A stretch of DNA of 64,000 nt from Candidatus Tectimicrobiota bacterium (GCA_016192455.1 JACPUC010000010.1:1-64000), one strand, 5' to 3'. Counted from the stretch's first letter, positions 1 to 64,000 are shown. The notes: generated from the sequence alone by a model not told the origin. Translations and numbers: made by a program.

Positions 1-1
1 G

Positions 2-140
2 GTGGCTGAGCTGCGCGCCGCCATCGAAGCGTTCATCGCCGCCTATAATCCTGAGGCCGCCCCCTTCGAGTGGCGCAAAACGGTCGTCCACCCAGTCACC
101 CTTACGAGGCGTATAACTGAATTACGCAACTAAGTACTAG
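2..140 (+). mobile_element. 3' end of an IS630-family transposase and its right end (truncated by window start)
   Basis: Frame 2 reads VAELRAAIEAFIAAYNPEAAPFEWRK...ELRN* (TAA 131-133), resembling the IS630 C-terminal motif; followed by GTACTAG (TA/CTAG-type end). Not in the ORF track. Confidence 0.75.
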
Positions 141-204
141 CTCCGCGTCCTCCGCGTCTCCGCGGTGCAATTCATGGAGCCGCGGAGGCGCTGAAATCGC
201 AGAG
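141..204. repeat. CTCCGCG(T/G) short tandem units with a hairpin, REP-like, directly after the IS end
   Basis: CTCCGCGTC-CTCCGCGT-CTCCGCGG, then CCGCGGAG downstream that can pair with the third unit. Confidence 0.4.
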
Positions 205-227
205 ATTAGACGACCGTGACGGCTGCC

Positions 228-1034
228 TCACACCAGCCGCGCGTCGCGCATCTTCAGGGCCAGCTTCTCGCCGGCGTCGGCTTCGTTCTCGCCGCTGACG
301 ATCTCGCACTTCGCCTCGATCTCAGGGATGAAGAGGTCGACGAGATCGAGGCGCCCGCGCAGCTCGTCGAGGTGCGCCGCGTCGATGGGGAGCTCCGCCG
401 GCCCCCAGACGGGCACGGTCTTGCGCTTCGCCTGGATGACCTTCTGGATGGGGGCGTAGCGCGGCTTGTTCATCTCGCTGGATACCGTCACCACCGCCGG
501 CAGCGCCAGCTCCATCACCTCGTGGCCGTCGTCGAGGAGGCGCTCGACGCGCAGGCCGCCATCGTGGCCGCTCAGCCCCTTGATGACTGCCACGGCGCCC
601 CAGCCGAGCTCCTCGGCGATCGTCGGCCCGACGATGCCGAAGTCCCAGTCGGAGGCCTGCCGGCCGCAGATGACGAGATCGACGTCGCCGATCTTCCTGA
701 TGGCGTTGGCCAGGATGTGCGCGGTGACAAAGGGGTTGAGGGCGCCCCAGGCCGCCTCGTCGATGAGGATCGCCTCATCGCCGCCCATTGCCAGGGTCTT
801 GCGCAGCACCAGGGTGGCGTCCTGGGGGCCGAGGCAGACGCTGGTCACCTTCCCCCCCAGCGCCTCCCTAAGCTGCAGCGCCCCCTCGATGGCATGCTCG
901 TCGAAGAGGCTGAGCATCTTCGCCACGCTGTCATTGGGGATGAACCGCTTGGCCGCCCGGTCGAGCCGGTACGCCGAGGCGGGCGCTTCGTAGTCAGGCA
1001 CCTGCTTCACGCAGACGACGATATTCATGGTCAT
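228..1034 (-). CDS. etfB: Electron transfer flavoprotein beta subunit
   Basis: MNIVVCVKQVPD, ICGRQASDWDFGIVG, PRY motifs; true start may be ATG at 1028. Confidence 0.95.
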   Translation of the reverse strand: MTMNIVVCVKQVPDYEAPASAYRLDRAAKRFIPNDSVAKMLSLFDEHAIEGALQLREALGGKVTSVCLGPQDATLVLRKTLAMGGDEAILIDEAAWGALNPFVTAHILANAIRKIGDVDLVICGRQASDWDFGIVGPTIAEELGWGAVAVIKGLSGHDGGLRVERLLDDGHEVMELALPAVVTVSSEMNKPRYAPIQKVIQAKRKTVPVWGPAELPIDAAHLDELRGRLDLVDLFIPEIEAKCEIVSGENEADAGEKLALKMRDARLV

Positions 1035-1092
1035 CCCCTCGTCCTCCGCGCCCTTCCCCCAGAACTTGCCGCGCCGGCCCGGCCGGCGTCGG

Positions 1093-2103
1093 CTACTGCG
1101 ACTTCAGTTCGCGCAGCTTCTTGATGAGCGGCGGCAGCACCTTCTTGTAGTCGCCCACGACGCCGTAGTGCGCGTGCTTGAAGATCGGCGCCTCGGCGTC
1201 GGTGTTGACGGCGATGAGGCACTTCGCGCCCGAGCAGCCGGCCATGTGCTGCGAGGCGCCGGAGATGCCGACGGCGACGTAGAGGGAGGCGCCGACGACC
1301 TTCCCCGTCAGCCCCACCTGCCGGTCGGGCGAAATCCAGCCTTCGTCGCAGGCCGCCTTCGAGGCCCCCACGACGCCGCCGAGCACTTCGGCCAGCTCCT
1401 CCACGTAAGAGAAGCTCTCGGCGCTGCCCAGGCCGCGCCCGCCGGAGACGACCACGTCGGCGTCCTCCAGCCGCACGCCCTCGGCCGCCGCCTTCACACG
1501 CTCCACGAAGCGCGCCCGCAGGCTGCCCCCATCAAGCGCCACGGCCACGTCGGTAACTTCCCCCCGGCGGCTCGGGTCGGGTTCCCGGGCGCTCATCGCC
1601 ATGGGGCGCACCGTGGCGATCTGCGGGCGACCGGAGAGAACGTAGGCGGCGCTGCACATGCCGCCGAAGACCGGGCGCACGAAGCGGCACGCGCCCTGCT
1701 GCCCCGGCTCGATGGCCACGCAGTCGGGGGCCAGGCCCACCTCCAGGCGAAAGGCGAGGCGAGGCGCCAGGTCGCGCCCGACCGGCGTGTGGCCGAAGAG
1801 CAGGAGCTGCGGGCGGTGCGCCCCCACGACCGCCTGCAAGGCGGCAAGGCAAGCGTCGTTCTGGTAGTCGCCGAGGAGCGGATCATCGACGCTGAGCACC
1901 CGGTCGGCGCCCGCGGCGATGAGCGCCTGCGCCTGCTCGCGCACCCCGCTGCCGAGGAGGACGGCGCCGAGCGGCTCGCCGAAGGCATCCGCAAGCTGCC
2001 GCGCGCCGCCCAGCAGGTCGAGGGTGTGGCGGTCGGGCTTGCCGCTCTTGATCTCGGCCAGGATCATGACGCCTACTGCTTGAGCTGTCGGTGCCTCTGC
2101 CAT
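1093..2103 (-). CDS. etfA: Electron transfer flavoprotein alpha subunit
   Basis: VVSGGRGLG, QVGLTGK, LYVAVGISGASQHMAG, AVNTDAEAPIF. Confidence 0.95.
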   Translation of the reverse strand: MAEAPTAQAVGVMILAEIKSGKPDRHTLDLLGGARQLADAFGEPLGAVLLGSGVREQAQALIAAGADRVLSVDDPLLGDYQNDACLAALQAVVGAHRPQLLLFGHTPVGRDLAPRLAFRLEVGLAPDCVAIEPGQQGACRFVRPVFGGMCSAAYVLSGRPQIATVRPMAMSAREPDPSRRGEVTDVAVALDGGSLRARFVERVKAAAEGVRLEDADVVVSGGRGLGSAESFSYVEELAEVLGGVVGASKAACDEGWISPDRQVGLTGKVVGASLYVAVGISGASQHMAGCSGAKCLIAVNTDAEAPIFKHAHYGVVGDYKKVLPPLIKKLRELKSQ

Positions 2104-2236
2104 CGTGCAACCCTCGCCATCGTGCAACGTCTGAAAGGAGGCGCGAACCACCGCCGCCAGAAGGCTCCCTCTACGGCGTCGCGCCTCCCGCGTCTCTCAC
2201 TTGAGGTAGTAACGCGGCGGCTTCCCCGCCAGGGGC

Positions 2237-3385
2237 TCAGGCCCCGGCGAGGATGCTCTCGGAGATGTCGGAGCGCAGCGACTCCGAGCCGCCCCACAGC
2301 ACCCGCAGCATGCGCGCGTCACGGTAGTAGCGCTCGTAGTGCAGGTCCTTGGTGTAGCCGAGGCCGCCGTGGATCTGCAAGGCGCGATCGGTGAGGCGGT
2401 GGAACATCTCGGTGGCGAAGACCTTCACCATGGCGACTTCCTTGTGGGCCTCCTCGCCAAGGCTCTTCTTCCAGGCGGCATGGTAGGCCATCATGCGCGT
2501 GGCCCGCAGGTCCGTCGCCGACTCGGCCAGCATCCACTGGATGGCCTGGCGCTCGGCGATCGGCTTGCCGAAGGTGTAGCGCTGCTTGGCGTACTCCTTG
2601 GCGCCATCGAGGAGCCGCTCGCCCATCCCCACGCACCAGGCGCTCAGCTTCAGGCGCGCCTCGTCGCGCCAGCTCCGCATCAGCGCGAAGCCTGCGCCCA
2701 CCTCGCCGATGACGTGCTCAGCCGAGACGCGACAGGCGTCAAAGGTGAGCTCGACGAAGTTGACGCCGTGCAGCCCCAGGGTGCGGCGCCGCTCGCCCAC
2801 GAGGCATCCGGGGCTGCCGCGGTCCACGACGAAACACGACAGCCCGTGGCGCGGCCCAGCCGCCTCGTCGCTGCGCGCCAGCACGACGGCGAAGTCCGCC
2901 ACATCGCCGTTGGCAACGAAGATCTTCTTGCCGTCGAGGATGAAGTGGTCGCCGTCGCGGCGGGCCGTCAGCGCCACCTCGTCCTCCTCCGCGCCGGCGG
3001 TGGTCTCCGTGACGGCAACGCAGCTTGTCGCGTCGCCGCTCAGGCAGGGGGCAAGGTAGGCATCCTGTTGGGCTTTCGTGCCGTGGGCCAGGAGCTCGTA
3101 CCCTTCGGGGAGGATGCCGAGGACGAGGGGCAGGCTCACCTTGCCGAAGGTCTCCCAGAGGATCGCCTGGGCGAGGATATCCAGCCCCGCGCCGCCGCAC
3201 TCCTCCGGCACGCCCAGGGAGAGCAGCCCCAGCTCCGCGGCCTTCTTGCGCAGGCTGGCGCGCAGCTCGGCGGGAATCTCCTCGCGCTCCTCCACCTCCT
3301 TCTCGTGCGGCGCCAGCTCCTCATCAACGAAGCGGCTGACCTCCTGCCGCATGATCTCAACTTCTTCGGGGATCGAAAGGTCCAT
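2237..3385 (-). CDS. Acyl-CoA dehydrogenase family protein, atypical active site
   Basis: RYTFGKPIAERQAIQWMLA, ALQIHGGLGY, ERYYRDAR; start set at MDLSIPEE. Confidence 0.9.
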   Translation of the reverse strand: MDLSIPEEVEIMRQEVSRFVDEELAPHEKEVEEREEIPAELRASLRKKAAELGLLSLGVPEECGGAGLDILAQAILWETFGKVSLPLVLGILPEGYELLAHGTKAQQDAYLAPCLSGDATSCVAVTETTAGAEEDEVALTARRDGDHFILDGKKIFVANGDVADFAVVLARSDEAAGPRHGLSCFVVDRGSPGCLVGERRRTLGLHGVNFVELTFDACRVSAEHVIGEVGAGFALMRSWRDEARLKLSAWCVGMGERLLDGAKEYAKQRYTFGKPIAERQAIQWMLAESATDLRATRMMAYHAAWKKSLGEEAHKEVAMVKVFATEMFHRLTDRALQIHGGLGYTKDLHYERYYRDARMLRVLWGGSESLRSDISESILAGA

Positions 3386-3481
3386 GGCGAGGCATCCTTC
3401 GCAGAGATGGCGCAAGACCGAGCACGGCCCGCGGCAGGCCGCGGCGGTGGCGCGACGCGGCGGCGCCTCCCTCGGCGCCCC

Positions 3482-4216
3482 CTAGGAGCGGCTCAAGTTT
3501 TCGGCGAAGAAGGCGCGCAGGCGCTTCCAGGCATCCTTCGCCGACTCAGCGTGGTAGGTCGGGCGCGTGTCGTTGAAGAAGGCGTGCCCGGCCCCGGGGT
3601 AAACGATGACCTCATGCCGCTTGCCGAGCTTCGTCAGGAGGTCCTGAAGCTCGCGCACCTGCGTGAGGGGGATGGTAGGGTCCTTGTCGCCGAAGATGCT
3701 CAGGATTGGGCAACCCAGGTCTCCCGTCATGTCCATCGCATCCCGCGGCTTGTTCTGCGTGTGGTGGGGCCAGCGCAACCCGCCGTAAAAGCTGGCGGCG
3801 CAGACGAGGTGCTTCGTCGAACAGGCGAGCATGTGGGTGTAGGTGCCGCCCATGCAGAAGCCGACGACGCCGATGCTCTCCCGGCGCGCGTCCTGGCGGC
3901 CGCGAAGGTACTCCACCCCGGCCACGAGGTCGCTGACGGCCTGCGCGTCCGAGATGGTCGCCATGAACTCCAGGATCGCCTTGGTGTCCGTGAGGCCGTT
4001 CGGCATGCCCTGGCGGCTGTAGAGATCGACGGCCAGGGCGAGATAGCCCTCCGCGGCGATACGGTTGCACACCTCCTTGATGTGGTCGGTGACGCCAAAG
4101 ACCTCGTGGATGACGATGACCGCGGGGTGCGGCCCGGGGCCGCCAGGGAGCGCGCAGTACCCATTGATGGAGATCGGGCCGTTCTTGAACGTAAGCATGG
4201 ATGAGGAGGTGGCCAT
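3482..4216 (-). CDS. Dienelactone hydrolase family protein
   Basis: IHEVFG, nucleophile motif GFCMGG, YPGAGHAF. Confidence 0.9.
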   Translation of the reverse strand: MATSSSMLTFKNGPISINGYCALPGGPGPHPAVIVIHEVFGVTDHIKEVCNRIAAEGYLALAVDLYSRQGMPNGLTDTKAILEFMATISDAQAVSDLVAGVEYLRGRQDARRESIGVVGFCMGGTYTHMLACSTKHLVCAASFYGGLRWPHHTQNKPRDAMDMTGDLGCPILSIFGDKDPTIPLTQVRELQDLLTKLGKRHEVIVYPGAGHAFFNDTRPTYHAESAKDAWKRLRAFFAENLSRS

Positions 4217-4635
4217 GGGTTCCCTCTCGGAGGTGGCCAGGAAGCCGCGCAGGGAGACTGCGTTGCAGCCAATCTGGAGGGCGAGCAGGTTGGGGGTGGT
4301 GGACTAAATGCGCCAAATCGAAAAATCCTACCGCAATGCTCCTCTTCTGTCAACGCGCCGCGCCCCGGCAGCAGTGGGCGCAGCTCCGGCTCTTGCTGCG
4401 GAACGCGCCGCTCCCCCTCGCGCCCGGAGCTGGAGACCCTGGCTGTTGCCATGGTAGAATGTGGGTCTTGCCGTCACGTGGAGCAAGTTTTTCTCCACGC
4501 CCGCGTAGAGTCGCGCGTGGGGCAGGGGGGAAGCATCCGGGTGGGACCGCGGCGCGGCGTCGCAGGGGGGCGCCGCGATCGCCGCCCAGACCGCAGGCTG
4601 GGGTCGGGCTTGTCACCGGGGCGCCGGGAGCCGCA

Positions 4636-5721
4636 ATGCGCTGGAGACCTTGCCAAGGCAGGTGGCTAAGGAGGGACTGGCCGGGCCTGATCGGCGCCTT
4701 TGCGCTTGCGGCTGCGTTTACGGGGATGCCGGCGGTGACGTCTGCCCAGGGGCAGATCCCAGGCCAGGATTCGGCCCGGACGGAAGGGCGCAAGCTCGCC
4801 AGCGTGCGGCTGAGCCTTCCCTCTGGAGCGATGAGCTTCGCCGCGGTCTTCCTGGCGCAGGAGAAGAAACTCTTCGAGGGCGAAGGCCTGGACGTCTCCG
4901 TGCGCATCCTTCCCGGCGAGGGCGGCCTGAACGCGCTCCTCGCCGGCGGCGTCGACTTCGCCCAAGTGAGCAGCTCCCTGCTGCTGCAAGAGAGCCGGCC
5001 CGGCCAGGATCTCATCGCGGTGGCCGCGCCGATGAACCGCCTTGACGTGGAGATCGTGGCAGCCAGGGAGAAGCTGGAAGCCGCCGATCTGTCGCCATCG
5101 TCATCCCTCCGCAAGCGCATCGCCTTCCTGCGCGGCAAGACCATCGGCTTCCAGCGTTTGGGGGGACTGGCGCACCTCTACACCCTGTACGTCCTGGCGA
5201 AGGGAGGGCTGGCGCCGCAAAAGGACGTGAATCTGGTGGCCCTGGGCGATGATATGGCGTTGGTGACGGCCCTCGAGCAGAAGCAGATCGACGCCTTCGT
5301 CATGGCGCCGCCCATCTCCGTCATGCCGCTGGCGCAAGGGTTTGGAGAACGCCTCATCAGCGGTCCGGAGAACGATGTCGAGGAGCTCGCGCCGTTCGTC
5401 TCGACGCCCCTCGTCACCCTCAAGGAGTACTGCCGAACCCACCCCGACCTCTGCCGCAGGATGGTCCGGGCCTACGCGCGCGGCAACGCCTTCATCGCCG
5501 ATTTCCCCGCCCAGGCGCTGGCCTCCCTGACGAAGCGCTACGCCACGGTGAAGCCGGCGATCCTGGAGCGCTCCTTGGCGGCGTACAGCAAGACGTTCGA
5601 CCGTGACCTGCGCATCGATCCACGTGGCCTGGACGTGGTGCAAGACCTGGAACTGCTGACGGGAGTCCGCCGCCAGCGGCTCGACGTGTCAGCCCTCTTC
5701 AGCAATGCGTACTTCGAGTGA
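4636..5721 (+). CDS. ABC transporter substrate-binding protein, NitT/TauT/SsuA type
   Basis: Signal-like N-terminus, AQEKKLFEGEGLDV, LRGKTIG; start uncertain. Confidence 0.8.
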   Translation: MRWRPCQGRWLRRDWPGLIGAFALAAAFTGMPAVTSAQGQIPGQDSARTEGRKLASVRLSLPSGAMSFAAVFLAQEKKLFEGEGLDVSVRILPGEGGLNALLAGGVDFAQVSSSLLLQESRPGQDLIAVAAPMNRLDVEIVAAREKLEAADLSPSSSLRKRIAFLRGKTIGFQRLGGLAHLYTLYVLAKGGLAPQKDVNLVALGDDMALVTALEQKQIDAFVMAPPISVMPLAQGFGERLISGPENDVEELAPFVSTPLVTLKEYCRTHPDLCRRMVRAYARGNAFIADFPAQALASLTKRYATVKPAILERSLAAYSKTFDRDLRIDPRGLDVVQDLELLTGVRRQRLDVSALFSNAYFE

Positions 5722-6268
5722 TCCCCGGCCAGGGCGACGAGCCTTGAGGGGTCCCGGAGCAACGTCGGCCGGGACACGACCCGAGGGAGCATCGGCGGGC
5801 TGGGGGTGAGGCTTGCTCAAGGCGCGGGTGTTTGGCTCGTCGTGGCAGGCTCCGCCAGAACAGTTCCCCCTGGACGGCAGGCTTCCCTGGACGCTCTTCC
5901 GCCGTGGGGTCTTCAACAAGACGGCGCTTCCTCCGCCCGGCCCGCGGCGTTCCCCTGCCTGGCTTGACTTCTTGGGTGCTCTCAGGCACGGTCAGAACGA
6001 TCAGCCGCTCGCCGCCGTGAAGGGATGAGGGGGGCAGGTTCGGCCCCGGCGCGTCGGCGCCGTGACCATCTCGGAGGAGGGTTCGCGCGGCCCGCTGGGG
6101 CCTGAGTCTCCCGGCGCGGCACCGCCGGCGGATCACCAGGGCGCCGGCCCCGGAGCTCCGCTGTTCCCCGGGGAGATCTGGGGCGGGGCCGCGGGTTGCG
6201 GCAGCGCCTGATGCATCGCTTCCGCGGCATGCTGCCGCAAGGCGCCGCAGCGTGCCTGGACGAGGGTC

Positions 6269-7039
6269 ATGAAGAGGAAAACCTACCTTGGTCAGGCAAT
6301 CTCCTTCGTGCTGCTCATCGTCCTCTGGGAGTTCGCCTCGCGCCTCTTCGGCACCTACTGGTTCAGCTCGCCGTGGCTCACCCTGAGCCGCCTGGGACGC
6401 ATGATCTGGACCTGGGAGGCGCTGTTCCACCTGCGCTACACCCTCCTCGAGGCAGCCCTTGGCTTCCTCATCGGCGGTGCGGCGGGCGTGCTCCTGCCCT
6501 TTCCCCTGCGCCGCTACCCCACCTGGACGTCGATCCTCGATCCCTTCCTGGTAGGCGGCTACGGCATGCCGAAGTTGGCCATCGCCCCCCTCTTCATCCT
6601 CTGGTTCGGCATCGGCATCCTCTCGAAGGTGGCCATCGTCGTCAGCATTGTCTTCTTCCTGGTCTTCTTCACTACCTTTGCCGGTATCCGCTCGGTGAAT
6701 CCCGAGCTCCTCAAAGTGGCGCGCGTCATGGGGGCCAAGGAGCGCCATTTGAGCCGCGACATCGTCTGGCCCTCGGCGGCGCCCTACATCTTCACCGCCT
6801 TCAAGATCGCCCTCCCTTACTCGGTTGCGGCGGCCATCATCGGCGAGCTCATCTCCTCGAACAAGGGGCTGGGCTACTTCATCGAGCACGCCGCCGCTGA
6901 CTTCGATACCACCGGCGTATTCGTCGGGCTGATCATCATTACCGCGGTGATCATGGGCATCAACGATGTCGTGAACCGCCTGCAGCGGCGCGCTCTCTCC
7001 TGGCGACGGGAAGAGTTTGAAGAGCTGCGCAACCTCTGA
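6269..7039 (+). CDS. ABC transporter permease, NitT/TauT family
   Basis: PKLAIAPLFILWFGIG, EAA-like loop ARVMGA, GLGY. Confidence 0.93.
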   Translation: MKRKTYLGQAISFVLLIVLWEFASRLFGTYWFSSPWLTLSRLGRMIWTWEALFHLRYTLLEAALGFLIGGAAGVLLPFPLRRYPTWTSILDPFLVGGYGMPKLAIAPLFILWFGIGILSKVAIVVSIVFFLVFFTTFAGIRSVNPELLKVARVMGAKERHLSRDIVWPSAAPYIFTAFKIALPYSVAAAIIGELISSNKGLGYFIEHAAADFDTTGVFVGLIIITAVIMGINDVVNRLQRRALSWRREEFEELRNL

Positions 7040-7091
7040 CGCCTCCTTCGCGCCCCCTGCCTCGCAGCGCACCGTGAGGACCTGAGGACTC

Positions 7092-7898
7092 ATGAGCACG
7101 AGCGACAGCCAGTACGAGTTGGAGGTTCGAAATCTGAGCAAGGTTTTTGGTTCGCGCCGGGATCGCACCCTCGAGGTCCACGCCCTCAAGGAGATCAACT
7201 TGAGGGTGAAAGCGGGGGAGTTCCTGACCATCCTCGGCCCCTCGGGAGGTGGGAAGTCCACGATCCTCAACATCATCGCCCAGATCGAGACGCCGACCAC
7301 CGGCACCATCTACTTCCGCGGCCGGGAGGTCCTGCGGGCCGGCGATGTGCAGATGAACCCGGGGGTGAATTGCGAGATCGGCTACGTGACGCAGGAAGAC
7401 AACCTCCTGCCCTGGCGCACCGTGATCGAGAACATCATGTTCCCCATCAAGGTGCAGAACAAGCCCTACGACGAGTACCTGGAACGCGCCCACGAGCTGA
7501 TGGGCATGGTGAACCTCACCGGCTTCGGCAACCATTACCCCTACGAGCTCTCCGGCGGCATGCGCAAGCGGGCCGTGCTCATCCGCACCCTCCTCTATGA
7601 TCCGCCGGTCATCCTGATGGATGAGCCCTTCGGCCCCCTCGATGCGCAGACGCGCACGCAGCTCCAGGAAGACCTCCTGCGCATCTGGCAAGCGAAGCGC
7701 AAGACGATCCTCTTCGTCACCCACGATGTGGCCGAGGCGATCGTGCTGGCGGATCGCACCGTGGTGTTGACCTCCCAGCCGGGCACCGTGAGGGCTGAGT
7801 ACGAGATCGCCATCCCGCGCCCCCGCGATGTGCACGACGTCTACGCCCTGCCGGGGTTCCCGGAGTACTACGAGAAGATACGCAAGGAGCTGCGCTGA
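7092..7898 (+). CDS. ABC transporter ATP-binding protein, NitT/TauT family
   Basis: GPSGGGKST, LLPWRTV, LSGGMRKR, LMDEPFG, FVTHD. Confidence 0.96.
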   Translation: MSTSDSQYELEVRNLSKVFGSRRDRTLEVHALKEINLRVKAGEFLTILGPSGGGKSTILNIIAQIETPTTGTIYFRGREVLRAGDVQMNPGVNCEIGYVTQEDNLLPWRTVIENIMFPIKVQNKPYDEYLERAHELMGMVNLTGFGNHYPYELSGGMRKRAVLIRTLLYDPPVILMDEPFGPLDAQTRTQLQEDLLRIWQAKRKTILFVTHDVAEAIVLADRTVVLTSQPGTVRAEYEIAIPRPRDVHDVYALPGFPEYYEKIRKELR

Positions 7899-8229
7899 GC
7901 GGCCGGCGGAGCCACGCCGCGCCGGCCGGCGCCGGGGAGGCTCCACGCCAGGGGAAGGGGACGCCGGGACGCGAGGCGGGCCCGGTCGCGGCAACGGCGC
8001 GCACGAAGCGCTGGTGCGCCGCAGGGGGCGGGGAAGGCGGCGTGCGGGTGATGGCTGCGGGTTCTCCGCTACCCCGAGGCGGGACTCGGATGGCCCGCCG
8101 GACTCGGCAAGCCGCTGGCGCGGCGTCGAGCGCGCCGGCGCGTGCTCTCCCGCCGCGGGCCGGAAGACGAGGCGCCGCTCAACCTCGCCAGCGGAATGTC
8201 GTGGAGGCGTTCCTCTCGCCGGACGGTTT

Positions 8230-9036
8230 ATGGAAGCCAGCGAAAGAATCTACCCCCCGCGGCTGCCATTTCGGACCGCGGTTTTTGCCGGCCGTTTCGG
8301 GTTCAGCCTGCTCATCCTGCTCCTCTGGCAGCTCTTCAGCGTGGTCTTCGGCGCGTTCTGGGTCAGCAGCCCGCTCTTCATCGCCGAGCGCCTGCTCGCC
8401 CTGGCCGCGAGCGGCAACCTCTTCCTGCACGCCTACGCGACGTTGCAAGAGTCGTTCTTCGGGTTCGTGGTCGGCGCCGCGCTGGGCATCGGCTTGCCGT
8501 TCCTCCTGCGCCTCCTCCCCACCCTGGCGGGCATCCTCGATCCCTACCTCAGCGCCGCCATGGGCGTGCCGAAGCTGGCGCTGGCGCCGCTCCTTATCCT
8601 CTGGTTCGGCATCGACATGCTGTCAAAAGTGGTCTTCGTGGCGGTGATCGTCTTCTTCCTCTTTTTCTTCAACACCTGGTCGGGCATCCGCTCGGTGGAC
8701 CCCGGCCTCGTGAAGGTGGCCCAGGTGCTCGGCGCCAAGCAGCGGCACCTCAGCCGCGAGATCGTCTGGAACACCGCGCTGCCGTTCATCTTCGCCGGCG
8801 CCAAGATCGCCATGCCGAGGGCGATCAGCGCCGCGGTGGTTGGCGAGTTCATCGCCGCGGATCGAGGCCTGGGCTTCTACATTAACGATGCCCGCGGTTT
8901 GTTCGACTCCACCGGCATCTTTGCCGGCGTCATCGTCGTCACCATCATCATCGTGCTGGTCAACGCCGGGCAGAACCGTCTGCACCGACGCCTCCTGAGC
9001 TGGCGCCCGCGGGAGTTCGATGTGGATGCCTTCTAG
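8230..9036 (+). CDS. Second NitT/TauT-family ABC permease
   Basis: PKLALAPLLILWFGI; clear paralog of 6269..7039; start set at MEASER. Confidence 0.92.
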   Translation: MEASERIYPPRLPFRTAVFAGRFGFSLLILLLWQLFSVVFGAFWVSSPLFIAERLLALAASGNLFLHAYATLQESFFGFVVGAALGIGLPFLLRLLPTLAGILDPYLSAAMGVPKLALAPLLILWFGIDMLSKVVFVAVIVFFLFFFNTWSGIRSVDPGLVKVAQVLGAKQRHLSREIVWNTALPFIFAGAKIAMPRAISAAVVGEFIAADRGLGFYINDARGLFDSTGIFAGVIVVTIIIVLVNAGQNRLHRRLLSWRPREFDVDAF

Positions 9037-9259
9037 CCTGGAGCCCTCCCCCGGTCATCCACCCGGCACGGTCCCAGCAGCGCACCCCCAGCCACCGCGC
9101 AGGGCACGGGCGGCCGCCGGAGGCGGTGCGCGCCATGTCGCGGCGCGGGAATTGACGCCGCACCGGGCGCGTCGTGGGGGCGGGGCGAGGGGCGGCGTGT
9201 CAGAGTCCGCGGCGCCGCGGGCTCCCGCCACGGAGTGAGATTTTCATGAGGAGAGCAGG

Positions 9260-9532
9260 ATGGACCTGGCGCTGGCACTCAAGACGTTCTCGGTAATCTT
9301 CCTGGCCGAGCTTGGCGACAAGACGCAGCTCGCCATCCTCAGCATCGCCACCTCGGCCCACTCGCGCGCGCCGGTCTTCATCGGCGCGGCCCTGGCGCTC
9401 GTCGTCACCAGCCTCCTGGCGGTGCTCGCCGGGCAGGGGCTGAGCAGGATCATCCCGAGCGCGCTTCTGGAACGGCTCGTGGGGCTGCTGTTCATCGCGG
9501 TCGGCGTCTGGTACCTCGTGGGGAGCAAATAG
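9260..9532 (+). CDS. TMEM165/GDT1 (UPF0016) half-size membrane protein
   Basis: FLAELGDKTQL signature, three hydrophobic helices. Confidence 0.9.
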   Translation: MDLALALKTFSVIFLAELGDKTQLAILSIATSAHSRAPVFIGAALALVVTSLLAVLAGQGLSRIIPSALLERLVGLLFIAVGVWYLVGSK

Positions 9533-9648
9533 CGGGCGCATGGCCGGGTCAGGCTTGGCTCCGCTTCCCCGCGGCGCCACGGCGGCGCCGGGCGGGCCGC
9601 CCGCGCCGGCCTGCTGCGGTAACCTCTTCCGTTACGGGTGCGGGGGGA

Positions 9649-11331
9649 ATGATGCTCGTCAAAGACAAGGAAACGGAACGGCTGCGGACCGAGGTGCTCG
9701 TCATCGGCGGCGGCATCGCCGGCTGCCTGGCGGCCATCCGCGCCAGGGAGCTGGGGTGCGACGTGACCCTGGTGGAGAAGGCCAACATCGGGCGCGGGGG
9801 CTACAGCCATCAGATGTCCGGGGTGCTCACCTACTTCGAGCCCAGCCGGGACGACCTGGACGGCTGGTACGCGGAGTGCGTGCGCGCCGGCCAGGGCATG
9901 GTGGATCAGGAGCGATTGGCGGGCATGGTGGAGGAGACGACGGCGCGGGCGCGCGACATGGTCGCTTGGGGCGTCCTCTTCCAGCGCCAGCACGAGGAGT
10001 TCATCCGCAACCCCGGCGTGGGGCACAAGCTGGGCCGCAACCTGTTGCTGGAAAACGGCGGCTTCCAGATGATGAGCGCCATCCGCGGCGAGGTGCTGCG
10101 GCGCGAGGTGCGCTGCATCGAGCGCGTCCACATCTCCGACCTCTTCAGCTCCGACGGCTGCTACCCCACCAAGGGGCGCGTCACCGGAGCGCTCGGCTTC
10201 CAGGTGCGCCGCGGGCGGGTCTACGTCCTCCAGGCGAAGGCGGTCGTCCTGGCCACCGGCGCCACCGACCTCTGGTACCTCCATGCCCCTTCCCTCAGCG
10301 GCGACGGACGGGTGATGGCGTATCGCCTCGGCGCCGCCATGCGCAACGTCGAGCTCGCCTACAACACGCCGAAACCGCTGCACTTCGACACGGCGCCGGG
10401 GGCCAACGAGCTCTTCGGGGAAGGCGCCTACATGGTGAACCGCCAGGGCGAGCGCTTCCTGGCGGCCTGGGATGCGGAGCGCATCGAGCGGGCGCCGCGC
10501 GTCGTCGTTGGCCGGGCCATCAACGACGAGTACTTCCACGGGCGCGGGCCGGTCTACCTCGATGCCCGTCACCTCTCCGAGGAAGCCCACGGGCGCCTGG
10601 AGAAGACCTTGCCGATCCTCATCAACAGCTTTGCCAAGGCGGGGCTGTCGCTGCGCCGGGATTTGATCGAGTACACGGCCGTCATCTCCGACCTCGGCGC
10701 CGGCGGCCTGCGGGTCGATCCGGTCGGCGCCACCACCGTCGAGGGACTCTACGCCGCCGGCGCGGTGAGCGACCATGGCGAGGACGGCGTGACGAACATC
10801 ATCACCCACGGCATGGAGGCGGCCATCGGCGGCTGGCGGGCGGGCGAGGCGGCGGCGCGCGACGCCGGGGCAAGCGACTTCACCGAGCTGCGCACCTCGG
10901 ACGAGGAGGAGTTCCGCGCCCGTCTCCGGGCCCCCTTCGAGCGCCCGGACAAGCTGACGGACCGCGACCTCCTGAAAGTATTCCGTGATGTGGAGGATCT
11001 CGCGGGGGTGCGGCGCAGTCAGGCGAAACTGGAGGAGGCGCTGGAGATGGTCGAGATGGCGCGCGGCGAGCTGCTCCCCGCGCTGCGCCCGCGCGACTAC
11101 CACCACCTCTCCGTGGTCCTGGGCTACGAGCACACCCTCTTCTTCGTCGAGATGCTGGCGCGCACCGCCCTCGTGCGCACGGAGAGCCGCGGCGGCCACT
11201 TCCGCTCGGATTACCCCCAGCGCGACGACGCCAACTGGCTGAAATGGCTGATCGTGAAGCCGGGGAAGAAAGGCATGGAGATCAACGCGGAGCCGGTGCC
11301 GGCGGGACGCTACGACCGGGCGGTCGCCTGA
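9649..11331 (+). CDS. FAD-dependent oxidoreductase, SdhA/AprA/AsfA-like flavoprotein
   Basis: VIGGGIAG, AVVLATG, GLYAAG, RTESRGGHFRSDYPQRDDANW. Confidence 0.88.
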   Translation: MMLVKDKETERLRTEVLVIGGGIAGCLAAIRARELGCDVTLVEKANIGRGGYSHQMSGVLTYFEPSRDDLDGWYAECVRAGQGMVDQERLAGMVEETTARARDMVAWGVLFQRQHEEFIRNPGVGHKLGRNLLLENGGFQMMSAIRGEVLRREVRCIERVHISDLFSSDGCYPTKGRVTGALGFQVRRGRVYVLQAKAVVLATGATDLWYLHAPSLSGDGRVMAYRLGAAMRNVELAYNTPKPLHFDTAPGANELFGEGAYMVNRQGERFLAAWDAERIERAPRVVVGRAINDEYFHGRGPVYLDARHLSEEAHGRLEKTLPILINSFAKAGLSLRRDLIEYTAVISDLGAGGLRVDPVGATTVEGLYAAGAVSDHGEDGVTNIITHGMEAAIGGWRAGEAAARDAGASDFTELRTSDEEEFRARLRAPFERPDKLTDRDLLKVFRDVEDLAGVRRSQAKLEEALEMVEMARGELLPALRPRDYHHLSVVLGYEHTLFFVEMLARTALVRTESRGGHFRSDYPQRDDANWLKWLIVKPGKKGMEINAEPVPAGRYDRAVA

Positions 11332-11370
11332 CGCACCACCATCGGCCTCAAGCAGAGGAACCGTATCGCT

Positions 11371-11604
11371 ATGGCGTTAAAGATTCAGCACATCGATCCC
11401 TACCGCTGCATCGGCTGCAACGCCTGCGTGCACGCCTGCCTGAACGACGTCATCCGCATGCACCGCGGCATCGCCGTCATCCAGCACCAGGAGGACTGCT
11501 CGCAGTGCTTCGCCTGCGAGCTCGACTGCCCCGCCGACGCCATCCGCCTCGGCGTCCATGCCCTGCCCGAGGAGCTGCTGCCGCCGTTCGCCAGGGCGGC
11601 GTGA
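11371..11604 (+). CDS. 2x[4Fe-4S] ferredoxin
   Basis: CIGCNACVHAC and CSQCFACELDCP. Confidence 0.92.
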   Translation: MALKIQHIDPYRCIGCNACVHACLNDVIRMHRGIAVIQHQEDCSQCFACELDCPADAIRLGVHALPEELLPPFARAA

Positions 11605-11651
11605 GCGGGGGCCGGCGCAGGCACCCGCACCTGGCGCGGGACACGCCTCTC

Positions 11652-11793
11652 GTGCGCTGTTTCTCAAATTAGTTGCAGAGAGTTGCGAGGGAGCCTCGCC
11701 CCCTCGCGCACGCCGCCTTGTGGGGGAGGTTCGCGAACCGCCCCTACGGCATGGGGGTGTGGGGAGCAAGGGTCCCCCACAGAATATATCCCC
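11652..11793 (+). repeat. About 140-bp dispersed structured repeat, copy 1, with a GTAG-type REP-like palindrome (11720-11747)
   Basis: Aligns end to end with the reverse complement of 17009-17152; core GGTTCGCGAACCGCCCCTAC. Confidence 0.85.
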
Positions 11794-11804
11794 TTCACAA
11801 AGCC

Positions 11805-12419
11805 TCAGGAGGCAGCCTGGCGCGGAGCCGCGTCGGGCGTCGCACTCCCGTTCCCGCCGTCTTCCCATGATCTCTCCCGCGGCCGGGTGATGATCACCCG
11901 ATGCGAGTCGGGCTGAAAGGTGCGGCGCTCGACCAGCTCGAGGTCGCGCCCGGTCACCCGCACCACCACCGCGCCCGGCTGGTGCTGCTGGATGTGGTGA
12001 ATGTCATAGGGCAGGAAGGCGCGCGCCTGCCCTTCCAGCAGGGTGAAGTGCTCGCTCTCCTCGAGGTCGCAGTATTCCGGGCGGCTGCCGTCGTCGCGCC
12101 GCCGATAGACGCCCATGTCGGTGCTCTGGCGGTAGACGCCGTAGCAGACCCAGCAGGGACCATGGTCGTGCGGCGGGCTCTTCATGGGCTTTGGGAAGAA
12201 GTGCACCAGCACCATGAAGCCGAAGTCGGGGTCCTTGTAGATGACGTTGCCGGTAGGGATGTGCTCCCCCTTCACGTAGGTCTCGACCAGGGAGGGATGG
12301 CGCAGGAAGGACTCCAGGTGCTCCTTGATCCGCCGCGCCGCGTCCTCCTGCCGCTGCCTGGCAAGGGCATGGCGCGCATCGCGCGCGAAGGCGTGCAGAT
12401 CATACGTCTGCTCAGTCAT
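11805..12419 (-). CDS. Cupin / cysteine-dioxygenase-like metal-binding protein
   Basis: PPHDHGPCWVCYGVY ... DIHH; start set at MTEQTY. Confidence 0.75.
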   Translation of the reverse strand: MTEQTYDLHAFARDARHALARQRQEDAARRIKEHLESFLRHPSLVETYVKGEHIPTGNVIYKDPDFGFMVLVHFFPKPMKSPPHDHGPCWVCYGVYRQSTDMGVYRRRDDGSRPEYCDLEESEHFTLLEGQARAFLPYDIHHIQQHQPGAVVVRVTGRDLELVERRTFQPDSHRVIITRPRERSWEDGGNGSATPDAAPRQAAS

Positions 12420-12738
12420 CAACCATCTCCTCATCAGGAAGGCTGCATCGTTACGAATGGATAGAACGATAGCCGGCCGTCCCGACTGCGGAGCATCGGG
12501 CGCAGCTTCGGACATCAGGGGAAAGGGTAGTCAATCTTCCCCGCCGCGGCAATGCTCGATTGTGGGGCTGGGCAGGGTGCTTGCGCCGTCTTCCACCTGG
12601 CATGAACGAAGGAGGGCGACCAAACGAACGTGGGGCGCAGACACGATCGCCTGCGCCCCACGCACGTGCACAGCCCGCCACAGCGGCTGGCGCCGACCCC
12701 GGCAGGGCTCGGCCCTCGCCGCTATGCCCATCGCTCTC

Positions 12739-13890
12739 TTACTCCTCCCAGAACTTCGCGGCGCTCTCCTTCTTGCCATAGTCGAAGAGATCATCCACCC
12801 AGACGAAGAACTTGTTGAAGGCCGTCGTCTTCTTGATGGTCCAGCGGGTCATGTCGTGGATTTTGCCGGGCACCTTGTTGAACGGGCAGGCGCGGATGCA
12901 GGTCATGCAGGAGGAGCCGTTCTGCGACCAGAAGCTGAAGCACTTCTCCGCGTCCACCGGCCACTTGGCCATGCCGGGGTTGTTCGAGATGCTGCGCCGG
13001 TCGGTGATGCGGTCGCCGTCCAGGATCGCCTGCGCCGAGCAGGTGCTGGCGCACTTCTTACAGGTCTCGCAGAACGCCTGCACGCCGAGGTTCACCGGCT
13101 TGTCATGGGCCAGGGGCAGGTCGGTGAAGACCTTCGAGAGGCGCACGCGCGGACCGTACTTCTCGGTGATGAGGAGGCCGTTGCGGCCCAGCTCGCCGAG
13201 GCCCGCGTCCACGGCCAGGGGGATGCTGAGGGCGGTGTCGTTGCCGCAGGGGATGGCCTTGTAGCCAAGGCCGCGGAGGAAGTGCCCCATGAGGCCGGCG
13301 CCGTAAGCCATCATCGAGTAGCCGAAGCCGGTGGTGCTGGAGGCAACGAGGGTGGGGGAGGACTTCGTCATCTCGTAGTCCATGGCGTGCGCCATGACGA
13401 TGGCGGAGGTGCACTCCGTCGGCGGCTCGAACGGGGTGTGCTCGCGCGTCCGCAGGTTGAAGATGTGGGAGTAGAACCAGCGCGGATCAACGGCGCAGAT
13501 GCCCACCAGATCGGCGCCGCAGAGTTTCGCCACCTTCTTCACCTGGCGCGCCATGAGGAGCGGGTCCTGCACCTCGATGCGGCCTTCGGGAAGCGAGCTG
13601 GTGAGCTTCGGGTCAACGCTCTGCCACGAAAAGAGGCCGTAGTTCGGTCCCAGGGTGCCGCGCGCGAAGCCGCGTTCGAGGTACCAGCTCGCCTCGTGCA
13701 GGGCGTAGTCCAGGCGCGTGAAGCCGGGGCGCGTCTGCGGCTCATGGATGCCGTAGAACTTCTTGCCGGCGGGAACCAGGGCGTCATCCCAGCGCGCCCG
13801 CTTGAAGGCTTCGTTCTTCTGGTCGAAGCGCTCCAGCGGTTTCTCGATATACTCCTCGTAGGTAGGCTTGTTCGAGTTCGTGCTCACCAT
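12739..13890 (-). CDS. rdhA: Reductive dehalogenase (cobalamin, 2x Fe-S) without TAT leader
   Basis: RFDQKN, GADLVGIC, RWFYSH, AGLGELGRNGLLITEKYGPRVRL, TDLPL, FCETCKKCASTC, KC..FW...CMTCIRACPFN. Confidence 0.88.
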   Translation of the reverse strand: MVSTNSNKPTYEEYIEKPLERFDQKNEAFKRARWDDALVPAGKKFYGIHEPQTRPGFTRLDYALHEASWYLERGFARGTLGPNYGLFSWQSVDPKLTSSLPEGRIEVQDPLLMARQVKKVAKLCGADLVGICAVDPRWFYSHIFNLRTREHTPFEPPTECTSAIVMAHAMDYEMTKSSPTLVASSTTGFGYSMMAYGAGLMGHFLRGLGYKAIPCGNDTALSIPLAVDAGLGELGRNGLLITEKYGPRVRLSKVFTDLPLAHDKPVNLGVQAFCETCKKCASTCSAQAILDGDRITDRRSISNNPGMAKWPVDAEKCFSFWSQNGSSCMTCIRACPFNKVPGKIHDMTRWTIKKTTAFNKFFVWVDDLFDYGKKESAAKFWEE

Positions 13891-14078
13891 CCCGCAACCT
13901 CCTCAACAAGCTCCTGATGCACCCCTGCGCGAGGCCCGCGGGCCTGGGGCACAGATGACCCACCGCGGCGTCGTTGCCGCTGCGCCGCCGCAGCACCGCG
14001 GCGGCGCGCACCACCTCTTGCCGCCGTCCACGCCCGCGAAGCGATGCCGACAGCTCGCCCGGCGCGGTGTCGCCCGGC

Positions 14079-15257
14079 CTACTCGAGGGAGCGGAACTTC
14101 CCCCCTTGGGCCTCCAGAAGAATCGTCGCTTTCTCCCCATCGCCATCCGCATTGATGGAGATCGAGGGCGAGGAGATGCCCTTGTACCCCTTCAGGTTCT
14201 GCCAGCCGTCGCGGAGCTTGGCGCGATCGGCCTGCAGGTCCTCCGGCTTATTGGAGATTTTCGAGGTTTCCATGATCATCTTGGTGATCATCACCGTGTC
14301 GTACATCGAGCCGGCTTCGAAGGTGGGGTTGATATCCTTCCCCTGGCGTTTGAGGAACTCCTGCACCCAGTCGCGCATGATCGGGTCGGGGCTCTGCACC
14401 CACATCGTCTGCGTGGTCATGAGGCCGTCCGCGGCGCTGCCGGCGATCTCGATGGAGCGCTGCGTCACCCCGATCGAACCCAGCATCGGCAGCTTCACGT
14501 TCTGCTTGCCGAGCTCGCGCATGATGAGGCCGCCGGCCTCCGGCAGCGACGAGAGCACCACGCCGTCGGGCTTGATCTCCTTCACGCGCGTCACCTGGGC
14601 GCTGAAGTCGACGTCCTGCGACAAGTAGGCGAGGCTGTCGAGCACCTTCACGCCGTGCTTGGCCAGGAGGGCAGGGAGAACCTGCGTCCCGTCGATCTTC
14701 ATGAGCGCCTCTTTCTGGTCGTAGAGGATGACGACGGTCTTGATCTTCTTGTCTTCCACCCACTTCTTCAACAGGCGTGTGTAAAGCTTGTCGGTGGTCA
14801 GGCTGTTGCGGAAGGTCCAGGGGCGGTTGGCGGCGGAGATGCCGGGCTTGGCGGACGCCGGCGAGACGATCGGCACCTGGGCCCGGTTGGCTACGGGGAA
14901 GGCCACCTCGCACTCACCGGAGGCGAAGGGGCCGAGGATGATCTGCACCTTGTCGCGCTCGATGAGCCGCTTGACGGCGTTGATGGCCTCGTTGGGCTTC
15001 GACTCGCTGTCGTACATGATGAACTTCGCCGGCACGCCGCCGATGCCCCCCTCCTTGGCGATCCGGTCCTTCACCATCTCCAGGGCGATGACAAGCTGCG
15101 TTCCGTAGAAGGACAAGGGGCCGCGCATCGGCAGAATGACGCCGATCTTCACCTCCGGACCGCTGATCGCCTGCGCCGGCGGAGCCCAGACCAGGAGCGC
15201 CAGGGCCAGCGCCCCCAGCATGCCGCTCAGAACCCTGTGGAGTCTCTTCCCTCGCAT
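14079..15257 (-). CDS. Substrate-binding protein, branched-chain amino acid (LivJ-like) family, without cognate permeases nearby
   Basis: Signal peptide ending AQA, VKIGVILPMRG, YDSESKP, DFSAQVTRVK. Confidence 0.88.
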   Translation of the reverse strand: MRGKRLHRVLSGMLGALALALLVWAPPAQAISGPEVKIGVILPMRGPLSFYGTQLVIALEMVKDRIAKEGGIGGVPAKFIMYDSESKPNEAINAVKRLIERDKVQIILGPFASGECEVAFPVANRAQVPIVSPASAKPGISAANRPWTFRNSLTTDKLYTRLLKKWVEDKKIKTVVILYDQKEALMKIDGTQVLPALLAKHGVKVLDSLAYLSQDVDFSAQVTRVKEIKPDGVVLSSLPEAGGLIMRELGKQNVKLPMLGSIGVTQRSIEIAGSAADGLMTTQTMWVQSPDPIMRDWVQEFLKRQGKDINPTFEAGSMYDTVMITKMIMETSKISNKPEDLQADRAKLRDGWQNLKGYKGISSPSISINADGDGEKATILLEAQGGKFRSLE

Positions 15258-15334
15258 TGTCGTTCCTCCTCCCCTGAGTCCGCGAACCGCCTTGCCGAGC
15301 TGTACCTGCCCCCGCTCTACAACCAACGTCACCG

Positions 15335-16927
15335 TTAGTCAAGGCAGACGTCGCGCCGCGGCCACCAGCGCGGAATGCCGTAGTCCTCGCAGATGACCCC
15401 TGCCGTGATGTACCCGGGGTAGCCCCGCAGGTTGCCGCCGGGATGCACGTGCGAGCCGCAGAGGTAAAGGTTGGGGATGGCGGTGCGGTAGGGGGGACGG
15501 TTCTCCATGAGCTGGCTGGCCTTGTAGCTGATGCCGCTGAAGGCGCCGCGGCGCATGTTGACGAGGGTGCGCTCGATGTCCAGCGGGGAGTAGGCGATCT
15601 TGCCCAGGATGTTGGCCTCGTCGAGGTTGTCGGCATGGTCGCGCCAGGTCTTCAGGCAGCGCTCCATCTGCACCATCTTCAGGTCGTCCCAGCGCGCCGC
15701 GCCGCCGTCCTTCAGCTCGTAAGGGGCGGGCTGCCAGAGGTAGGAGACATGGCCGCCGTTGCGCGGCCCCTGGGTGCGGTCGAAGATCGTCATGCAGCCG
15801 GCGCCGAAGCTCGCCTCGCTGGCCACCTCGCCGCTGCGCAGCATGCGCCGCGCCTCGGGGATGCGGTCGAAGGTGGGGTGGCCGACGTTCCACTTGATGG
15901 CGCGGTCCACGTCGGGGTTCTTCTTTGCCGCATGGTGACGCGGCGGCTCCTTCATGGCGAGGTAGACGCCGAAGATGCTCAGCTCGCTCATCTCGTAGCC
16001 GCGCATGCGGGCGGCGAAGGCGGCCTGCTCGGAGGAGAGGGCGGCGCCATCGAGGAGGGTGCCGAAGGTCTGCTCGAGGTCGATGTTGCTGACGACGCAC
16101 TTCTTGGCGCGGAAGGTGCGGCCGTCGCTGGTGCGCACGCCGACGGCGCGGCCGTCCTCGAGGAGAATCTCCCGCACCGGCGCGTGTTCGAGGAGCAGGC
16201 CGTTGTTCTGCGCTATGATGTGCTCGAGGGCGTGGGAGAGGTCGTGGCTTCCCCCCTTGCAGACGGTGAGGTGCGTCCAGCCGCGGAAGTTCTTGATCAG
16301 CGTGCCGTCGATGCCCGGCTCATCGGGAAGCGAGCTGGGGGCGTCGATCATGTAGATGAGGAGACACTTCAGGATGTCCGTCTCGAAAATCTCGTCCGCC
16401 ACCTCCAGGGGGGTGCGCTTGATGATCGACAGGTAGCGGCGGCCATCGGCGCTCTTCGAGTAGAGGGCCTGCCGCTCCGCCATGGGGCGCGGCGGGTTGA
16501 GCCACTCGGGGATGGCGAACTTCTCCGCCAGGCGGACCCACTCGTGCCCCACCTCGCGGTAGACCTTGGCGTCGCGCTGCGAGAACTGGGCGATCGACTT
16601 GCAGGTCAGCTCGATGTCGTCGTAAACCACCAGGGCGCGCCCGTCGGGCAGAATCTGGGCGATCTTCGCGGGGGGCGTGAGGAGGGTGCAGTACTTCGGC
16701 AGCTCGAGGTCGGTGACCACGGGGGAGTAAGCGAAGTCGCTGAAGTTCGTGGCGTGGTGGTTGACGTAGAAGCCCGGCACGCCCGGGAACTCGATGCTGC
16801 ACAAGCCGCCGCCGAACTCCATGCGCCGCTCCAGCAGCAGCACCCGCTCGCCGGCCTTGCCGAGGTAGCCGGCCAGGATCATGGCGTTGTGCCCCGATCC
16901 GATGATGATGACGTCGAAGTCGCTCAT
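15335..16927 (-). CDS. Phytoene-desaturase-like (COG1233) FAD oxidoreductase, paralog 1
   Basis: IIIGSGHN, LERRMEFGGG, NLYLCGSHVHPGG; start set at MSDFDV. Confidence 0.88.
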   Translation of the reverse strand: MSDFDVIIIGSGHNAMILAGYLGKAGERVLLLERRMEFGGGLCSIEFPGVPGFYVNHHATNFSDFAYSPVVTDLELPKYCTLLTPPAKIAQILPDGRALVVYDDIELTCKSIAQFSQRDAKVYREVGHEWVRLAEKFAIPEWLNPPRPMAERQALYSKSADGRRYLSIIKRTPLEVADEIFETDILKCLLIYMIDAPSSLPDEPGIDGTLIKNFRGWTHLTVCKGGSHDLSHALEHIIAQNNGLLLEHAPVREILLEDGRAVGVRTSDGRTFRAKKCVVSNIDLEQTFGTLLDGAALSSEQAAFAARMRGYEMSELSIFGVYLAMKEPPRHHAAKKNPDVDRAIKWNVGHPTFDRIPEARRMLRSGEVASEASFGAGCMTIFDRTQGPRNGGHVSYLWQPAPYELKDGGAARWDDLKMVQMERCLKTWRDHADNLDEANILGKIAYSPLDIERTLVNMRRGAFSGISYKASQLMENRPPYRTAIPNLYLCGSHVHPGGNLRGYPGYITAGVICEDYGIPRWWPRRDVCLD

Positions 16928-17008
16928 GCCGTTTCCTCCTCGGCAGGCGCCGCTCCTGTTACGCCGCACACGTTCGATGCTGAATTCGACGCCTTGCTCG
17001 CGCCATGT

Positions 17009-17152
17009 GGGGGGGGGAATTTTTGTGGGGACCCTTGCTCCCCCACACCTCCATGCCGTAGGGACGGTTCGCGAACCGCCCCTACAAGGCGGGGTGCGCG
17101 AGGGGGCGCGGCTCCCTCGCAAATCTCCGCGATCTCATTTGAGCAACCGCAC
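17009..17152 (-). repeat. About 140-bp dispersed structured repeat, copy 2, inverted relative to copy 1
   Basis: Core GTAGGGACGGTTCGCGAACCGCCCCTAC at 17058-17085. Confidence 0.85.
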
Positions 17153-17153
17153 C

Positions 17154-17660
17154 CTAGGTTTCGTCAAGGACCTTGATGTTGCTGTTCAGAATCCGCGCCA
17201 CGTTGCTGATGAACTGCCCCTCGAGTTGGTTGCGCTTGCTCTTCAGGACCGCCTCGAAGATGCGCCGCAGCCGCCCCACCGCCTCGACGTCGATGGTGTA
17301 GACGATGCACGTCTGCTCCTCGCCCTGGGGGCTGAGGTCGAGCTGAATCTCCACCTGGGCGGTGGCGCCCTTATCGACGTCGCGCACGCGCTGGGCGAAG
17401 GCTTCGCCGGAATACGACACGCCGTGGGCGCGCAGGCGCGCCGGCGGCCGGCGCTCGGTGACCGTCATGTGGGCGCGGTTCTCGACCGGAATGAGGCCGA
17501 TCTTCAGCCGCATGAGGAGCTCGACGTTGTCCTCGTCGATCTGCTGGTGCCCCTCGCAGGTGGGCACGCAGGACGCCAGCGTCGAGACGTCGTTGAAGAA
17601 GGTCCACACTTTCGCGATCGGCACGTCAGCGAGCAGGCGGTTATGGAGCGTCAGTTTCAT
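17154..17660 (-). CDS. CoxG / SRPBCC (START-fold) protein
   Basis: VWTFFNDVSTLASCVPTCE pattern typical of CoxG. Confidence 0.8.
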   Translation of the reverse strand: MKLTLHNRLLADVPIAKVWTFFNDVSTLASCVPTCEGHQQIDEDNVELLMRLKIGLIPVENRAHMTVTERRPPARLRAHGVSYSGEAFAQRVRDVDKGATAQVEIQLDLSPQGEEQTCIVYTIDVEAVGRLRRIFEAVLKSKRNQLEGQFISNVARILNSNIKVLDET

Positions 17661-17669
17661 GCCACGGCC

Positions 17670-19238
17670 TCATTGAGCCAGCCCGAGGTCCTCGAGGATG
17701 ATGGTTGCGGCGTTCCCTCCGGGCGAGCCGATGATGCCGCCGCCGGGATGGCAGCAGGCGCCGCAGAGGTAGAGGTTCTTGATCGGCGTGCGGTGCTGGG
17801 AGAGCTCGGGGGAGGGGCGGAAGTAATCGAGCTGGTCAAAGGACATGCGCCCCATGAACACCCCGCCGTGACGCATGTTGATGAGCTTGCGCTCGATGTC
17901 GAGGGGCGAGTAAGCGACCCGCGCCAGAATGACGCGGTCCGTGAGGTTGGGGGCATACTCCCGCCAGGCTTCCAGGCACCAGTCGGTGAACTCCTCCTTG
18001 ATGGCGTCCCAGCGCTCGGCGCCGCCGTCGCGCAGGTGGTACGGCGCGAGCTGCCAGATGAGGGCGGTGTGCTTGCCGGGGGGCGCCTGAGAGCGGTCGA
18101 AGAGGGTGGGAACGCTGCAGAAGAGGGCCGGCTTCGTCGGCACCTCGCCGGCGCGCACCTGGGCCAGGATGGTATCGAAGTCGGCGGGCGTCTCCAGGCC
18201 GATGTTGAGCCTGAAGGCGCGGTCCACGTTGGAGTCGAAGGCGGCGGCGCGGTGCCGCGGCGGCTCCGCCAGCGCCAGGTGCACGCTGAAGAGGGAGAAC
18301 TCGTCGAGCTTGTAGCGCCCGACCCAGCGGCGCGTCGCCTCGTCGAGGTGCTCCGGCTGGAGGAAGACGTTGAAGGTCTGGTGGATGTCCACCGCGCTGA
18401 TGACGGCTTTGTCGGCGCGCACCTCGGCGCCGTCCTCCAGGACGATGCCGCGGGCGGCGCCGTTTTCGACGATGATGCGCTGCACGTGGCTGCGGTCGTG
18501 CAGGGTGCCGCCGAAGGTCACGAACGCCTTGCCGAGGGCATGCCCCAGCACGTGCGAGCCGCCCAGACAGAGTTGCGAGTGCTCCACCATGCTGATGACC
18601 AGGGGGATGACGGCGCCCACGCCATGGTAGTCCGGCAGGATGCCGCGCGGCACCGGCAACTGGTGGAGAATCAGCGCCTTCACCTCTTCGCACTCGAAGA
18701 GCTCGTCGACCACGTCGCGCGGGCTCATGCGGCCGAGGCGTAGGAACTCCCGCCCCTCGGGGCTCTTCTCGAGCATCTCCATCTGCTGGGTGGGAGGCAC
18801 GGCCGGCGTGAACAGGGCGGGAATGATGACGAGCTCGATGAACTCGCGGTAGGCGTCGTAGACCTCGCGGTACGTCGCGGCGTCGCGCTGCGAGAAGCGG
18901 CCGATGGAGGCGCAGGTATCGTCGATGGTGCGCGCGAAGGTGAGGGCCCGGCCGTTGCGCAGGGGCAGCCCGGCGGTCACCTCGGGGCGCGCGTAGCGGG
19001 CGTTGAAGCGCACCAGCTCCAGGTCCTCGTAGGGGGGCATGATGTTGATCGTATCGTGGAAGTAGGAGTGCAGGTTGTGGTAGAAGCCGGGGAGGGTGCA
19101 TTCCTCGGTGGAGAGGCCGCCGCCGTACTCGAGGCGGCGCTCGAAAATCACCACCCGCAGCCCCGCCTTGGCCAGGTAGCTGCCGGCGATGAGGCCGTTG
19201 TGGCCACCCCCGATGATGACGATATCGAACTCCGCCAT
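17670..19238 (-). CDS. Phytoene-desaturase-like FAD oxidoreductase, paralog 2
   Basis: [51 protein letters not shown]. Confidence 0.9.
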
Positions 19239-19322
19239 GCCCAATCCTTACGCGAGACGAGTCCTTGAAGGCAGATGGTAGCCTCTCAATGTCCAACCCC
19301 CAGAGGACGGCCCTCTGGGGGA

Positions 19323-19352
19323 AAACCTGCGGGAAACCTGCGGGAAACCTGC
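19323..19352. repeat. 11-bp-period tandem repeat AAACCTGC(GGG) x3, possible regulator site
   Basis: AAACCTGC at 19323, 19334 and 19345, upstream of the gene starting at 19238. Confidence 0.6.
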
Positions 19353-19455
19353 CGCGACGCGACGCTCGCAGCCGCGAAGAGGGGGACGTTGCGCCGGCGT
19401 CACGATGGCTGAGCGGCGGGCGGCGCCTCTGCGCGGCGCCACCCGCGGCCGGTTG

Positions 19456-20379
19456 CTAGACGGTGCGAAGCCGCGGCGCCTGGGTGAGAGGAAGGTAGAT
19501 GCCCGCCTTGGCAATGCTGTACTTCACGAAGAAATCACCGATCACCGAGGTGAGGCCGAGGATGGCCAGCCCTCCCATCGACAGCGGCGACATCATCCCC
19601 AGGATGCCCATGGCGATCGGCGCCAGCAGGCCGACAACCAAGGTGCCCACGTAGAAGCTGATCGACACCCGCCCATTCAACAGCTCGTGCACCGACTGCC
19701 GGGCCACCGGGTTGGCGCCGGAGATGACGCCGAGATAGAAGAGGATCATCACCAGCGCCGAGGCGCCGATCCAGAGCTCGATGAGCTCCAGGTTGGCGGG
19801 GTGGAAGGTCGGCTGGAAGAGGGCGATGACCACCAGGAGCATGGCGACCCCCCCGCGCAACCCATAGGCGACGTAGAGCGCCGGCAGGATGGGAGAGTTC
19901 CAGAAGGGGATGCCTATCGAGGAGGAGTAGACGAACCCCTTGTAGAGGAGCATCATCACCGCCCCCGCCATGGCCACGACGTTGCCGGCCCAGCTCAACC
20001 AGGAGTTGGCGCCCCACGGCGCGCCCGCCACGACGTGCGGCAGGAGCGCGAAGAAGCCGCCGACGATGAAGAGGTTCAGGCCGATGAAGCCGCGGGCGAT
20101 CCAGGCGGTGCGCGCGTGCCACATGCGCCAGAAACGGCTCGGCCGGCCGAGGAAAAGGAGGTGGGCAAGGCCGCTGAGCAGGGCAAGGACGTAGGCCGCC
20201 AGGGCGCCGCCCACGAACTGGAAGGCCAGCGCAAAGACCCAGGTGCCCGCCGCCACGCCGGAGAGGAAATGGCCGATGATGAGCAGCAGCCCCTGCCGCT
20301 CGATCCATTCCCGCTGCGGGCGATACTGGGCCCGCAGGTCCTGCAAGAGTTGCTCGTAGCGCCCTCTCGTGCTGTCCAC
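19456..20379 (-). CDS. NrfD/PsrC/DmsC-type membrane anchor subunit
   Basis: HLLFLGRPSRFWR, WIARG, IPFWNSP, about 8 TM helices; GTG start after GGGGAG. Confidence 0.85.
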   Translation of the reverse strand: MDSTRGRYEQLLQDLRAQYRPQREWIERQGLLLIIGHFLSGVAAGTWVFALAFQFVGGALAAYVLALLSGLAHLLFLGRPSRFWRMWHARTAWIARGFIGLNLFIVGGFFALLPHVVAGAPWGANSWLSWAGNVVAMAGAVMMLLYKGFVYSSSIGIPFWNSPILPALYVAYGLRGGVAMLLVVIALFQPTFHPANLELIELWIGASALVMILFYLGVISGANPVARQSVHELLNGRVSISFYVGTLVVGLLAPIAMGILGMMSPLSMGGLAILGLTSVIGDFFVKYSIAKAGIYLPLTQAPRLRTV

Positions 20380-20661
20380 GATGATCTCCCCCTCTGCCGC
20401 TTGCCAGAAGCGGTTTGCTATCGATCTTTGCCCGCGGTGTGCCACCAACGCCGCCGCGCCTGTCGTGCTGGAGGAACGGCCCCCTTGGGGCGATGCCGCA
20501 TCCAAACCTGCGCGGGACCGGCATCCCACGTGGTCCACACTCCCAAGCTGGCGCGCAGGCGCGGGCGCCAGGGAAGAGTGGAGACCACGCCCGCGCGCCG
20601 CCCTGCCGCGGCGGAGAGAACTCTCCGGCTTGCCTGGCGCAGTTTGGCGCATTGCCGCCGA

Positions 20662-21270
20662 CTACGGTGGCAGGTAGTAAACGCTGGGTCCGGTGCCGAG
20701 TTCCGGGTGCAGCGTGTAGCCGCCGCGCTCCTTGATGAGGTGCGACACCTGGCTGCGCGGATCGTCGAGGTCGCCGAAGTAGCGCGCCACCGTCGGGCAG
20801 TTGGCCACGCAGGCCGGCTCCTTGCCCTGGGCCGTGCGCTCCCGACAGAAGTCGCACTTCATCACCACGCCTTCCTGGTGACGCTGCACGCGCATCTGCT
20901 CGTAGGGCGTGGCGCCGTTGTTCGGGAAGTAGTGGCGGTTCTCGTCGTTGAAGTAGCGCGCCCCGTACGGGCAGGCCATCATGCAGGCGCGGCAGCCGAC
21001 GCAGATGTCGGCGTCCACCGCGACCACCCCGTCGGCCTCCGACTTGGCGGTCGCGCCCGTCGGGCAGACCTCCTCGCAGGGCGGCTCCTCGCAATGGAAG
21101 CAGAGGACCGGCAGGAAGATCATGCTGACGGTCGGGTAGGTGCCCTCCTCGTGCTTCAGGACCCGCGCGAAGAAGACTCCGGGCGGCGTTCCATGTTCAG
21201 CCTTGCAGGAGAGCTGGCAGCCGTAGCAGCCGATACACCGTTTCAGGTCTATGACCATTCCCCATCGCAT
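20662..21270 (-). CDS. Four-cluster 4Fe-4S subunit (DmsB/PsrB/PadC-like)
   Basis: MVIDLKRCIGCYGCQLSC, CFHCEEPPCEEVCP, CVGCRACMMACP, KCDFC...CVANCP. Confidence 0.95.
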   Translation of the reverse strand: MRWGMVIDLKRCIGCYGCQLSCKAEHGTPPGVFFARVLKHEEGTYPTVSMIFLPVLCFHCEEPPCEEVCPTGATAKSEADGVVAVDADICVGCRACMMACPYGARYFNDENRHYFPNNGATPYEQMRVQRHQEGVVMKCDFCRERTAQGKEPACVANCPTVARYFGDLDDPRSQVSHLIKERGGYTLHPELGTGPSVYYLPP

Positions 21271-23846
21271 CGCGTCACCCCCACTTTGACGCACAGGTCC
21301 AAATTCAGGTTGGCTGGGCTGCTATGCTCCATGTCAACCTCAAGGAGATCATTGATGAAGACCCCTTTGCCCTTGGCAATCGGCTGGGCCTCGGTCCAGT
21401 GGCCGGCGCAGGCGGCGATGCCCAACCCCTCCGGATGGATCGCCTCGGTCAGGTGGACCCGGCCGCGGATGCGCCGACCCTTCACCGATTCAATCCACAC
21501 CCAATCCCCATCCTTCAGGCCCTTGCGGCGGCCGGCTTCGCTGTGCATGGCAGCGGTGTAGGAGAAGGGATCGAGCTGGGCCGTCTCGTCCAACCATGGG
21601 TTCTCCATGGTGAAGCTGTTGGTATGGATGGCGTCGCGATAGTAGAAGGCGTAGAGGTCATGCTGCTCCGACGTCTCCTCATGGGAGACGCAGGGGAGGA
21701 AGCTCGGCAGCGGTGAGTAGTACTCGCGCGGGATGTGCCAGCCGCGCGGCTCCGCCAGGGCGTTCGCCTGCTCCCATGTGTCGATGAGAAACTCCCAGTA
21801 GATGGGCACGCGCACGTTCTCGAAGTGGCGCCAGTACACCTCCTCCGGTTTCTTCGGCCACTTTATGACGCCGTGCTGCTTGAACCACTCGAGGCCGTGT
21901 TCGGGGCCGAAGTTCGACTTCAACTCCATGTCGCAGATTTCCCGGTACGTGTAGCGCTTGTCGCGCTCCAGGCGAAACGGCGCCGCAAGCCGCATGGAGA
22001 CGTTGTACCCCTCGTTGAGGTCTTCACGGATGCCGATGCGGTCGGCCAGCTCAACGAGCAGCTCGGAGGACTCGCGGCGCTCCCCCGCGGCTTCCACCAC
22101 CGGCTGCTTCACCGGCCAGCACCACTCTCCCATGCCGCCCGGCAGATTGAAGATGAACGGGAAGTTCGGCCGCGAATCGTGCGCCTCCATGTAGCTGCAG
22201 TCGGGCAGCACGATGTCGGCGAACTCGGAGAACTCGGTGATGAAGAGATCGATGGAGATGATGAAGGGGATGCGCTTCAGGGTCTTCGCCACCGTCTCCG
22301 CGTTGCCGACGCTGAGAAGCGAGTTGCAGCCGAAGTTCAGGAGCACCTCCGGCCGGTAGGGGAGGTCGAAGCGCTGCCACATCTCTTCCTGATCGGAGGA
22401 GGCCATGAGGGGCGACATCATGGTCATCGGGTAGAGGTCGATGAGACTCATCGTTTCCGGCATGCGCGGCTCGTGCATGGGGTACGGCAGGTGCGGCGCC
22501 ATCCAGATGCCGGTGATCATCAGCCCGTCTTCGTCGGCGTAGGGGATGTAGTGCGGCCGGCCGGTCTCGGGGTGGCCGTGGCAGGAGGGGTTGAAGCCGA
22601 GGCACCCCCCCACCATGTCCGCCGAGCCGACGAGTTCGTTCAGGAGGTCCACGGCGAGGAAGTTGTAGACCGAGTTCTTGTGTCCCTGGGCGCCGCGGAA
22701 GGCGATGGCCGCCACCGGCCGGTACGGCAGGGTGCGCCCCTGCACCTCGATGGTGCTGCCGATGCGCGCCTCGCGCCCGAACTCCTGCCCGAGGCGGCGG
22801 ATGGTGGCGGCGGGCACGGTGCTGATCGACTCGCCCCACTCCGGCGTCAGCGGCTTGAGGTGGGCCTTGAGCCGCTCGAAGGCCGTCGGGCACTCGAGGC
22901 CGCTGACCGTGTGCACCCCTTCCAGGGCCATCTGCTCCGGCTCGACGGCGTCAAACGGCTTGGCGCTCTTCGTCTGGGTGTCCCAGACGAGCGGCTTGTT
23001 CGTCGCCGCGTCGCGCAGGTAGCGGCCGTCGGGGCCGGTCAGGTACGGGCCGTTCGTCTTCGCTTTCAGGTAGGGGGAGTCCCACAGGCGCAGCTCGTGC
23101 ACCAGGGTGTGGCACATGCCGAGGGCGATCGCCGCGTCGGTCCCGACGCGCAGCGGCACCCACTCGGTGGCCTTGGCGCCGGCGAAGTTGCAGATGGGGT
23201 CAACCACCACCATGTGCATGCCGCGCGCCCGGGCGTCGGCCGCCATGCCCATGTTGGAGCAGGAGGCATGGCCGGCGCTGTGGCCCTTCGAGGCGCCAAA
23301 GTAGACGGCGTAATTGCAATACTGGAAATCCGGCACCACCGACCAGGAAGCGTGCATGATGCCGCTGATGAGGTGGGCGCCGTTGCCGCAGTGCAGGCCG
23401 CCGCCGGCCACCCACGAGTTCGGCGTGCCGAAGGCCCAGCCGAAGACCTGCCAGGGGGTCCGGCTGGAGGTGTTCGTGGTGGTGCGCTGGATGAAGAGCT
23501 TGCGGGGATCATCCTGGCGCACGTGGCGCAGCTTCTCGCCGACGATGTCCAGCGCTTCGTCCCAGGAGATCTCCTCCCACTTCGGGTCGACCCCGATCCC
23601 CTTCTCCGGGTTCGTGCGGCGCAGCGGCTTGTTGAGGCGATGCGGGTCGTAGAGCGTCATGATGCCGCTGATGCCCTTGCCGCACAGCCGCCCCTTGCCC
23701 AAGACGCTCTCCGGGTTCCCTTCGATCTTCGTCAGAACACCGTCCACGCGGTGCCCCAGGATCGAGCAGGTGCCGTAGCACATGCTACAGGCCGAGGGAA
23801 TCCACACGTCCTCGGCCGCAACCGGCGCCTGAGCTGCTACCACCAT
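21249..23846 (-). CDS. Molybdopterin (bis-MGD) oxidoreductase catalytic subunit, copy A, no TAT leader
   Basis: CSMCYGTC...RLCGKG, ISWDEALD, GGGLHCGNGAH, ADIVLPD, C-terminal HTNS / GHW. Confidence 0.93.
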   Translation of the reverse strand: MVVAAQAPVAAEDVWIPSACSMCYGTCSILGHRVDGVLTKIEGNPESVLGKGRLCGKGISGIMTLYDPHRLNKPLRRTNPEKGIGVDPKWEEISWDEALDIVGEKLRHVRQDDPRKLFIQRTTTNTSSRTPWQVFGWAFGTPNSWVAGGGLHCGNGAHLISGIMHASWSVVPDFQYCNYAVYFGASKGHSAGHASCSNMGMAADARARGMHMVVVDPICNFAGAKATEWVPLRVGTDAAIALGMCHTLVHELRLWDSPYLKAKTNGPYLTGPDGRYLRDAATNKPLVWDTQTKSAKPFDAVEPEQMALEGVHTVSGLECPTAFERLKAHLKPLTPEWGESISTVPAATIRRLGQEFGREARIGSTIEVQGRTLPYRPVAAIAFRGAQGHKNSVYNFLAVDLLNELVGSADMVGGCLGFNPSCHGHPETGRPHYIPYADEDGLMITGIWMAPHLPYPMHEPRMPETMSLIDLYPMTMMSPLMASSDQEEMWQRFDLPYRPEVLLNFGCNSLLSVGNAETVAKTLKRIPFIISIDLFITEFSEFADIVLPDCSYMEAHDSRPNFPFIFNLPGGMGEWCWPVKQPVVEAAGERRESSELLVELADRIGIREDLNEGYNVSMRLAAPFRLERDKRYTYREICDMELKSNFGPEHGLEWFKQHGVIKWPKKPEEVYWRHFENVRVPIYWEFLIDTWEQANALAEPRGWHIPREYYSPLPSFLPCVSHEETSEQHDLYAFYYRDAIHTNSFTMENPWLDETAQLDPFSYTAAMHSEAGRRKGLKDGDWVWIESVKGRRIRGRVHLTEAIHPEGLGIAACAGHWTEAQPIAKGKGVFINDLLEVDMEHSSPANLNLDLCVKVGVTRCDGEWS

Positions 23847-23931
23847 GCCTTGTTTCCTCCTCCCTTGGGTGAGGCTTCGTTCCGCACCACCTGGACGTCT
23901 TCGGAGCGTGCCTCTCGGTGGTGTTGGAGAG

Positions 23932-24225
23932 CTAGCCCCCTTCCGCCGCCGGTAGGAGCATGAGACTCACTTCCGTCGGCAACCCATTGATTTGCAGCAC
24001 GGTATCGAGATCGGTCACCTCGGTCTCGTTCACGAAGATGCGCAGGTAGGTCTGCAAGGCCCTGGGGTTGCGCATGATGCGCTGCCGGAACTCCGGTCCG
24101 AAGCGCGCCTCCAGGGCGTCGAGGGCATCACGGAGATGCGCGGGCTCGGCCAGCTCGAGCTGCAGGTCGCGCGTGCCGGCCATGGCCCCCAGCATGCCGA
24201 AAAGCTTGATCGTCACGAGCGCCAC
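23932..24225 (-). CDS. MoaD/ThiS-like beta-grasp sulfur-carrier protein, copy A
   Basis: VTIKLFG, RIFVN, C-terminal PAAEGG. Confidence 0.88.
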   Translation of the reverse strand: MALVTIKLFGMLGAMAGTRDLQLELAEPAHLRDALDALEARFGPEFRQRIMRNPRALQTYLRIFVNETEVTDLDTVLQINGLPTEVSLMLLPAAEGG

Positions 24226-24289
24226 CGGCCTCTCCTCTCCTCTGGTGTGCTGTAATAGTTACTGATACTACTGTTTCAGCACGACGAAA

Positions 24290-24303
24290 TTGACGCCGGT
24301 CAA
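24290..24303. promoter_or_regulatory. Crp/Fnr-type palindrome TTGAC-N4-GTCAA upstream of unit A
   Basis: TTGACGCCGGTCAA in an AT-rich spacer; same motif upstream of unit B. Confidence 0.7.
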
Positions 24304-24375
24304 ACTCCACATAATTTTTTCTTTTTTCCGTTGGTTTATGTCTACGCCCCCTTCAGCCGCCGGCGTGCGCGCCGC

Positions 24376-27009
24376 TCACGCCTCCTCGCAGCGCCGCAGC
24401 CGCACCTTCACGCAGAGATCAAGGTTGAGGTTCACCGGGCTGGCGTGGTCCATGTCGATTTCCAGCAGTTGATTGAAAAAGACCCCCTTGCCCCGCGCCA
24501 CCGGCATGCCATCGGTCCAGTGGCCGGCGCAGCCGCCGATCCCCAGCCCTTCAGGATGCATCCCCTGCGTGAGGTGGACGCGCCCACGCACCCGCCGCCC
24601 TTTCACGGTCTCCATCCACACCCAGTCGCCGTCGTGCAGGCCTTTTTTCTTGCCGGTCTCGGCGTTCATGGCGATGTAGTACGAGTTCGGGTCGAGCTGC
24701 GCCGTCTCGTCCAGCCAGGCGTTCTCCTGCGTCAGGCTGTTGGTGTGGATGGTGTCGCGGTAGTAGAAGCCGTAGAGGTCGAACTGCTCATCGCTGCACT
24801 CGTGGCCGGGGCAGGGGAGCCAGGTGGGGAGGGGATCGTAGAACTCCTCCGGCAGGTGCAGGCCGCGCGGCTCGGCCAGCGCTCGCGCCTGATCGCCGAC
24901 GCGCTTCAGGTACTCCCAGTAGATCGGCACCCGCACCTCAACGAAGGGGCGCCAATAGACCTCCTGCGGCTTCTTCGGCCAGGAGAGAACGCCGTGCTCC
25001 TTGAACCACGCGAGATCGTGCCGCGGGCCGAAATTCGACTTCAGGTGCTGGTCGCAGACCTCGGCGAAGCTGTACTGCTGACTGCCCTTCAGGGTGAACG
25101 GCGGCTGCAGCTTCAGCAGGGCGTTCAAGGCCATGTTGATGTCTTCGCTGATGCCGACGCGCTCCGCCAGCTCGAGGAGCACCTGGTTCATCTGCCGGCG
25201 CTCGGCGACCGGCTCGATGAGCGGCTGCCGAACCGCCCAGCACCAGTCGCCCATGCCCCCCGGCAGGTTGAAGATGAAGGGGTAGTTGGGCTTCGAGTCC
25301 AACTGCTCGAGGTAGCTCATGTCGGGCAGGACGATGTCGGCCAGGTCGGAGAGCTCCGTCCTGAAGAGGTCGAAGGAGACGATGAACGGGATGCGCAGCA
25401 GGGTATTGATGACCGTTTCGCTGTTGCCGACGCTCATCACCGAGTTGCAGCCGATATTGATCATCACCTCCGGGCGGTAGGGGAGATCGAAGCGCTGCCA
25501 GCGCTCCTCCTGGTCCGCGGAGGCCATGAGGGGCGAGCTCATCCCCAGCGGGAAGAGCTCGTTGAAGCCCATCGACTTCGGCATGCGGGGGTACTCGAAG
25601 GGGTAGGGCAGGTGGGGGACCATCCAGCTCCCCGTCACCATGAGGCCGTCGGGGCCGGCGTAGGGGACGTAGGCGGGACGCTTTGTCTCCGGGTGGCCGT
25701 GGCAGACCGGGTTGAACCCGAGGCAGCCGCCGACCACGTCCGCCGCCCCGACGAGGTGGTTCAGGAGGTCGATCGCCAGGAAGTTGTAGACGGCGTTGCG
25801 GTGCCCCTCGGAGCCGCGGAAGGCGATCGCCGCCACCGGCCGGTACGGCAGCCGCACCCCGTCGATGACGATGGTGCTCCCCACCCGCGCCTCGCGCCCG
25901 AACTCCTGCCCCAGGCGGCGGATCGTCGCCGCCGGGATGGTGGTGATTGGTTCCGCCCACTCCGGCGTGTGCCGTGCCAGGTGTTCCTTCAGGCAGGCGA
26001 AGGCCGGCCGGCAGCGCACCCCCTGCGCCTCGTACTCCCCTTCCAGCGCCAGCTCGCCCAACGGCTCCTGCCCAAGCTTCTCGGCGTTGTACGGGCGCGC
26101 CCGCCCGGCCGTGGCATCCCACACCAGCGGCTCCTGGGTCTCGGCGTCGCGCACGTAGAGCTTGTCGGGGCCGATCAGGTAGGGCGCGTTCGTCTTGGAG
26201 GCCAGGTAGGGCGCGTCCCAGATGCCGAGCTCGTTGACGAGGACGTGCGCCATCGCCAGGGCCAGCGCCGCATCCGTGCCGACGCGGATCGGCACCCACT
26301 CGTTCGCCTTGGCGGCGGCGAAGTTGCACATCGGGTCCACCACCACCATCTTCATGCCGCGCACCCGCGCGTCCGCCGCCAGCCCCATGTTCGAGCAGGA
26401 GGCGTGCCCGGCGGCGTGCCCCTTCGAGGCGCCGAAGTAGACGGCGTACTGGCAGTGCTCGAAATCCGGCACGATGGACCACGAGGCGTGCATGATGCCG
26501 CTGATGAGATGGGCGCCGTTGCCGCAGTGCAGCCCGCCGCCGGCCACCCACTGGTTCATGGTGCCGAAGGCGTGGCAGAAGGCGTGGCAAATCGGCCCGA
26601 TGGTGGTGTTCGTGGTGGTGCGCTGCAGGAAAAGCTTGCGGGGGTCCTCGGCGCGCACCTTGCGCAGGCGCGCGGCGATCTCGTCGAGGGCCTCGTCCCA
26701 GGTGATCTCTTTCCAGCCGGGGTCGACGCCCACCCCCTTCTTCGGATTGGTGCGCCGCAGGGGGACGTTCACCCGGTTCGGGTCGTAAAGCGTCATGATG
26801 CCGCTGATGCCCTTGGCGCAGAGGCGTCCCTTGCCGATCTCGCTCGCCGGGTTGCCCTCAATCTTCGTCACCACGCCATTGACGCGATGGGCAAGGATCG
26901 AGCAGGTGCCGTAGCACATGCTGCAGGCGGAGGGGATCCAGCGATCCTCGCCGTTGGCCTCGTGGGCGCGCTCCGTCTCCGGAGTTTTCTGTTCAAACGC
27001 CTGGACCAT
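24376..27009 (-). CDS. Molybdopterin (bis-MGD) oxidoreductase catalytic subunit, copy B, no TAT leader
   Basis: Collinear paralog of 21249..23846 with long identical stretches such as WIPSACSMCYGTCSIL and WVAGGGLHCGNGAHLISGIMHASWS. Confidence 0.93.
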   Translation of the reverse strand: MVQAFEQKTPETERAHEANGEDRWIPSACSMCYGTCSILAHRVNGVVTKIEGNPASEIGKGRLCAKGISGIMTLYDPNRVNVPLRRTNPKKGVGVDPGWKEITWDEALDEIAARLRKVRAEDPRKLFLQRTTTNTTIGPICHAFCHAFGTMNQWVAGGGLHCGNGAHLISGIMHASWSIVPDFEHCQYAVYFGASKGHAAGHASCSNMGLAADARVRGMKMVVVDPMCNFAAAKANEWVPIRVGTDAALALAMAHVLVNELGIWDAPYLASKTNAPYLIGPDKLYVRDAETQEPLVWDATAGRARPYNAEKLGQEPLGELALEGEYEAQGVRCRPAFACLKEHLARHTPEWAEPITTIPAATIRRLGQEFGREARVGSTIVIDGVRLPYRPVAAIAFRGSEGHRNAVYNFLAIDLLNHLVGAADVVGGCLGFNPVCHGHPETKRPAYVPYAGPDGLMVTGSWMVPHLPYPFEYPRMPKSMGFNELFPLGMSSPLMASADQEERWQRFDLPYRPEVMINIGCNSVMSVGNSETVINTLLRIPFIVSFDLFRTELSDLADIVLPDMSYLEQLDSKPNYPFIFNLPGGMGDWCWAVRQPLIEPVAERRQMNQVLLELAERVGISEDINMALNALLKLQPPFTLKGSQQYSFAEVCDQHLKSNFGPRHDLAWFKEHGVLSWPKKPQEVYWRPFVEVRVPIYWEYLKRVGDQARALAEPRGLHLPEEFYDPLPTWLPCPGHECSDEQFDLYGFYYRDTIHTNSLTQENAWLDETAQLDPNSYYIAMNAETGKKKGLHDGDWVWMETVKGRRVRGRVHLTQGMHPEGLGIGGCAGHWTDGMPVARGKGVFFNQLLEIDMDHASPVNLNLDLCVKVRLRRCEEA

Positions 27010-27027
27010 GAAGAGACCCTCCTGCGA

Positions 27028-27408
27028 CTAGCCCCCTTCAACCGCCGACATCACCATGAGACCAACGCGGGCCTGCTCCTCCCCACGAGGTTTCGCGCTC
27101 GCCCTGTCGGCTGCGTGAGTACCCTCGCCATCATGGGAAATCGTGCCAACGTCGAGATGAGGCGGCAGCGAGGCGGTAAGCGGGGTATCAAGGTCGTCGA
27201 CGGGAACATCGTCAAGGAAAATGCGCACGTACGTCTGCAGCACGCCGGGCTGCCGGAAGATCGCTTCGCCGAACTTGGCGCCGAAGTGTTCTCCCAGAAC
27301 CTCGAAGAGGTCCCTCAGCCGCGCCCCCTCGGCAAGCTGCAGAGCAACGCTGCGCTCCCCCATCTGCAGACCAAGGATGCCGAACAGCTTCACCGTAACG
27401 TGAATCAA
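27028..27408 (-). CDS. MoaD/ThiS-like protein, copy B, with an internal insertion
   Basis: VTVKLFG, LQTYVRIF, DLDT, C-terminal SAVEGG; TTG start. Confidence 0.8.
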   Translation of the reverse strand: MIHVTVKLFGILGLQMGERSVALQLAEGARLRDLFEVLGEHFGAKFGEAIFRQPGVLQTYVRIFLDDVPVDDLDTPLTASLPPHLDVGTISHDGEGTHAADRASAKPRGEEQARVGLMVMSAVEGG

Positions 27409-27495
27409 AAGGCCCCCCGAGGCTGGCGGCTATGGAGATGAAGGCAGGCAGACCACGTTTCTTACACATGTTGCTAGATTTTCCACCGACTGTCC

Positions 27496-27509
27496 TTGAC
27501 GGTTGTCAA
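27496..27509. promoter_or_regulatory. Crp/Fnr-type palindrome TTGAC-N4-GTCAA upstream of unit B
   Basis: TTGACGGTTGTCAA in the divergent intergenic region. Confidence 0.7.
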
Positions 27510-27598
27510 GTTCTCGACAGGTTCTGTTGTTGCTGGAACTTCCGGGCAGAGCCGGCCCCCGGCGCGGCTCGGGGGCGCGGCGTCGGACGCCGCGGTTT

Positions 27599-27614
27599 TG
27601 GCACGCTTCTCGCA
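27599..27614 (+). promoter_or_regulatory. Sigma54 (-24/-12) promoter of the 2-oxoacid oxidoreductase operon
   Basis: TGGCACGCTTCTCGCA with GG-N10-GC spacing, about 35 nt before the ATG at 27649, which has an AAGGAG RBS. Confidence 0.7.
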
Positions 27615-27648
27615 CGCTCACTCCCCAGGGTGCATATTAAGGAGTGCC

Positions 27649-28599
27649 ATGATGCGCGTGCGCTTCCACGGTCGCGGCGGCCAGGGGATGAAGACGGCGA
27701 GTCGCATCCTCGGGTCGGCCGCTTTCCACGCCGGGCTGGTTGTGCAGGACTCGCCGGTGTACGGGGCGGAGCGTCGCGGCGCGCCGGTGGCGGCGTTCAC
27801 CCGCATCGCCAAGGCGGCGATCCGCGAGCGTGGCCTCATCGCCGCGCCCGATCTGATCGTGGTGGCCGACGAGACACTCCTCTTCGAGCCCACCGCCATG
27901 CCCCTCGCCGGCTGCTCCGCGCGCACGGTCGTCCTCATCAACACCGCCACCGATGCCGCCGCGCTGCAGGAGCGGCTCGCCCATCTCGGCCGTATCGAGA
28001 GCGCCGATTTCACCTCCCTCGTCTTCTCGATCACGCACACCCTGGTGGGGCTGAGCACCGCCCTCGGCGTGGCCGCGGCCGCCCTCGTCGGCTTGAGCCT
28101 CGAGGAGAGCCTCGCCGGCGTGGCGGAGGAGCTGGCGCACGCCACCCTCAGCCGCGCCGCCTACGAGGCGAACGAGCGCCTGGCGCAGGAGGCCTACGCC
28201 CTCGCCGACGCCTGGCGGGCGGTCCCCGAGCCGCTCGACGCCTCCCTCGCCCTGGCTGCCGAGGCGGCTCCTACGGCCCTCCTCGCGGCAGCGCCCGCCG
28301 GAGCTCCTGGAACGCAGCTCGTCGAGCTGCGCTTCGAGCCGCCGGCGCGCGCCACCCCAACCATCTGCGTCGCCAACACCCCGGAACGCAGTACCGGGAG
28401 CTGGCGTCAGTTCCGGCCGCTCCTGCAGCGCGACCTCTGCAACGCCTGCTGGACCTGCTTCGTCCTCTGCCCGGAAGGCGCCATCGCCCTCGACGAGCAC
28501 GAATTTCCGCTGATCGACTACGAGGTCTGCAAGGGCTGCCTGGTGTGCGTCCACGAGTGCCCGACGCACGCCTTCGCCACCGAGAAGGAGGTGCGATGA
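27649..28599 (+). CDS. 2-oxoacid:ferredoxin oxidoreductase gamma subunit fused to delta (ferredoxin) subunit
   Basis: RFHGRGGQG, YGAERRGAPV; C-terminal TGSWRQFRP, CNACWTCFVLCP, CKGCLVCVHECP. Confidence 0.92.
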   Translation: MMRVRFHGRGGQGMKTASRILGSAAFHAGLVVQDSPVYGAERRGAPVAAFTRIAKAAIRERGLIAAPDLIVVADETLLFEPTAMPLAGCSARTVVLINTATDAAALQERLAHLGRIESADFTSLVFSITHTLVGLSTALGVAAAALVGLSLEESLAGVAEELAHATLSRAAYEANERLAQEAYALADAWRAVPEPLDASLALAAEAAPTALLAAAPAGAPGTQLVELRFEPPARATPTICVANTPERSTGSWRQFRPLLQRDLCNACWTCFVLCPEGAIALDEHEFPLIDYEVCKGCLVCVHECPTHAFATEKEVR

Positions 28600-29867
28600 G
28601 CCGCGCCGCCGACCTCGAGCGCGCCGCCGGCCGCCATGAGCGCGGCAGGCTCCTCACCGGCAACGCTGCCGCCGCCTGGGGGGCGAGCCTGGCGGACGTC
28701 GACTACATCCCCGCCTTCCCCATCACGCCGCAGACGGAGATCATCGAGACCCTGGCGGAATGGGTGGCCGACGGCGACATTGCGGCCCGCTTCGTCACCC
28801 TCGATTCCGAGCACTCGATGCTGAGCGCCGCCGGCGCCGCCGCCGCGGCCGGCGCGCGCGTCTTCACCGCCACCTCGAGCCAGGGGCTCCTCTACGGCTT
28901 CGAAATGCTCTACGCCATCGCCGGCTGGCGCGTGCCGCTGGTGCTGGTGAACGTGTCGCGGGCACTCGCCTCGCCCATCACCCTGGAGGCCGACCACAAC
29001 GACATCCTGGCGGCGCGCGACAGCGGCTTCCTGCAGCTCCACGCGGAGACCTGCCAGGAGGTCCTCGACTCGGTCCTCATGGCCTATCGCCTGGCCGAGG
29101 ACGCGCGCGTCATGCTGCCGGCGCTCGTCAACCTCGACGGCTTCACCCTCTCCTTCACCCGCGAGCCGGTGGTGGTGCCGGAAGCAGCGGCGGCGGCCGA
29201 GTTCCTGCCGCCGTACGAGCCGAACCACGCCGCCATCCGCGGCGACCGCCCCATGGCGCAGGGGCCGGCGGTGCTCAGCGGCTTGGCCTACAGCTACTTC
29301 CGCTACCAGCAGCAGTTGGCGCAACTCAATGCCCTGGAGGTGCACGAGGAGATCGCCGCCGAGTTCGCGGCGCGCTTCGGGCGGCGCTACGGGCTGGTCG
29401 AGCCGTTCGAGCTCGACGACGCGGAGTACGTCCTGGTGATGTCGAACGCCTTCGCCACCAAGGGCAAGGAGGCGGTGGAGCGCCTGCGCAGCCGCGGCCT
29501 GCGCGCCGGGCTGTTGCGCTTGCGGGTGCTGCGGCCGTTCCCCGCCGCGGCCATCGCCGACGCCCTCGAGGGACGCATGGCCGTCGCCGTCATTGACCAG
29601 AACCTGGCGCCGGGGCTGGGCGGCATCACTTACCAGGAGGTCGCCGCCGCCCTCTACGACCGGCCGAGGCGCCCGCCGCTGCTGAGCGTCATCGGCGGCC
29701 TCGGCGGCAAGGACATTTCCGACGTCGAGTTCGATGCGGTCTTCCACGACCTGCGGCGTGCCGCCGCGGGTGAATCCGTACGCAGTCCCCGCCTCCTGTT
29801 CACGCAGGCGGAGCAGGAGCGCATGCAGACCCTGCTGCGCATCGCCGGCAAGGGGGCCAAGCCATGA
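28596..29867 (+). CDS. 2-oxoacid:ferredoxin oxidoreductase alpha subunit
   Basis: FPITPQTE, SEHS, FTATSSQG, GLGGKD; ATGA overlap with the previous gene. Confidence 0.93.
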   Translation: MSRAADLERAAGRHERGRLLTGNAAAAWGASLADVDYIPAFPITPQTEIIETLAEWVADGDIAARFVTLDSEHSMLSAAGAAAAAGARVFTATSSQGLLYGFEMLYAIAGWRVPLVLVNVSRALASPITLEADHNDILAARDSGFLQLHAETCQEVLDSVLMAYRLAEDARVMLPALVNLDGFTLSFTREPVVVPEAAAAAEFLPPYEPNHAAIRGDRPMAQGPAVLSGLAYSYFRYQQQLAQLNALEVHEEIAAEFAARFGRRYGLVEPFELDDAEYVLVMSNAFATKGKEAVERLRSRGLRAGLLRLRVLRPFPAAAIADALEGRMAVAVIDQNLAPGLGGITYQEVAAALYDRPRRPPLLSVIGGLGGKDISDVEFDAVFHDLRRAAAGESVRSPRLLFTQAEQERMQTLLRIAGKGAKP

Positions 29868-30829
29868 GCGCGCCGGTGACCGCGGAAGTCGCCGCCATCA
29901 AGAACCTGAAGCAGATCGCCCGCGAGGAGTTCATCCTGCCCGGCACGGCGGTGTGCGGCGGCTGCGGCGGGCTGGAGGGGCTGCGCCTGGCGGCCAAGGT
30001 CCTCGGCTCCAAGACGGTCTACATCAACGCCGCCGGCTGCTTCACGCTGCTGGCCGTCTACCCCTACTCGCCGTTCAAGGGCTCCTGGCTCTACACCACC
30101 ATGGGCGGCGCGGCGGCGGCGGCCCAGGGGGTGCGCGACGCCCTCGACGTGCTGATGGCGCGCGGCAAACTGCCGGTCGAGGACGACGTGCAGGTCGTCG
30201 TCGTCGCCGGCGACGGCAGCACCTACGACATGGCCATGGCCGCCAACTCCGGCGCCATCTTCCGCGGCCTCGATTTCTGGTACTTCTGCTACGACAACGA
30301 GTCGTACGGCAACACCGGCGTGCAGATGTCCAGCGCCACGCCGTACGGCGCCCGCACCACCACGACGCCGGTGGGGAGCGCCGCGCGCGCCGGCACCGAG
30401 CACGGCAAGAAGGACCTGTTCGAAATCTGGCGCGCCCACCAGCCGGCCTACCTGGCCACCGTGTCGCCGCGCTACCCCGTGGACCTGACGAACAAGTTCC
30501 TGAAAGCGAAAGGCCTGCGCGGGCCGAAGCTGTTCATCGCCCACGCCTCCTGTCCCACCGGCTGGCTCTTCGAGCCGAAGCGCAGCGCCGAGGTGGCGAA
30601 GCTGGCGGTGCAGACGGGCATCTTCGCGCTCAAGGAGTGCGTCGGCGGCGCTGTCACCCACACCCATATCCCCCGCCGCCGCAAGCCGGTCGAGGAGTAC
30701 CTGCGCGGCCAGGGACGCTACGCGCACCTCTTCGAGCCGACCCGCAACGACGCCGCCCTCCGCCTCATCCAGGAGCAGGTGGACCGCTACTGGGAGGCGG
30801 CGGCGAAGGCGGGCGCCGCGTCCTCCTGA
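29864..30829 (+). CDS. 2-oxoacid:ferredoxin oxidoreductase beta (TPP-binding) subunit
   Basis: CGGCG, GDG...YDNESYGNTG, CPTGW. Confidence 0.93.
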   Translation: MSAPVTAEVAAIKNLKQIAREEFILPGTAVCGGCGGLEGLRLAAKVLGSKTVYINAAGCFTLLAVYPYSPFKGSWLYTTMGGAAAAAQGVRDALDVLMARGKLPVEDDVQVVVVAGDGSTYDMAMAANSGAIFRGLDFWYFCYDNESYGNTGVQMSSATPYGARTTTTPVGSAARAGTEHGKKDLFEIWRAHQPAYLATVSPRYPVDLTNKFLKAKGLRGPKLFIAHASCPTGWLFEPKRSAEVAKLAVQTGIFALKECVGGAVTHTHIPRRRKPVEEYLRGQGRYAHLFEPTRNDAALRLIQEQVDRYWEAAAKAGAASS

Positions 30830-31117
30830 TCGTCCCCCTCCGCCGATCCCCGCCGAACCGTCCCGCCACGGTGCGACGTGCCTGCTTCCCCGCCGATGCT
30901 CCCTTCGTGCAAGGTGCCCCTTACCTTCCACCCCCTTTCTTCCACCAAGGAAAAGGAGTAAGAACCTCGGCTGAGGCTGCGTGTCGGTGACCGGCGGAGC
31001 TGCGCGGCGGCGGATCGGCGCCGCGGAGGGTTGCTGATCGCCGCCGGTCGCTGCGCCGCCACGGTGCCGCGTGCCGCCTGCGCCGCTTGATCCGCAGCGC
31101 TTCCGAGGAGGGGTCGC

Positions 31118-31762
31118 ATGGCACACCAACCAACGCGCTTCCGCTTTCGGAGCTACCCGAAAGCAATCTTCTTCTACCCGCTGATGCTGGCCGCCTTTGT
31201 CTGCGGCGGCCTGAGCTGGATGAGGCCGAACCTCGAATTCACCGGCGTGCTCTTCCTCTTCGTCCTCAGCATCAACTTCATGATCGTGTCGTTCGAGTTC
31301 TCGCGCTTCGTGAGCCTGGCGGTGGTCTTCCTCATCACCACCCTGATCTTCGCCGGCCTGTGGCTCGACGTGATCCCCAGCCTCAAGCTCCTTATCGCCA
31401 CCCTCGACTTCGCCGCCATTCGCGCCAGCGCCGCCTTCTACCTGGCGGTGGGCGTCATCCTCTTTCTGCTGCTCTTCGGCATGTTCCTGGCGACGCGCTT
31501 CGACTACTGGGAGCTGCGACCCAACGAACTGCTGCACCACGAGGGCTTCCTCGGCGACCTGCGGCGCTTCCCGGCCCCCAACCTGTCGGCGGAGAAGGAG
31601 CGGCGCGACGTCCTCGAGTGGCTGCTGCTGCGCTCGGGCCGTCTCATCCTGCACCCGCCGGGGCACGTGCCGATCATTTTGGAGAACGTGCCGCGCATCG
31701 AGCGCGTCGAGGCGCGCCTGCAGGAGGTGCTCAGCTCGATCAGCGTCAGCACCACGGGGTGA
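31118..31762 (+). CDS. Hypothetical membrane protein, about 4 TM plus a soluble C-terminal domain
   Basis: RBS GAGGAGG, genome-typical codon use, hydrophobic helices. Confidence 0.75.
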   Translation: MAHQPTRFRFRSYPKAIFFYPLMLAAFVCGGLSWMRPNLEFTGVLFLFVLSINFMIVSFEFSRFVSLAVVFLITTLIFAGLWLDVIPSLKLLIATLDFAAIRASAAFYLAVGVILFLLLFGMFLATRFDYWELRPNELLHHEGFLGDLRRFPAPNLSAEKERRDVLEWLLLRSGRLILHPPGHVPIILENVPRIERVEARLQEVLSSISVSTTG

Positions 31763-31804
31763 CCTGGCAGGGGTGAAGCGGCAGAGGGGACGGAGCGTGA
31801 CGGG

Positions 31805-33682
31805 TCACTCGCCGCGCCCCGCCGCCGCGCTGCCGGCGGCGAGCCTTAGCTCCTCGAGGGATGCCCGCGCCGCCTCGGAGACGGAGGTGAAGGCCACCCG
31901 CACCGTGGCGCAGGGCGCCGTGGGGTCCTCGTCCTGCCGCGCCAGCACCTTGGCGTAAAGGTCGCCGCGCGGGGCGCCGGGCCGCGGCTGCAGCGTGACT
32001 TTGAGGTTCGCATGCATGCTCAGCGCCGTCTCCAGGCAGAGCTCCGCCATGGTGGTGGTGAGATGGGTCATGCTCCCGGCGATGCGCGCTTCGGAAACGA
32101 TCTTGCCGTCGAGGGGAGCGCAGACGACCGGCAGCGGCGGGTCGAGGGGGAGGAAAGCCTCCGCCTCGCTGGCAGGCAGGGTAAGCTGGTAGGAGCCGCC
32201 GACCCCCTGCACCTCGTAGAGCGTCAACGGGCGGTCGATCCCCTTCACGTTCACCTCCCGGACGCTGCGCACCTGCACGAGGGAGCAGACCCGCTCGTAG
32301 GTGCTGGAGCCGATGAAAACCTGCCCGCCGAGCGTCGAGGACTCGATCCGAAAGGCGAGGTTGATCGCCGTTCCCACGGCGCTGTACTTCATGCGCTCCG
32401 GCGAGCCGATGTTGCCGACGATCACCTCCCCGGAGTTGAGACCGATCCCCATCTGCAGCTCCAGCATGCCGCGCCGGCGCTGCTCCTCGTTGAAGCGCCC
32501 CAGCTCGATCTGCATCTCGATGGCGCAGGCCACGGCGCGCGGGGGGTCGTCCTCGGCGGCGAGCGGCGTGCCGAAGTAGGCCAGGATGCCATCCCCCTGG
32601 AAATCGTCCACCGTGCCGCGATAGCGCATGATGACGGCCACCATGCGCTCGAGGTAGCGGTTCAGGATGTCGAGCACCTCGTGCGGGGTCAGACGCTGGG
32701 CAAGCGAGGTGAAGCCGCGCAGGTCGGAGACGAGCATGGTGATCTGCCGCGCCTCGCCCCCCACCTTCAGTCCCTCGGGTGAGTGCAAGGCCTCCTCCAC
32801 CACCTCCTGCGCCACGTAGCGCCCGAAGGCATAGCGGCAGACATCCCGCTCCCGCAACCCTTCCAGCATGTGGCTGAACGTCTGGGTGAGGCTTCCCACC
32901 TCGTCGCGGCTGCGCGGCGGGGGGAGCGTCACCTGCAGATTGCCTTCGGCCACCGCGGTGGCGGCCTTGGTCAGCTCCTTCAGCGGACGGAACATGCGCA
33001 CGGCGAACACCCCGAAGAGCGCCAGCCCCGCCAGCAGGATGCCGACGCTCAAGCCGACCAGGCGCGCCGTCTTCATCCGCACGGCGCGCGCCACCGGGTT
33101 GGCGAACTGGTTCAGCATGAGGACCGCGGCCACCTCGCCGTCGAGCTTCAGGGGCGTATTCACCTGCACGAACTGATCGAAGACCTGCTCGCCCACGCGG
33201 CCGCCGAAGAGCCGCGAGTGCATCATCTCGCCCTTCAGCCAGGCGCTGTTCGTGGCGGCGTACGTGGCGGGGAAGAGGTCGTGGATGTGCGCCGGCTGGC
33301 CGATGGCGAAGCCGTCGTGCTCCGCCGCCACGTAATGGAACCGGCCGTCGGGCTGGCGCCGCAGGATGATGGCGTTATCGACGCCGAACTCCTGCTTGAT
33401 GCGGTTCAGCGTCGCCAGGAGGCGGCGGTAGGCGGGCGCCTGCTTGTCCTCCGGGCGGCGCAGCGTCGTGATGGCGGCGACGTCAAGCCAGGCGGCGCCG
33501 CGCTCGGCGAAGAACTCCAGCTTCGAGGCGAGCACCTTCATCTCGTACGCCCGGCTGTCCTGGTAGTAGCGCAGCGCCAGCGGCGCCACCGTCACCAGCA
33601 GGATGAGCAGGAAACAGAGGATGAACTTGAAGATGATCGACCGGTAGAAGCGCAGCTTGCCGGTCTGAGGCCGCGGCGGCAT
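31805..33682 (-). CDS. Membrane-bound class III adenylate/guanylate cyclase with sensor and HAMP domains
   Basis: Two TM segments, HAMP (PLKEL...DEVGSL), SDLRGFT, GDGILAYFG, GIGLNSG, NLAFRIE. Confidence 0.92.
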   Translation of the reverse strand: MPPRPQTGKLRFYRSIIFKFILCFLLILLVTVAPLALRYYQDSRAYEMKVLASKLEFFAERGAAWLDVAAITTLRRPEDKQAPAYRRLLATLNRIKQEFGVDNAIILRRQPDGRFHYVAAEHDGFAIGQPAHIHDLFPATYAATNSAWLKGEMMHSRLFGGRVGEQVFDQFVQVNTPLKLDGEVAAVLMLNQFANPVARAVRMKTARLVGLSVGILLAGLALFGVFAVRMFRPLKELTKAATAVAEGNLQVTLPPPRSRDEVGSLTQTFSHMLEGLRERDVCRYAFGRYVAQEVVEEALHSPEGLKVGGEARQITMLVSDLRGFTSLAQRLTPHEVLDILNRYLERMVAVIMRYRGTVDDFQGDGILAYFGTPLAAEDDPPRAVACAIEMQIELGRFNEEQRRRGMLELQMGIGLNSGEVIVGNIGSPERMKYSAVGTAINLAFRIESSTLGGQVFIGSSTYERVCSLVQVRSVREVNVKGIDRPLTLYEVQGVGGSYQLTLPASEAEAFLPLDPPLPVVCAPLDGKIVSEARIAGSMTHLTTTMAELCLETALSMHANLKVTLQPRPGAPRGDLYAKVLARQDEDPTAPCATVRVAFTSVSEAARASLEELRLAAGSAAAGRGE

Positions 33683-33820
33683 GGGGTGCTCCTTGTGGCG
33701 GCGCCGTGCGGTGACACGTCATCCTGGGCAGTCCCGGCGCCCTCATAGAACCTGAACGGTCGTCCCTTGCCAGGCATTCCCCGGCGTGGGGCCTCCCCCT
33801 CGGCCTTATCAGGATGTTCC

Positions 33821-33848
33821 TTGACAGCAATCGTGAAGGGGGTATGAT
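33821..33848 (+). promoter_or_regulatory. Sigma70-type promoter
   Basis: TTGACA-N16-TATGAT at the start of an AT-rich islet. Confidence 0.65.
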
Positions 33849-33912
33849 AGATTTGTAACTTTCGAGACCTACAATGTGCAAGTTTTTTATGCGCCACACA
33901 GGAGGAGGCTTC

Positions 33913-33996
33913 ATCTCTCTTGTAGGAGTGAAGGGGAACTATCAGGTCACCATTCCTGCGGAGATTAAGCAAAGGGCTTTCACGATGGATCGGTGA
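33913..33996 (+). pseudogene. AbrB/MazE/SpoVT-type antitoxin remnant
   Basis: GGAGGAGG RBS, then ATC where a start codon is expected; reads (I)SLVGVKGNYQVTIPAEIKQRAFTMDR*. Confidence 0.6.
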
Positions 33997-34056
33997 AATG
34001 ATGCAGGCAGACCTCCGCGGCAATACCAATATCCCCATGGAGAGAAAAAAGTAGGC

Positions 34057-34302
34057 ATGAAAACCTACGTCTTCAGGGTTGTCATCGAACCAGACGGCGA
34101 TAGATGGATTGCTTACTGTCCAGCACTCCTCAAGCAAGGCGGAGCCACCTGGGGGAAGACGCGGGAAGAAGCAATGAAGCACATTGATGAGGTGGTTCGT
34201 TTGGTTGTGGAGAGCCTCATCAAGCACGGAGAGTCGATTCCCGAAGGGCCACCCGAGGAGGTGCTGGTATCCACAGAATCGCGGGTCGCCGTCACGGTTT
34301 AG
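34057..34302 (+). CDS. hicB: HicB-family antitoxin, short form
   Basis: YVFRVVIEPD, AYCPAL, ATWGKTREEA, GESIP. Confidence 0.9.
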   Translation: MKTYVFRVVIEPDGDRWIAYCPALLKQGGATWGKTREEAMKHIDEVVRLVVESLIKHGESIPEGPPEEVLVSTESRVAVTV

Positions 34303-34305
34303 CCG

Positions 34306-34563
34306 ATGGGGATCAAGTACCGCCGACTTCGCAGCCTGCCTGCCCGCGACCTTGTCTCTGCCCTGATGCGCGATGGATTCGCGCTCGATCGTCAAGCTGG
34401 TTCGCACCAGCACTATCGCCATGCGGATGGCCGTCGAGTGACGGTCACGTTCCATGCGCCTTCAGATACGTTTGGCGTAAAGCTCCTCAAGTACATGCTG
34501 GAGGACCAGGCTCGTTGGACCGAGGATGATCTCCGGCGCCTTGGTCTTATCAAGGGGAGGTGA
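34306..34563 (+). CDS. hicA: HicA-family mRNA interferase toxin
   Basis: ALMRDGF..DRQAGSH..YRHADGRRVTVTFH. Confidence 0.9.
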   Translation: MGIKYRRLRSLPARDLVSALMRDGFALDRQAGSHQHYRHADGRRVTVTFHAPSDTFGVKLLKYMLEDQARWTEDDLRRLGLIKGR

Positions 34564-34858
34564 AATCCCATAATCGAAGCAAAACATTACAGGGTTCTCC
34601 ATAGATTTTCTCAACTACCGTAGCGTGGAAAAAGGTTAAGAACCGCCACCTGCTTGTAATTGAAGAAGAATCTCCTTTACATCCTATACTTATGGCGCGG
34701 GTAAGGAAACCGCCGCGGGCGGGCCACGTGGACCGGCCGCCCTCCGTTGACGCTACTCATCAAGGGGACTATGCTGCCCCCGTAGCAGCCCAGCGGCTGC
34801 AAGCTCTTACCAAGATGCCCTGCGAAGGGGGCGGAAGGAAGAAACGGCAGGACCAGGG

Positions 34859-35605
34859 ATGACGGCGGGAGAAGAGACGGAACGTGCTTCGCGGCTCCTT
34901 GCAGCCGGCGAGCGGCTCATCGTAGCCCTCGATGTGCCGGGCGAGGCGGAGGCTTACCGGCTGGTGGATCAGCTCGGCGAGGCGGTGTCGTTCTACAAGG
35001 TCGGCTTCGAGCTCTTCGTGGCGGCGGGGCCGGCGATGGTGCGCGGCCTCATCAAGCGCGGTAAGCGGGTGTTCCTGGACCTGAAGTTCTTCGACGTGGG
35101 CGAGACGGTGCAGCGGGCGGCACGCGCCGCGGCCCGGCTCGGGGCGACCTTCCTCACGGTGCACGGCCACGCCAGCGCGCAGCAGGCGGCCGTGCGCGGC
35201 GCCGCCGGATCAGGCTTGCAAATCCTCATCGTCACCCTGCTCACCAGCCTCGACCACGACGACGTGAAGGAACTCTTCGGCCCGGCGGCAACGCCAGCGG
35301 CGATCATCCGGCAGCGCGTCGAGAAGGCCATGGCGAACGGCATCCACGGCGTCATCGCCAGCGGCCAGGAGGTGGCGGAAATCCGCGCCCTCGCCGGGGA
35401 CCGCCTCCTCATCGTCACGCCGGGGATCAGGCCGTCCGGCGCCGGCGCCGATGACCACAAGCGCGCCAGCACGCCGTTCGAGTCGATCCGCGGCGGCGCC
35501 GACTACCTCGTCGTCGGCCGCCCCATCCGCGATGCGGCGGACCCCCGCGCCGCCGCCCAGGCGATTGTCGCGGAGATTGAAGAGGGGCTGAAGGCGCGCG
35601 CGTAG
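34859..35605 (+). CDS. pyrF: Orotidine-5'-phosphate decarboxylase
   Basis: IVALD, YKVG, FLDLKFFD, TPGIRP, LVVGRPI. Confidence 0.96.
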   Translation: MTAGEETERASRLLAAGERLIVALDVPGEAEAYRLVDQLGEAVSFYKVGFELFVAAGPAMVRGLIKRGKRVFLDLKFFDVGETVQRAARAAARLGATFLTVHGHASAQQAAVRGAAGSGLQILIVTLLTSLDHDDVKELFGPAATPAAIIRQRVEKAMANGIHGVIASGQEVAEIRALAGDRLLIVTPGIRPSGAGADDHKRASTPFESIRGGADYLVVGRPIRDAADPRAAAQAIVAEIEEGLKARA

Positions 35606-35623
35606 GGGTGTCCCCTTGTAGAT

Positions 35624-35686
35624 TTTTGCGAGGGGACATTGTCCCCTCGCGCACCCCGTTTGCGCGAGCCGCTGCGCGGCTCGCGG
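35624..35686 (+). repeat. Partial third member of the dispersed repeat family plus a second hairpin between convergent genes
   Basis: TTTGCGAGGGG-ACATTGT-CCCCTCGCGCACCCC matches the first hairpin of copies 1 and 2. Confidence 0.55.
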
Positions 35687-35792
35687 GGAGGACAGAGGAT
35701 CATCCACCTCCGCCACCTTCCACGCATAGACAGACACGCGGGTGTGAGCCTGCTCACACCCGCGTGCGCATTCTTCGCGGTAGTTTCCCGCC

Positions 35793-36950
35793 TTACTGAT
35801 TCAGCTTCCTGATCCCCAAAGCGTCGCGGGCGATGATGATGCGCTGGATGTACGAGGTGCCCTCGTAGATTTCCGAGCCCTTGATGTCGCGATAGTAGCG
35901 CTCCACCGGGTTCTCATTCGAGTAGCCGTAGCTGCCGTGCAGGGTGACGGCGTTGGAGGCGGCGCGCGAGGCGGCCTCGCTGGCGTAGAGCTTCGCCATC
36001 GAGGTCTCGCGGGTGTTCTTCTTCCCCGCGTCCTTCTGCGCCGCGGCGCGGTAGGTGAGCAGCCGCGCCGCCTCGGTCTCCACCGCAATATCGGCGATGG
36101 TCTTCTGAATCATCTGGAACTCGGCGATCGGCTGGCCGAACTGCACCCGCGCGTTGGCGAACTTCACGCAGGCGTCGAGGCAGGCCTGGGCCACGCCGAG
36201 GCAGCCCGCCGCCACGCCGAGCCGCCCGTGGTCGAGGGCGCCCATCGCCACCCGGAAGCCGCCGCCGACCTCGCCGAGCACCTGGCTCTTGTGGACGCGG
36301 CAGTTCTGCAGGTTGATCGTGCCGTGGTCCATGGCACGGTGCCCCAGGCTCTTGTACTTCTGGTGCGCGGGGTTGAAGCCGGGGGTGCCCTTCTCGATGA
36401 GGAAGGCGGTGATGCCTCGGTGCCGCTTGCTGCGGTCCACCGAAGCAAAGAGGATGGCCACGTCCGCGAAGTTGGCGTTGGTGATCCAGACCTTCTGGCC
36501 GTTGATGACGAAGTGGTCGCCGTCAGGCGTGGCCACCGTCTCCATGTTGGCCACGTCGGAGCCGGCGTTCTTCTCCGTCAGGCTGTAACAGCCGATGATC
36601 TTGCCCGCCGTCAGCCGGGGGAGGTAGCGCTGCTTCTGCTCCTCCGTCCCCCAGTCGTGGATGCACATGGAGACGAGCCCGAGCTGCACGGCGATGAAAC
36701 CCCGGATCGAGGAGCAAACGCGGCCGATCTCTTCGTAGGTGACGGCGGCCGCCAGGTAGCCCTTGCCGGTGCCGCCGTACTTCTTCGGCAGCGGGTGGCC
36801 GAGGTAGCCCTCCGCCCCGAGCTTCGCCACGATGTCGCTCGGGAAGCGCCCCGTCTCGTCGATCTCCTTCACGATCGGCTCGATTTCGCGTTGCGCAAAG
36901 GCCCGCACCTGCTCCTGGACAGCAAGGTGTTCAGCGCTTAGCTCGAACAT
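35793..36950 (-). CDS. Acyl-CoA dehydrogenase, canonical catalytic Glu
   Basis: LTEKNAGSD, RVQFGQPIAEFQ, IYEGTS. Confidence 0.94.
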   Translation of the reverse strand: MFELSAEHLAVQEQVRAFAQREIEPIVKEIDETGRFPSDIVAKLGAEGYLGHPLPKKYGGTGKGYLAAAVTYEEIGRVCSSIRGFIAVQLGLVSMCIHDWGTEEQKQRYLPRLTAGKIIGCYSLTEKNAGSDVANMETVATPDGDHFVINGQKVWITNANFADVAILFASVDRSKRHRGITAFLIEKGTPGFNPAHQKYKSLGHRAMDHGTINLQNCRVHKSQVLGEVGGGFRVAMGALDHGRLGVAAGCLGVAQACLDACVKFANARVQFGQPIAEFQMIQKTIADIAVETEAARLLTYRAAAQKDAGKKNTRETSMAKLYASEAASRAASNAVTLHGSYGYSNENPVERYYRDIKGSEIYEGTSYIQRIIIARDALGIRKLNQ

Positions 36951-37024
36951 GGCATCCCCTCACCCCCCGGTGGCGTTGCGGCCCAGCCCTTGCGCCCCGC
37001 CCGGCGGCGCCACGGGCCGGCCTC

Positions 37025-37528
37025 CTAAGAGACTGCGGCCTGGGCGCCCGCAGCCTGAACCTCCTTGGCGGCCGAGAGGACCGCATCGAGGATTTTCACG
37101 TAGCCGGTGCAGCGGCAGAGGTTGCCCGCCAGGGCGTGGCGGATTTCCTCCTCGCTGGCCTCGGGGTTGCGGTCCAGGAGCGCCTTGGCGGTCATGATGA
37201 AGCCCGGCGTGCAAAAACCGCACTGGATGCCGCCGAGGCTCACGAACGCCTGCTGCACGGGGTGCAGCGTCCCCTCCCAGGCCAGCCCCTCGATGGTGGT
37301 GATCTCCTTGCCGCGCACGCTGCGGGCGATGGTGATGCAGGAGAGGTGCGGCACGCCGTCGACGAGCATCGTGCAGGCGCCGCACTCACCGAAGTCGCAG
37401 CTTCGCTTCGACCCCGTCAGCCCGAAATGCTCCCGCACTACCTCCAGGAGCGTCAGATGCGGATAGGCGAACGTCTGCATGAGCTCGCCGTTGATGCGCA
37501 ACTCCAACGGAAGCTTCTTCAACTCCAT
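37025..37528 (-). CDS. 2x[2Fe-2S] small subunit of the xanthine dehydrogenase family (HcrC/CoxS-like)
   Basis: CDFGECGACT, QCGFCTPG, NLCRCTGY. Confidence 0.93.
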   Translation of the reverse strand: MELKKLPLELRINGELMQTFAYPHLTLLEVVREHFGLTGSKRSCDFGECGACTMLVDGVPHLSCITIARSVRGKEITTIEGLAWEGTLHPVQQAFVSLGGIQCGFCTPGFIMTAKALLDRNPEASEEEIRHALAGNLCRCTGYVKILDAVLSAAKEVQAAGAQAAVS

Positions 37529-37655
37529 GCTCTATCTCCACACGCGGGGGGCACGGGGCCGCCATCCCCGCGCGGGGTGGGGCGGCGGACCGTCCGCTCT
37601 CGCGTGATTTTTTCAGCACCAACGCGGTCGCCCGGCTCCCCGCCGGGCTAAGCCG

Positions 37656-38654
37656 CTATGCGGCCTCGCGGCGAATCGCCTCGAGCGCCTCGCGGACGAA
37701 CACCTCGATCATATGCTTCTTGTACTTCGTGGAGACAAACCCCGTCTGGATGAAGCGATCGGCGCTGGCGGCCCGGCGGCTTGCCTCCGCAATGGCGTCA
37801 TCGTCGAGCGCCGTGCCGCGCAGCGCCTCCTCGGCCTTCGGCACCCGCAGCGGGTAACTCGTCACCGCGGAGAGGGCGATGCGCGCCTCGGCGCACTTCC
37901 CGCCGCCGTCGCGACGCGCCGCCACCGCCACGCTGAGGAGCGGAAAGTCGATGGAGCCGCGCTGCCGCAGCTTCTTGTAGTCCCCGCGCCAGCCGTTCGC
38001 CGGGGCGGCGGCGTGGGGCAGGAGCACCTCGGTGATGAGCTCGCCGCGCCGCAGCGTGAAGGGCGCCTTGCCGTCGCGCGCGAAGAGCTCGCCGACGCCG
38101 ATGCTACGCACCCCTTGCGGCCCCCTGAGCGTGAGGAGAGCTTCACAGCACATCAGGGCCGGGGCGGTGTCGCCGTGGTAGGTGGCGTAGCACACCTGCG
38201 GCTTGTTGGCGATGTAGCACTGCTCGCCGCAGGCTTTATAGCAGAGCGGTCGAGCTTTGCGCCAGAAGTGCGTCTGGTTGTAGTAGCGGCAGCGGGTGTT
38301 CTGGCAGAGGTTGCCGGCAACCGTCCCCATCATCTGGTGGTGCTCGGCGCCCACCGAGCGCGCCGCCTCGGCGACGAGCGGGTAACGCTCGCGCACCAGC
38401 GGCGAGCCGAGCATCTCGAAGAGCGTCGTGGCGGCGCCGATGGCCACGCCCTCGTCGGTCTCGCGGATGTACTGCAGCTCCCTCAGGTTCTTGACGTCGA
38501 TGACGAGCTTCGGCTGCACGACGCGGTGCTTGATGTTGATGGTGATGTCGGTGCCGCCGCCGAGCATCACCGCTTCCTCGGCGCGCGCCGCGAGCACGGC
38601 GCAGGCATCCTCCAGCGTCTCTGGCTCGGCAAACTCGAACTTCGCCAGCCGCAT
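37656..38654 (-). CDS. FAD subunit with an extra Cys-rich insert, 4-hydroxybenzoyl-CoA reductase beta (HcrB)-like
   Basis: GGGTD, IGAATTL, NLCQNTRCRYYNQTHFWRK..LCYKACGEQC, KLRQRGSIDFP. Confidence 0.88.
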   Translation of the reverse strand: MRLAKFEFAEPETLEDACAVLAARAEEAVMLGGGTDITINIKHRVVQPKLVIDVKNLRELQYIRETDEGVAIGAATTLFEMLGSPLVRERYPLVAEAARSVGAEHHQMMGTVAGNLCQNTRCRYYNQTHFWRKARPLCYKACGEQCYIANKPQVCYATYHGDTAPALMCCEALLTLRGPQGVRSIGVGELFARDGKAPFTLRRGELITEVLLPHAAAPANGWRGDYKKLRQRGSIDFPLLSVAVAARRDGGGKCAEARIALSAVTSYPLRVPKAEEALRGTALDDDAIAEASRRAASADRFIQTGFVSTKYKKHMIEVFVREALEAIRREAA

Positions 38655-38945
38655 GGAATCTCCTCTCCGCAACGCCGACACGCCGGCGCCCACCCCCGCC
38701 CCCCGGCGCAGCGGGCCCGGCGCTCGGGAGGGGCGGCGGTGATGCCGCCCCGTGCCTCTCTCATGCTCTGCGCTCCGCCTCAGCCATGGCAGGATAACGC
38801 CGAGGTGAAGCTGGATCGATTCACATCTCTTCAAGCATAGATAGGCGGAAGAGAAAAAGCTCCACCTCTTTACGACAGCGCGGCGAGCCCTCGCGCCGCC
38901 GCAGCCTCGGTCCCCCAGCCGACCGCCGCGCGTGCTTGGCGCGCC

Positions 38946-39905
38946 TCAGCCCCCCAGCTTGACGCCGCAGACGCCGCAGAAGGCGAAGTCCGCCGGCAGG
39001 CCCTTGGCGCCGCACTGCGGGCAGAGGTGCTTGTAATGCCCCCAGAGGAACTCCGAGGACTTGCCGTCGCGCGCCCGCTCGCGCACCATGCGGTATTGCG
39101 TGGGGCGCTTCTCGACGAAGGAGGTCATGCCTTCGTACGGCTCGATCGAGGCGTAGTGCAGCGTCAGCCAGTCGCGCGCGTGGCCCACCGTCAGGTTCCA
39201 GCCCAGGTCGCGCCAGAAGTTGGTCTGCTGGCGGGTGTAGCGGGTGCATTCGGGAAACTTGTCGATGAGCTTTTCGCACATCGTGGCGACGGCCTTGTCC
39301 AGCTCCGCCATCGGCACGACCTCGTTCACCAGGCCCCAGGCGAGGGCCGTCTTGGCGTCCACCCACTCGTTCAGCCAGAGAATCTGCCGCGCCCGCCGGT
39401 CGCCGACGATGATCGGCAAGAGCTGCGTGGCGCCCGCCGCGGCGACGCTGCCGACGCTCGTCCCCACCTGGCGGATTTTCGCGTGCTCGGCGGCGATCGC
39501 CAGGTCGCAGCTCAGGTTGATCTCATTGCCGCCGCCCACCACCATGCCGTTGAGGCGCGCGATGGAGGGCTTGCCGAGGTTGCGCAGCAGATCATGCACC
39601 TGGTTGAAGGCGTAGAACCACTTGTAGTACTCGCGCGGCTTCGAGAGGAGGTCGGTGGTATACTCCTTCACGTCGCCGCCGGTGCAGAAGGCTTTCTCGC
39701 CGGCTCCCGTCATGACGACCACGGCCACCCCGTCATCCCAGGAAGCATCCTGCAGCGCCTGCACCATCTCCAGGATGCACTGCCCGTTGAGGGCGTTGTA
39801 GACCTTCTCCCGGTTGATCGTGATGGTGGCCACCCAGTCCTTCTTGGTGTAGAGAATCTCGTCGAAGTTGAAGTCTTCTGCGGGTCGCGGATCAAACTTG
39901 CCCAT
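38946..39905 (-). CDS. Crotonase-family hydrolase, Oah/BamA-like, with a C-terminal zinc ribbon
   Basis: AFCTGGDVKEY, KPSIARLNGMVVGGGNE, KFPEC; CPQCG...CGVCG tail. Confidence 0.8.
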   Translation of the reverse strand: MGKFDPRPAEDFNFDEILYTKKDWVATITINREKVYNALNGQCILEMVQALQDASWDDGVAVVVMTGAGEKAFCTGGDVKEYTTDLLSKPREYYKWFYAFNQVHDLLRNLGKPSIARLNGMVVGGGNEINLSCDLAIAAEHAKIRQVGTSVGSVAAAGATQLLPIIVGDRRARQILWLNEWVDAKTALAWGLVNEVVPMAELDKAVATMCEKLIDKFPECTRYTRQQTNFWRDLGWNLTVGHARDWLTLHYASIEPYEGMTSFVEKRPTQYRMVRERARDGKSSEFLWGHYKHLCPQCGAKGLPADFAFCGVCGVKLGG

Positions 39906-40208
39906 CGTCTCCCTCTCGTCTTCCCAAAACTCGCCCCGTCACCTGATGGTGCCGTCCACAACCGCGGCGACGCACCGTCAACCTGCCCGCCTCCTCCCCC
40001 CCATTCCTGATGCTCGGAGACCAGACTCTCGTGGCCTTGCCGTAGTACCCCCTCCGCCGCTGCCTGGCACGCCCTGATCCGCAGTGCGGAGAGGAGCTCC
40101 CCGCGCGTGTTTCGCGCCGCACCTTCCGGCGACAGCCACAAGGCCACCCAAGCGCGGCGCCGATCGACGCAGCGTTGGCACGGGGAATGGAGCCACCCTA
40201 CCATGTCC

Positions 40209-40246
40209 GGCCGGGCAGCGTCAATCACCTGGCCGGGTAGCGTCAA
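40209..40246. promoter_or_regulatory. 16-bp direct repeat GGCCGGG(C/T)AGCGTCAA with a 22-bp period
   Basis: Copies at 40209-40224 and 40231-40246, one mismatch. Confidence 0.5.
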
Positions 40247-40380
40247 GAGAGGCTCGCGGGAAAGGCTAAAAGAGGGAAGGAGGGCGCGGAGGGGCATCCC
40301 AGGAGGGAGGATTCGTCACCCCCGATTTCCGCACCGGCTGGTCTCGCCTCAAGCACAGGAGGGGAGAGGCGCCGGGGGGA

Positions 40381-41373
40381 TTAGAGCTCGCTGCTCACGA
40401 GGCGCAGCTCTTCCATGACCTCGCCAGCTTGAACCCGTTCGATGCACGCGAAATCCCTGCCGCCGAGCAAGTAGTCGGCGTCGCGCTGCACGATCTCCAG
40501 CCGCACCGCGTGGTCGCCCGCCTGCACCACGAGACCGGCCGAGTCCGTGGCGAGGACCTTTCCCGGCAGCGCCTTCCGCCCTTCCTTGCGCCATTCCTCC
40601 AGCAGCCGGGAGGGAACAGGGCTGAGACAGGCCTTGAAGACGAACAGGACACCGTCGCGAAAACGCGTCCGCGCGCCGACATTCGGATTACAGGCGCGCA
40701 CCAAGTTGACGATGGCTTGGGCGCGGCCATGCCAGTTGATGTTGAAGTCGTTCTGACTCGGCCGGCGCTGGTAGGCCATGGCGGTGACGCCTTGGGGCCG
40801 ACGCGGCAACTGCGTGGGGTGCGCCTCGAGGAGGTCCATGACCTCGCGGACCATTTCGACGGCAACCACGTCGAGACGGCGCGCCAGGGTTCCCCAGGTG
40901 TCGTGCACCAAGATCGGCAGGCGGTGTTGGAGCACGATGTCGCCGCTGTCGAAGGTCTCCTCCATGAGGTGGATGGTGAGCCCGGTTTCGAGGTCCCCGT
41001 CGTGCAGCGCCCAGAAGTACGGATCAGGCCCACGGTGCAGCGGCAGTAACGAGGGGTGCCAGTTCAATGCCCCCAGGCGGGGGAGGCGCAGGACCTCCGG
41101 AGGCAGGCGGTGCTGGTAGGCGATGGAGAAAATGATGTCAGCCCGGCATTCATGGCGCAGCCAGGCGAGGAATTGCCGGCTGCGCAGATCAGCCGGGGCC
41201 TGGGTCGGGATACCCATTGCCTCGGCGAGTGTCAACAGATCGGCATCCACGTCTCCTTCCTGGGCGGAGACCACGAGGCCGGTGACGGCGGCCCCGCGCT
41301 CCAGGAGTTGATCCAAACAAAGGGCTGTCACCTCGCCGCTGCCGAACAGGACAATGCGAAACTCCTGGGCCAT
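40381..41373 (-). CDS. Formyltransferase, methionyl-tRNA formyltransferase-like
   Basis: NWHPSLLPLHRGPDP, GLTIHLM...FDSGDI, plus C-terminal Fmt domain. Confidence 0.85.
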   Translation of the reverse strand: MAQEFRIVLFGSGEVTALCLDQLLERGAAVTGLVVSAQEGDVDADLLTLAEAMGIPTQAPADLRSRQFLAWLRHECRADIIFSIAYQHRLPPEVLRLPRLGALNWHPSLLPLHRGPDPYFWALHDGDLETGLTIHLMEETFDSGDIVLQHRLPILVHDTWGTLARRLDVVAVEMVREVMDLLEAHPTQLPRRPQGVTAMAYQRRPSQNDFNINWHGRAQAIVNLVRACNPNVGARTRFRDGVLFVFKACLSPVPSRLLEEWRKEGRKALPGKVLATDSAGLVVQAGDHAVRLEIVQRDADYLLGGRDFACIERVQAGEVMEELRLVSSEL

Positions 41374-41984
41374 ACCACCCCTCCAGAGGCCCGCCGCCGG
41401 GGACGGCCTCTCGCCTTGCGCAGGCTCACGACAAGCCTTACCTCGCTAGACCACGAGCTGTGGGAATCACGCTACGGCGCAACGGCGGACTCAGCGGGGA
41501 GAGGTCCAAGATAGACCTCCCGACCCTCTCCGCGTCGAGAGCCGACGCCGATCCCTATCTGCGCCGCGGCGGCCTCCTCTGCTCTCCTCCCGGCACAAGC
41601 TGCAAGGCCCGGCCGGGGGGAAGCTCTCCTTGCGGAGACGGTCGCCGCGCGCGGATCAATCCGTGGCGAGGAAGATCACCGTTATCGCTCTGGAGGATGC
41701 GTCAAGGTGAAGATGCCCCCCTTCCTCCGTGGGCTGGGTGGGATCTTTCACGGTTTTGTGACATCTTTGTAAAGGCAAGAACCGTACCACCCGTGGAGCC
41801 GCGAAGGCATTGTTCGACTGGCTTGATTTTCCTTGCTGTTGGCGCCGCTACGGCGATAGAATTTTGACGCACTGCGGCGGCGGAACCCCCGCCACGCCAG
41901 GTTGCCGAATCCTGGAACAGGATGCCTCGAGCCGCAGGTCGCAACTGCTTCGTCCTCGGTTGTCGCAATAGGTGGCGCACCTTG

Positions 41985-42689
41985 ATGTCCGAGCCAAGCC
42001 CCGCTTTCCAGTACTGTGACGTCTACCTCGCCGGCGTGCGGAAGGCGTTCGGCCCACGCCAGCCGGTGCTCGTCGAGGTGACGCTGGACGTCCTGCACGG
42101 GGAGTTCGTGCTCCTGACCGGCCCCAGCGGCGCCGGAAAATCGACGCTCCTGCGCCTCCTCCATGGCGAGCTCCGTCCCGATGCCGGCGAGGCCGTGGTC
42201 CTGGGGACCGACCTCGCGACGCTGCGCGCCTCGCAGGTGCACCTGCTGCGCCGCCAGGTGGGCATGATCTTCCAGGACTTCAAGCTCTTGCCCCGGCGCA
42301 CCCTCTTCGACAACGTCGCCCTTGGCCTGCGGGTCCTCGGGCAGCCGCGCCGCGCCATCGAGCGGCGCGTGCGCCACCTCCTCCATTGGGTGGGCCTGGG
42401 GCGCAGGGTTGCTGACTACCCCGGCTCGCTCTCCGGCGGCGAGCAGCAACGCGCCGCCGTGGCGCGCGCCGTCGCGGCGGAGCCGCGCCTCCTGCTGGCT
42501 GATGAACCGACGGGCAACCTCGACGCGGCGAACGCCCTCGACATCCTGCAGCTCCTCAGCGAGCTGAATCTGCGCGGCACCACGGTGCTCCTCGCCAGCC
42601 ACGATGCGTCGCTGCAGCAGCACCTCGAGGCCCGCGTCATGACCCTTGAGCACGGCAAGGTGTTGGGGAGCCATGGGGCGAACCGCTAG
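41985..42689 (+). CDS. ftsE: Cell division ABC ATPase FtsE
   Basis: GPSGAGKST, IFQDFKLL, LSGGEQQR, DEPTGNLD; gene context. Confidence 0.92.
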   Translation: MSEPSPAFQYCDVYLAGVRKAFGPRQPVLVEVTLDVLHGEFVLLTGPSGAGKSTLLRLLHGELRPDAGEAVVLGTDLATLRASQVHLLRRQVGMIFQDFKLLPRRTLFDNVALGLRVLGQPRRAIERRVRHLLHWVGLGRRVADYPGSLSGGEQQRAAVARAVAAEPRLLLADEPTGNLDAANALDILQLLSELNLRGTTVLLASHDASLQQHLEARVMTLEHGKVLGSHGANR

Positions 42690-43590
42690 CCGCACCTCCT
42701 CCTACCTCTCCGAGATCGTCGCGAACCTGCGGGCCGCCTCGGGCTCAAGTCTGGCCGCGGTGCTCACCATCGCCGCGGTCGTCGCCATCTTCGGGGCGCT
42801 GGTGATGCTGCGGGCGACCCTCGATGAGACCGCCCGCGTTTGGGAGCGGCTGACGCCGGTCGTCCTCTTCCTCGAGGAGAACCTGCCGCTGCCGGAGGTG
42901 CGAGCGCTGCGGACGCGCCTGCGACGCCAGCCGGGCGTGCTGGAGATCGAGTTCATCAGCAAGGAGGAGGCGCTCCAGGAGTTCCAGGACGCCTCCCTGC
43001 CGGGTCGTGCCGCGGCGCGCGAGGCGCTGGCATGGCTTGAGGGCAACCCGCTGCCGGCTTCCCTGGTGCTGCGCTACGACCAGGGGGCGCCCAACGCGCC
43101 GGCGGCGCGGGACCTCGTTGCCGAGCTCGCCACCTGGCCCGGCATCGAAGAAGTCGCAACGGGCGCCGACGCCGGCGCTCCGGCAAGGCGCCTGCGCTAC
43201 GCCTTCGGTCCCCTCGCCAGAACCATGGGCGGTCTGCTGGCCCTTGGCCTGCTCGTCGTGGTTGTGAACACGGTGCGGCTGACGATCGCGGCGCGCGGCG
43301 AAGAGGTCGCCATCATGCGCCTTGTCGGCGCCTCGCCGATGTTCATCCGCCTGCCGCTGCTCTGCGAGGGGATGCTCCAGGCGCTGGCGGGGGCGCTCCT
43401 GGCCATCGTTTTCCTTGCAGGGCTGGCGGCCGCCTGGCCGGCCCAACTTCTGCCGCTCCTCCCGGCCGGGGCCGCGCCGCCGCACCTCCAGGTCTTGCCA
43501 CTCTGGCATGCCGTGGGCCTGGTCGCCGCCGCCGCCGCGCTCGGCGTGGTCGGCGGCTTCGTCGCCGTGCGCTGCTACCTGAAGGTGTGA
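42673..43590 (+). CDS. ftsX: Cell division permease FtsX
   Basis: ISKEEAL, NPLPAS, NTVRLTI, IMRLVGA. Confidence 0.92.
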   Translation: MGRTASRTSSYLSEIVANLRAASGSSLAAVLTIAAVVAIFGALVMLRATLDETARVWERLTPVVLFLEENLPLPEVRALRTRLRRQPGVLEIEFISKEEALQEFQDASLPGRAAAREALAWLEGNPLPASLVLRYDQGAPNAPAARDLVAELATWPGIEEVATGADAGAPARRLRYAFGPLARTMGGLLALGLLVVVVNTVRLTIAARGEEVAIMRLVGASPMFIRLPLLCEGMLQALAGALLAIVFLAGLAAAWPAQLLPLLPAGAAPPHLQVLPLWHAVGLVAAAAALGVVGGFVAVRCYLKV

Positions 43591-45161
43591 TGATGCGCTC
43601 GCTGCCCATCCAGCCCGGCCCGCCGATCTCCCGCGACCCTGCCGCGGGGCGCGTGGCGAGGAGGGGGCGCTGGGGCCCGGCGCTCCTCGTCATGCTGCTC
43701 GTCACGGCTGGGGCGTGGTCCGGGGGCGATTTCCACGGTCTTGCCGAGACCCGGACGCTTCCGTCACCCGGCGGCGCGCTTGCGGGCGGCGAGGGTCAGG
43801 GAGAGGCCGCCGCGGCGCGAGTCGCGGCAACGCCGCCCGCCGGCGAGCTCAGCCGGGAGGCGCAGGCCGAGCAGCGCCTCCGCCTGCGCCAGCGCCGCGC
43901 CGCGCGGCGCGAACGGCTGGAGCGCGTCCTCGCGGAGCGCGGCGCGCTCGAGCAGGACCTGGCGACCCTCCAGCGGCGCATCCTCGAGACGGAGCGCGAG
44001 CTGGCAGTCTTCGCCGGCGATCTCGCGGAGCACCAGCGCGCCCTGCGCGGGCTGGAGGAGCACGCCGCGCGGCTGCGCCGCGGCGGGGGTCTCCTGCGGG
44101 AGCGGCTGGGCCAGGGCCTGCGGCGTCTCTACAAGGAGTACAAGCTCGACGCCCTCCACCCCGGGGGAGAATTGCGCGCCGCCCGCCTGCTTCGCCAGGC
44201 GCGCTACGCGGCAGAGGTCGCCGGAGCCGATCTTCAGCTTCTCTACACCTACCAGGCGGCGCGCGACGCGCTGCGCGCAGCCCAGGAGCGCTTCGCCGAG
44301 CGCACCGCGGCGATTGAGACGCTGCGACAGACTTCAGCGGAGAGGCTCCGCGAGCTTGTCGATCTCAGACGCCGCAAGGAGCAGCTCCTCGTCGCCCTCG
44401 TCGATGAGCGCAGCGAGATCGTGGCCAGCATCCAGGACTTCGACACGGCCCTCGCCCGGCTGGGGGAGCCCGCAGAAGCGCCTTCTCCCCCACCCGACGC
44501 CGCGCCGCAGCCCCCTCTGGCGCACCCCGACGGCGAGGCGACGCCGGGCGCGGCGCGCAGGGAGACGCCGGCCGCCGCGGCCGAGGACTTCGCCGCCCTG
44601 AAGGGCACGCTTCCCTGGCCGGCCACCGGCCGCCTTCTGCCCCGACCGCCGATCGCCGGCCTGCCGGCGCTCCCCGATTCTCCGACCGCCCAAGAGGCGC
44701 CCCGAGCTGCAGAAGGCGCGCCGCCCCAGGCGCCGGGAACGACGCCGGCGCCCAACCTGAACGGCGGCGCCAACGGCGCTCCGCAGGCGCGGCAGGAAAC
44801 CGGCGCCGCGGCCGGGTCCCTCGCCCTCCACAAGCGCGAGGCGCGCCTGCAGAGCATCCAGATCAGCGTCGAGCCTGGAGCGCCGGTCCGCAGTGTCGCG
44901 CCCGGCGTGGTCCAATTCGCGGACCTCTTGCCCGGCTACGGTAAGCTCTTGATCATTCACCATGGGAAGGGTTATCATTCATTATATGCAAACCTTGGAA
45001 CGATCCTGGTGCGAGTAGGTGATCAGGTTGAGACACTGCAGCTCGTAGGTGAAGCGGTACGACAACCTGCCACGCCGCCACCTGCCCTCTATTTTGAGTT
45101 ACGGTTCCATGGTATTCCGGAGAACCCGCTTCATTGGCTTGCGGACAAACCAGCCTCATGA
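43587..45161 (+). CDS. envC: EnvC-like murein hydrolase activator (coiled coil plus degenerate M23)
   Basis: Coiled coil, KGTLPWP, GYGKLLIIHH, LYFELR. Confidence 0.85.
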   Translation: MMMRSLPIQPGPPISRDPAAGRVARRGRWGPALLVMLLVTAGAWSGGDFHGLAETRTLPSPGGALAGGEGQGEAAAARVAATPPAGELSREAQAEQRLRLRQRRAARRERLERVLAERGALEQDLATLQRRILETERELAVFAGDLAEHQRALRGLEEHAARLRRGGGLLRERLGQGLRRLYKEYKLDALHPGGELRAARLLRQARYAAEVAGADLQLLYTYQAARDALRAAQERFAERTAAIETLRQTSAERLRELVDLRRRKEQLLVALVDERSEIVASIQDFDTALARLGEPAEAPSPPPDAAPQPPLAHPDGEATPGAARRETPAAAAEDFAALKGTLPWPATGRLLPRPPIAGLPALPDSPTAQEAPRAAEGAPPQAPGTTPAPNLNGGANGAPQARQETGAAAGSLALHKREARLQSIQISVEPGAPVRSVAPGVVQFADLLPGYGKLLIIHHGKGYHSLYANLGTILVRVGDQVETLQLVGEAVRQPATPPPALYFELRFHGIPENPLHWLADKPAS

Positions 45162-45186
45162 ATCGGGGACGGTGGAGGGTCCGACA

Positions 45187-46623
45187 ATGAGTCCCAGACA
45201 AGGCGTCAAGCGCGTCTTACGATCCGGCTTGGTGGTGGTGGTGCTCGCCACCCTCCTGGCGGGGATCACGGCAGGGGTGGTGCTGGCCAAGAGCAGCACG
45301 TATGAGAGCCTGCGGATTTTCTCTGAAGTCCTCCAGCTCGTGCAGTCGAACTACGTGGAGGAGGTGAACAGCGAAGAGCTTCTGCAAGGCTCCATCCGTG
45401 GCATGCTGCGCACCCTCGATCCGCACACGAGCTTCATGCCGCCGGAGATGTTCAAAGAGATGCAGGTGGAGACGGAAGGGAGCTTTGGCGGCCTGGGCAT
45501 CGAGATCACCGTGCGTGATGATCAGCTCACCGTGGTGGCGCCGATCTCCGGCACGCCGGCGGACCGCGCCGGCATCATGCCGGACGACCGCATCATCAAG
45601 GTGGACGGCCAACTCACCAAGAACCTCACGCTCCTCGATGCAGTGCGGCGCATGCGCGGCCCCAAGGGGACCAGCGTCACCATCACGGTGAGGCGCCCCA
45701 ATGAGTTCGAGGCGAAGGACTTCACCCTCACCCGCGATGTCATTCCCATTCGCAGCGTGCGCGCCGAGCTCCTTGAGAAAACCATCGGCTACGTGCGCCT
45801 CACCAACTTCCAGAAGACCAGCACTGATGAGCTGGACAAAGCCCTCCAATCGATGCGGGTGGAGGGGATGACCTCGATCATCCTTGACCTGCGCAACAAC
45901 CCCGGCGGGCTGCTGAACCAGGCGGTCGCCGTCGCCGAGCGCTTCCTCCCGAAGGGGACCTTGATCGTCACCACGAAGGGGCGGAAAGCGAACCAGGACC
46001 TGGTGTACCGGGCTAACTACGACGGCATCGTCTATGACGAGCCGATGATCGCCCTGGTCAACGCCGGCAGCGCCAGCGCGGCGGAGATCGTGGGAGGAGC
46101 GCTCCAGGACCACAATCGGGCGGTGCTCATCGGCGAGCGCAGCTTCGGCAAAGGCTCGGTGCAGACCATCCTGCCGCTGTCGAACGGCTCCGGCCTGCGC
46201 CTCACCACGGCCCGCTACTACACGCCGAGTGGGCGCGTCATCCACAACGAGGGGATCACGCCAAGTATCGTCGTCGCACTGAAGCCGGCCGCCAAGCCGG
46301 AAAAGGGAAGCCCGCAACCGCCCGTCATCCGCGAGCGAGATCTGGAGCGTCGCTTCAAGGGCCTGGAAGAGGAGCAGGTTGAGCCGGAAGAGCCACAGGG
46401 TGAACAACCAGCCGGCGAAGCGCCAGGCGCGCAGCGGGAGAAAAAAAAGGAGACCACCTCGGAGAGCGACGGCGACAAGGCCAAGCCCCGCTCCCGGCGC
46501 GATTTCAGCCTCGACCTTGAGAAGGATGTGCAGCTTCGCCGTGCCGTTGAGCTCCTGAAGAGCTGGCAGATCTTCATGCGCAAGCAGCCCGGGCAGATGA
46601 CCACGAAAGCAGAGGCGCAATGA
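45187..46623 (+). CDS. ctpA: S41 carboxyl-terminal processing protease
   Basis: LDPHT, GLGIEI PDZ, DLRNNPGG, SASAAEI, FGKGSVQ. Confidence 0.95.
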   Translation: MSPRQGVKRVLRSGLVVVVLATLLAGITAGVVLAKSSTYESLRIFSEVLQLVQSNYVEEVNSEELLQGSIRGMLRTLDPHTSFMPPEMFKEMQVETEGSFGGLGIEITVRDDQLTVVAPISGTPADRAGIMPDDRIIKVDGQLTKNLTLLDAVRRMRGPKGTSVTITVRRPNEFEAKDFTLTRDVIPIRSVRAELLEKTIGYVRLTNFQKTSTDELDKALQSMRVEGMTSIILDLRNNPGGLLNQAVAVAERFLPKGTLIVTTKGRKANQDLVYRANYDGIVYDEPMIALVNAGSASAAEIVGGALQDHNRAVLIGERSFGKGSVQTILPLSNGSGLRLTTARYYTPSGRVIHNEGITPSIVVALKPAAKPEKGSPQPPVIRERDLERRFKGLEEEQVEPEEPQGEQPAGEAPGAQREKKKETTSESDGDKAKPRSRRDFSLDLEKDVQLRRAVELLKSWQIFMRKQPGQMTTKAEAQ

Positions 46624-46982
46624 GTTCCTTGCCGGACATCGCCGCGCGCTGCCAGTGAGGCGTGACAAGCGAGGCTGGGAACGTGGCAGGGGTGGAGACG
46701 CTTCGGCCGCGGGAGCAGACGATCCCCGACCCCTTCCCGGGTGTGCGAGGCGCGGCAACGCTTGACAAGGGCGCCAGGCGGCGCGGGGGGGGCCTCGCAG
46801 GCGAGCTCCCGCATCGAGGGGCGCAAAGAGCGCCGCAGGTGGAACGGCGCGCCCGACGCGCGCCCTCCCTGAGCCTCCTCACCTTCGGGGAGTCGAAACC
46901 CTGTCCATGACGCCGCAGCCGAGGGTTCGTCCCTCGCGCTGCCGCATCCTCCTCCCAGCACCTCTCGCTCCGTCGGTCGGCA

Positions 46983-48320
46983 GTGGCGCTGCACCAGTTC
47001 CTCCGTCAAGCTGTCTCGCATACCGCGCCCGCCGTCAAGGTCCGCCTGGACCAGGTATGGTCACACTGGCAGGCCCTCAGCGCTCCTCGCCGGCGTTCCG
47101 CCTCGGCCCTCGCCCTGCTCCTCGCCCTGCTGCTGGTCAGCGCCGGCTTCGCCGCTCTGCGCTCCGGGTCAGTCACGGCTCCGGCGCAGCACGACGCCCC
47201 TGCGGAAGCGCCAACAGCCCGGTTCACGCCCCGGCTCGACATGGAGGCGGTGGCGTCGCCCGCCGAACAGCCTCCAGCCGCTCCCCCTGCCGGCGGGATT
47301 GCGCCATTGCCAGATGCTCAACCTAACGCCGCCCTCCGTGAGAAGGCCGTTGAGGAGGGCTTCACCCATGCGGCAGCCGGCGGAGCCGCCAGCGGTCCCC
47401 TTGCCCGGCCATCCCTCAGCCGTTCTCCGGCGCAACTCCTGCGGGCCGCACCGGCGCAGCCGCCCCCCCTGCCGGGTGCGGCCCCCGGCCTGCCAGCCGA
47501 CCTCTCTCGGAACGCCGCGGCGCCACTCCGCCCCGAGCCGCAGCGCTGGGCTTCGGCGGCAGGCGCGGGCGCGCCGCTGAACCTGTACCAACCGCGCGCC
47601 GCCGCCTTGCCGGTGCTGCCGGGTGATGGCGGCGCATCTCCCGCGGCGCCGCCACCGCCTCCACGCGTCGCCATCCTCATCGACGACATCGGCTGGGACC
47701 TCGCCACCCTGCGGCGCTTCCTGGCGCTCGACGCCGATCTCTCCTACGCCGTCCTGCCGCAGCTCGAGAAGAGCCGGGAAGCGGCCCTGACCATTGCGGC
47801 CACGGGGCATGAGGTGCTCCTCCACCTGCCGATGGAGCCGCATGAGTACCCCGACCAGGACCCCGGCCGGGGCGCGCTGCTGCTGGCGATGGAACGCGAG
47901 GAGTTGCGGGCGAACTTCCTCAGCTCCCTGCAGAGCGTGCCGATGCGGGTGGGCGTGAACAACCACATGGGATCCCGGTTCACCGAGAACAAGGAGCGCA
48001 TGAGCTACGTCTTGTCGCTCGTGAAGGCGGAGGGATTGTTCTTCGTTGACAGCCTCACGACGCCGCGGTCGGTGGCGCTCCAAGAGGCGCGGCAGATCGG
48101 CCTGCGCGCCATGGCCCGGCACGTTTTCCTCGATCACGAAGTCGGCCTCGAGGGGACGCTGGCGCAAGTTGAGCGGCTCATCCGCCTCGCCGAGCGCCAC
48201 GGCAGCGCCCTCGGCATCGGCCACCCCCACCCGACGACGCTGCAGGCGCTTCAGGAGACCCTGCCGACGTTGCGGCGCCGCGGCGTGCGCATTGTTCCTG
48301 TCTCCTCCCTCCTTGACTGA
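46983..48320 (+). CDS. Divergent polysaccharide deacetylase (YibQ-like) with TM and Pro/Ala-rich linker
   Basis: ILIDDIG, LLHLPMEP, NNHMGS, FVDSLT, IGHP; start uncertain. Confidence 0.9.
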   Translation: MALHQFLRQAVSHTAPAVKVRLDQVWSHWQALSAPRRRSASALALLLALLLVSAGFAALRSGSVTAPAQHDAPAEAPTARFTPRLDMEAVASPAEQPPAAPPAGGIAPLPDAQPNAALREKAVEEGFTHAAAGGAASGPLARPSLSRSPAQLLRAAPAQPPPLPGAAPGLPADLSRNAAAPLRPEPQRWASAAGAGAPLNLYQPRAAALPVLPGDGGASPAAPPPPPRVAILIDDIGWDLATLRRFLALDADLSYAVLPQLEKSREAALTIAATGHEVLLHLPMEPHEYPDQDPGRGALLLAMEREELRANFLSSLQSVPMRVGVNNHMGSRFTENKERMSYVLSLVKAEGLFFVDSLTTPRSVALQEARQIGLRAMARHVFLDHEVGLEGTLAQVERLIRLAERHGSALGIGHPHPTTLQALQETLPTLRRRGVRIVPVSSLLD

Positions 48321-48382
48321 GCTGGGCGAACCTGCGAGGCTGAGCGCGACTGGCGCGGCGGCGCCGGTGCGCCACCTTGACG

Positions 48383-49471
48383 ATGGCTGAAGAGGCTCAC
48401 GGCATGTTGGTGCTGGCGCTGGAGACCTCCTGCGACGAGACGGCGGCCGGCATCGTCGAGGATGGCTGCCGCATCCGCGCCAATGTCGTCGCCTCGCAGA
48501 TTGAGCTGCACCGGTCTTACGGCGGCGTGGTGCCGGAATTGGCCTGCCGCAGCCACCTGACGAACCTGCCGACGGTCATCGACGCCGCCCTCGAGGAGGC
48601 CGGGGTGCGCCTGGCGGAGATCGACGTGCTGGCGGCGACCCTCGGCCCCGGGCTGATCGGCGCGCTCCTCGTCGGCCTGTCGATGGCGAAGGCGATGGCC
48701 TTCGCCCTGCGCAAACCCCTCGTCGGCGTCAACCACCTGGCGGGCCACATCTACGCCGCCTTCCTCACCCAGCCGCCGCCCACCTTCCCGTTCGTCGCCC
48801 TGGTCGTCTCCGGCGGCCACACCGACCTCTACCTCGTTGCCGAGCATGGATGCTTCCAGACCCTGGGTCGGACACGCGACGACGCCGCCGGCGAGGCCTT
48901 CGACAAGGTGGCCAAGCTCCTCGCCTTGGGCTACCCCGGCGGGCCGATCATCGACCGCCTGGCGACGCGGGGCCGCCCCGACGCCGTCGCCTTCCCGCGC
49001 GCCATGCTGGCCCCGGGCAACTACGAGTTCAGTTTCAGCGGTCTGAAGACGGCGGTGCGGCAGCACCTCCTGCGCGCGGAGGAGGCCGCTGGTCTGCCGG
49101 TGGAGGACATCGCCGCCAGCTTCCAGGAGGCGGTGATCGACGTTCTCGTGACCAAGACGATGGACGCCGTGCAGCACACCGGCGTGCGCTCCCTGGCGGT
49201 GGTCGGCGGCGTCGCCGCCAACTCCGGGTTGCGGGGTCGCTTGGCGGAAGTCGCGGCGCGGCAGGGAGTGCAGCTCACCATCCCGCCCCCCGAGCTCTGC
49301 ACCGACAACGCCGCCATGTGCGCCAGCGCCGCCTACTACTGCTACCGCGCCGCGCCGGAGCGCGTTGCCGCCGGCGAAGGCGATGCCTGGCTGCGGCTGG
49401 ACGCCAAGGCCACCCTGCCGCTGCGGAGCTGGAGCACGGCGCGCAGCGGGGATGGCGCGGCGACGCGGTGA
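48383..49471 (+). CDS. tsaD: tRNA N6-adenosine threonylcarbamoyltransferase
   Basis: ETSCDET, GGVVPELA, HLAGH, SGGHT, DDAAGEAFDK, CTDNAAM; start may be 48404. Confidence 0.96.
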   Translation: MAEEAHGMLVLALETSCDETAAGIVEDGCRIRANVVASQIELHRSYGGVVPELACRSHLTNLPTVIDAALEEAGVRLAEIDVLAATLGPGLIGALLVGLSMAKAMAFALRKPLVGVNHLAGHIYAAFLTQPPPTFPFVALVVSGGHTDLYLVAEHGCFQTLGRTRDDAAGEAFDKVAKLLALGYPGGPIIDRLATRGRPDAVAFPRAMLAPGNYEFSFSGLKTAVRQHLLRAEEAAGLPVEDIAASFQEAVIDVLVTKTMDAVQHTGVRSLAVVGGVAANSGLRGRLAEVAARQGVQLTIPPPELCTDNAAMCASAAYYCYRAAPERVAAGEGDAWLRLDAKATLPLRSWSTARSGDGAATR

Positions 49472-49504
49472 TGCTGCCACGTTCCGTCACCCGCGGGAGA
49501 GACC

Positions 49505-51100
49505 ATGGCTGAGACGTACGACCTCATCGTCATCGGCGGCGGCCACAACGGCCTGGCGGTCGCCGCCTACCTGGCCCGCGCCGGGCAGCGCGTCATCGTC
49601 CTCGAGCACGGGGAACGCGTCGGCGGCGGCTTGAGCACGGAGGAGGTGACCCTGCCCGGCTTCAAGCACAACCTGCACTCGCAGGGGCACCGCGAAGGGC
49701 CGGTGAACCGCACCCTGGAGCTGGAGAAGCACGGCCTGCGCTACGTGCGTCCCGACCCGAACTACAGCATGGTCTTCGAGGACGGCAGCAGCCTCTGCCT
49801 CTATAAAGACCTGGAGCGCACCGTCGAGAACATCGCGCAGTTCTCGAAGCACGACGCCGTGGCCTACCGCAAGCTCTTCGACAAGTTCAAGCATCTGCGG
49901 CAGATCGTCCTCTCCTCCTGGTACATGCCGCCGCTGCCGCTGTCGAAGACCTACCAGGTGTTCGAGGGGACGGAGGACGGCCGCCTCTTCCTCTACATCC
50001 TCAACTCCTCGCCGATGAGCGTCATGGACGCCTTCTTCGAGCACCCGCGCGTGAAGGCGTGGGCGCTGCTCATGTCGATGCAGGGATCCATCGCGCCGGA
50101 CGCCTTCGGCATGGGGGCGCTCATCCCGCTCCTCTTCGTCGGCATGCACGACCACCCGTACGGCGTCTGCGTCGGCGGCTCCTGGGAGATGGCGCGCGCC
50201 ATGCAAGCCTGCCTCGAGGAGGCCGGCGGCACGGTGCGCACGGGGGCGCGCGTGCGGAAAATCCTCCTCGAGCAGGGGGAGGCGCGGGCGGTGCTGCTGG
50301 AGGACGGCACGGAGATTCGCGCCAAGAAGGCCATCGCCAGCAACACGAACGTGCGCATGACGATGCTCGACCTGGTGGGCGAGGAGCACCTGGAGGCCGA
50401 CTTCGCGCGCGGCGTGCGCGCCTTCGAGGGGGATGAACTGGCGCTGCTCACGGTGCACTACGCCCTCGACGAGGCGCCGCGCTTCGTGGCCGCGCAGGGC
50501 AACCCCGACGTGGCGCGCTGCTGGCTCATCGCCTGGGGGGTGGAGAACCCACGGCACATCCAGGAGATCGTCAACGACATCCGCGCCCGCACCCTGCCGC
50601 GCCGCATCCTGGGGTTCGGCGGCTCGCCGACGGCGAATGATCCCTCCCAGGCGCCCCCGGGCAAGCACACGGCGTTCATCTGGACTTTCGTCCCCTACCA
50701 CCTGCCGCAAGGACCGGAGAGTTGGCCGCGGGTGCAGGAGGCGTATGCCGATGCGATCCAGGCCGCGTGGCGCGCCTACGCTCCGAACATGACCGGCGAC
50801 GCCATCCTCGGCCGCTACGTCTACACGCCGCGCGACATCGAGCTGAAGGTCCCCTCCATGTTCCATGGCTCCATTCAGCACGGTCACGCCGGCCCCAACC
50901 AGCTTGGGCCGTTCCGTCCCGTGCCCGGCTGGGCCAACTACCGCATGCCGATCAAGAAGCTCTACCTGTGCGGCTCCTCGGCCCACCCGATGGGGGGGAT
51001 CGCCGGCGCGCCCGGCTTCAACGCCGCCGGCGTCATCTGCGACGACCTCGGCCTGAAGAAGTGGTGGTGGCGCTCGCGCGAGGAGCGCCGGAAGGGCTGA
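49505..51100 (+). CDS. Phytoene-desaturase-like FAD oxidoreductase, paralog 3
   Basis: [49 protein letters not shown]. Confidence 0.9.
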   Translation: MAETYDLIVIGGGHNGLAVAAYLARAGQRVIVLEHGERVGGGLSTEEVTLPGFKHNLHSQGHREGPVNRTLELEKHGLRYVRPDPNYSMVFEDGSSLCLYKDLERTVENIAQFSKHDAVAYRKLFDKFKHLRQIVLSSWYMPPLPLSKTYQVFEGTEDGRLFLYILNSSPMSVMDAFFEHPRVKAWALLMSMQGSIAPDAFGMGALIPLLFVGMHDHPYGVCVGGSWEMARAMQACLEEAGGTVRTGARVRKILLEQGEARAVLLEDGTEIRAKKAIASNTNVRMTMLDLVGEEHLEADFARGVRAFEGDELALLTVHYALDEAPRFVAAQGNPDVARCWLIAWGVENPRHIQEIVNDIRARTLPRRILGFGGSPTANDPSQAPPGKHTAFIWTFVPYHLPQGPESWPRVQEAYADAIQAAWRAYAPNMTGDAILGRYVYTPRDIELKVPSMFHGSIQHGHAGPNQLGPFRPVPGWANYRMPIKKLYLCGSSAHPMGGIAGAPGFNAAGVICDDLGLKKWWWRSREERRKG

Positions 51101-51304
51101 GAGCCGCGCCGCCCGACGCTTGTCGACCAGCCCGAAGGAAGCCATGGAGAGCCTTGAGGAGACGCCCCCAGGCGAGCCCGAAGGGGCCGGGGGTGCGAGC
51201 GCGGCGAGGGCGAACCTCCCGCGGCGCCCGGCTTGCGAAATCGCGCTGCCTGGGGCGGCGTCGGGGTGAGGGTCGGGTTTACCAGCAGTACAAGGAGGGG
51301 AGCC

Positions 51305-51550
51305 ATGAAGCTCAACGCGCTGAACCTCGGTCTTGCTGCAGGCATTCTGTGGGCCGCCGTGATGTTCGTCATGACGTTGATCTCCGCCGGCACCGGCTAC
51401 AGCGGAGAGTTTCTGAAGATGATGAGCGGCATCTACCCCGGCTACCGGGTGTCGGTGGCGGGGAGCATCATCGGCCTCATCTACGGCTTCGTGGACGGCT
51501 TCGTCGGCCTCTACCTCTTCGGCAAGCTCTACAACTGGCTGACGCGCTGA
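51305..51550 (+). CDS. Small two-TM membrane protein of a family often labelled putative holin
   Basis: MKLN..LGLAAGILW, YPGY, GLIYGFVDG, LYNW; RBS AAGGAGG. Confidence 0.75.
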   Translation: MKLNALNLGLAAGILWAAVMFVMTLISAGTGYSGEFLKMMSGIYPGYRVSVAGSIIGLIYGFVDGFVGLYLFGKLYNWLTR

Positions 51551-51695
51551 GGCCCGCGGGGCCATCCGCCCGGCAGCCGAGACGAGGCGAAGAGAAGCCG
51601 GCGCTCGGCAGGCGAACGAAGCGGGCGAGCGAAGCAGCGAGCCATGGCCTGCCGTGGCGCTTCGCAGCCGCGGGAGGGGTGCGAGGAGACGCAGG

Positions 51696-52172
51696 ATGAT
51701 CGACCTGGAAGCGACAAAGACCGCGCAGAAGACCTCCTCGCTGCTCGTGGCCTTCGAGGAGCGCTGGCTCGAACCTCTCCTGCGCAACCGCGTCTCCGTG
51801 GTCTTTCGCAAGCGCCTCCCCGGCGTGCCGAGTCCCGACTGGCTCTACCTCTACGTCGCCGATCCCACCAGCGCCATCATCGGCCGGGCGCGCGTGCAGC
51901 GCTACGAGCGCATGTTCGTCAACGACGCCATCGCCATTGCCCAACGCGGCGGTCTGACGCGCGACGCCCTGCGCGACTACGCCACGGCCTTTGACCGCCT
52001 CTCCGTCTTCACCATCGGACCCATCGCGGAGAGCCAGAAGCCGATCTACCTCAAGTACCTCATCGATGTCTTCCACTTCGAGCCGCCGGAGGAGTTCTAC
52101 GTCCTCTCGAAGGAGGGCAAGGCCGCCATCGACAAGCTCGGCGGCTGGGTGGACGAGCAGGCTCAGCCCTAA
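51696..52172 (+). CDS. ASCH/PUA-like domain protein
   Basis: FRKRLP, YLYVADPTSAIIG, PPEEFYVL pattern. Confidence 0.65.
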   Translation: MIDLEATKTAQKTSSLLVAFEERWLEPLLRNRVSVVFRKRLPGVPSPDWLYLYVADPTSAIIGRARVQRYERMFVNDAIAIAQRGGLTRDALRDYATAFDRLSVFTIGPIAESQKPIYLKYLIDVFHFEPPEEFYVLSKEGKAAIDKLGGWVDEQAQP

Positions 52173-52228
52173 CGCGAGGAGCGGCGCACTACGGAAGAAT
52201 CGCTTTCCACGCCACCGCCCGCCCTTGC

Positions 52229-52278
52229 TTAAGAAAAGTTTTGGCCCTATCTTTTCTTAACGTCTCCCGTTAGGAAAA
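52229..52278. promoter_or_regulatory. Overlapping AT-rich inverted repeats upstream of the Fic gene
   Basis: TTAAGAAAAG-N12-CTTTTCTTAA (52229-52260) and TTTTCTTAACG-N5-CGTTAGGAAAA. Confidence 0.55.
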
Positions 52279-52309
52279 AATCTTTCTTTACCCTCTGCCG
52301 GAGACCGCG

Positions 52310-53476
52310 GTGTACAGCGAACGTTCCGGCCGCGCCGAGAAACTGGGCCCACGCGCGGAGCCCTACTACGCCTTCATCCCCCAGCCGCTGCCGCCGAAGC
52401 CGCCCCTCGTGCTCGACGCCGAGCTGCTCGACCTGTCGGAGGAAGCGAATCGCTCTCTGGGACGCTTGGACGGCGTTACGGCGATCCTGCCCGACACCTT
52501 GTTGTTCCTTTACTTCTACGTTCGCAAGGAAGCGCTGCTCTCCTCGCAGATCGAAGGCACTCAGTCGTCCCTCGCTGACTTGCTTCTCTTTGAGTATGAC
52601 GAGGTTCCAGGGGTGCCGCTCGACGACGTGCGTGAGGTTTCGAACTACGTCGCCGCCATGAACCACGGGCTGGAAAGGATAAAGAGCGGCTTCCCCTTGT
52701 CGCTTCGACTCCTGCGCGAAGTCCATGGGGTGCTCTTGGCAAAAGGACGCGGCAGCGAGAAATCACCAGGTGAGTTCAGGACGAGCCAGAACTGGGTGGG
52801 GGGGAGTCGCCCGGGAACGGCGCTCTTCGTGCCGCCCCCGGCCGCGATGGTGATTCCTTGCATGGGGGCGCTCGAAAAGTTCCTCCATGACGATCCCGAG
52901 AAGACTTCCGTCCTCATCAAGGCAGCCCTGACGCACGTCCAGTTTGAGAGCATCCACCCATTCCTCGACGGCAATGGTCGTCTCGGCAGGCTGCTCATCA
53001 CCCTGCTGCTGTGCGCGGCCGAGGCGCTGCATGAACCGCTCCTCTACCTCAGCCTCTACTTCAAGCGCAACCGAGAGGCGTACTACGAGCACCTCCAGCG
53101 TGTCCGCACGCATGGCGAGTGGGAGGCTTGGGTGCGCTTCTTCCTGACCGGCGTCCGCGACACGGCCGATCAGGCGGCGCAGACCGCGCGGCGCATCCTG
53201 CAACTCTTCGAGGCGGACCAGCGCCGTATCGAGAGGATCGGCCGCGCCGCCGGGTCATGCCTGCGCGTGCACCAGTATCTTCAGAGAAGACCGCTCCTCT
53301 CCATCCCCAAGGCGGCGCGCGACCTCAAGCTCTCGCCGCCGACGCTAAGAACGTGTGTCAGACACCTCCAGACCCTCGGCATCCTTCGCGAAACCACCGG
53401 TCGAGCACGAAACCGGCTCTACGCCTACGACCGCTACCTGGCGATCCTCAGCGAAGGGACGGAGCCGCTGCCGTAG
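52310..53476 (+). CDS. Fic family protein with a C-terminal HTH
   Basis: SSQIEGT inhibitory motif, HPFLDGNGRLGR catalytic motif. Confidence 0.94.
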   Translation: MYSERSGRAEKLGPRAEPYYAFIPQPLPPKPPLVLDAELLDLSEEANRSLGRLDGVTAILPDTLLFLYFYVRKEALLSSQIEGTQSSLADLLLFEYDEVPGVPLDDVREVSNYVAAMNHGLERIKSGFPLSLRLLREVHGVLLAKGRGSEKSPGEFRTSQNWVGGSRPGTALFVPPPAAMVIPCMGALEKFLHDDPEKTSVLIKAALTHVQFESIHPFLDGNGRLGRLLITLLLCAAEALHEPLLYLSLYFKRNREAYYEHLQRVRTHGEWEAWVRFFLTGVRDTADQAAQTARRILQLFEADQRRIERIGRAAGSCLRVHQYLQRRPLLSIPKAARDLKLSPPTLRTCVRHLQTLGILRETTGRARNRLYAYDRYLAILSEGTEPLP

Positions 53477-53637
53477 GCGGCTCAGGGAGTCTGCGCCGTC
53501 TCAGCGGCGGGAGCGTTCCGCCGCGCAGGTCCTTGACCCGGCATGCAAACGGGCGGAAGCCTTGCGCTCCCGCCCGCAATGCACGCCTGCCTGCCTCGAC
53601 TCGCTTTCCCTCTCCTCCTCAGCCACTCCGGCGAGCG

Positions 53638-55383
53638 CTACTCCAACGGCGCCCCCGTAGCCACGCCTGGCGCTTCCACGACATCCGTCTCCGCCCCGCC
53701 GGAGGAGCCCAAAAGGAAGCGCGGCCCTGGGAACGGCTCGGGGAACGGGATGAAGCCGCCGTTCGGGGTCACCCGCAGGGCGTAGACGCCGGGCGGCACG
53801 GCGAGCAGGTAGAGGCCGTCGGTGTTCGTGAAGCCGCTGCTGGTGAACCTGCCGCCGCTGGCCGTGATCGTAACCTGGGCGCCGCTGACCGGGCGGTTCT
53901 CCTCATCGGTCACCCGCCCCGAGACGAAGAGGCCGTCGGGCAGCGCAATATCGAGGACGGTGTCTTGCCGCACGACGACCTCAGGCACCTCGGCGCCGGT
54001 GGGCGAGAGGACGGTCTCCGGCAGGCGGATGCCCACCTGGGGCGGCGTCAGCACACCGGTCGGCGGCGCCACGGCGACGCGGTACGTGCCGGCGGGAAGC
54101 GCCAGGGTGTAGTTGCCGCGCTCGTTGCTCGTGGCCTGGGTGCTGAAGTCGCGATCCTGGGCGCGGGCAGTGACGCGGGCACTCCGCACCAGCCCCTGCC
54201 GCTGGTCCAGGATGCGGCCGGAGAGGAGGAAGACATCGGGGACGGTGATGTCGAGGACCCGATCGCCGCGCACCTCGACCGCCTCGATAACGGTGGGGAA
54301 GCTGAGCGAGGGAGGCTGCGGCGGCGGCAGGAAGAAATCGGCGCTCTCCGGCGCGCCGGCGCGCAGGATTCCCGGCGGCGGCTCTTCCAACCCAATCGAA
54401 GTAGTGGCGGTGACGCGGTAGACGCCGCCGGGCAGGAACATCTGGTAGTGACCGTCGCGATCTAGCGAGCTAAAGCCGCTGCCGCCTTGGTTCTCCTCGG
54501 TGCGCGTGGCGAAGACCGAGCCGAAGGGCATCGGTTCGCCGCGCGCATCGCTGACGGCGCCGCTCAAGGAGAAGAGGTTTTCAAGCACCACGTCGCGCCG
54601 CAGCGGGCCGTTGATGTCCAGCGTCTCGACGAGACGGCGCTCGCCGAAGGGCGGAAACACGTAGAGCGAGTAGACCCCCGGGTCCTGCGCGAAGCGGTAG
54701 ATGCCGAGCGCGTTCGTGCTCACGGTCTGGCTCTCGGTCGGTGCGCCGTTCTCCCCCTCCTCCTGCCGCTCCAGGAGCAAGAGCACGTCGGGAACGGGGA
54801 GGCCGCTCGACGTCGTCACCAGGCCCACCAGCTCGATACCGCGGTGCAGCGTCACGTTCCGCACCGTGCTCGCTTGCACGTTCACCCCCTCCACCGTGGT
54901 CGCCACGAACGGCGGCGCGGGCGGCGCCAGCAAGGTCACCTCGGCGCTCCCCTCTTCGCCGCCTTGATCGCGGATGAGGATGGAGATGTTCGTCGTGCTC
55001 TCCGCCGAGAGGACCACGCTTGAGAAGGTGACGCGCACCGTCGAGGCGTCGAGGGCTTCGATGCGCAGCCCCGGCTCGCGCCCCCCGGTCTGCCTGAGGA
55101 TGTCGGCGACGATGAGCGAGCCGATATCCAGGCCATTGATGTTGTAGATCAAGGTGGTGGGGTCGAGGTCCCCGATGCCGTCGCCATCCATCAAGGTGAA
55201 GGAGAAGTCGAAGGGCTGGATCACCACGACGTTCGGGTTGATTTCCACGGACGGTGGCAACGCCGCGGCAGGCAGGGCCAGTCCAAGGACGAGCCCGGCA
55301 AGCAACACCGACAGGCAAAGCAGCGTTGCGCGGCGCGTCGTCTTGGCGCCGCCATGCGGTGTGGAACGAGCTGCGAGGTTCAT
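53638..55383 (-). CDS. Secreted protein with carboxypeptidase-regulatory-like beta-sandwich repeats
   Basis: Signal peptide ending PAAA; four repeats of SG.V.D...P......T...G.Y....PG.Y.(L/V). Confidence 0.8.
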   Translation of the reverse strand: MNLAARSTPHGGAKTTRRATLLCLSVLLAGLVLGLALPAAALPPSVEINPNVVVIQPFDFSFTLMDGDGIGDLDPTTLIYNINGLDIGSLIVADILRQTGGREPGLRIEALDASTVRVTFSSVVLSAESTTNISILIRDQGGEEGSAEVTLLAPPAPPFVATTVEGVNVQASTVRNVTLHRGIELVGLVTTSSGLPVPDVLLLLERQEEGENGAPTESQTVSTNALGIYRFAQDPGVYSLYVFPPFGERRLVETLDINGPLRRDVVLENLFSLSGAVSDARGEPMPFGSVFATRTEENQGGSGFSSLDRDGHYQMFLPGGVYRVTATTSIGLEEPPPGILRAGAPESADFFLPPPQPPSLSFPTVIEAVEVRGDRVLDITVPDVFLLSGRILDQRQGLVRSARVTARAQDRDFSTQATSNERGNYTLALPAGTYRVAVAPPTGVLTPPQVGIRLPETVLSPTGAEVPEVVVRQDTVLDIALPDGLFVSGRVTDEENRPVSGAQVTITASGGRFTSSGFTNTDGLYLLAVPPGVYALRVTPNGGFIPFPEPFPGPRFLLGSSGGAETDVVEAPGVATGAPLE

Positions 55384-56330
55384 AGCACCACCTCCTTGCG
55401 GGAATCGTCCTGAGAACAACGCGGCGCCACCTTCAGCATCGCCGCGCGAAGCTCATGGCGGGCCACCTCCAAAGCGCCGCCGCCGAGTCGCGGCGTGGCC
55501 GCCTCCATGACGCCCCAAGCGCGGCGGCCGCGAAGGTCCAGGAAGAGGCCGGGATGATCAGCGCCTTGCTGCCCGGCCAGGCAGTTCCGTCACCGGGCTG
55601 GTGGACCATCTCGGCCTTCGCACACCTCCCTGCGTTCGCCTCGGGAGAGTCTGTCCCGTCGCCGCCACCTCCGGCAAGAAAGCATACACTGTGCCAACCC
55701 CCGCGGGGCGGTGAGGGACGGCATCCCTCCGCCTACGAGGTAGCCCCCGCCTTCCGTCCCGTGCCGGCATCGTCCTCTCCCGGTGGGGCAACGCAGGCGC
55801 GGCGAATCGCGCTAGCCGGGACGACCGAGACGCGCGGCAAGGGGCAAGAGAAGGGGGCGTTTCGTCCGCCAGCGACAGCACCGGCTTGGCGCTCTTTCAT
55901 TCTTACCGAACCACCTGGCAAGAATGCCCGTCTTGAGCCGTCATTTGGTCTGGGGGGAGTGCGCGCCTTCGACCGGCTGTCGCGCAACCCTGGAGGCGGC
56001 GCCGCGAGCGCGAGCCGCGCCGCGAAAGCGTGTCGCCTGGCGAGCCGCGCCCGTGCTTGCCTGAATTCGCAAGTACCCGCATAATCATGCTACAGTGCGT
56101 AGAGCATGAGCTGGGCGGGGAGGTCTCCCCCTGCTTTGTTTCCTCCCCTCCGCGGCCTGCTGCACAACCGTCTCAATCATGGCTTAGAGAAGGGCGCGAG
56201 GGCAAAACAGAGACGGAGACGGCAGCTTTGCACGCTCCTCGCGCGTGGCGCCAAGCTGTCACATTGATCATCGTGTCCACGTGGCTGGCTGACGATCAGG
56301 CCTTACGGCGGCCGGGAGGATAGGCGCACC

Positions 56331-59300
56331 ATGGCAGCACGCAGGCTCATCCCAGGAGTGGCATGGCTATGGGGTTCAGAGCACCGTCGTGGCTCGTCCT
56401 TGCAGCGACGCCCTCCCCTCCCCGGCAGCCGCCGTGCCAGGCCACGCCGCGGGAGCCTTGCCGCGGCAGCGCCCGGAGCCTTTGCCGCGCTCCTCTGGCT
56501 TGGATTGCTCGCCACACTCCCCCTTGGCTTCGCACTCCCGGCGCAGGCGCAGGTGGTCTGCCAGACGGCGAACTTGACCCCTATCAGCCTGGGATCCCGC
56601 GTGCAGGGAAGCTTGACCAGTCGCGATTGCCTCTCCGTCGTCCGCACCACTTTCGCCGACCCGTACATTTTTTCAGGGAGAGCCGGACAGCGAATTACAC
56701 TTGAGCTGACCAGCGCCGACTTCGATGCCTACCTGATCCTGTTCGATTCCACCGGCTCCCCAATCGCGGAAGATGACGACAGCGGTGGGGAGAGGAACTC
56801 CCGCATCCTGGACTTCGTCCTTCCGGAGAGCGGCGACTATATTTTCGAAGCCACCTCCTTCGGCGCCGGCGGCAGCGGTGACTACGCGCTGAGCCTCCAG
56901 CTTACCGGCGAGACCGGCGGCGCGGGCGGCGCGTGCGCAACCGAGCCCCTCGACAGCAACGCCTCCGTTCAAGGCAGTCTCCTCGAGGGCGACTGCCAGT
57001 CGCGACGTCGCGCCGACGCTTTTGCTGATCTCTACACTTTCTTCGCTTCCGCCGGCCAGCGGGTCACCATCGACCTGCAGAGCAGCAGCTTCGACGCTTT
57101 CCTTCTCCTCGTCAACGAGGGGGGGGAGACCATCGCCTCGAACGACGACCGCGCCAGCGGCGACCGCAACGCGCTCATCACTGACTTCGAGATCCCCGCC
57201 GACGGCGCCTACACCATCGAGGTCACCTCCTTCGGCGCCGTCGGCGCCGGTGACTTCTTCGGCACCGGCGGCACCGGCGACTATCAGCTTGCGTTGCAGT
57301 CAGGCGAAGCACCGCCAGCCGCGACTGAGCCGCTTAGCATCTCGCCCGAGTCGACGACGGCGCGCCCCGGCGCCACCGTCACCTTCACCGCCAGCGGCAG
57401 CGACGTGGACCAGAACCCAGGCGGCATCATCTGGTCCGCTCCGGGCGCCAGCTTCGTGGGGTCGAGCGTGGGCGTGGCGCAGGTTACCTGGCTGGCCCCC
57501 AGCCGCGCCGGCAGCTTCGAGGTCGTCGTCACCAGCCAGGAGGGCGGGCGCGCCGTGGCGCAGGTGACCGTCGAGGGGACTGTGGTTCCGCCGACTACGA
57601 CGCTGAGTATCGCGCCGCAGACGGCAACGACCGCGCCCGGGCAGGTGCTCGCCTTCGTCGCCAGCGGCAGCGCCGTGACGCAGAACCTGCGCGGCATCAT
57701 CTGGTCCGCGCCGGGGGCCAGCTTCGAGGGCGCCAGCGTGGGGGTGTCCAGCGTGCGCTGGCGCGCCCCGAGCCAGGCAGGTCAGTACCAGGTCATCGTC
57801 ACCAGCGCGGACGGCCGGCGCGCCGCGGCGAGCGTCACCGTGGGGGCGGCGCCGACGCCCACGCCCACGCAACCCTCCGGACCGCCGGCGGACACCTCCA
57901 CCACCCGTATTGACCCCGCCGGCGATACCGACAACTTCAGCATGGACGTCGATCCGAATGAGGAGAGGGTGAGCGTCTTCATCGTCGGTGTCGACGACGC
58001 CCTCGACCCCAACCTCACCCTCCTTGGCCGCAGCGGCGAGACCGCGGTGTTCCGCGACGATCTGCGCCGGGGGACCGGCGAAGAGCGCCTCATCGGCACC
58101 CGCATCGGCGCCGTCAGCGCGGATGGCCTCGACTCCTTCATCGAAGGCCCCCCGACGACGAATACCTTCCGCATCGGCGGCTTCGGGTCAACGGTGGGCT
58201 CCTACCTCATCATGGTGGGGGGGCGGCGCATTGACCCGCAAGACGAAGCTGACCTCTTTGTCCTCGAAGGCGAGCTGCAGGGAACCTCGATCTGGGTTGC
58301 CGCCGTGGCGGTCGATACGGGCCTCGACCTGCTGATCGAAACCGTCGACGCGAACGGTCAGGTGGTGCGCTTCGCCGACGGCGACCCGGTCATGAACGAC
58401 GATAACGGCAGCGGGCCGGGCGGCACCACCGCCTCGCTGCAGAACTTCAGCGTCGTGGGCCGGCAGGCGCAGTCGCTCGATCCGCTCCTTACCCTGGTGG
58501 CCAGCGGCGGCGCCGAGCGGCGCTTCCGCGTGCGCAGCTTCAACGGCCAGAGCAGCGGTCGCTACCTCCTGGTCATCGGCAGCCCGCAGGTCTTTGGCGA
58601 GGGCGGCGGAGGGCCCACGCCGGGTGCCTCTTCTCTCGCCATCGATCCCAGCGAAGCGAGCATCCAACCTGGCGAGACGCTCGTCTTCACCGCCTTGGGC
58701 GGCGCCGCCGAGTTCAACGTCGGCGGCCTGGTCTGGTCCGCCTCGGCGGGAACCTTCACCACCTCGGTCTTCGGCACGGCCTCCGCCTCTTGGCAGGCGC
58801 CGCGGCTTCCCGGCGTCTACCGCGTGCAAGTGACGAGCAGCGACGGGGGCCAGGCGACCGCCGAGGTGCGCGTGGAAGGCGTGGCGCCGAGGCAGCAGTT
58901 CCAGTTTCTCTCCATCACCCCGAATGCCCCGGTGCTGCAAATGATCGGCGATACCGTGCAGCTTCGGGCGCTGGGATTCGGCCCCCTGGGAACGGAAGAC
59001 ATCACCGAGCAGGTGGAGTGGGCCGCGGCCAATGGGGCCGTGGCGAGCGTTTCGGACACCGGGCTGGTGACCGCCCAGGCCCGCGGTCTCACCCGGGTGA
59101 CGGCCTCGTTCGGCAGCCTCGTCGGCAGCGCCACAGTCAGCGTCCAGGGCACCGGGGCCGTCCAGATAGGCCGGCTCGTCGTCACCCCCTCGACCTTCAC
59201 CCTGCGCTCCGTCGGGGCGACGGTGCAGCTCAGCGCCGTGCTGGTGCAGGCGAGCGGCCGCGCGGACGTCAGCTCCTCGGCAACCTGGAACTCGAGCAAC

Positions 59301-62300
59301 CGCTCGGTGGCCGTGGTGAGCAGCAGCGGGCGGGTCTCCGCGGTCGGCTCGGGCGCGGCGGTGATCTCGGCGTCGGCGCAGGGGGTCTCGTCATCGGCGA
59401 CCATCACGGTGACCCTCGGTCCCCAGCCCCGCAGCCTGCAGGTGACGCCGCAGACCAGCACCATCTCAACCCTTGACGGCACGGTGCAGCTCAGCGCCCT
59501 GGGCACCTTCGCCGACGGCTCCACGCGCGACCTGACGCGCAGCGTCGCCTGGAGGTCCTCGAATGACAGCGTGGCCGTCGTCAGCGGCTCCGGAAGCGTG
59601 CGCGCGCGCGGCGATGGCACGGCTGCCGTCACCGCCACCTCGGAGGGAGTGAGCGCCGCGGCCGTGATCACCGTGGCGAGCGGGGCTGGGGTGCTCACCG
59701 TCTCGGTGGCGCCCGCCACCCCGACCCTGAGCCAGGTCGGCGCCACCACGCAGCTCACGGCGACGAGCGTCAGCGCGGCCGGCGCGACGCAGGATGTCAC
59801 GAGCACCGCCTCCTGGTCCTCCTCCGCGGAGAACGTGGCCACCGTGTCGCCGCGGGGGCTTGTCACCGCGGTTGCCGCCGGCAGCGCGGTGATCACCGCC
59901 TCCGTGAACGGCGCGCAAGGGTCCGCCTCGGTGACGGTGCGCAGCCTCGACCTCCTCGTCACGCCCTCCGAGGTGACCATCGGCACGAGCCGCTCGCGCA
60001 CGCTCACCGCCCTGGGCGGCGTCGCCCCCTTCCTCTGGGCGCCGCGCTCCGGCAGCATCAGCGGCGATGCGACGGGCGCCAGCGTCACCTATACCGCCGC
60101 CTCCCTCACCGGCACCGACGCGGTCATCGTCCGAGACAGCACGGGCTTGCAGGCGCAGGTGAGCGTGACGGTGGTGACCGCGCTGTCGGCCAATCCGACC
60201 CGCGGCTCGCTGCAGCCCCGCGGCACGCAGGTCTTCGATGCCGTGCAGGGGACGTCGCCCTACACCTGGCTCTCCGAAGCAGGCGAGCTGAGTACGAACA
60301 CCGGCAACCGCGTCATCTACACGGCGCCGAACACCACCGGGCGCCACACCCTGACCCTGCGCGACAGCGCCGGCCAGAGCGTCGACATCACGATCACCGT
60401 CGCCCAGCCCGTCACGGTGGAGCCGCCGACCTCGAACGTCAGCCGCGGGGGACGCGGTCAGTTCATCGCCAGCGGCGGCGTGCCGCCCTACTCGACGCGC
60501 GCCACCTGCGGCACCTCCTCGGAGCCCGACGTGCGCGGCAACTTCACCTTCAGCGCTCCGGGCACGCTGGGCCAGTGCATCCTGCAGGTGAGCGATGCCG
60601 AGAACAACCTCTCCCAGGCGGTGGCCTTCGTCACCGATGACCCGGTGATCAGCCCGGCCACGGCCAGCATCGCCCCGAGCGGCATTCTCGTCTTCAACGT
60701 CGCGGGGGGCAGCTCACCCTACCAGTGGAGCGCCAGCAGCGGCACCCTCACCTCCTTCGCCGGCACGGTGACGACCCTCATCGGGCCGCCGACCGCCGGC
60801 CAGTTCACGGTCACCGTGCGCGACCGCGATGGGAAGACCGCCACGGCGACCCTCAGCGTCACCATCCCGCCGGCGATTACCCCCGCCACGGCGACCATCG
60901 GCCCGCAGGAGACCGCCACCTTCACGGCCACCAACGGCAGCGGCGAGTTCACCTGGACGGCGACGGCGGGCACCCTCAGCAGCACCTCGGGCGCCACGAT
61001 TACCTACACCGCGCCGCGCACCGCCGGGCAGTTCACCATCGGCGCCACGGACACGAACCAGGACAGCACCTTCGCCATGGTCTTCGTCATCCAGGATACG
61101 ATCTCCGTCTCGCCGTCCACCGTCGTCATGGATCCGAACGCCACGCAGCTCTTCACCGTGACGGGCGGCACGGGGCGCTTCTCCTGGGCCTCCCAGGCGG
61201 GCAACCTCCTCTCCACCGCCGGCACCAGCGTCACCTATATCGCCCCCTCGATCACCGGCGACTTCCGCCTCACCGCCACGGATACGGCTGGCAACCAGGG
61301 GGTGGCGGCGGTCTCGGTGGCCGGCACGATTCGCATCACCCCGGCAACCGCGACAATGCGGTTCGGCGAGACGCGCACCTTCCGCGCCCTGCGCGGCACC
61401 GGCGACTTCACCTGGGAGTCCACCGCCGGGCAGCTCAGCGCCACCAGCGGCGACAGCGTGGACTTGACCGCCCCGCAGCAGGTGGGCACGGTCAACGTGA
61501 TCCTCAGGGACAATGCGGACAACCAGGTCGTCGCGAACATCGCCGTGGTCAACGACGCCATCCAGATCACCCCGCGCACCGCCCAGATGCAAGTGAATGA
61601 GAGCCGCCTCTTCCAGGCGGTGGGAGGGACGGGCAGCTTTAGCTGGGAGGCCGAGGCCGGCTCCATCAGCTCCACCGTCGGCACCAGCATCACCTACACG
61701 GCTCCCAGCCTGCCGGGCGAGTACACCATCTCGGTGCTCGACTCGAGCGGCAACGGCGGCACCGCGCGGGCCGTCGTGGCGGCTCCCGCCGGCGCCATCA
61801 CCGTGGCTCCGGAGACCCTGGACCTGGAGTTCGGCGAGGTCCGCAACCTCACGGCGGCGGGCGGCAGCGGCCAGTACCGCTGGGAGCTTGAGGGGGCTGC
61901 GGTGGGCACCGTCGCCCCGGAGACCGGCTCGAACGTGCGCTTCAGCGCCGCCTCCACGGCCGGCGCCGCCAGCCTGCGGGTGCGGGATGTCAACGCCCCC
62001 AGCGTCTCCGCCGTGGTGTCGGTAACGGTGCGCTCCGGCGTCGAGAACGGCACCCGTCCCGTCATCACCATGGCTGGATTCGGCACCACCGCTGATGCCT
62101 TCTCCTCGACGCAGGGCGGCACCATCAAGATGATGGCCCAGGTGGTCGACAACGGCGGTCCCGGCAATCTCACCGTGGAGGTCTTCCTTGGGACGGCGAG
62201 CGAGATCGGCACGCGCGTGCAGACGAAATTCTTCGACATGACGGATGCCGACGGCGACGGCATCTTCGAGTTCAGCCAGGCCTTTCCCGGTCTCGGCATC

Positions 62301-62786
62301 AGCGGCGACATTCCGTTGCCGGGCCTGACGATCCGCGCCACCGATGCCGACGGCAACGTCACCTCCTGGCCGAACCTCGACGTGCGCGGGGTTGCCGCCC
62401 CGACCTTCCCCCAGGCCCCCGTTCCCAGCCTGCCCAGCGTCTCGGTCGATACGCCGGTGATCCTCATGGCCGGCTTCGGCACCACGCCCTACACCTACGG
62501 CGGCACCAACGGCGGCAGCGGGCGCATCCAGGCGCTGGTGACGGGCGGCGCCGCCCCGGTGCGCGTGGAGGTCTTCATCGAGGTGCGGGACCCGATTAAC
62601 ATGACGACGACGCGCGCCCCCATCGTGCCGCTTGCCGACCCGGACGGCGACGGCCTCTACAGCGCGGAGTTCCCGCTCGGCGCCGGCGCATTCTCGCTCG
62701 GCGAGCAGGATTTCGGGCTCATCATCGTGGCGACGGGGGCGAATGGACGCTCGGTCACCTGGCCGCACCTCAACATCGTCCGCTGA
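56331..62786 (+). CDS. Large secreted surface protein: PPC-like domains, Big_2/Ig-like repeats and a duplicated C-terminal domain
   Basis: Hydrophobic stretch ending PAQA; two copies of Y.F...AGQR.T..L.S..FDA.L.L; four Big_2-type repeats (WxSS...VA.VS..G.V.A); many S/T/G-rich Ig-like units. Confidence 0.88.
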   Translation: MAARRLIPGVAWLWGSEHRRGSSLQRRPPLPGSRRARPRRGSLAAAAPGAFAALLWLGLLATLPLGFALPAQAQVVCQTANLTPISLGSRVQGSLTSRDCLSVVRTTFADPYIFSGRAGQRITLELTSADFDAYLILFDSTGSPIAEDDDSGGERNSRILDFVLPESGDYIFEATSFGAGGSGDYALSLQLTGETGGAGGACATEPLDSNASVQGSLLEGDCQSRRRADAFADLYTFFASAGQRVTIDLQSSSFDAFLLLVNEGGETIASNDDRASGDRNALITDFEIPADGAYTIEVTSFGAVGAGDFFGTGGTGDYQLALQSGEAPPAATEPLSISPESTTARPGATVTFTASGSDVDQNPGGIIWSAPGASFVGSSVGVAQVTWLAPSRAGSFEVVVTSQEGGRAVAQVTVEGTVVPPTTTLSIAPQTATTAPGQVLAFVASGSAVTQNLRGIIWSAPGASFEGASVGVSSVRWRAPSQAGQYQVIVTSADGRRAAASVTVGAAPTPTPTQPSGPPADTSTTRIDPAGDTDNFSMDVDPNEERVSVFIVGVDDALDPNLTLLGRSGETAVFRDDLRRGTGEERLIGTRIGAVSADGLDSFIEGPPTTNTFRIGGFGSTVGSYLIMVGGRRIDPQDEADLFVLEGELQGTSIWVAAVAVDTGLDLLIETVDANGQVVRFADGDPVMNDDNGSGPGGTTASLQNFSVVGRQAQSLDPLLTLVASGGAERRFRVRSFNGQSSGRYLLVIGSPQVFGEGGGGPTPGASSLAIDPSEASIQPGETLVFTALGGAAEFNVGGLVWSASAGTFTTSVFGTASASWQAPRLPGVYRVQVTSSDGGQATAEVRVEGVAPRQQFQFLSITPNAPVLQMIGDTVQLRALGFGPLGTEDITEQVEWAAANGAVASVSDTGLVTAQARGLTRVTASFGSLVGSATVSVQGTGAVQIGRLVVTPSTFTLRSVGATVQLSAVLVQASGRADVSSSATWNSSNRSVAVVSSSGRVSAVGSGAAVISASAQGVSSSATITVTLGPQPRSLQVTPQTSTISTLDGTVQLSALGTFADGSTRDLTRSVAWRSSNDSVAVVSGSGSVRARGDGTAAVTATSEGVSAAAVITVASGAGVLTVSVAPATPTLSQVGATTQLTATSVSAAGATQDVTSTASWSSSAENVATVSPRGLVTAVAAGSAVITASVNGAQGSASVTVRSLDLLVTPSEVTIGTSRSRTLTALGGVAPFLWAPRSGSISGDATGASVTYTAASLTGTDAVIVRDSTGLQAQVSVTVVTALSANPTRGSLQPRGTQVFDAVQGTSPYTWLSEAGELSTNTGNRVIYTAPNTTGRHTLTLRDSAGQSVDITITVAQPVTVEPPTSNVSRGGRGQFIASGGVPPYSTRATCGTSSEPDVRGNFTFSAPGTLGQCILQVSDAENNLSQAVAFVTDDPVISPATASIAPSGILVFNVAGGSSPYQWSASSGTLTSFAGTVTTLIGPPTAGQFTVTVRDRDGKTATATLSVTIPPAITPATATIGPQETATFTATNGSGEFTWTATAGTLSSTSGATITYTAPRTAGQFTIGATDTNQDSTFAMVFVIQDTISVSPSTVVMDPNATQLFTVTGGTGRFSWASQAGNLLSTAGTSVTYIAPSITGDFRLTATDTAGNQGVAAVSVAGTIRITPATATMRFGETRTFRALRGTGDFTWESTAGQLSATSGDSVDLTAPQQVGTVNVILRDNADNQVVANIAVVNDAIQITPRTAQMQVNESRLFQAVGGTGSFSWEAEAGSISSTVGTSITYTAPSLPGEYTISVLDSSGNGGTARAVVAAPAGAITVAPETLDLEFGEVRNLTAAGGSGQYRWELEGAAVGTVAPETGSNVRFSAASTAGAASLRVRDVNAPSVSAVVSVTVRSGVENGTRPVITMAGFGTTADAFSSTQGGTIKMMAQVVDNGGPGNLTVEVFLGTASEIGTRVQTKFFDMTDADGDGIFEFSQAFPGLGISGDIPLPGLTIRATDADGNVTSWPNLDVRGVAAPTFPQAPVPSLPSVSVDTPVILMAGFGTTPYTYGGTNGGSGRIQALVTGGAAPVRVEVFIEVRDPINMTTTRAPIVPLADPDGDGLYSAEFPLGAGAFSLGEQDFGLIIVATGANGRSVTWPHLNIVR

Positions 62787-62806
62787 GGCGGAGCAGCGCC
62801 GATGAA

Positions 62807-62838
62807 CAGGGCCGGACCTCCCGGGAGGTCCGGCCCTG
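62807..62838. terminator. Perfect 32-bp palindrome between convergent genes (terminator or REP-like)
   Basis: CAGGGCCGGACCTCCC/GGGAGGTCCGGCCCTG; no clear poly-T tail. Confidence 0.55.
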
Positions 62839-62953
62839 CCGTTTCTGGACACGCTGCCGCCCCAACCCCTCCGTCTGGCCGGAAGCGAGCGTTCCGCACC
62901 CCTTTCGGTGCGTCGACGATCAACACGGCGCACCGACCGTCCGCGGAGCAGCC

Positions 62954-63817
62954 CTAGCGGCGCCGTTTCTCGAGGATTTCCACGAAGCGATGCAGTCGGC
63001 TGGCGCGCTGCTCCTCGCCGCCGTTGGCATAGATTTGCGCCAAGTTGCGCAGCATGCGGATGAGGATCTCGGCGTCACTTGAAGCCTGCAGGTACTCCTC
63101 GCGGAAGGAGAACCCGAAGCTGGCGAGGAGTTGGGCGCAATCGTGCCGAGCGAGGAGGCGGCCGCCGTTGAAGGCGTCGATGTAGACCTGGTAGTCCTCT
63201 GAGTCGTAGCGCAGGAGGAAGTGCGCCGGCATGCCGATGCCCACCACCGGCAAGCCGAGACGGCGGCAGATGAAGAGGTAGAGGGCGGAGAGGCTGATGG
63301 GGATGCCCAGCTTGCGTTCCAGGACGCGGTTCATGAAGCTGTTGTCGGGGTCGTAGTAGTTCTCGCGGTTGCCCCGGAAGCCGAGAACCTCGAAGAGCTG
63401 GAAGTTCACCGCCTCGATCTGCTCGTCCGGCTCGCGCGCCCGGCGCAGACGCTTGCGGATATCCTCGGCCATCTCGTCGAGGCCGCGGCGATGGGGCTGG
63501 CTGTCATAGTCGGGATAGGCGAAACGAGGCAGCAGAAAGACCCCCTCCTCGAGACTCGAGGCGCCGCCGGGGGTTTCGGCCAGCGCCTGAAACTGCCGCT
63601 CGAGCACCTTGGAGTTGATCTCTTCGAGGACGGCGCGGGCGCGCGCGCTGATGAGGGGGTTGGTGTCGTCCGCGGCCCGCAGGAGCGCGGCGGCGGCCCC
63701 CTCGCCGAGCTCCACCAGCTTGCGGCGCACCGACTTCCAGATGCCCGCGTCTTCCTCTTCCATGAGCTGCAGGAGCGCCTGCAGCTCCGCACCGTGACCA
63801 TGGGCGGGCTTACTCAT
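62954..63817 (-). CDS. SirB1-like / transglutaminase-like protein with a HEAT-like N-terminus
   Basis: GFRGNRENYYDPDNS, GIPISLS, GMPAHFLL, RMLRNL. Confidence 0.88.
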   Translation of the reverse strand: MSKPAHGHGAELQALLQLMEEEDAGIWKSVRRKLVELGEGAAAALLRAADDTNPLISARARAVLEEINSKVLERQFQALAETPGGASSLEEGVFLLPRFAYPDYDSQPHRRGLDEMAEDIRKRLRRAREPDEQIEAVNFQLFEVLGFRGNRENYYDPDNSFMNRVLERKLGIPISLSALYLFICRRLGLPVVGIGMPAHFLLRYDSEDYQVYIDAFNGGRLLARHDCAQLLASFGFSFREEYLQASSDAEILIRMLRNLAQIYANGGEEQRASRLHRFVEILEKRRR

Positions 63818-64000
63818 CTATACAGCTCCAAACGCTCCTCCTTGGGGCGATGGTCGAAGATGCGTTTGCTCTTCAGCTCGTAGCGCGGCAGGGTCTGCGG
63901 CGGCACCACCTCGGTCTCCAGGCGCACGCCGATGGCGTCGCGGTAGACCGCTTCGGCCTGCGCGGCCACGGTGGCATAGTCTGTCGCCGGCACGCTGGGG
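63814..64000 (-). CDS. C-terminal end of a phenylacetate-CoA ligase family protein (partial)
   Basis: ...AIGVRLETEVVPPQTLPRYELKSKRIFDHR...YR*; TGA overlaps the next ATG. Not in the ORF track. Confidence 0.75.
   Translation of the reverse strand, partial: PSVPATDYATVAAQAEAVYRDAIGVRLETEVVPPQTLPRYELKSKRIFDHRPKEERLELYR

Follow-up and report, generated by a model that had tools for sequence, protein, structure and literature searches.

A conserved gene module pairing a candidate MoaD/SAMP1-like partner protein with a PadB-related Mo/W-bisPGD catalytic subunit, an Fe-S subunit and an NrfD anchor

Results

Genes and features of the locus

We analysed a 64,000-nucleotide stretch of DNA from a Candidatus Tectimicrobiota genome (the window). 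As can be seen from Table 1, its minus strand carries, in order, the genes for UblB, MoB, UblA, MoA, a four-cluster Fe-S subunit and an NrfD anchor, where Ubl denotes a small, putative ubiquitin-like (beta-grasp) protein and Mo a catalytic subunit; all six open reading frames (ORFs) of this arrangement, claimed in the original prediction, were confirmed. In Pfam and NCBIfam searches, MoA and MoB each matched Molybdop_Fe4S4, Molybdopterin and Molydop_binding, in order and with scores that pass the gathering threshold, as members of the Mo/W-bisPGD (DMSO reductase) superfamily do; the anchor was matched as NrfD, and the Fe-S subunit was matched by Fer4_11, with DsrO/ArrB-like matches (DsrO 194.5 bits versus a cut-off of 200). 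Catalytic, four-cluster ferredoxin-like and NrfD/PsrC-type subunits in one operon are, judged from the genes alone, the gene set of a three-subunit complex iron-sulfur molybdoenzyme (CISM). The NrfD ORF spans 19456-20652, with the likely start codon at 20377-20379 as judged from homologs, which begin just ahead of an (S/A)xRYEQLIQDLR motif. Other genomic copies of the preceding spacer were sought and none was found, and its reading as a dispersed repeat was ruled out by its single copy in the genome.

Table 1. Features of the locus and its flanks, in positions of the window
Feature	Position	Strand	Description
UblB	27028..27408	-	126 aa, TTG start, C-terminus AVEGG
MoB	24376..27009	-	877 aa Mo/W-bisPGD catalytic subunit; FS0 Cys motif and GGGLHCGNGAH loop; no TAT leader
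UblA	23932..24225	-	97 aa, GTG start with GGAGAGGAGAGG ahead, C-terminus AAEGG
MoA	21249..23846	-	865 aa Mo/W-bisPGD catalytic subunit; FS0 C20, C23, C27, C55; putative Mo ligand Cys153
Fe-S subunit	20662..21294	-	210 aa, four Cys groups (four-cluster type), no signal peptide; ORF overlaps MoA end
FeS-NrfD spacer	20380..20661	-	unusually long, ~280 nt; in frame with NrfD; counterpart absent in homologs
NrfD/PsrC-type anchor	19456..20379	-	~307 aa, ~8 hydrophobic segments
FNR/CRP-type box B (putative)	27496..27509	.	TTGACGGTTGTCAA; divergent intergenic region, UblB versus 2-oxoacid:ferredoxin oxidoreductase genes
FNR/CRP-type box A (putative)	24290..24303	.	TTGACGCCGGTCAA; 150-nt MoB-UblA spacer, upstream of UblA
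Divergent 2-oxoacid:ferredoxin oxidoreductase (context)	27649..30829	+	PorC-PorD fusion, PorA, PorB
Same-strand downstream genes (context)	12739..19244	-	five genes
CrtI-like flavoprotein	17670-19244	-	downstream context
COXG-like protein	17154-17660	-	downstream context
Second CrtI-like flavoprotein	15335 to ~16930	-	downstream context
Solute-binding protein	14079-15332	-	downstream context
Reductive-dehalogenase-like protein	12739-13890	-	downstream context

The sequence TTGACNNNNGTCAA (pattern TTGAC-N4-GTCAA) occurs exactly twice in the window, where 0.01 occurrences were expected, and none of 100 shuffles had two matches; one copy lies upstream of each Ubl gene, so the palindrome that had been claimed for each unit is real. 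The TTGA-N6-TCAA dyad is the FNR consensus, and we regard its occurrence upstream of the operon as a putative FNR/CRP-type promoter box. The whole genome has six exact sites and three Crp-type HTH genes, and a degenerate box is found ~300 bp upstream of a third Mo copy, on contig C27; MoA, MoB and the C27 copy would all lie behind putative FNR-type boxes. A repeat finder returned intragenic pairs alone, overlooking the dyads because their arms are short (5 nt); these were found by reading and by pattern search. A sigma-70 scan gave zero promoter-like sites, and a terminator scan gave only two terminator-like sites, both on the plus strand and fewer than the shuffled expectation.

Logan contigs from four runs of a single study (X1-X4), the source sample possibly among them, span both the MoA start/UblA/box/MoB end junction (23756-24765 or further) and the MoB start/UblB/upstream junction (26857-27600), in each case with 0 differences, and an indel sought in UblB was not seen in the run contigs. 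An assembly artefact is therefore unlikely, and given also the intact frames and the 68% protein identity of the copies, this reading, as well as that of a pseudogene, was rejected. Some Logan contig joints skip ~3.0-3.9 kb, with sides of <30 nt; several of the skips (3127-3254 nt) fit the offset between MoA and MoB, and we read them as paralog or strain cross-links, not deletions.

Catalytic subunits and their relatives

MoA and MoB are collinear (68% identity over 856 columns) and both contain VAGGGLHCGNGAH, as predicted for two catalytic subunits with a common putative Mo-ligand loop. Cys153 of MoA aligns with Cys173 of PsrA (2vpw; a chain position hand-counted on the printed alignment) and with one Cys of ArrA (6cz7), which we take to be the Mo ligands in the published structures. 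Cys153 is invariant in 59/59 aligned family rows, and the FS0 Cys residues are retained throughout the Mo family. The two units had been described as tandem-duplicated, but a recent duplication was not borne out: the nearest paralog of MoB is the orphan Mo copy on contig C27 (88% identity), and the closest relative of MoA is in another genome (locus L035, 74%). A search for relatives offered 30 genomes, all of them same-domain kin that bear no information on the age of the tandem arrangement, and the family was absent from each.

No TAT leader was found in 71 related Mo ORFs, in line with the original prediction; the preceding stop lies a median of 34 residues ahead of the first FS0 Cys, and the five RR-like matches shown precede the Met ahead of the conserved N-terminus. 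The Fe-S subunit also has no leader. These results support a catalytic complex that faces the cytoplasm, as had been proposed. The best solved relatives of the Mo subunit are PsrA (2vpw, E 1.5e-39) and ArrA (6cz7), acetylene hydratase (2e7z, E 5e-32) is also among the best PDB matches, and the best curated model is PhsA. With the Psr, Phs and Arr enzymes the window family shares the aligned Mo-ligand Cys, a four-cluster Fe-S subunit and an NrfD-type anchor. However, those enzymes have TAT leaders and face the periplasm, whereas the window family has no TAT leader and has a Ubl partner, and its PhsA score (235 bits) is far below the curated cut-off of 694.

PadBCD, the phenylacetyl-CoA:acceptor oxidoreductase of Thauera and Aromatoleum, likewise combines Mo-bisPGD, Fe-S and membrane subunits, and window homologs are labelled 'related to phenylacetyl-CoA:acceptor oxidoreductase' in the sources. 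Excerpts from PMC5109826 describe the substrate of PadB as a carbon compound and the Pad pathway as feeding a 2-oxoacid oxidoreductase, and a 2-oxoacid oxidoreductase (OFOR) adjoins the operon of the window. This neighbour scores below the cut-offs for PadE (76 versus 300), PadG (300 versus 700) and PadI (136 versus 700) and is better fitted by PorC, PorD, PorA and PorB (the PorC match begins at residue 52 of an ORF starting at 27496); an adjacent PadEFGHI phenylglyoxylate dehydrogenase was thus not found. PadB orthology was also rejected, since in Aromatoleum toluclasticum the Mo gene beside a true PadI (over cut-off) is 29% identical to MoA and a second pad-like copy 34%, whereas two other Mo genes of that genome are 65% copies which belong to the window's family. 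PadB of this organism, in further contrast to the window family, has no CxxCxxxC FS0 motif, and FdhD, not a Ubl, is encoded upstream. In a tree made without PsrA, PhsA or ArrA reference rows, the pad-cluster Mo genes were the outgroup adjacent to the family. As far as sequence comparison goes, the window family is a sister of PadB, not PadB.

A conserved four-gene module

We surveyed the neighbourhoods of 73 family Mo genes, 54 of which had enough flank for assessment, and found that Ubl adjacency is conserved. Ubl, FeS and NrfD genes accompany Mo in the same order in 29 of the 54, the carriers including many Proteobacteria and 'Delta'/Binatia-like MAGs, and two further Mo genes have FeS and NrfD as well as a Ubl close by, which tblastn detected for L007 and which is situated between Mo and FeS in L014. 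By gene content and order, Ubl-Mo-FeS-NrfD is a conserved four-gene module. One dedicated Ubl per catalytic head, as originally proposed, is nevertheless not the rule: Ubl goes with the FeS-NrfD operon, being found by script with 29/32 Mo genes that have FeS-NrfD and absent for 19/22 Mo genes without it. This absence counts against the interpretation that we favour below, as does a sister family of 37-40% identity in which 2/4 copies have a Ubl.

Among the candidates, 2143 cluster representatives scored E <= 1e-20, most of them with 60-75% identity, and the family ranges over Alpha-, Beta- and 'Delta'-proteobacteria and Binatia-like and Tectomicrobia MAGs. Recurrent neighbours of its loci are carboxylate transporters (TctC, TRAP, NMT1-type SBP), UbiD and Amidohydro_2 decarboxylases, TPP enzymes, CoA ligase and enoyl-CoA hydratase; the 15 recurrent neighbour clusters that were annotated include no E1, MoaE, JAMM or rhodanese. 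We found no open-access paper that characterises the family or reports on a MoaD-like gene next to an enzyme of PadB-like or Psr-like type, and family members appear not to have been studied so far.

The expectation that one Fe-S/NrfD pair serves several catalytic subunits agreed with the gene counts. In the window's own genome, tblastn returned three family Mo genes versus one family-type FeS and one NrfD gene, with room for a second pair because the genome is 88% complete, and genome G002 has eight family Mo copies versus one NrfD. NrfD was sought and not found in G003, with many Mo copies, or in G004, with 23 Mo matches (fragments included); as these two are draft MAGs, their missing NrfD proves little for the possible, though rather doubtful, alternative that MoB and the C27 copy are stand-alone cytoplasmic enzymes (hydratases, or served by a soluble ferredoxin), with MoA alone in the membrane complex. 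This alternative draws on the 19 of the 54 assessable Mo genes that are orphans without any of the three partner genes, on the copy-rich G003 and G004, and on the match to acetylene hydratase, which is monomeric and works alone. Orphan heads could work alone like it, a point against the interpretation favoured below. MoB, however, is part of the string of genes that contains FeS-NrfD, with no minus-strand terminator-like site found between them, and the family-wide FS0 Cys residues also argue against stand-alone enzymes.

The Ubl proteins and their predicted binding to the catalytic subunit

The model of UblA (pLDDT 89.7) had as top Foldseek matches SAMP1 (3po0; E 1e-6, TM 0.80), MoaD (6jc0 and 1vjk) and CysO (3dwg), with probability 1.00 and TM 0.71-0.80; by its predicted fold, Ubl is a MoaD/SAMP1-like beta-grasp protein. 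An EGG-ending beta-grasp protein had been claimed for each catalytic subunit, and both Ubls of the window indeed end in EGG. Among 49 homologs, 42 end in EGG-stop, five in EAG, one in QGG and one in GG plus five residues; GG is thus at the very end in 43/49, and the Glu at position -3 is conserved. UblA scored 38.1 bits with SAMP1 (NF041918, cut-off 60), 18.9 with ThiS (PF02597, cut-off 22.5) and 30.5 with TIGR01687 (cut-off 49.5), and UblB had no Pfam match and 20.5 bits with SAMP1 (cut-off 60). A genome-wide PF02597 search returned five other loci, UblA and UblB not being among them, and generic MoaD proteins formed a separate, weaker block of matches. Fused Ubl forms were sought among proteins of 222-2000 aa and none was found, weak evidence by the search tool's own account. 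UblB has a 29-residue insert ahead of its last strand and a GC3 (0.73 overall, 0.65 within the insert) lower than that of neighbour genes. The scores below the curated ThiS and SAMP1 cut-offs, the five AG-ending homologs, and the insert and low GC3 of UblB all count against the interpretation favoured below.

The absence of moaE and moeB from the window, also noted originally, was borne out. The genome's only MoaE match is on contig C2, as part of a canonical moaD-moaE pair, so that the genome has MoaD genes besides the Ubls. Its single ThiF-family (MoeB-like) E1 gene is on contig C4, in an open frame with one TGA, and as no E1 is among the annotated neighbours, a Ubl thiocarboxylate would rely on this distant gene, a further point against the interpretation favoured below. 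The genome has one fdhD, on contig C20, far from the operon.

A model of the Ubl-Mo complex, suggested in the original prediction, supported binding: UblA with MoA reached an ipSAE of 0.85 (runs 0.84-0.86), versus 0.00 for the best of three controls. This mark is attained by 116/157 solved complexes and 2/215 mismatched pairs, counts which are only roughly valid here because our own alignments were used for the Ubl-Mo model. The runs had at least 87% of contacts in common, with a partner pLDDT of at least 83. The predicted interface takes in residues 89-97 of the Ubl and, in Mo, G150 and H158 on either side of Cys153, and holds five of the eight most conserved Ubl positions (G10, F64, E95, G96, G97); the C-terminal tail of the Ubl is predicted to lie in the Mo funnel near the Cys153 loop. 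Interface residues T123, W448, G467 and S478 have a conservation of 0.85-1.00 in the family, orphans included, whereas at least four of the five outgroup Mo proteins have a different residue at each of these positions; the outgroup consisted of PadB, L071, L073 and two L007 copies, the last two having Ubls. The predicted interface is, however, somewhat less conserved than the remainder of the protein, both between A and B (0.55 versus 0.68) and in orphan Mo proteins (0.67 versus 0.75 elsewhere), which counts against the interpretation favoured below. A sequence search found no PDB entries pairing a MoaD-like chain with such an enzyme.

It is unlikely, in our estimate, that the Ubls are ordinary extra MoaD copies which, with MoaE, raise cofactor supply on enzyme induction and do not act on the Mo subunit. 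Against such a role stand the high score of the complex model beside controls of 0.00, the family-invariant interface residues that at least four of the five outgroup Mo proteins lack, the Glu at -3 and sub-threshold ThiS score that set the Ubls apart from generic MoaD, and the existence of a canonical moaD-moaE pair. The fold and GG end do match MoaD, and the genome has its single MoaE and single ThiF-family gene for the Ubls to partner with. A precedent is also available: excerpts from Iyer, Burroughs and Aravind (2006, PMC1779556) report MoaD genes that, away from the main cofactor operon, are strict neighbours of genes for tungsten aldehyde:ferredoxin oxidoreductase (AOR), and explain them by cofactor synthesis for that particular enzyme. 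There too a MoaD-like gene stands beside the gene of a pterin-dependent enzyme; however, AOR is of another fold and family, and its clusters often have MoeB, MoaE or MoaA, which are absent from the 15 annotated recurrent neighbours of the window family, for which direct Ubl-enzyme binding is predicted. The extra-MoaD role and a role on the Mo subunit do not exclude each other.

The predicted position of the tail within the funnel would also suit a Ubl that involves no sulfur chemistry and remains as a stable fourth subunit or serves as a plug or gate, its tail shaping or blocking the substrate funnel, as a chaperone of the apo-enzyme, in oxygen protection or as a regulator. The fixed operon position of the Ubl gene, the five AG ends and the absence of a dedicated E1, desulfurase or rhodanese from the 15 annotated recurrent neighbour clusters are in line with this. 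Yet Gly is the last residue, exactly at the stop, in 48/49 homologs, a signature of C-terminal activation that would be needless for a plain subunit, and we consider this explanation improbable.

It is very unlikely that the Ubl is a substrate or co-substrate, with a Psr/Phs-like Mo site acting on sulfur at the Ubl C-terminal Gly and thereby linking the quinone pool with a protein thiocarboxylate. The closest solved and curated relatives (PsrA and PhsA, scores above) do handle sulfur compounds, the predicted course of the tail brings it close to the Cys153 loop, the Fe-S subunit falls slightly short of the DsrO cut-off, and NMT1/SsuA-type binding proteins recur in the neighbourhoods. The conserved context is, however, mostly carbon catabolism (decarboxylases, CoA ligase, enoyl-CoA hydratase, OFOR), most orphan heads have no Ubl, and in the above tree the pad-cluster Mo genes stand closest to the family, PadB having the carbon substrate described in the excerpts cited above.

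Discussion

The best explanation as a whole, to which we assign a probability of about 0.55, is an anaerobic oxidase or hydroxylase of the CISM type, facing the cytoplasm, linked to quinone and fitted with swappable catalytic heads, in which the Ubl acts in maturation or sulfur delivery. A Mo-bisPGD catalytic subunit of the PadB-sister family would form a quinone-linked complex with the four-cluster Fe-S subunit and NrfD. An organic substrate would give up electrons at Mo, and these would travel by way of FS0 and then the four clusters until they reach quinone in NrfD. Probable substrates are organic acids or CoA esters, which the enzyme would oxidise, or hydroxylate with water, under anoxic conditions. 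Because there are three catalytic paralogs and a single Fe-S/NrfD pair, the MoA, MoB and C27 heads most likely alternate on one module. The Ubl would bind the catalytic subunit with its C-terminal EGG tail in the funnel, toward the Mo-ligand Cys, and is most likely a maturation factor of the enzyme. One possibility is that the housekeeping MoeB converts it to a thiocarboxylate, from which the Mo centre or cofactor receives sulfur; another is that it caps the apo-enzyme.

SAMP1, MoaD and CysO resemble the Ubls in beta-grasp fold and terminal Gly-Gly, but the Ubls of the window differ in their sub-cut-off scores, the conserved Glu at -3, a predicted partner that is a bisPGD enzyme, and the lack of an adjacent E1, MoaE or JAMM gene. 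FdhD, the sulfurtransferase/chaperone of formate dehydrogenases, offers another comparison. In A. toluclasticum and two close relatives, an FdhD/NarQ gene (260 bits) lies directly upstream of true PadB, that is, as an accessory gene ahead of a Cys-ligated bisPGD catalytic gene, like the Ubl gene. Excerpts from PMC13653126 give sulfur delivery to the cofactor as the proposed role of FdhD. In fold and chemistry, however, FdhD is unrelated to the Ubl, being a dimer which carries a Cys persulfide and binds the cofactor before it is inserted. FdhD precedes PadB in 3/9 full-length PadB-type loci (1.5 kb flank each), which counts against our interpretation.

Going further, we tentatively suggest that the Ubl could be a new kind of molybdoenzyme partner, one that docks on the finished bisPGD enzyme and places its C-terminal Gly (thio)carboxylate beside the metal. 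It might there install or renew the sulfido ligand in situ, replacing FdhD, or carry the transferred atom or group; one Ubl and one FeS/NrfD 'socket' would then serve exchangeable heads, of which some marine genomes have >20 matches.

A Ubl that directly binds a DMSO-reductase-family enzyme would give this well-studied class a maturation factor or subunit of a kind not seen in it before, and bears on how and where bisPGD cofactors gain their sulfido ligand. As A. toluclasticum is a cultured carrier of the family (L053 and L072), the idea is testable at the bench. This is a large, widespread family of probably membrane-linked Mo enzymes, uncharacterised to date, and its many heads and few anchors suggest modular plugging of new substrate specificities into one respiratory socket.

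Results

Six consecutive minus-strand genes within 19456-27509 encode two Mo/W-bisPGD catalytic subunits (MoA and MoB, the 'heads'), two MoaD/SAMP1-like beta-grasp proteins (UblA and UblB), and an electron-transfer/membrane module (the 'socket') made of an Fe-S subunit and an NrfD-type anchor. Homologues of the anchor begin shortly before the motif (S/A)xRYEQLIQDLR, so its start is probably the internal codon listed in the table, which gives a protein of ~307 residues with ~8 hydrophobic segments. The spacer between the Fe-S and NrfD genes is unusual (~280 nt versus roughly 10-90 nt in homologous loci). It lies in the same frame as NrfD and is Arg/Ala/Gly-rich; it is not a repeat, and has no further copy in the genome and no counterpart elsewhere.

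Features of the operon in the window
Feature	Position	Strand
Box B (palindrome upstream of UblB)	27496-27509	
UblB	27028-27408	minus
MoB	24376-27009	minus
Box A (palindrome upstream of UblA)	24290-24303	
UblA	23932-24225	minus
MoA	21249-23846	minus
Fe-S subunit	20662-21294	minus
FeS-NrfD spacer	20380-20661	
Probable start codon of the anchor	20377-20379	
NrfD-type anchor (ORF)	19456-20652	minus

MoA and MoB both contain the Fe4S4, Molybdopterin and Molydop_binding domains. As originally noted, they are collinear (68% identity) and have a loop, VAGGGLHCGNGAH, in common. The loop Cys aligns with Cys of PsrA (chain position 173, counted on the printed alignment) and of ArrA, which we take from published structures to be Mo ligands, and it is invariant in 59 of 59 aligned relatives, PadB-type outgroups among them. 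The heads also lack a TAT leader, as expected: the distance from the preceding stop codon to the first Cys of FS0, the Fe-S cluster site of the Mo subunit, has a median of 34 residues in 71 related ORFs. Four Cys groups are present in the Fe-S protein, for which DsrO is the top NCBIfam match (194.5 bits versus a cut-off of 200).

An assembly artefact is unlikely, as Logan contigs bridge both Ubl junctions with 0 differences; these come from four runs (X1-X4) of one study, which carry the label groundwater metagenome and may include the source. A recent tandem duplication of the two units, in turn, is not borne out by phylogenetic analysis (FastTree, 72 Mo proteins). MoB pairs with a third paralog on contig C27 of the same genome (88% identity, support 100), and MoA with a protein from another genome (L035; 74% identity, support 99), while the branches separating MoA from MoB have a support of only 82. 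These pairings indicate that the MoA and MoB units are old paralogs, and that the recent duplication is that of MoB and the C27 copy. Neither Ubl, Fe-S nor NrfD genes adjoin the C27 copy.

We analysed the distribution of the module among homologues. At E <= 1e-20, 2143 cluster representatives were scored, the best 120 having 64-75% identity to MoA; the names given by sources, where there are any, are 'molybdopterin-dependent oxidoreductase' or 'molybdenum enzyme, large subunit, related to phenylacetyl-CoA:acceptor oxidoreductase'. The 69 loci from named genomes are mainly from MAGs, with Aromatoleum toluclasticum as the isolate among them; the other carriers are Rhodospirillales, Burkholderiales, Sterolibacterium, 'Deltaproteobacteria', Binatia and Tectomicrobia. 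Among the 73 family Mo genes in these loci, 54 were nearly full length, with upstream and downstream flanks of at least 450 and 1700 nt respectively, and were assessed; 19 were dropped. Ubl, Fe-S and NrfD genes accompany 29 of the 54, and all three are absent from 19. Ubl is the sole partner in three cases, Ubl and Fe-S the only partners in one, and two have Fe-S and NrfD genes with no upstream Ubl call (tblastn finds one in L007; in L014 it lies between Mo and Fe-S). These counts contradict the idea of a dedicated Ubl for every head, and argue that Ubl is a member of the core operon.

A second Mo family (37-40% identity; upstream parts of L004, L005, L007 and L034, and L075 and L076), ordered Mo-NrfD-FeS or NrfD-Mo-FeS, adjoins the main module in Binatia-like and 'Delta' MAGs, with a Ubl upstream in two of four copies examined. 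In L014 (5276-9565) a fumarate-reductase-like flavoprotein ORF continues into a family Mo gene with no stop (1429 aa stop to stop), reflecting a fusion or else a sequencing error; members of this flavoprotein family also neighbour Mo genes in L029, L040, L057 and the window (9649-11331).

Heads outnumber sockets in the source genome. Against three family Mo genes, tblastn of the whole genome (88% complete) finds a single Fe-S gene of the family type and a single NrfD gene; the second-best Fe-S match (46% identity) is located with a different enzyme. In other genomes we found eight family Mo copies and one NrfD (G002), four and two (G005), and three and two (G006). Two draft MAGs, where a zero proves little, have six Mo copies (G003) and 23 Mo matches, fragments included (G004), with no NrfD found. 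G004, a marine Rhodospirillaceae MAG from which L032 derives, carries tandem Mo runs, for example four each on its contigs C61 and C16.

A jackhmmer search of the loci gave 51 Ubl hits, two being pieces of one broken gene in L058; family Mo genes of L058 and L059 are likewise in two or three pieces, which may reflect gene decay or frameshift errors. Of 49 Ubl C-termini, 42 end in EGG-stop, five in EAG, one in QGG and one in GG plus five residues. G10 and G97 are invariant, and V6, L12, G43, F64, E95 and G96 almost so. The AlphaFold model of UblA (mean pLDDT 89.7) has as top Foldseek matches SAMP1 (3po0; E 1e-6, TM 0.80), MoaD2 (6jc0), P. furiosus MoaD (1vjk) and CysO (3dwg). UblA nevertheless falls under curated cut-offs (ThiS, 18.9 versus 22.5; SAMP1, 38 versus 60), and UblB has no Pfam hit. 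A wide profile search returned ~38 family members with no recorded Pfam domain before dropping to generic MoaD proteins. UblB has a 29-residue insert ahead of the last strand and a GC3 of 0.73 versus 0.87 in UblA; it may be under weaker constraint. The two Ubls are not the genome's sole MoaD genes: there are five other ThiS-family loci, including a moaD-moaE pair on contig C2. The genome further contains single ThiF-family (reading frame with one TGA), fdhD and NarJ/TorD-type genes; like the five ThiS-family loci, they are all on contigs other than the window's.

Cofolding of MoA with UblA, a separate alignment being given for each, yielded an ipSAE of 0.84-0.86 over three runs, versus 0.00 for three controls, with at least 87% of contacts in common and a partner pLDDT of at least 83. 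Of 157 solved complexes 116 pass the mark used, as do 2 of 215 mismatched pairs; these counts hold only roughly here because we supplied alignments of our own making. Among PDB chains of this Ubl type, none carries a name that makes it a component of a bisPGD enzyme, so the pass is unlikely to reflect memory of a solved complex. The modelling supports binding of UblA to MoA. The predicted interface takes in the entire UblA tail (residues 89-97) and MoA residues 137-146, 448-461 and 606-625, as well as G150 and H158 on either side of the ligand Cys153, suggesting that the tail enters the substrate funnel of the Mo subunit, much as the MoaD tail enters MoaE. This interface contains five of the eight Ubl positions that are most conserved. 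The Mo interface positions T123, W448, G467 and S478 are 0.85-1.00 conserved across the family, orphans (Mo genes with no adjoining partners) included, and differ in at least four of the five outgroup proteins (PadB, L071, L073 and two L007 copies, the last two of which do have Ubls). Since orphans keep these residues, their conservation fits the use of a Ubl in trans by orphan heads. Counter to the model, however, conservation across the predicted interface as a whole is slightly lower than elsewhere in the protein.

Discussion

The family is not PadB itself. A. toluclasticum has two PadI genes above the curated cut-off, whose adjoining Mo genes are 29% and 34% identical to MoA, and two separate Mo copies of the window's family (65%), in the arrangements Ubl-Mo-FeS-NrfD (L072) and Ubl-Mo (L053). 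This co-occurrence places the family, as judged from sequence, as a sister of PadB. The A. toluclasticum PadB next to PadEFGHI (L070:5120-7879) is without the CxxCxxxC FS0 motif, which the window's family keeps. Directly upstream of this PadB is an FdhD/NarQ gene (260 bits), preceded by a divergent PaaX-type regulator gene; FdhD is also upstream in two close relatives, making three of nine full-length PadB-type loci (1.5 kb flank each). In formate dehydrogenases, FdhD is proposed to hand sulfur on to the bisPGD cofactor (PMC13653126). That the slot ahead of the catalytic gene has FdhD in one clade and a sulfur-carrier-like Ubl in its sister is suggestive, no more. MoaD genes linked to tungsten AOR genes are already described (PMC1779556); we found no report tying a MoaD-like gene to a Psr/PadB-like enzyme in the open-access library searched, which does not include the older PadBCD papers.

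Each Ubl gene does have its own upstream palindrome, TTGAC-N4-GTCAA. The window has two matches versus 0.01 expected (0 of 100 shuffles gave two). Genome-wide (4.46 Mb) there are six exact sites and 22 occurrences of the looser TTGAY-N4-RTCAA, one of the latter ~300 bp upstream of the C27 paralog. Both boxes have the dyad shape TTGA-N6-TCAA, the consensus of FNR/CRP sites, and the genome has three Crp-type HTH genes. Box B sits where UblB and a 2-oxoacid:ferredoxin oxidoreductase (OFOR) operon (PorC match from 27649) diverge, and could serve both. The MoB-UblA interval shows no terminator-like site on the minus strand, so transcription starting at the UblB promoter could continue into FeS-NrfD. 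Degenerate FNR-type boxes on contig C31 (226092, 228710, 257168) flank a Crp-type regulator gene (228321-228545), and one is ~800 bp upstream of another Fe-S/Mo enzyme locus (257981), which hints at an anaerobic regulon.

The operon is flanked by OFOR on one side and, on the other, by two CrtI-like flavoproteins and COXG-like, solute-binding and reductive-dehalogenase-like (RDH-like) proteins. CrtI/phytoene-desaturase-like flavoproteins are strongly expanded in the genome (~13 loci by tblastn), which also has at least seven RDH-like genes; window sites for the two types are 15335-19244, 49505-51100 and 12739-13890. Family Mo genes have RDH-like genes nearby in four loci (L011, L019, L024, L040) and a CrtI-like gene nearby in L043. 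The true start of a 595-aa CrtI-like ORF is probably later than the listed TTG (17122), which falls inside a ~150-bp dispersed repeat (17000-17160, also 11656-11777; >100 blastn hits at 72-92% identity on almost every contig) that looks like a MITE or REP-type element.

Across 17 clusters checked (15 from other loci and two window proteins), recurrent neighbours are TctC, TRAP or NMT1-type solute-binding or transport proteins, UbiD and Amidohydro_2 decarboxylases, TPP enzymes, IclR regulators, a fumarate-reductase-like flavoprotein, CoA ligase and enoyl-CoA hydratase. The window further encodes 4-hydroxybenzoyl-CoA reductase beta/gamma-like, glutaryl-CoA-dehydrogenase-like and BadI/MenB-like enoyl-CoA hydratase proteins (37025-38834, 35793-39905), which fits an anaerobic aromatic-acid degrader. 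Taken together, the neighbours, the kinship with PadB and the FNR-type boxes point, from context, to a role in anaerobic metabolism, where the enzyme would oxidise organic acids or the corresponding CoA esters in a water-dependent reaction, quinone being the acceptor.
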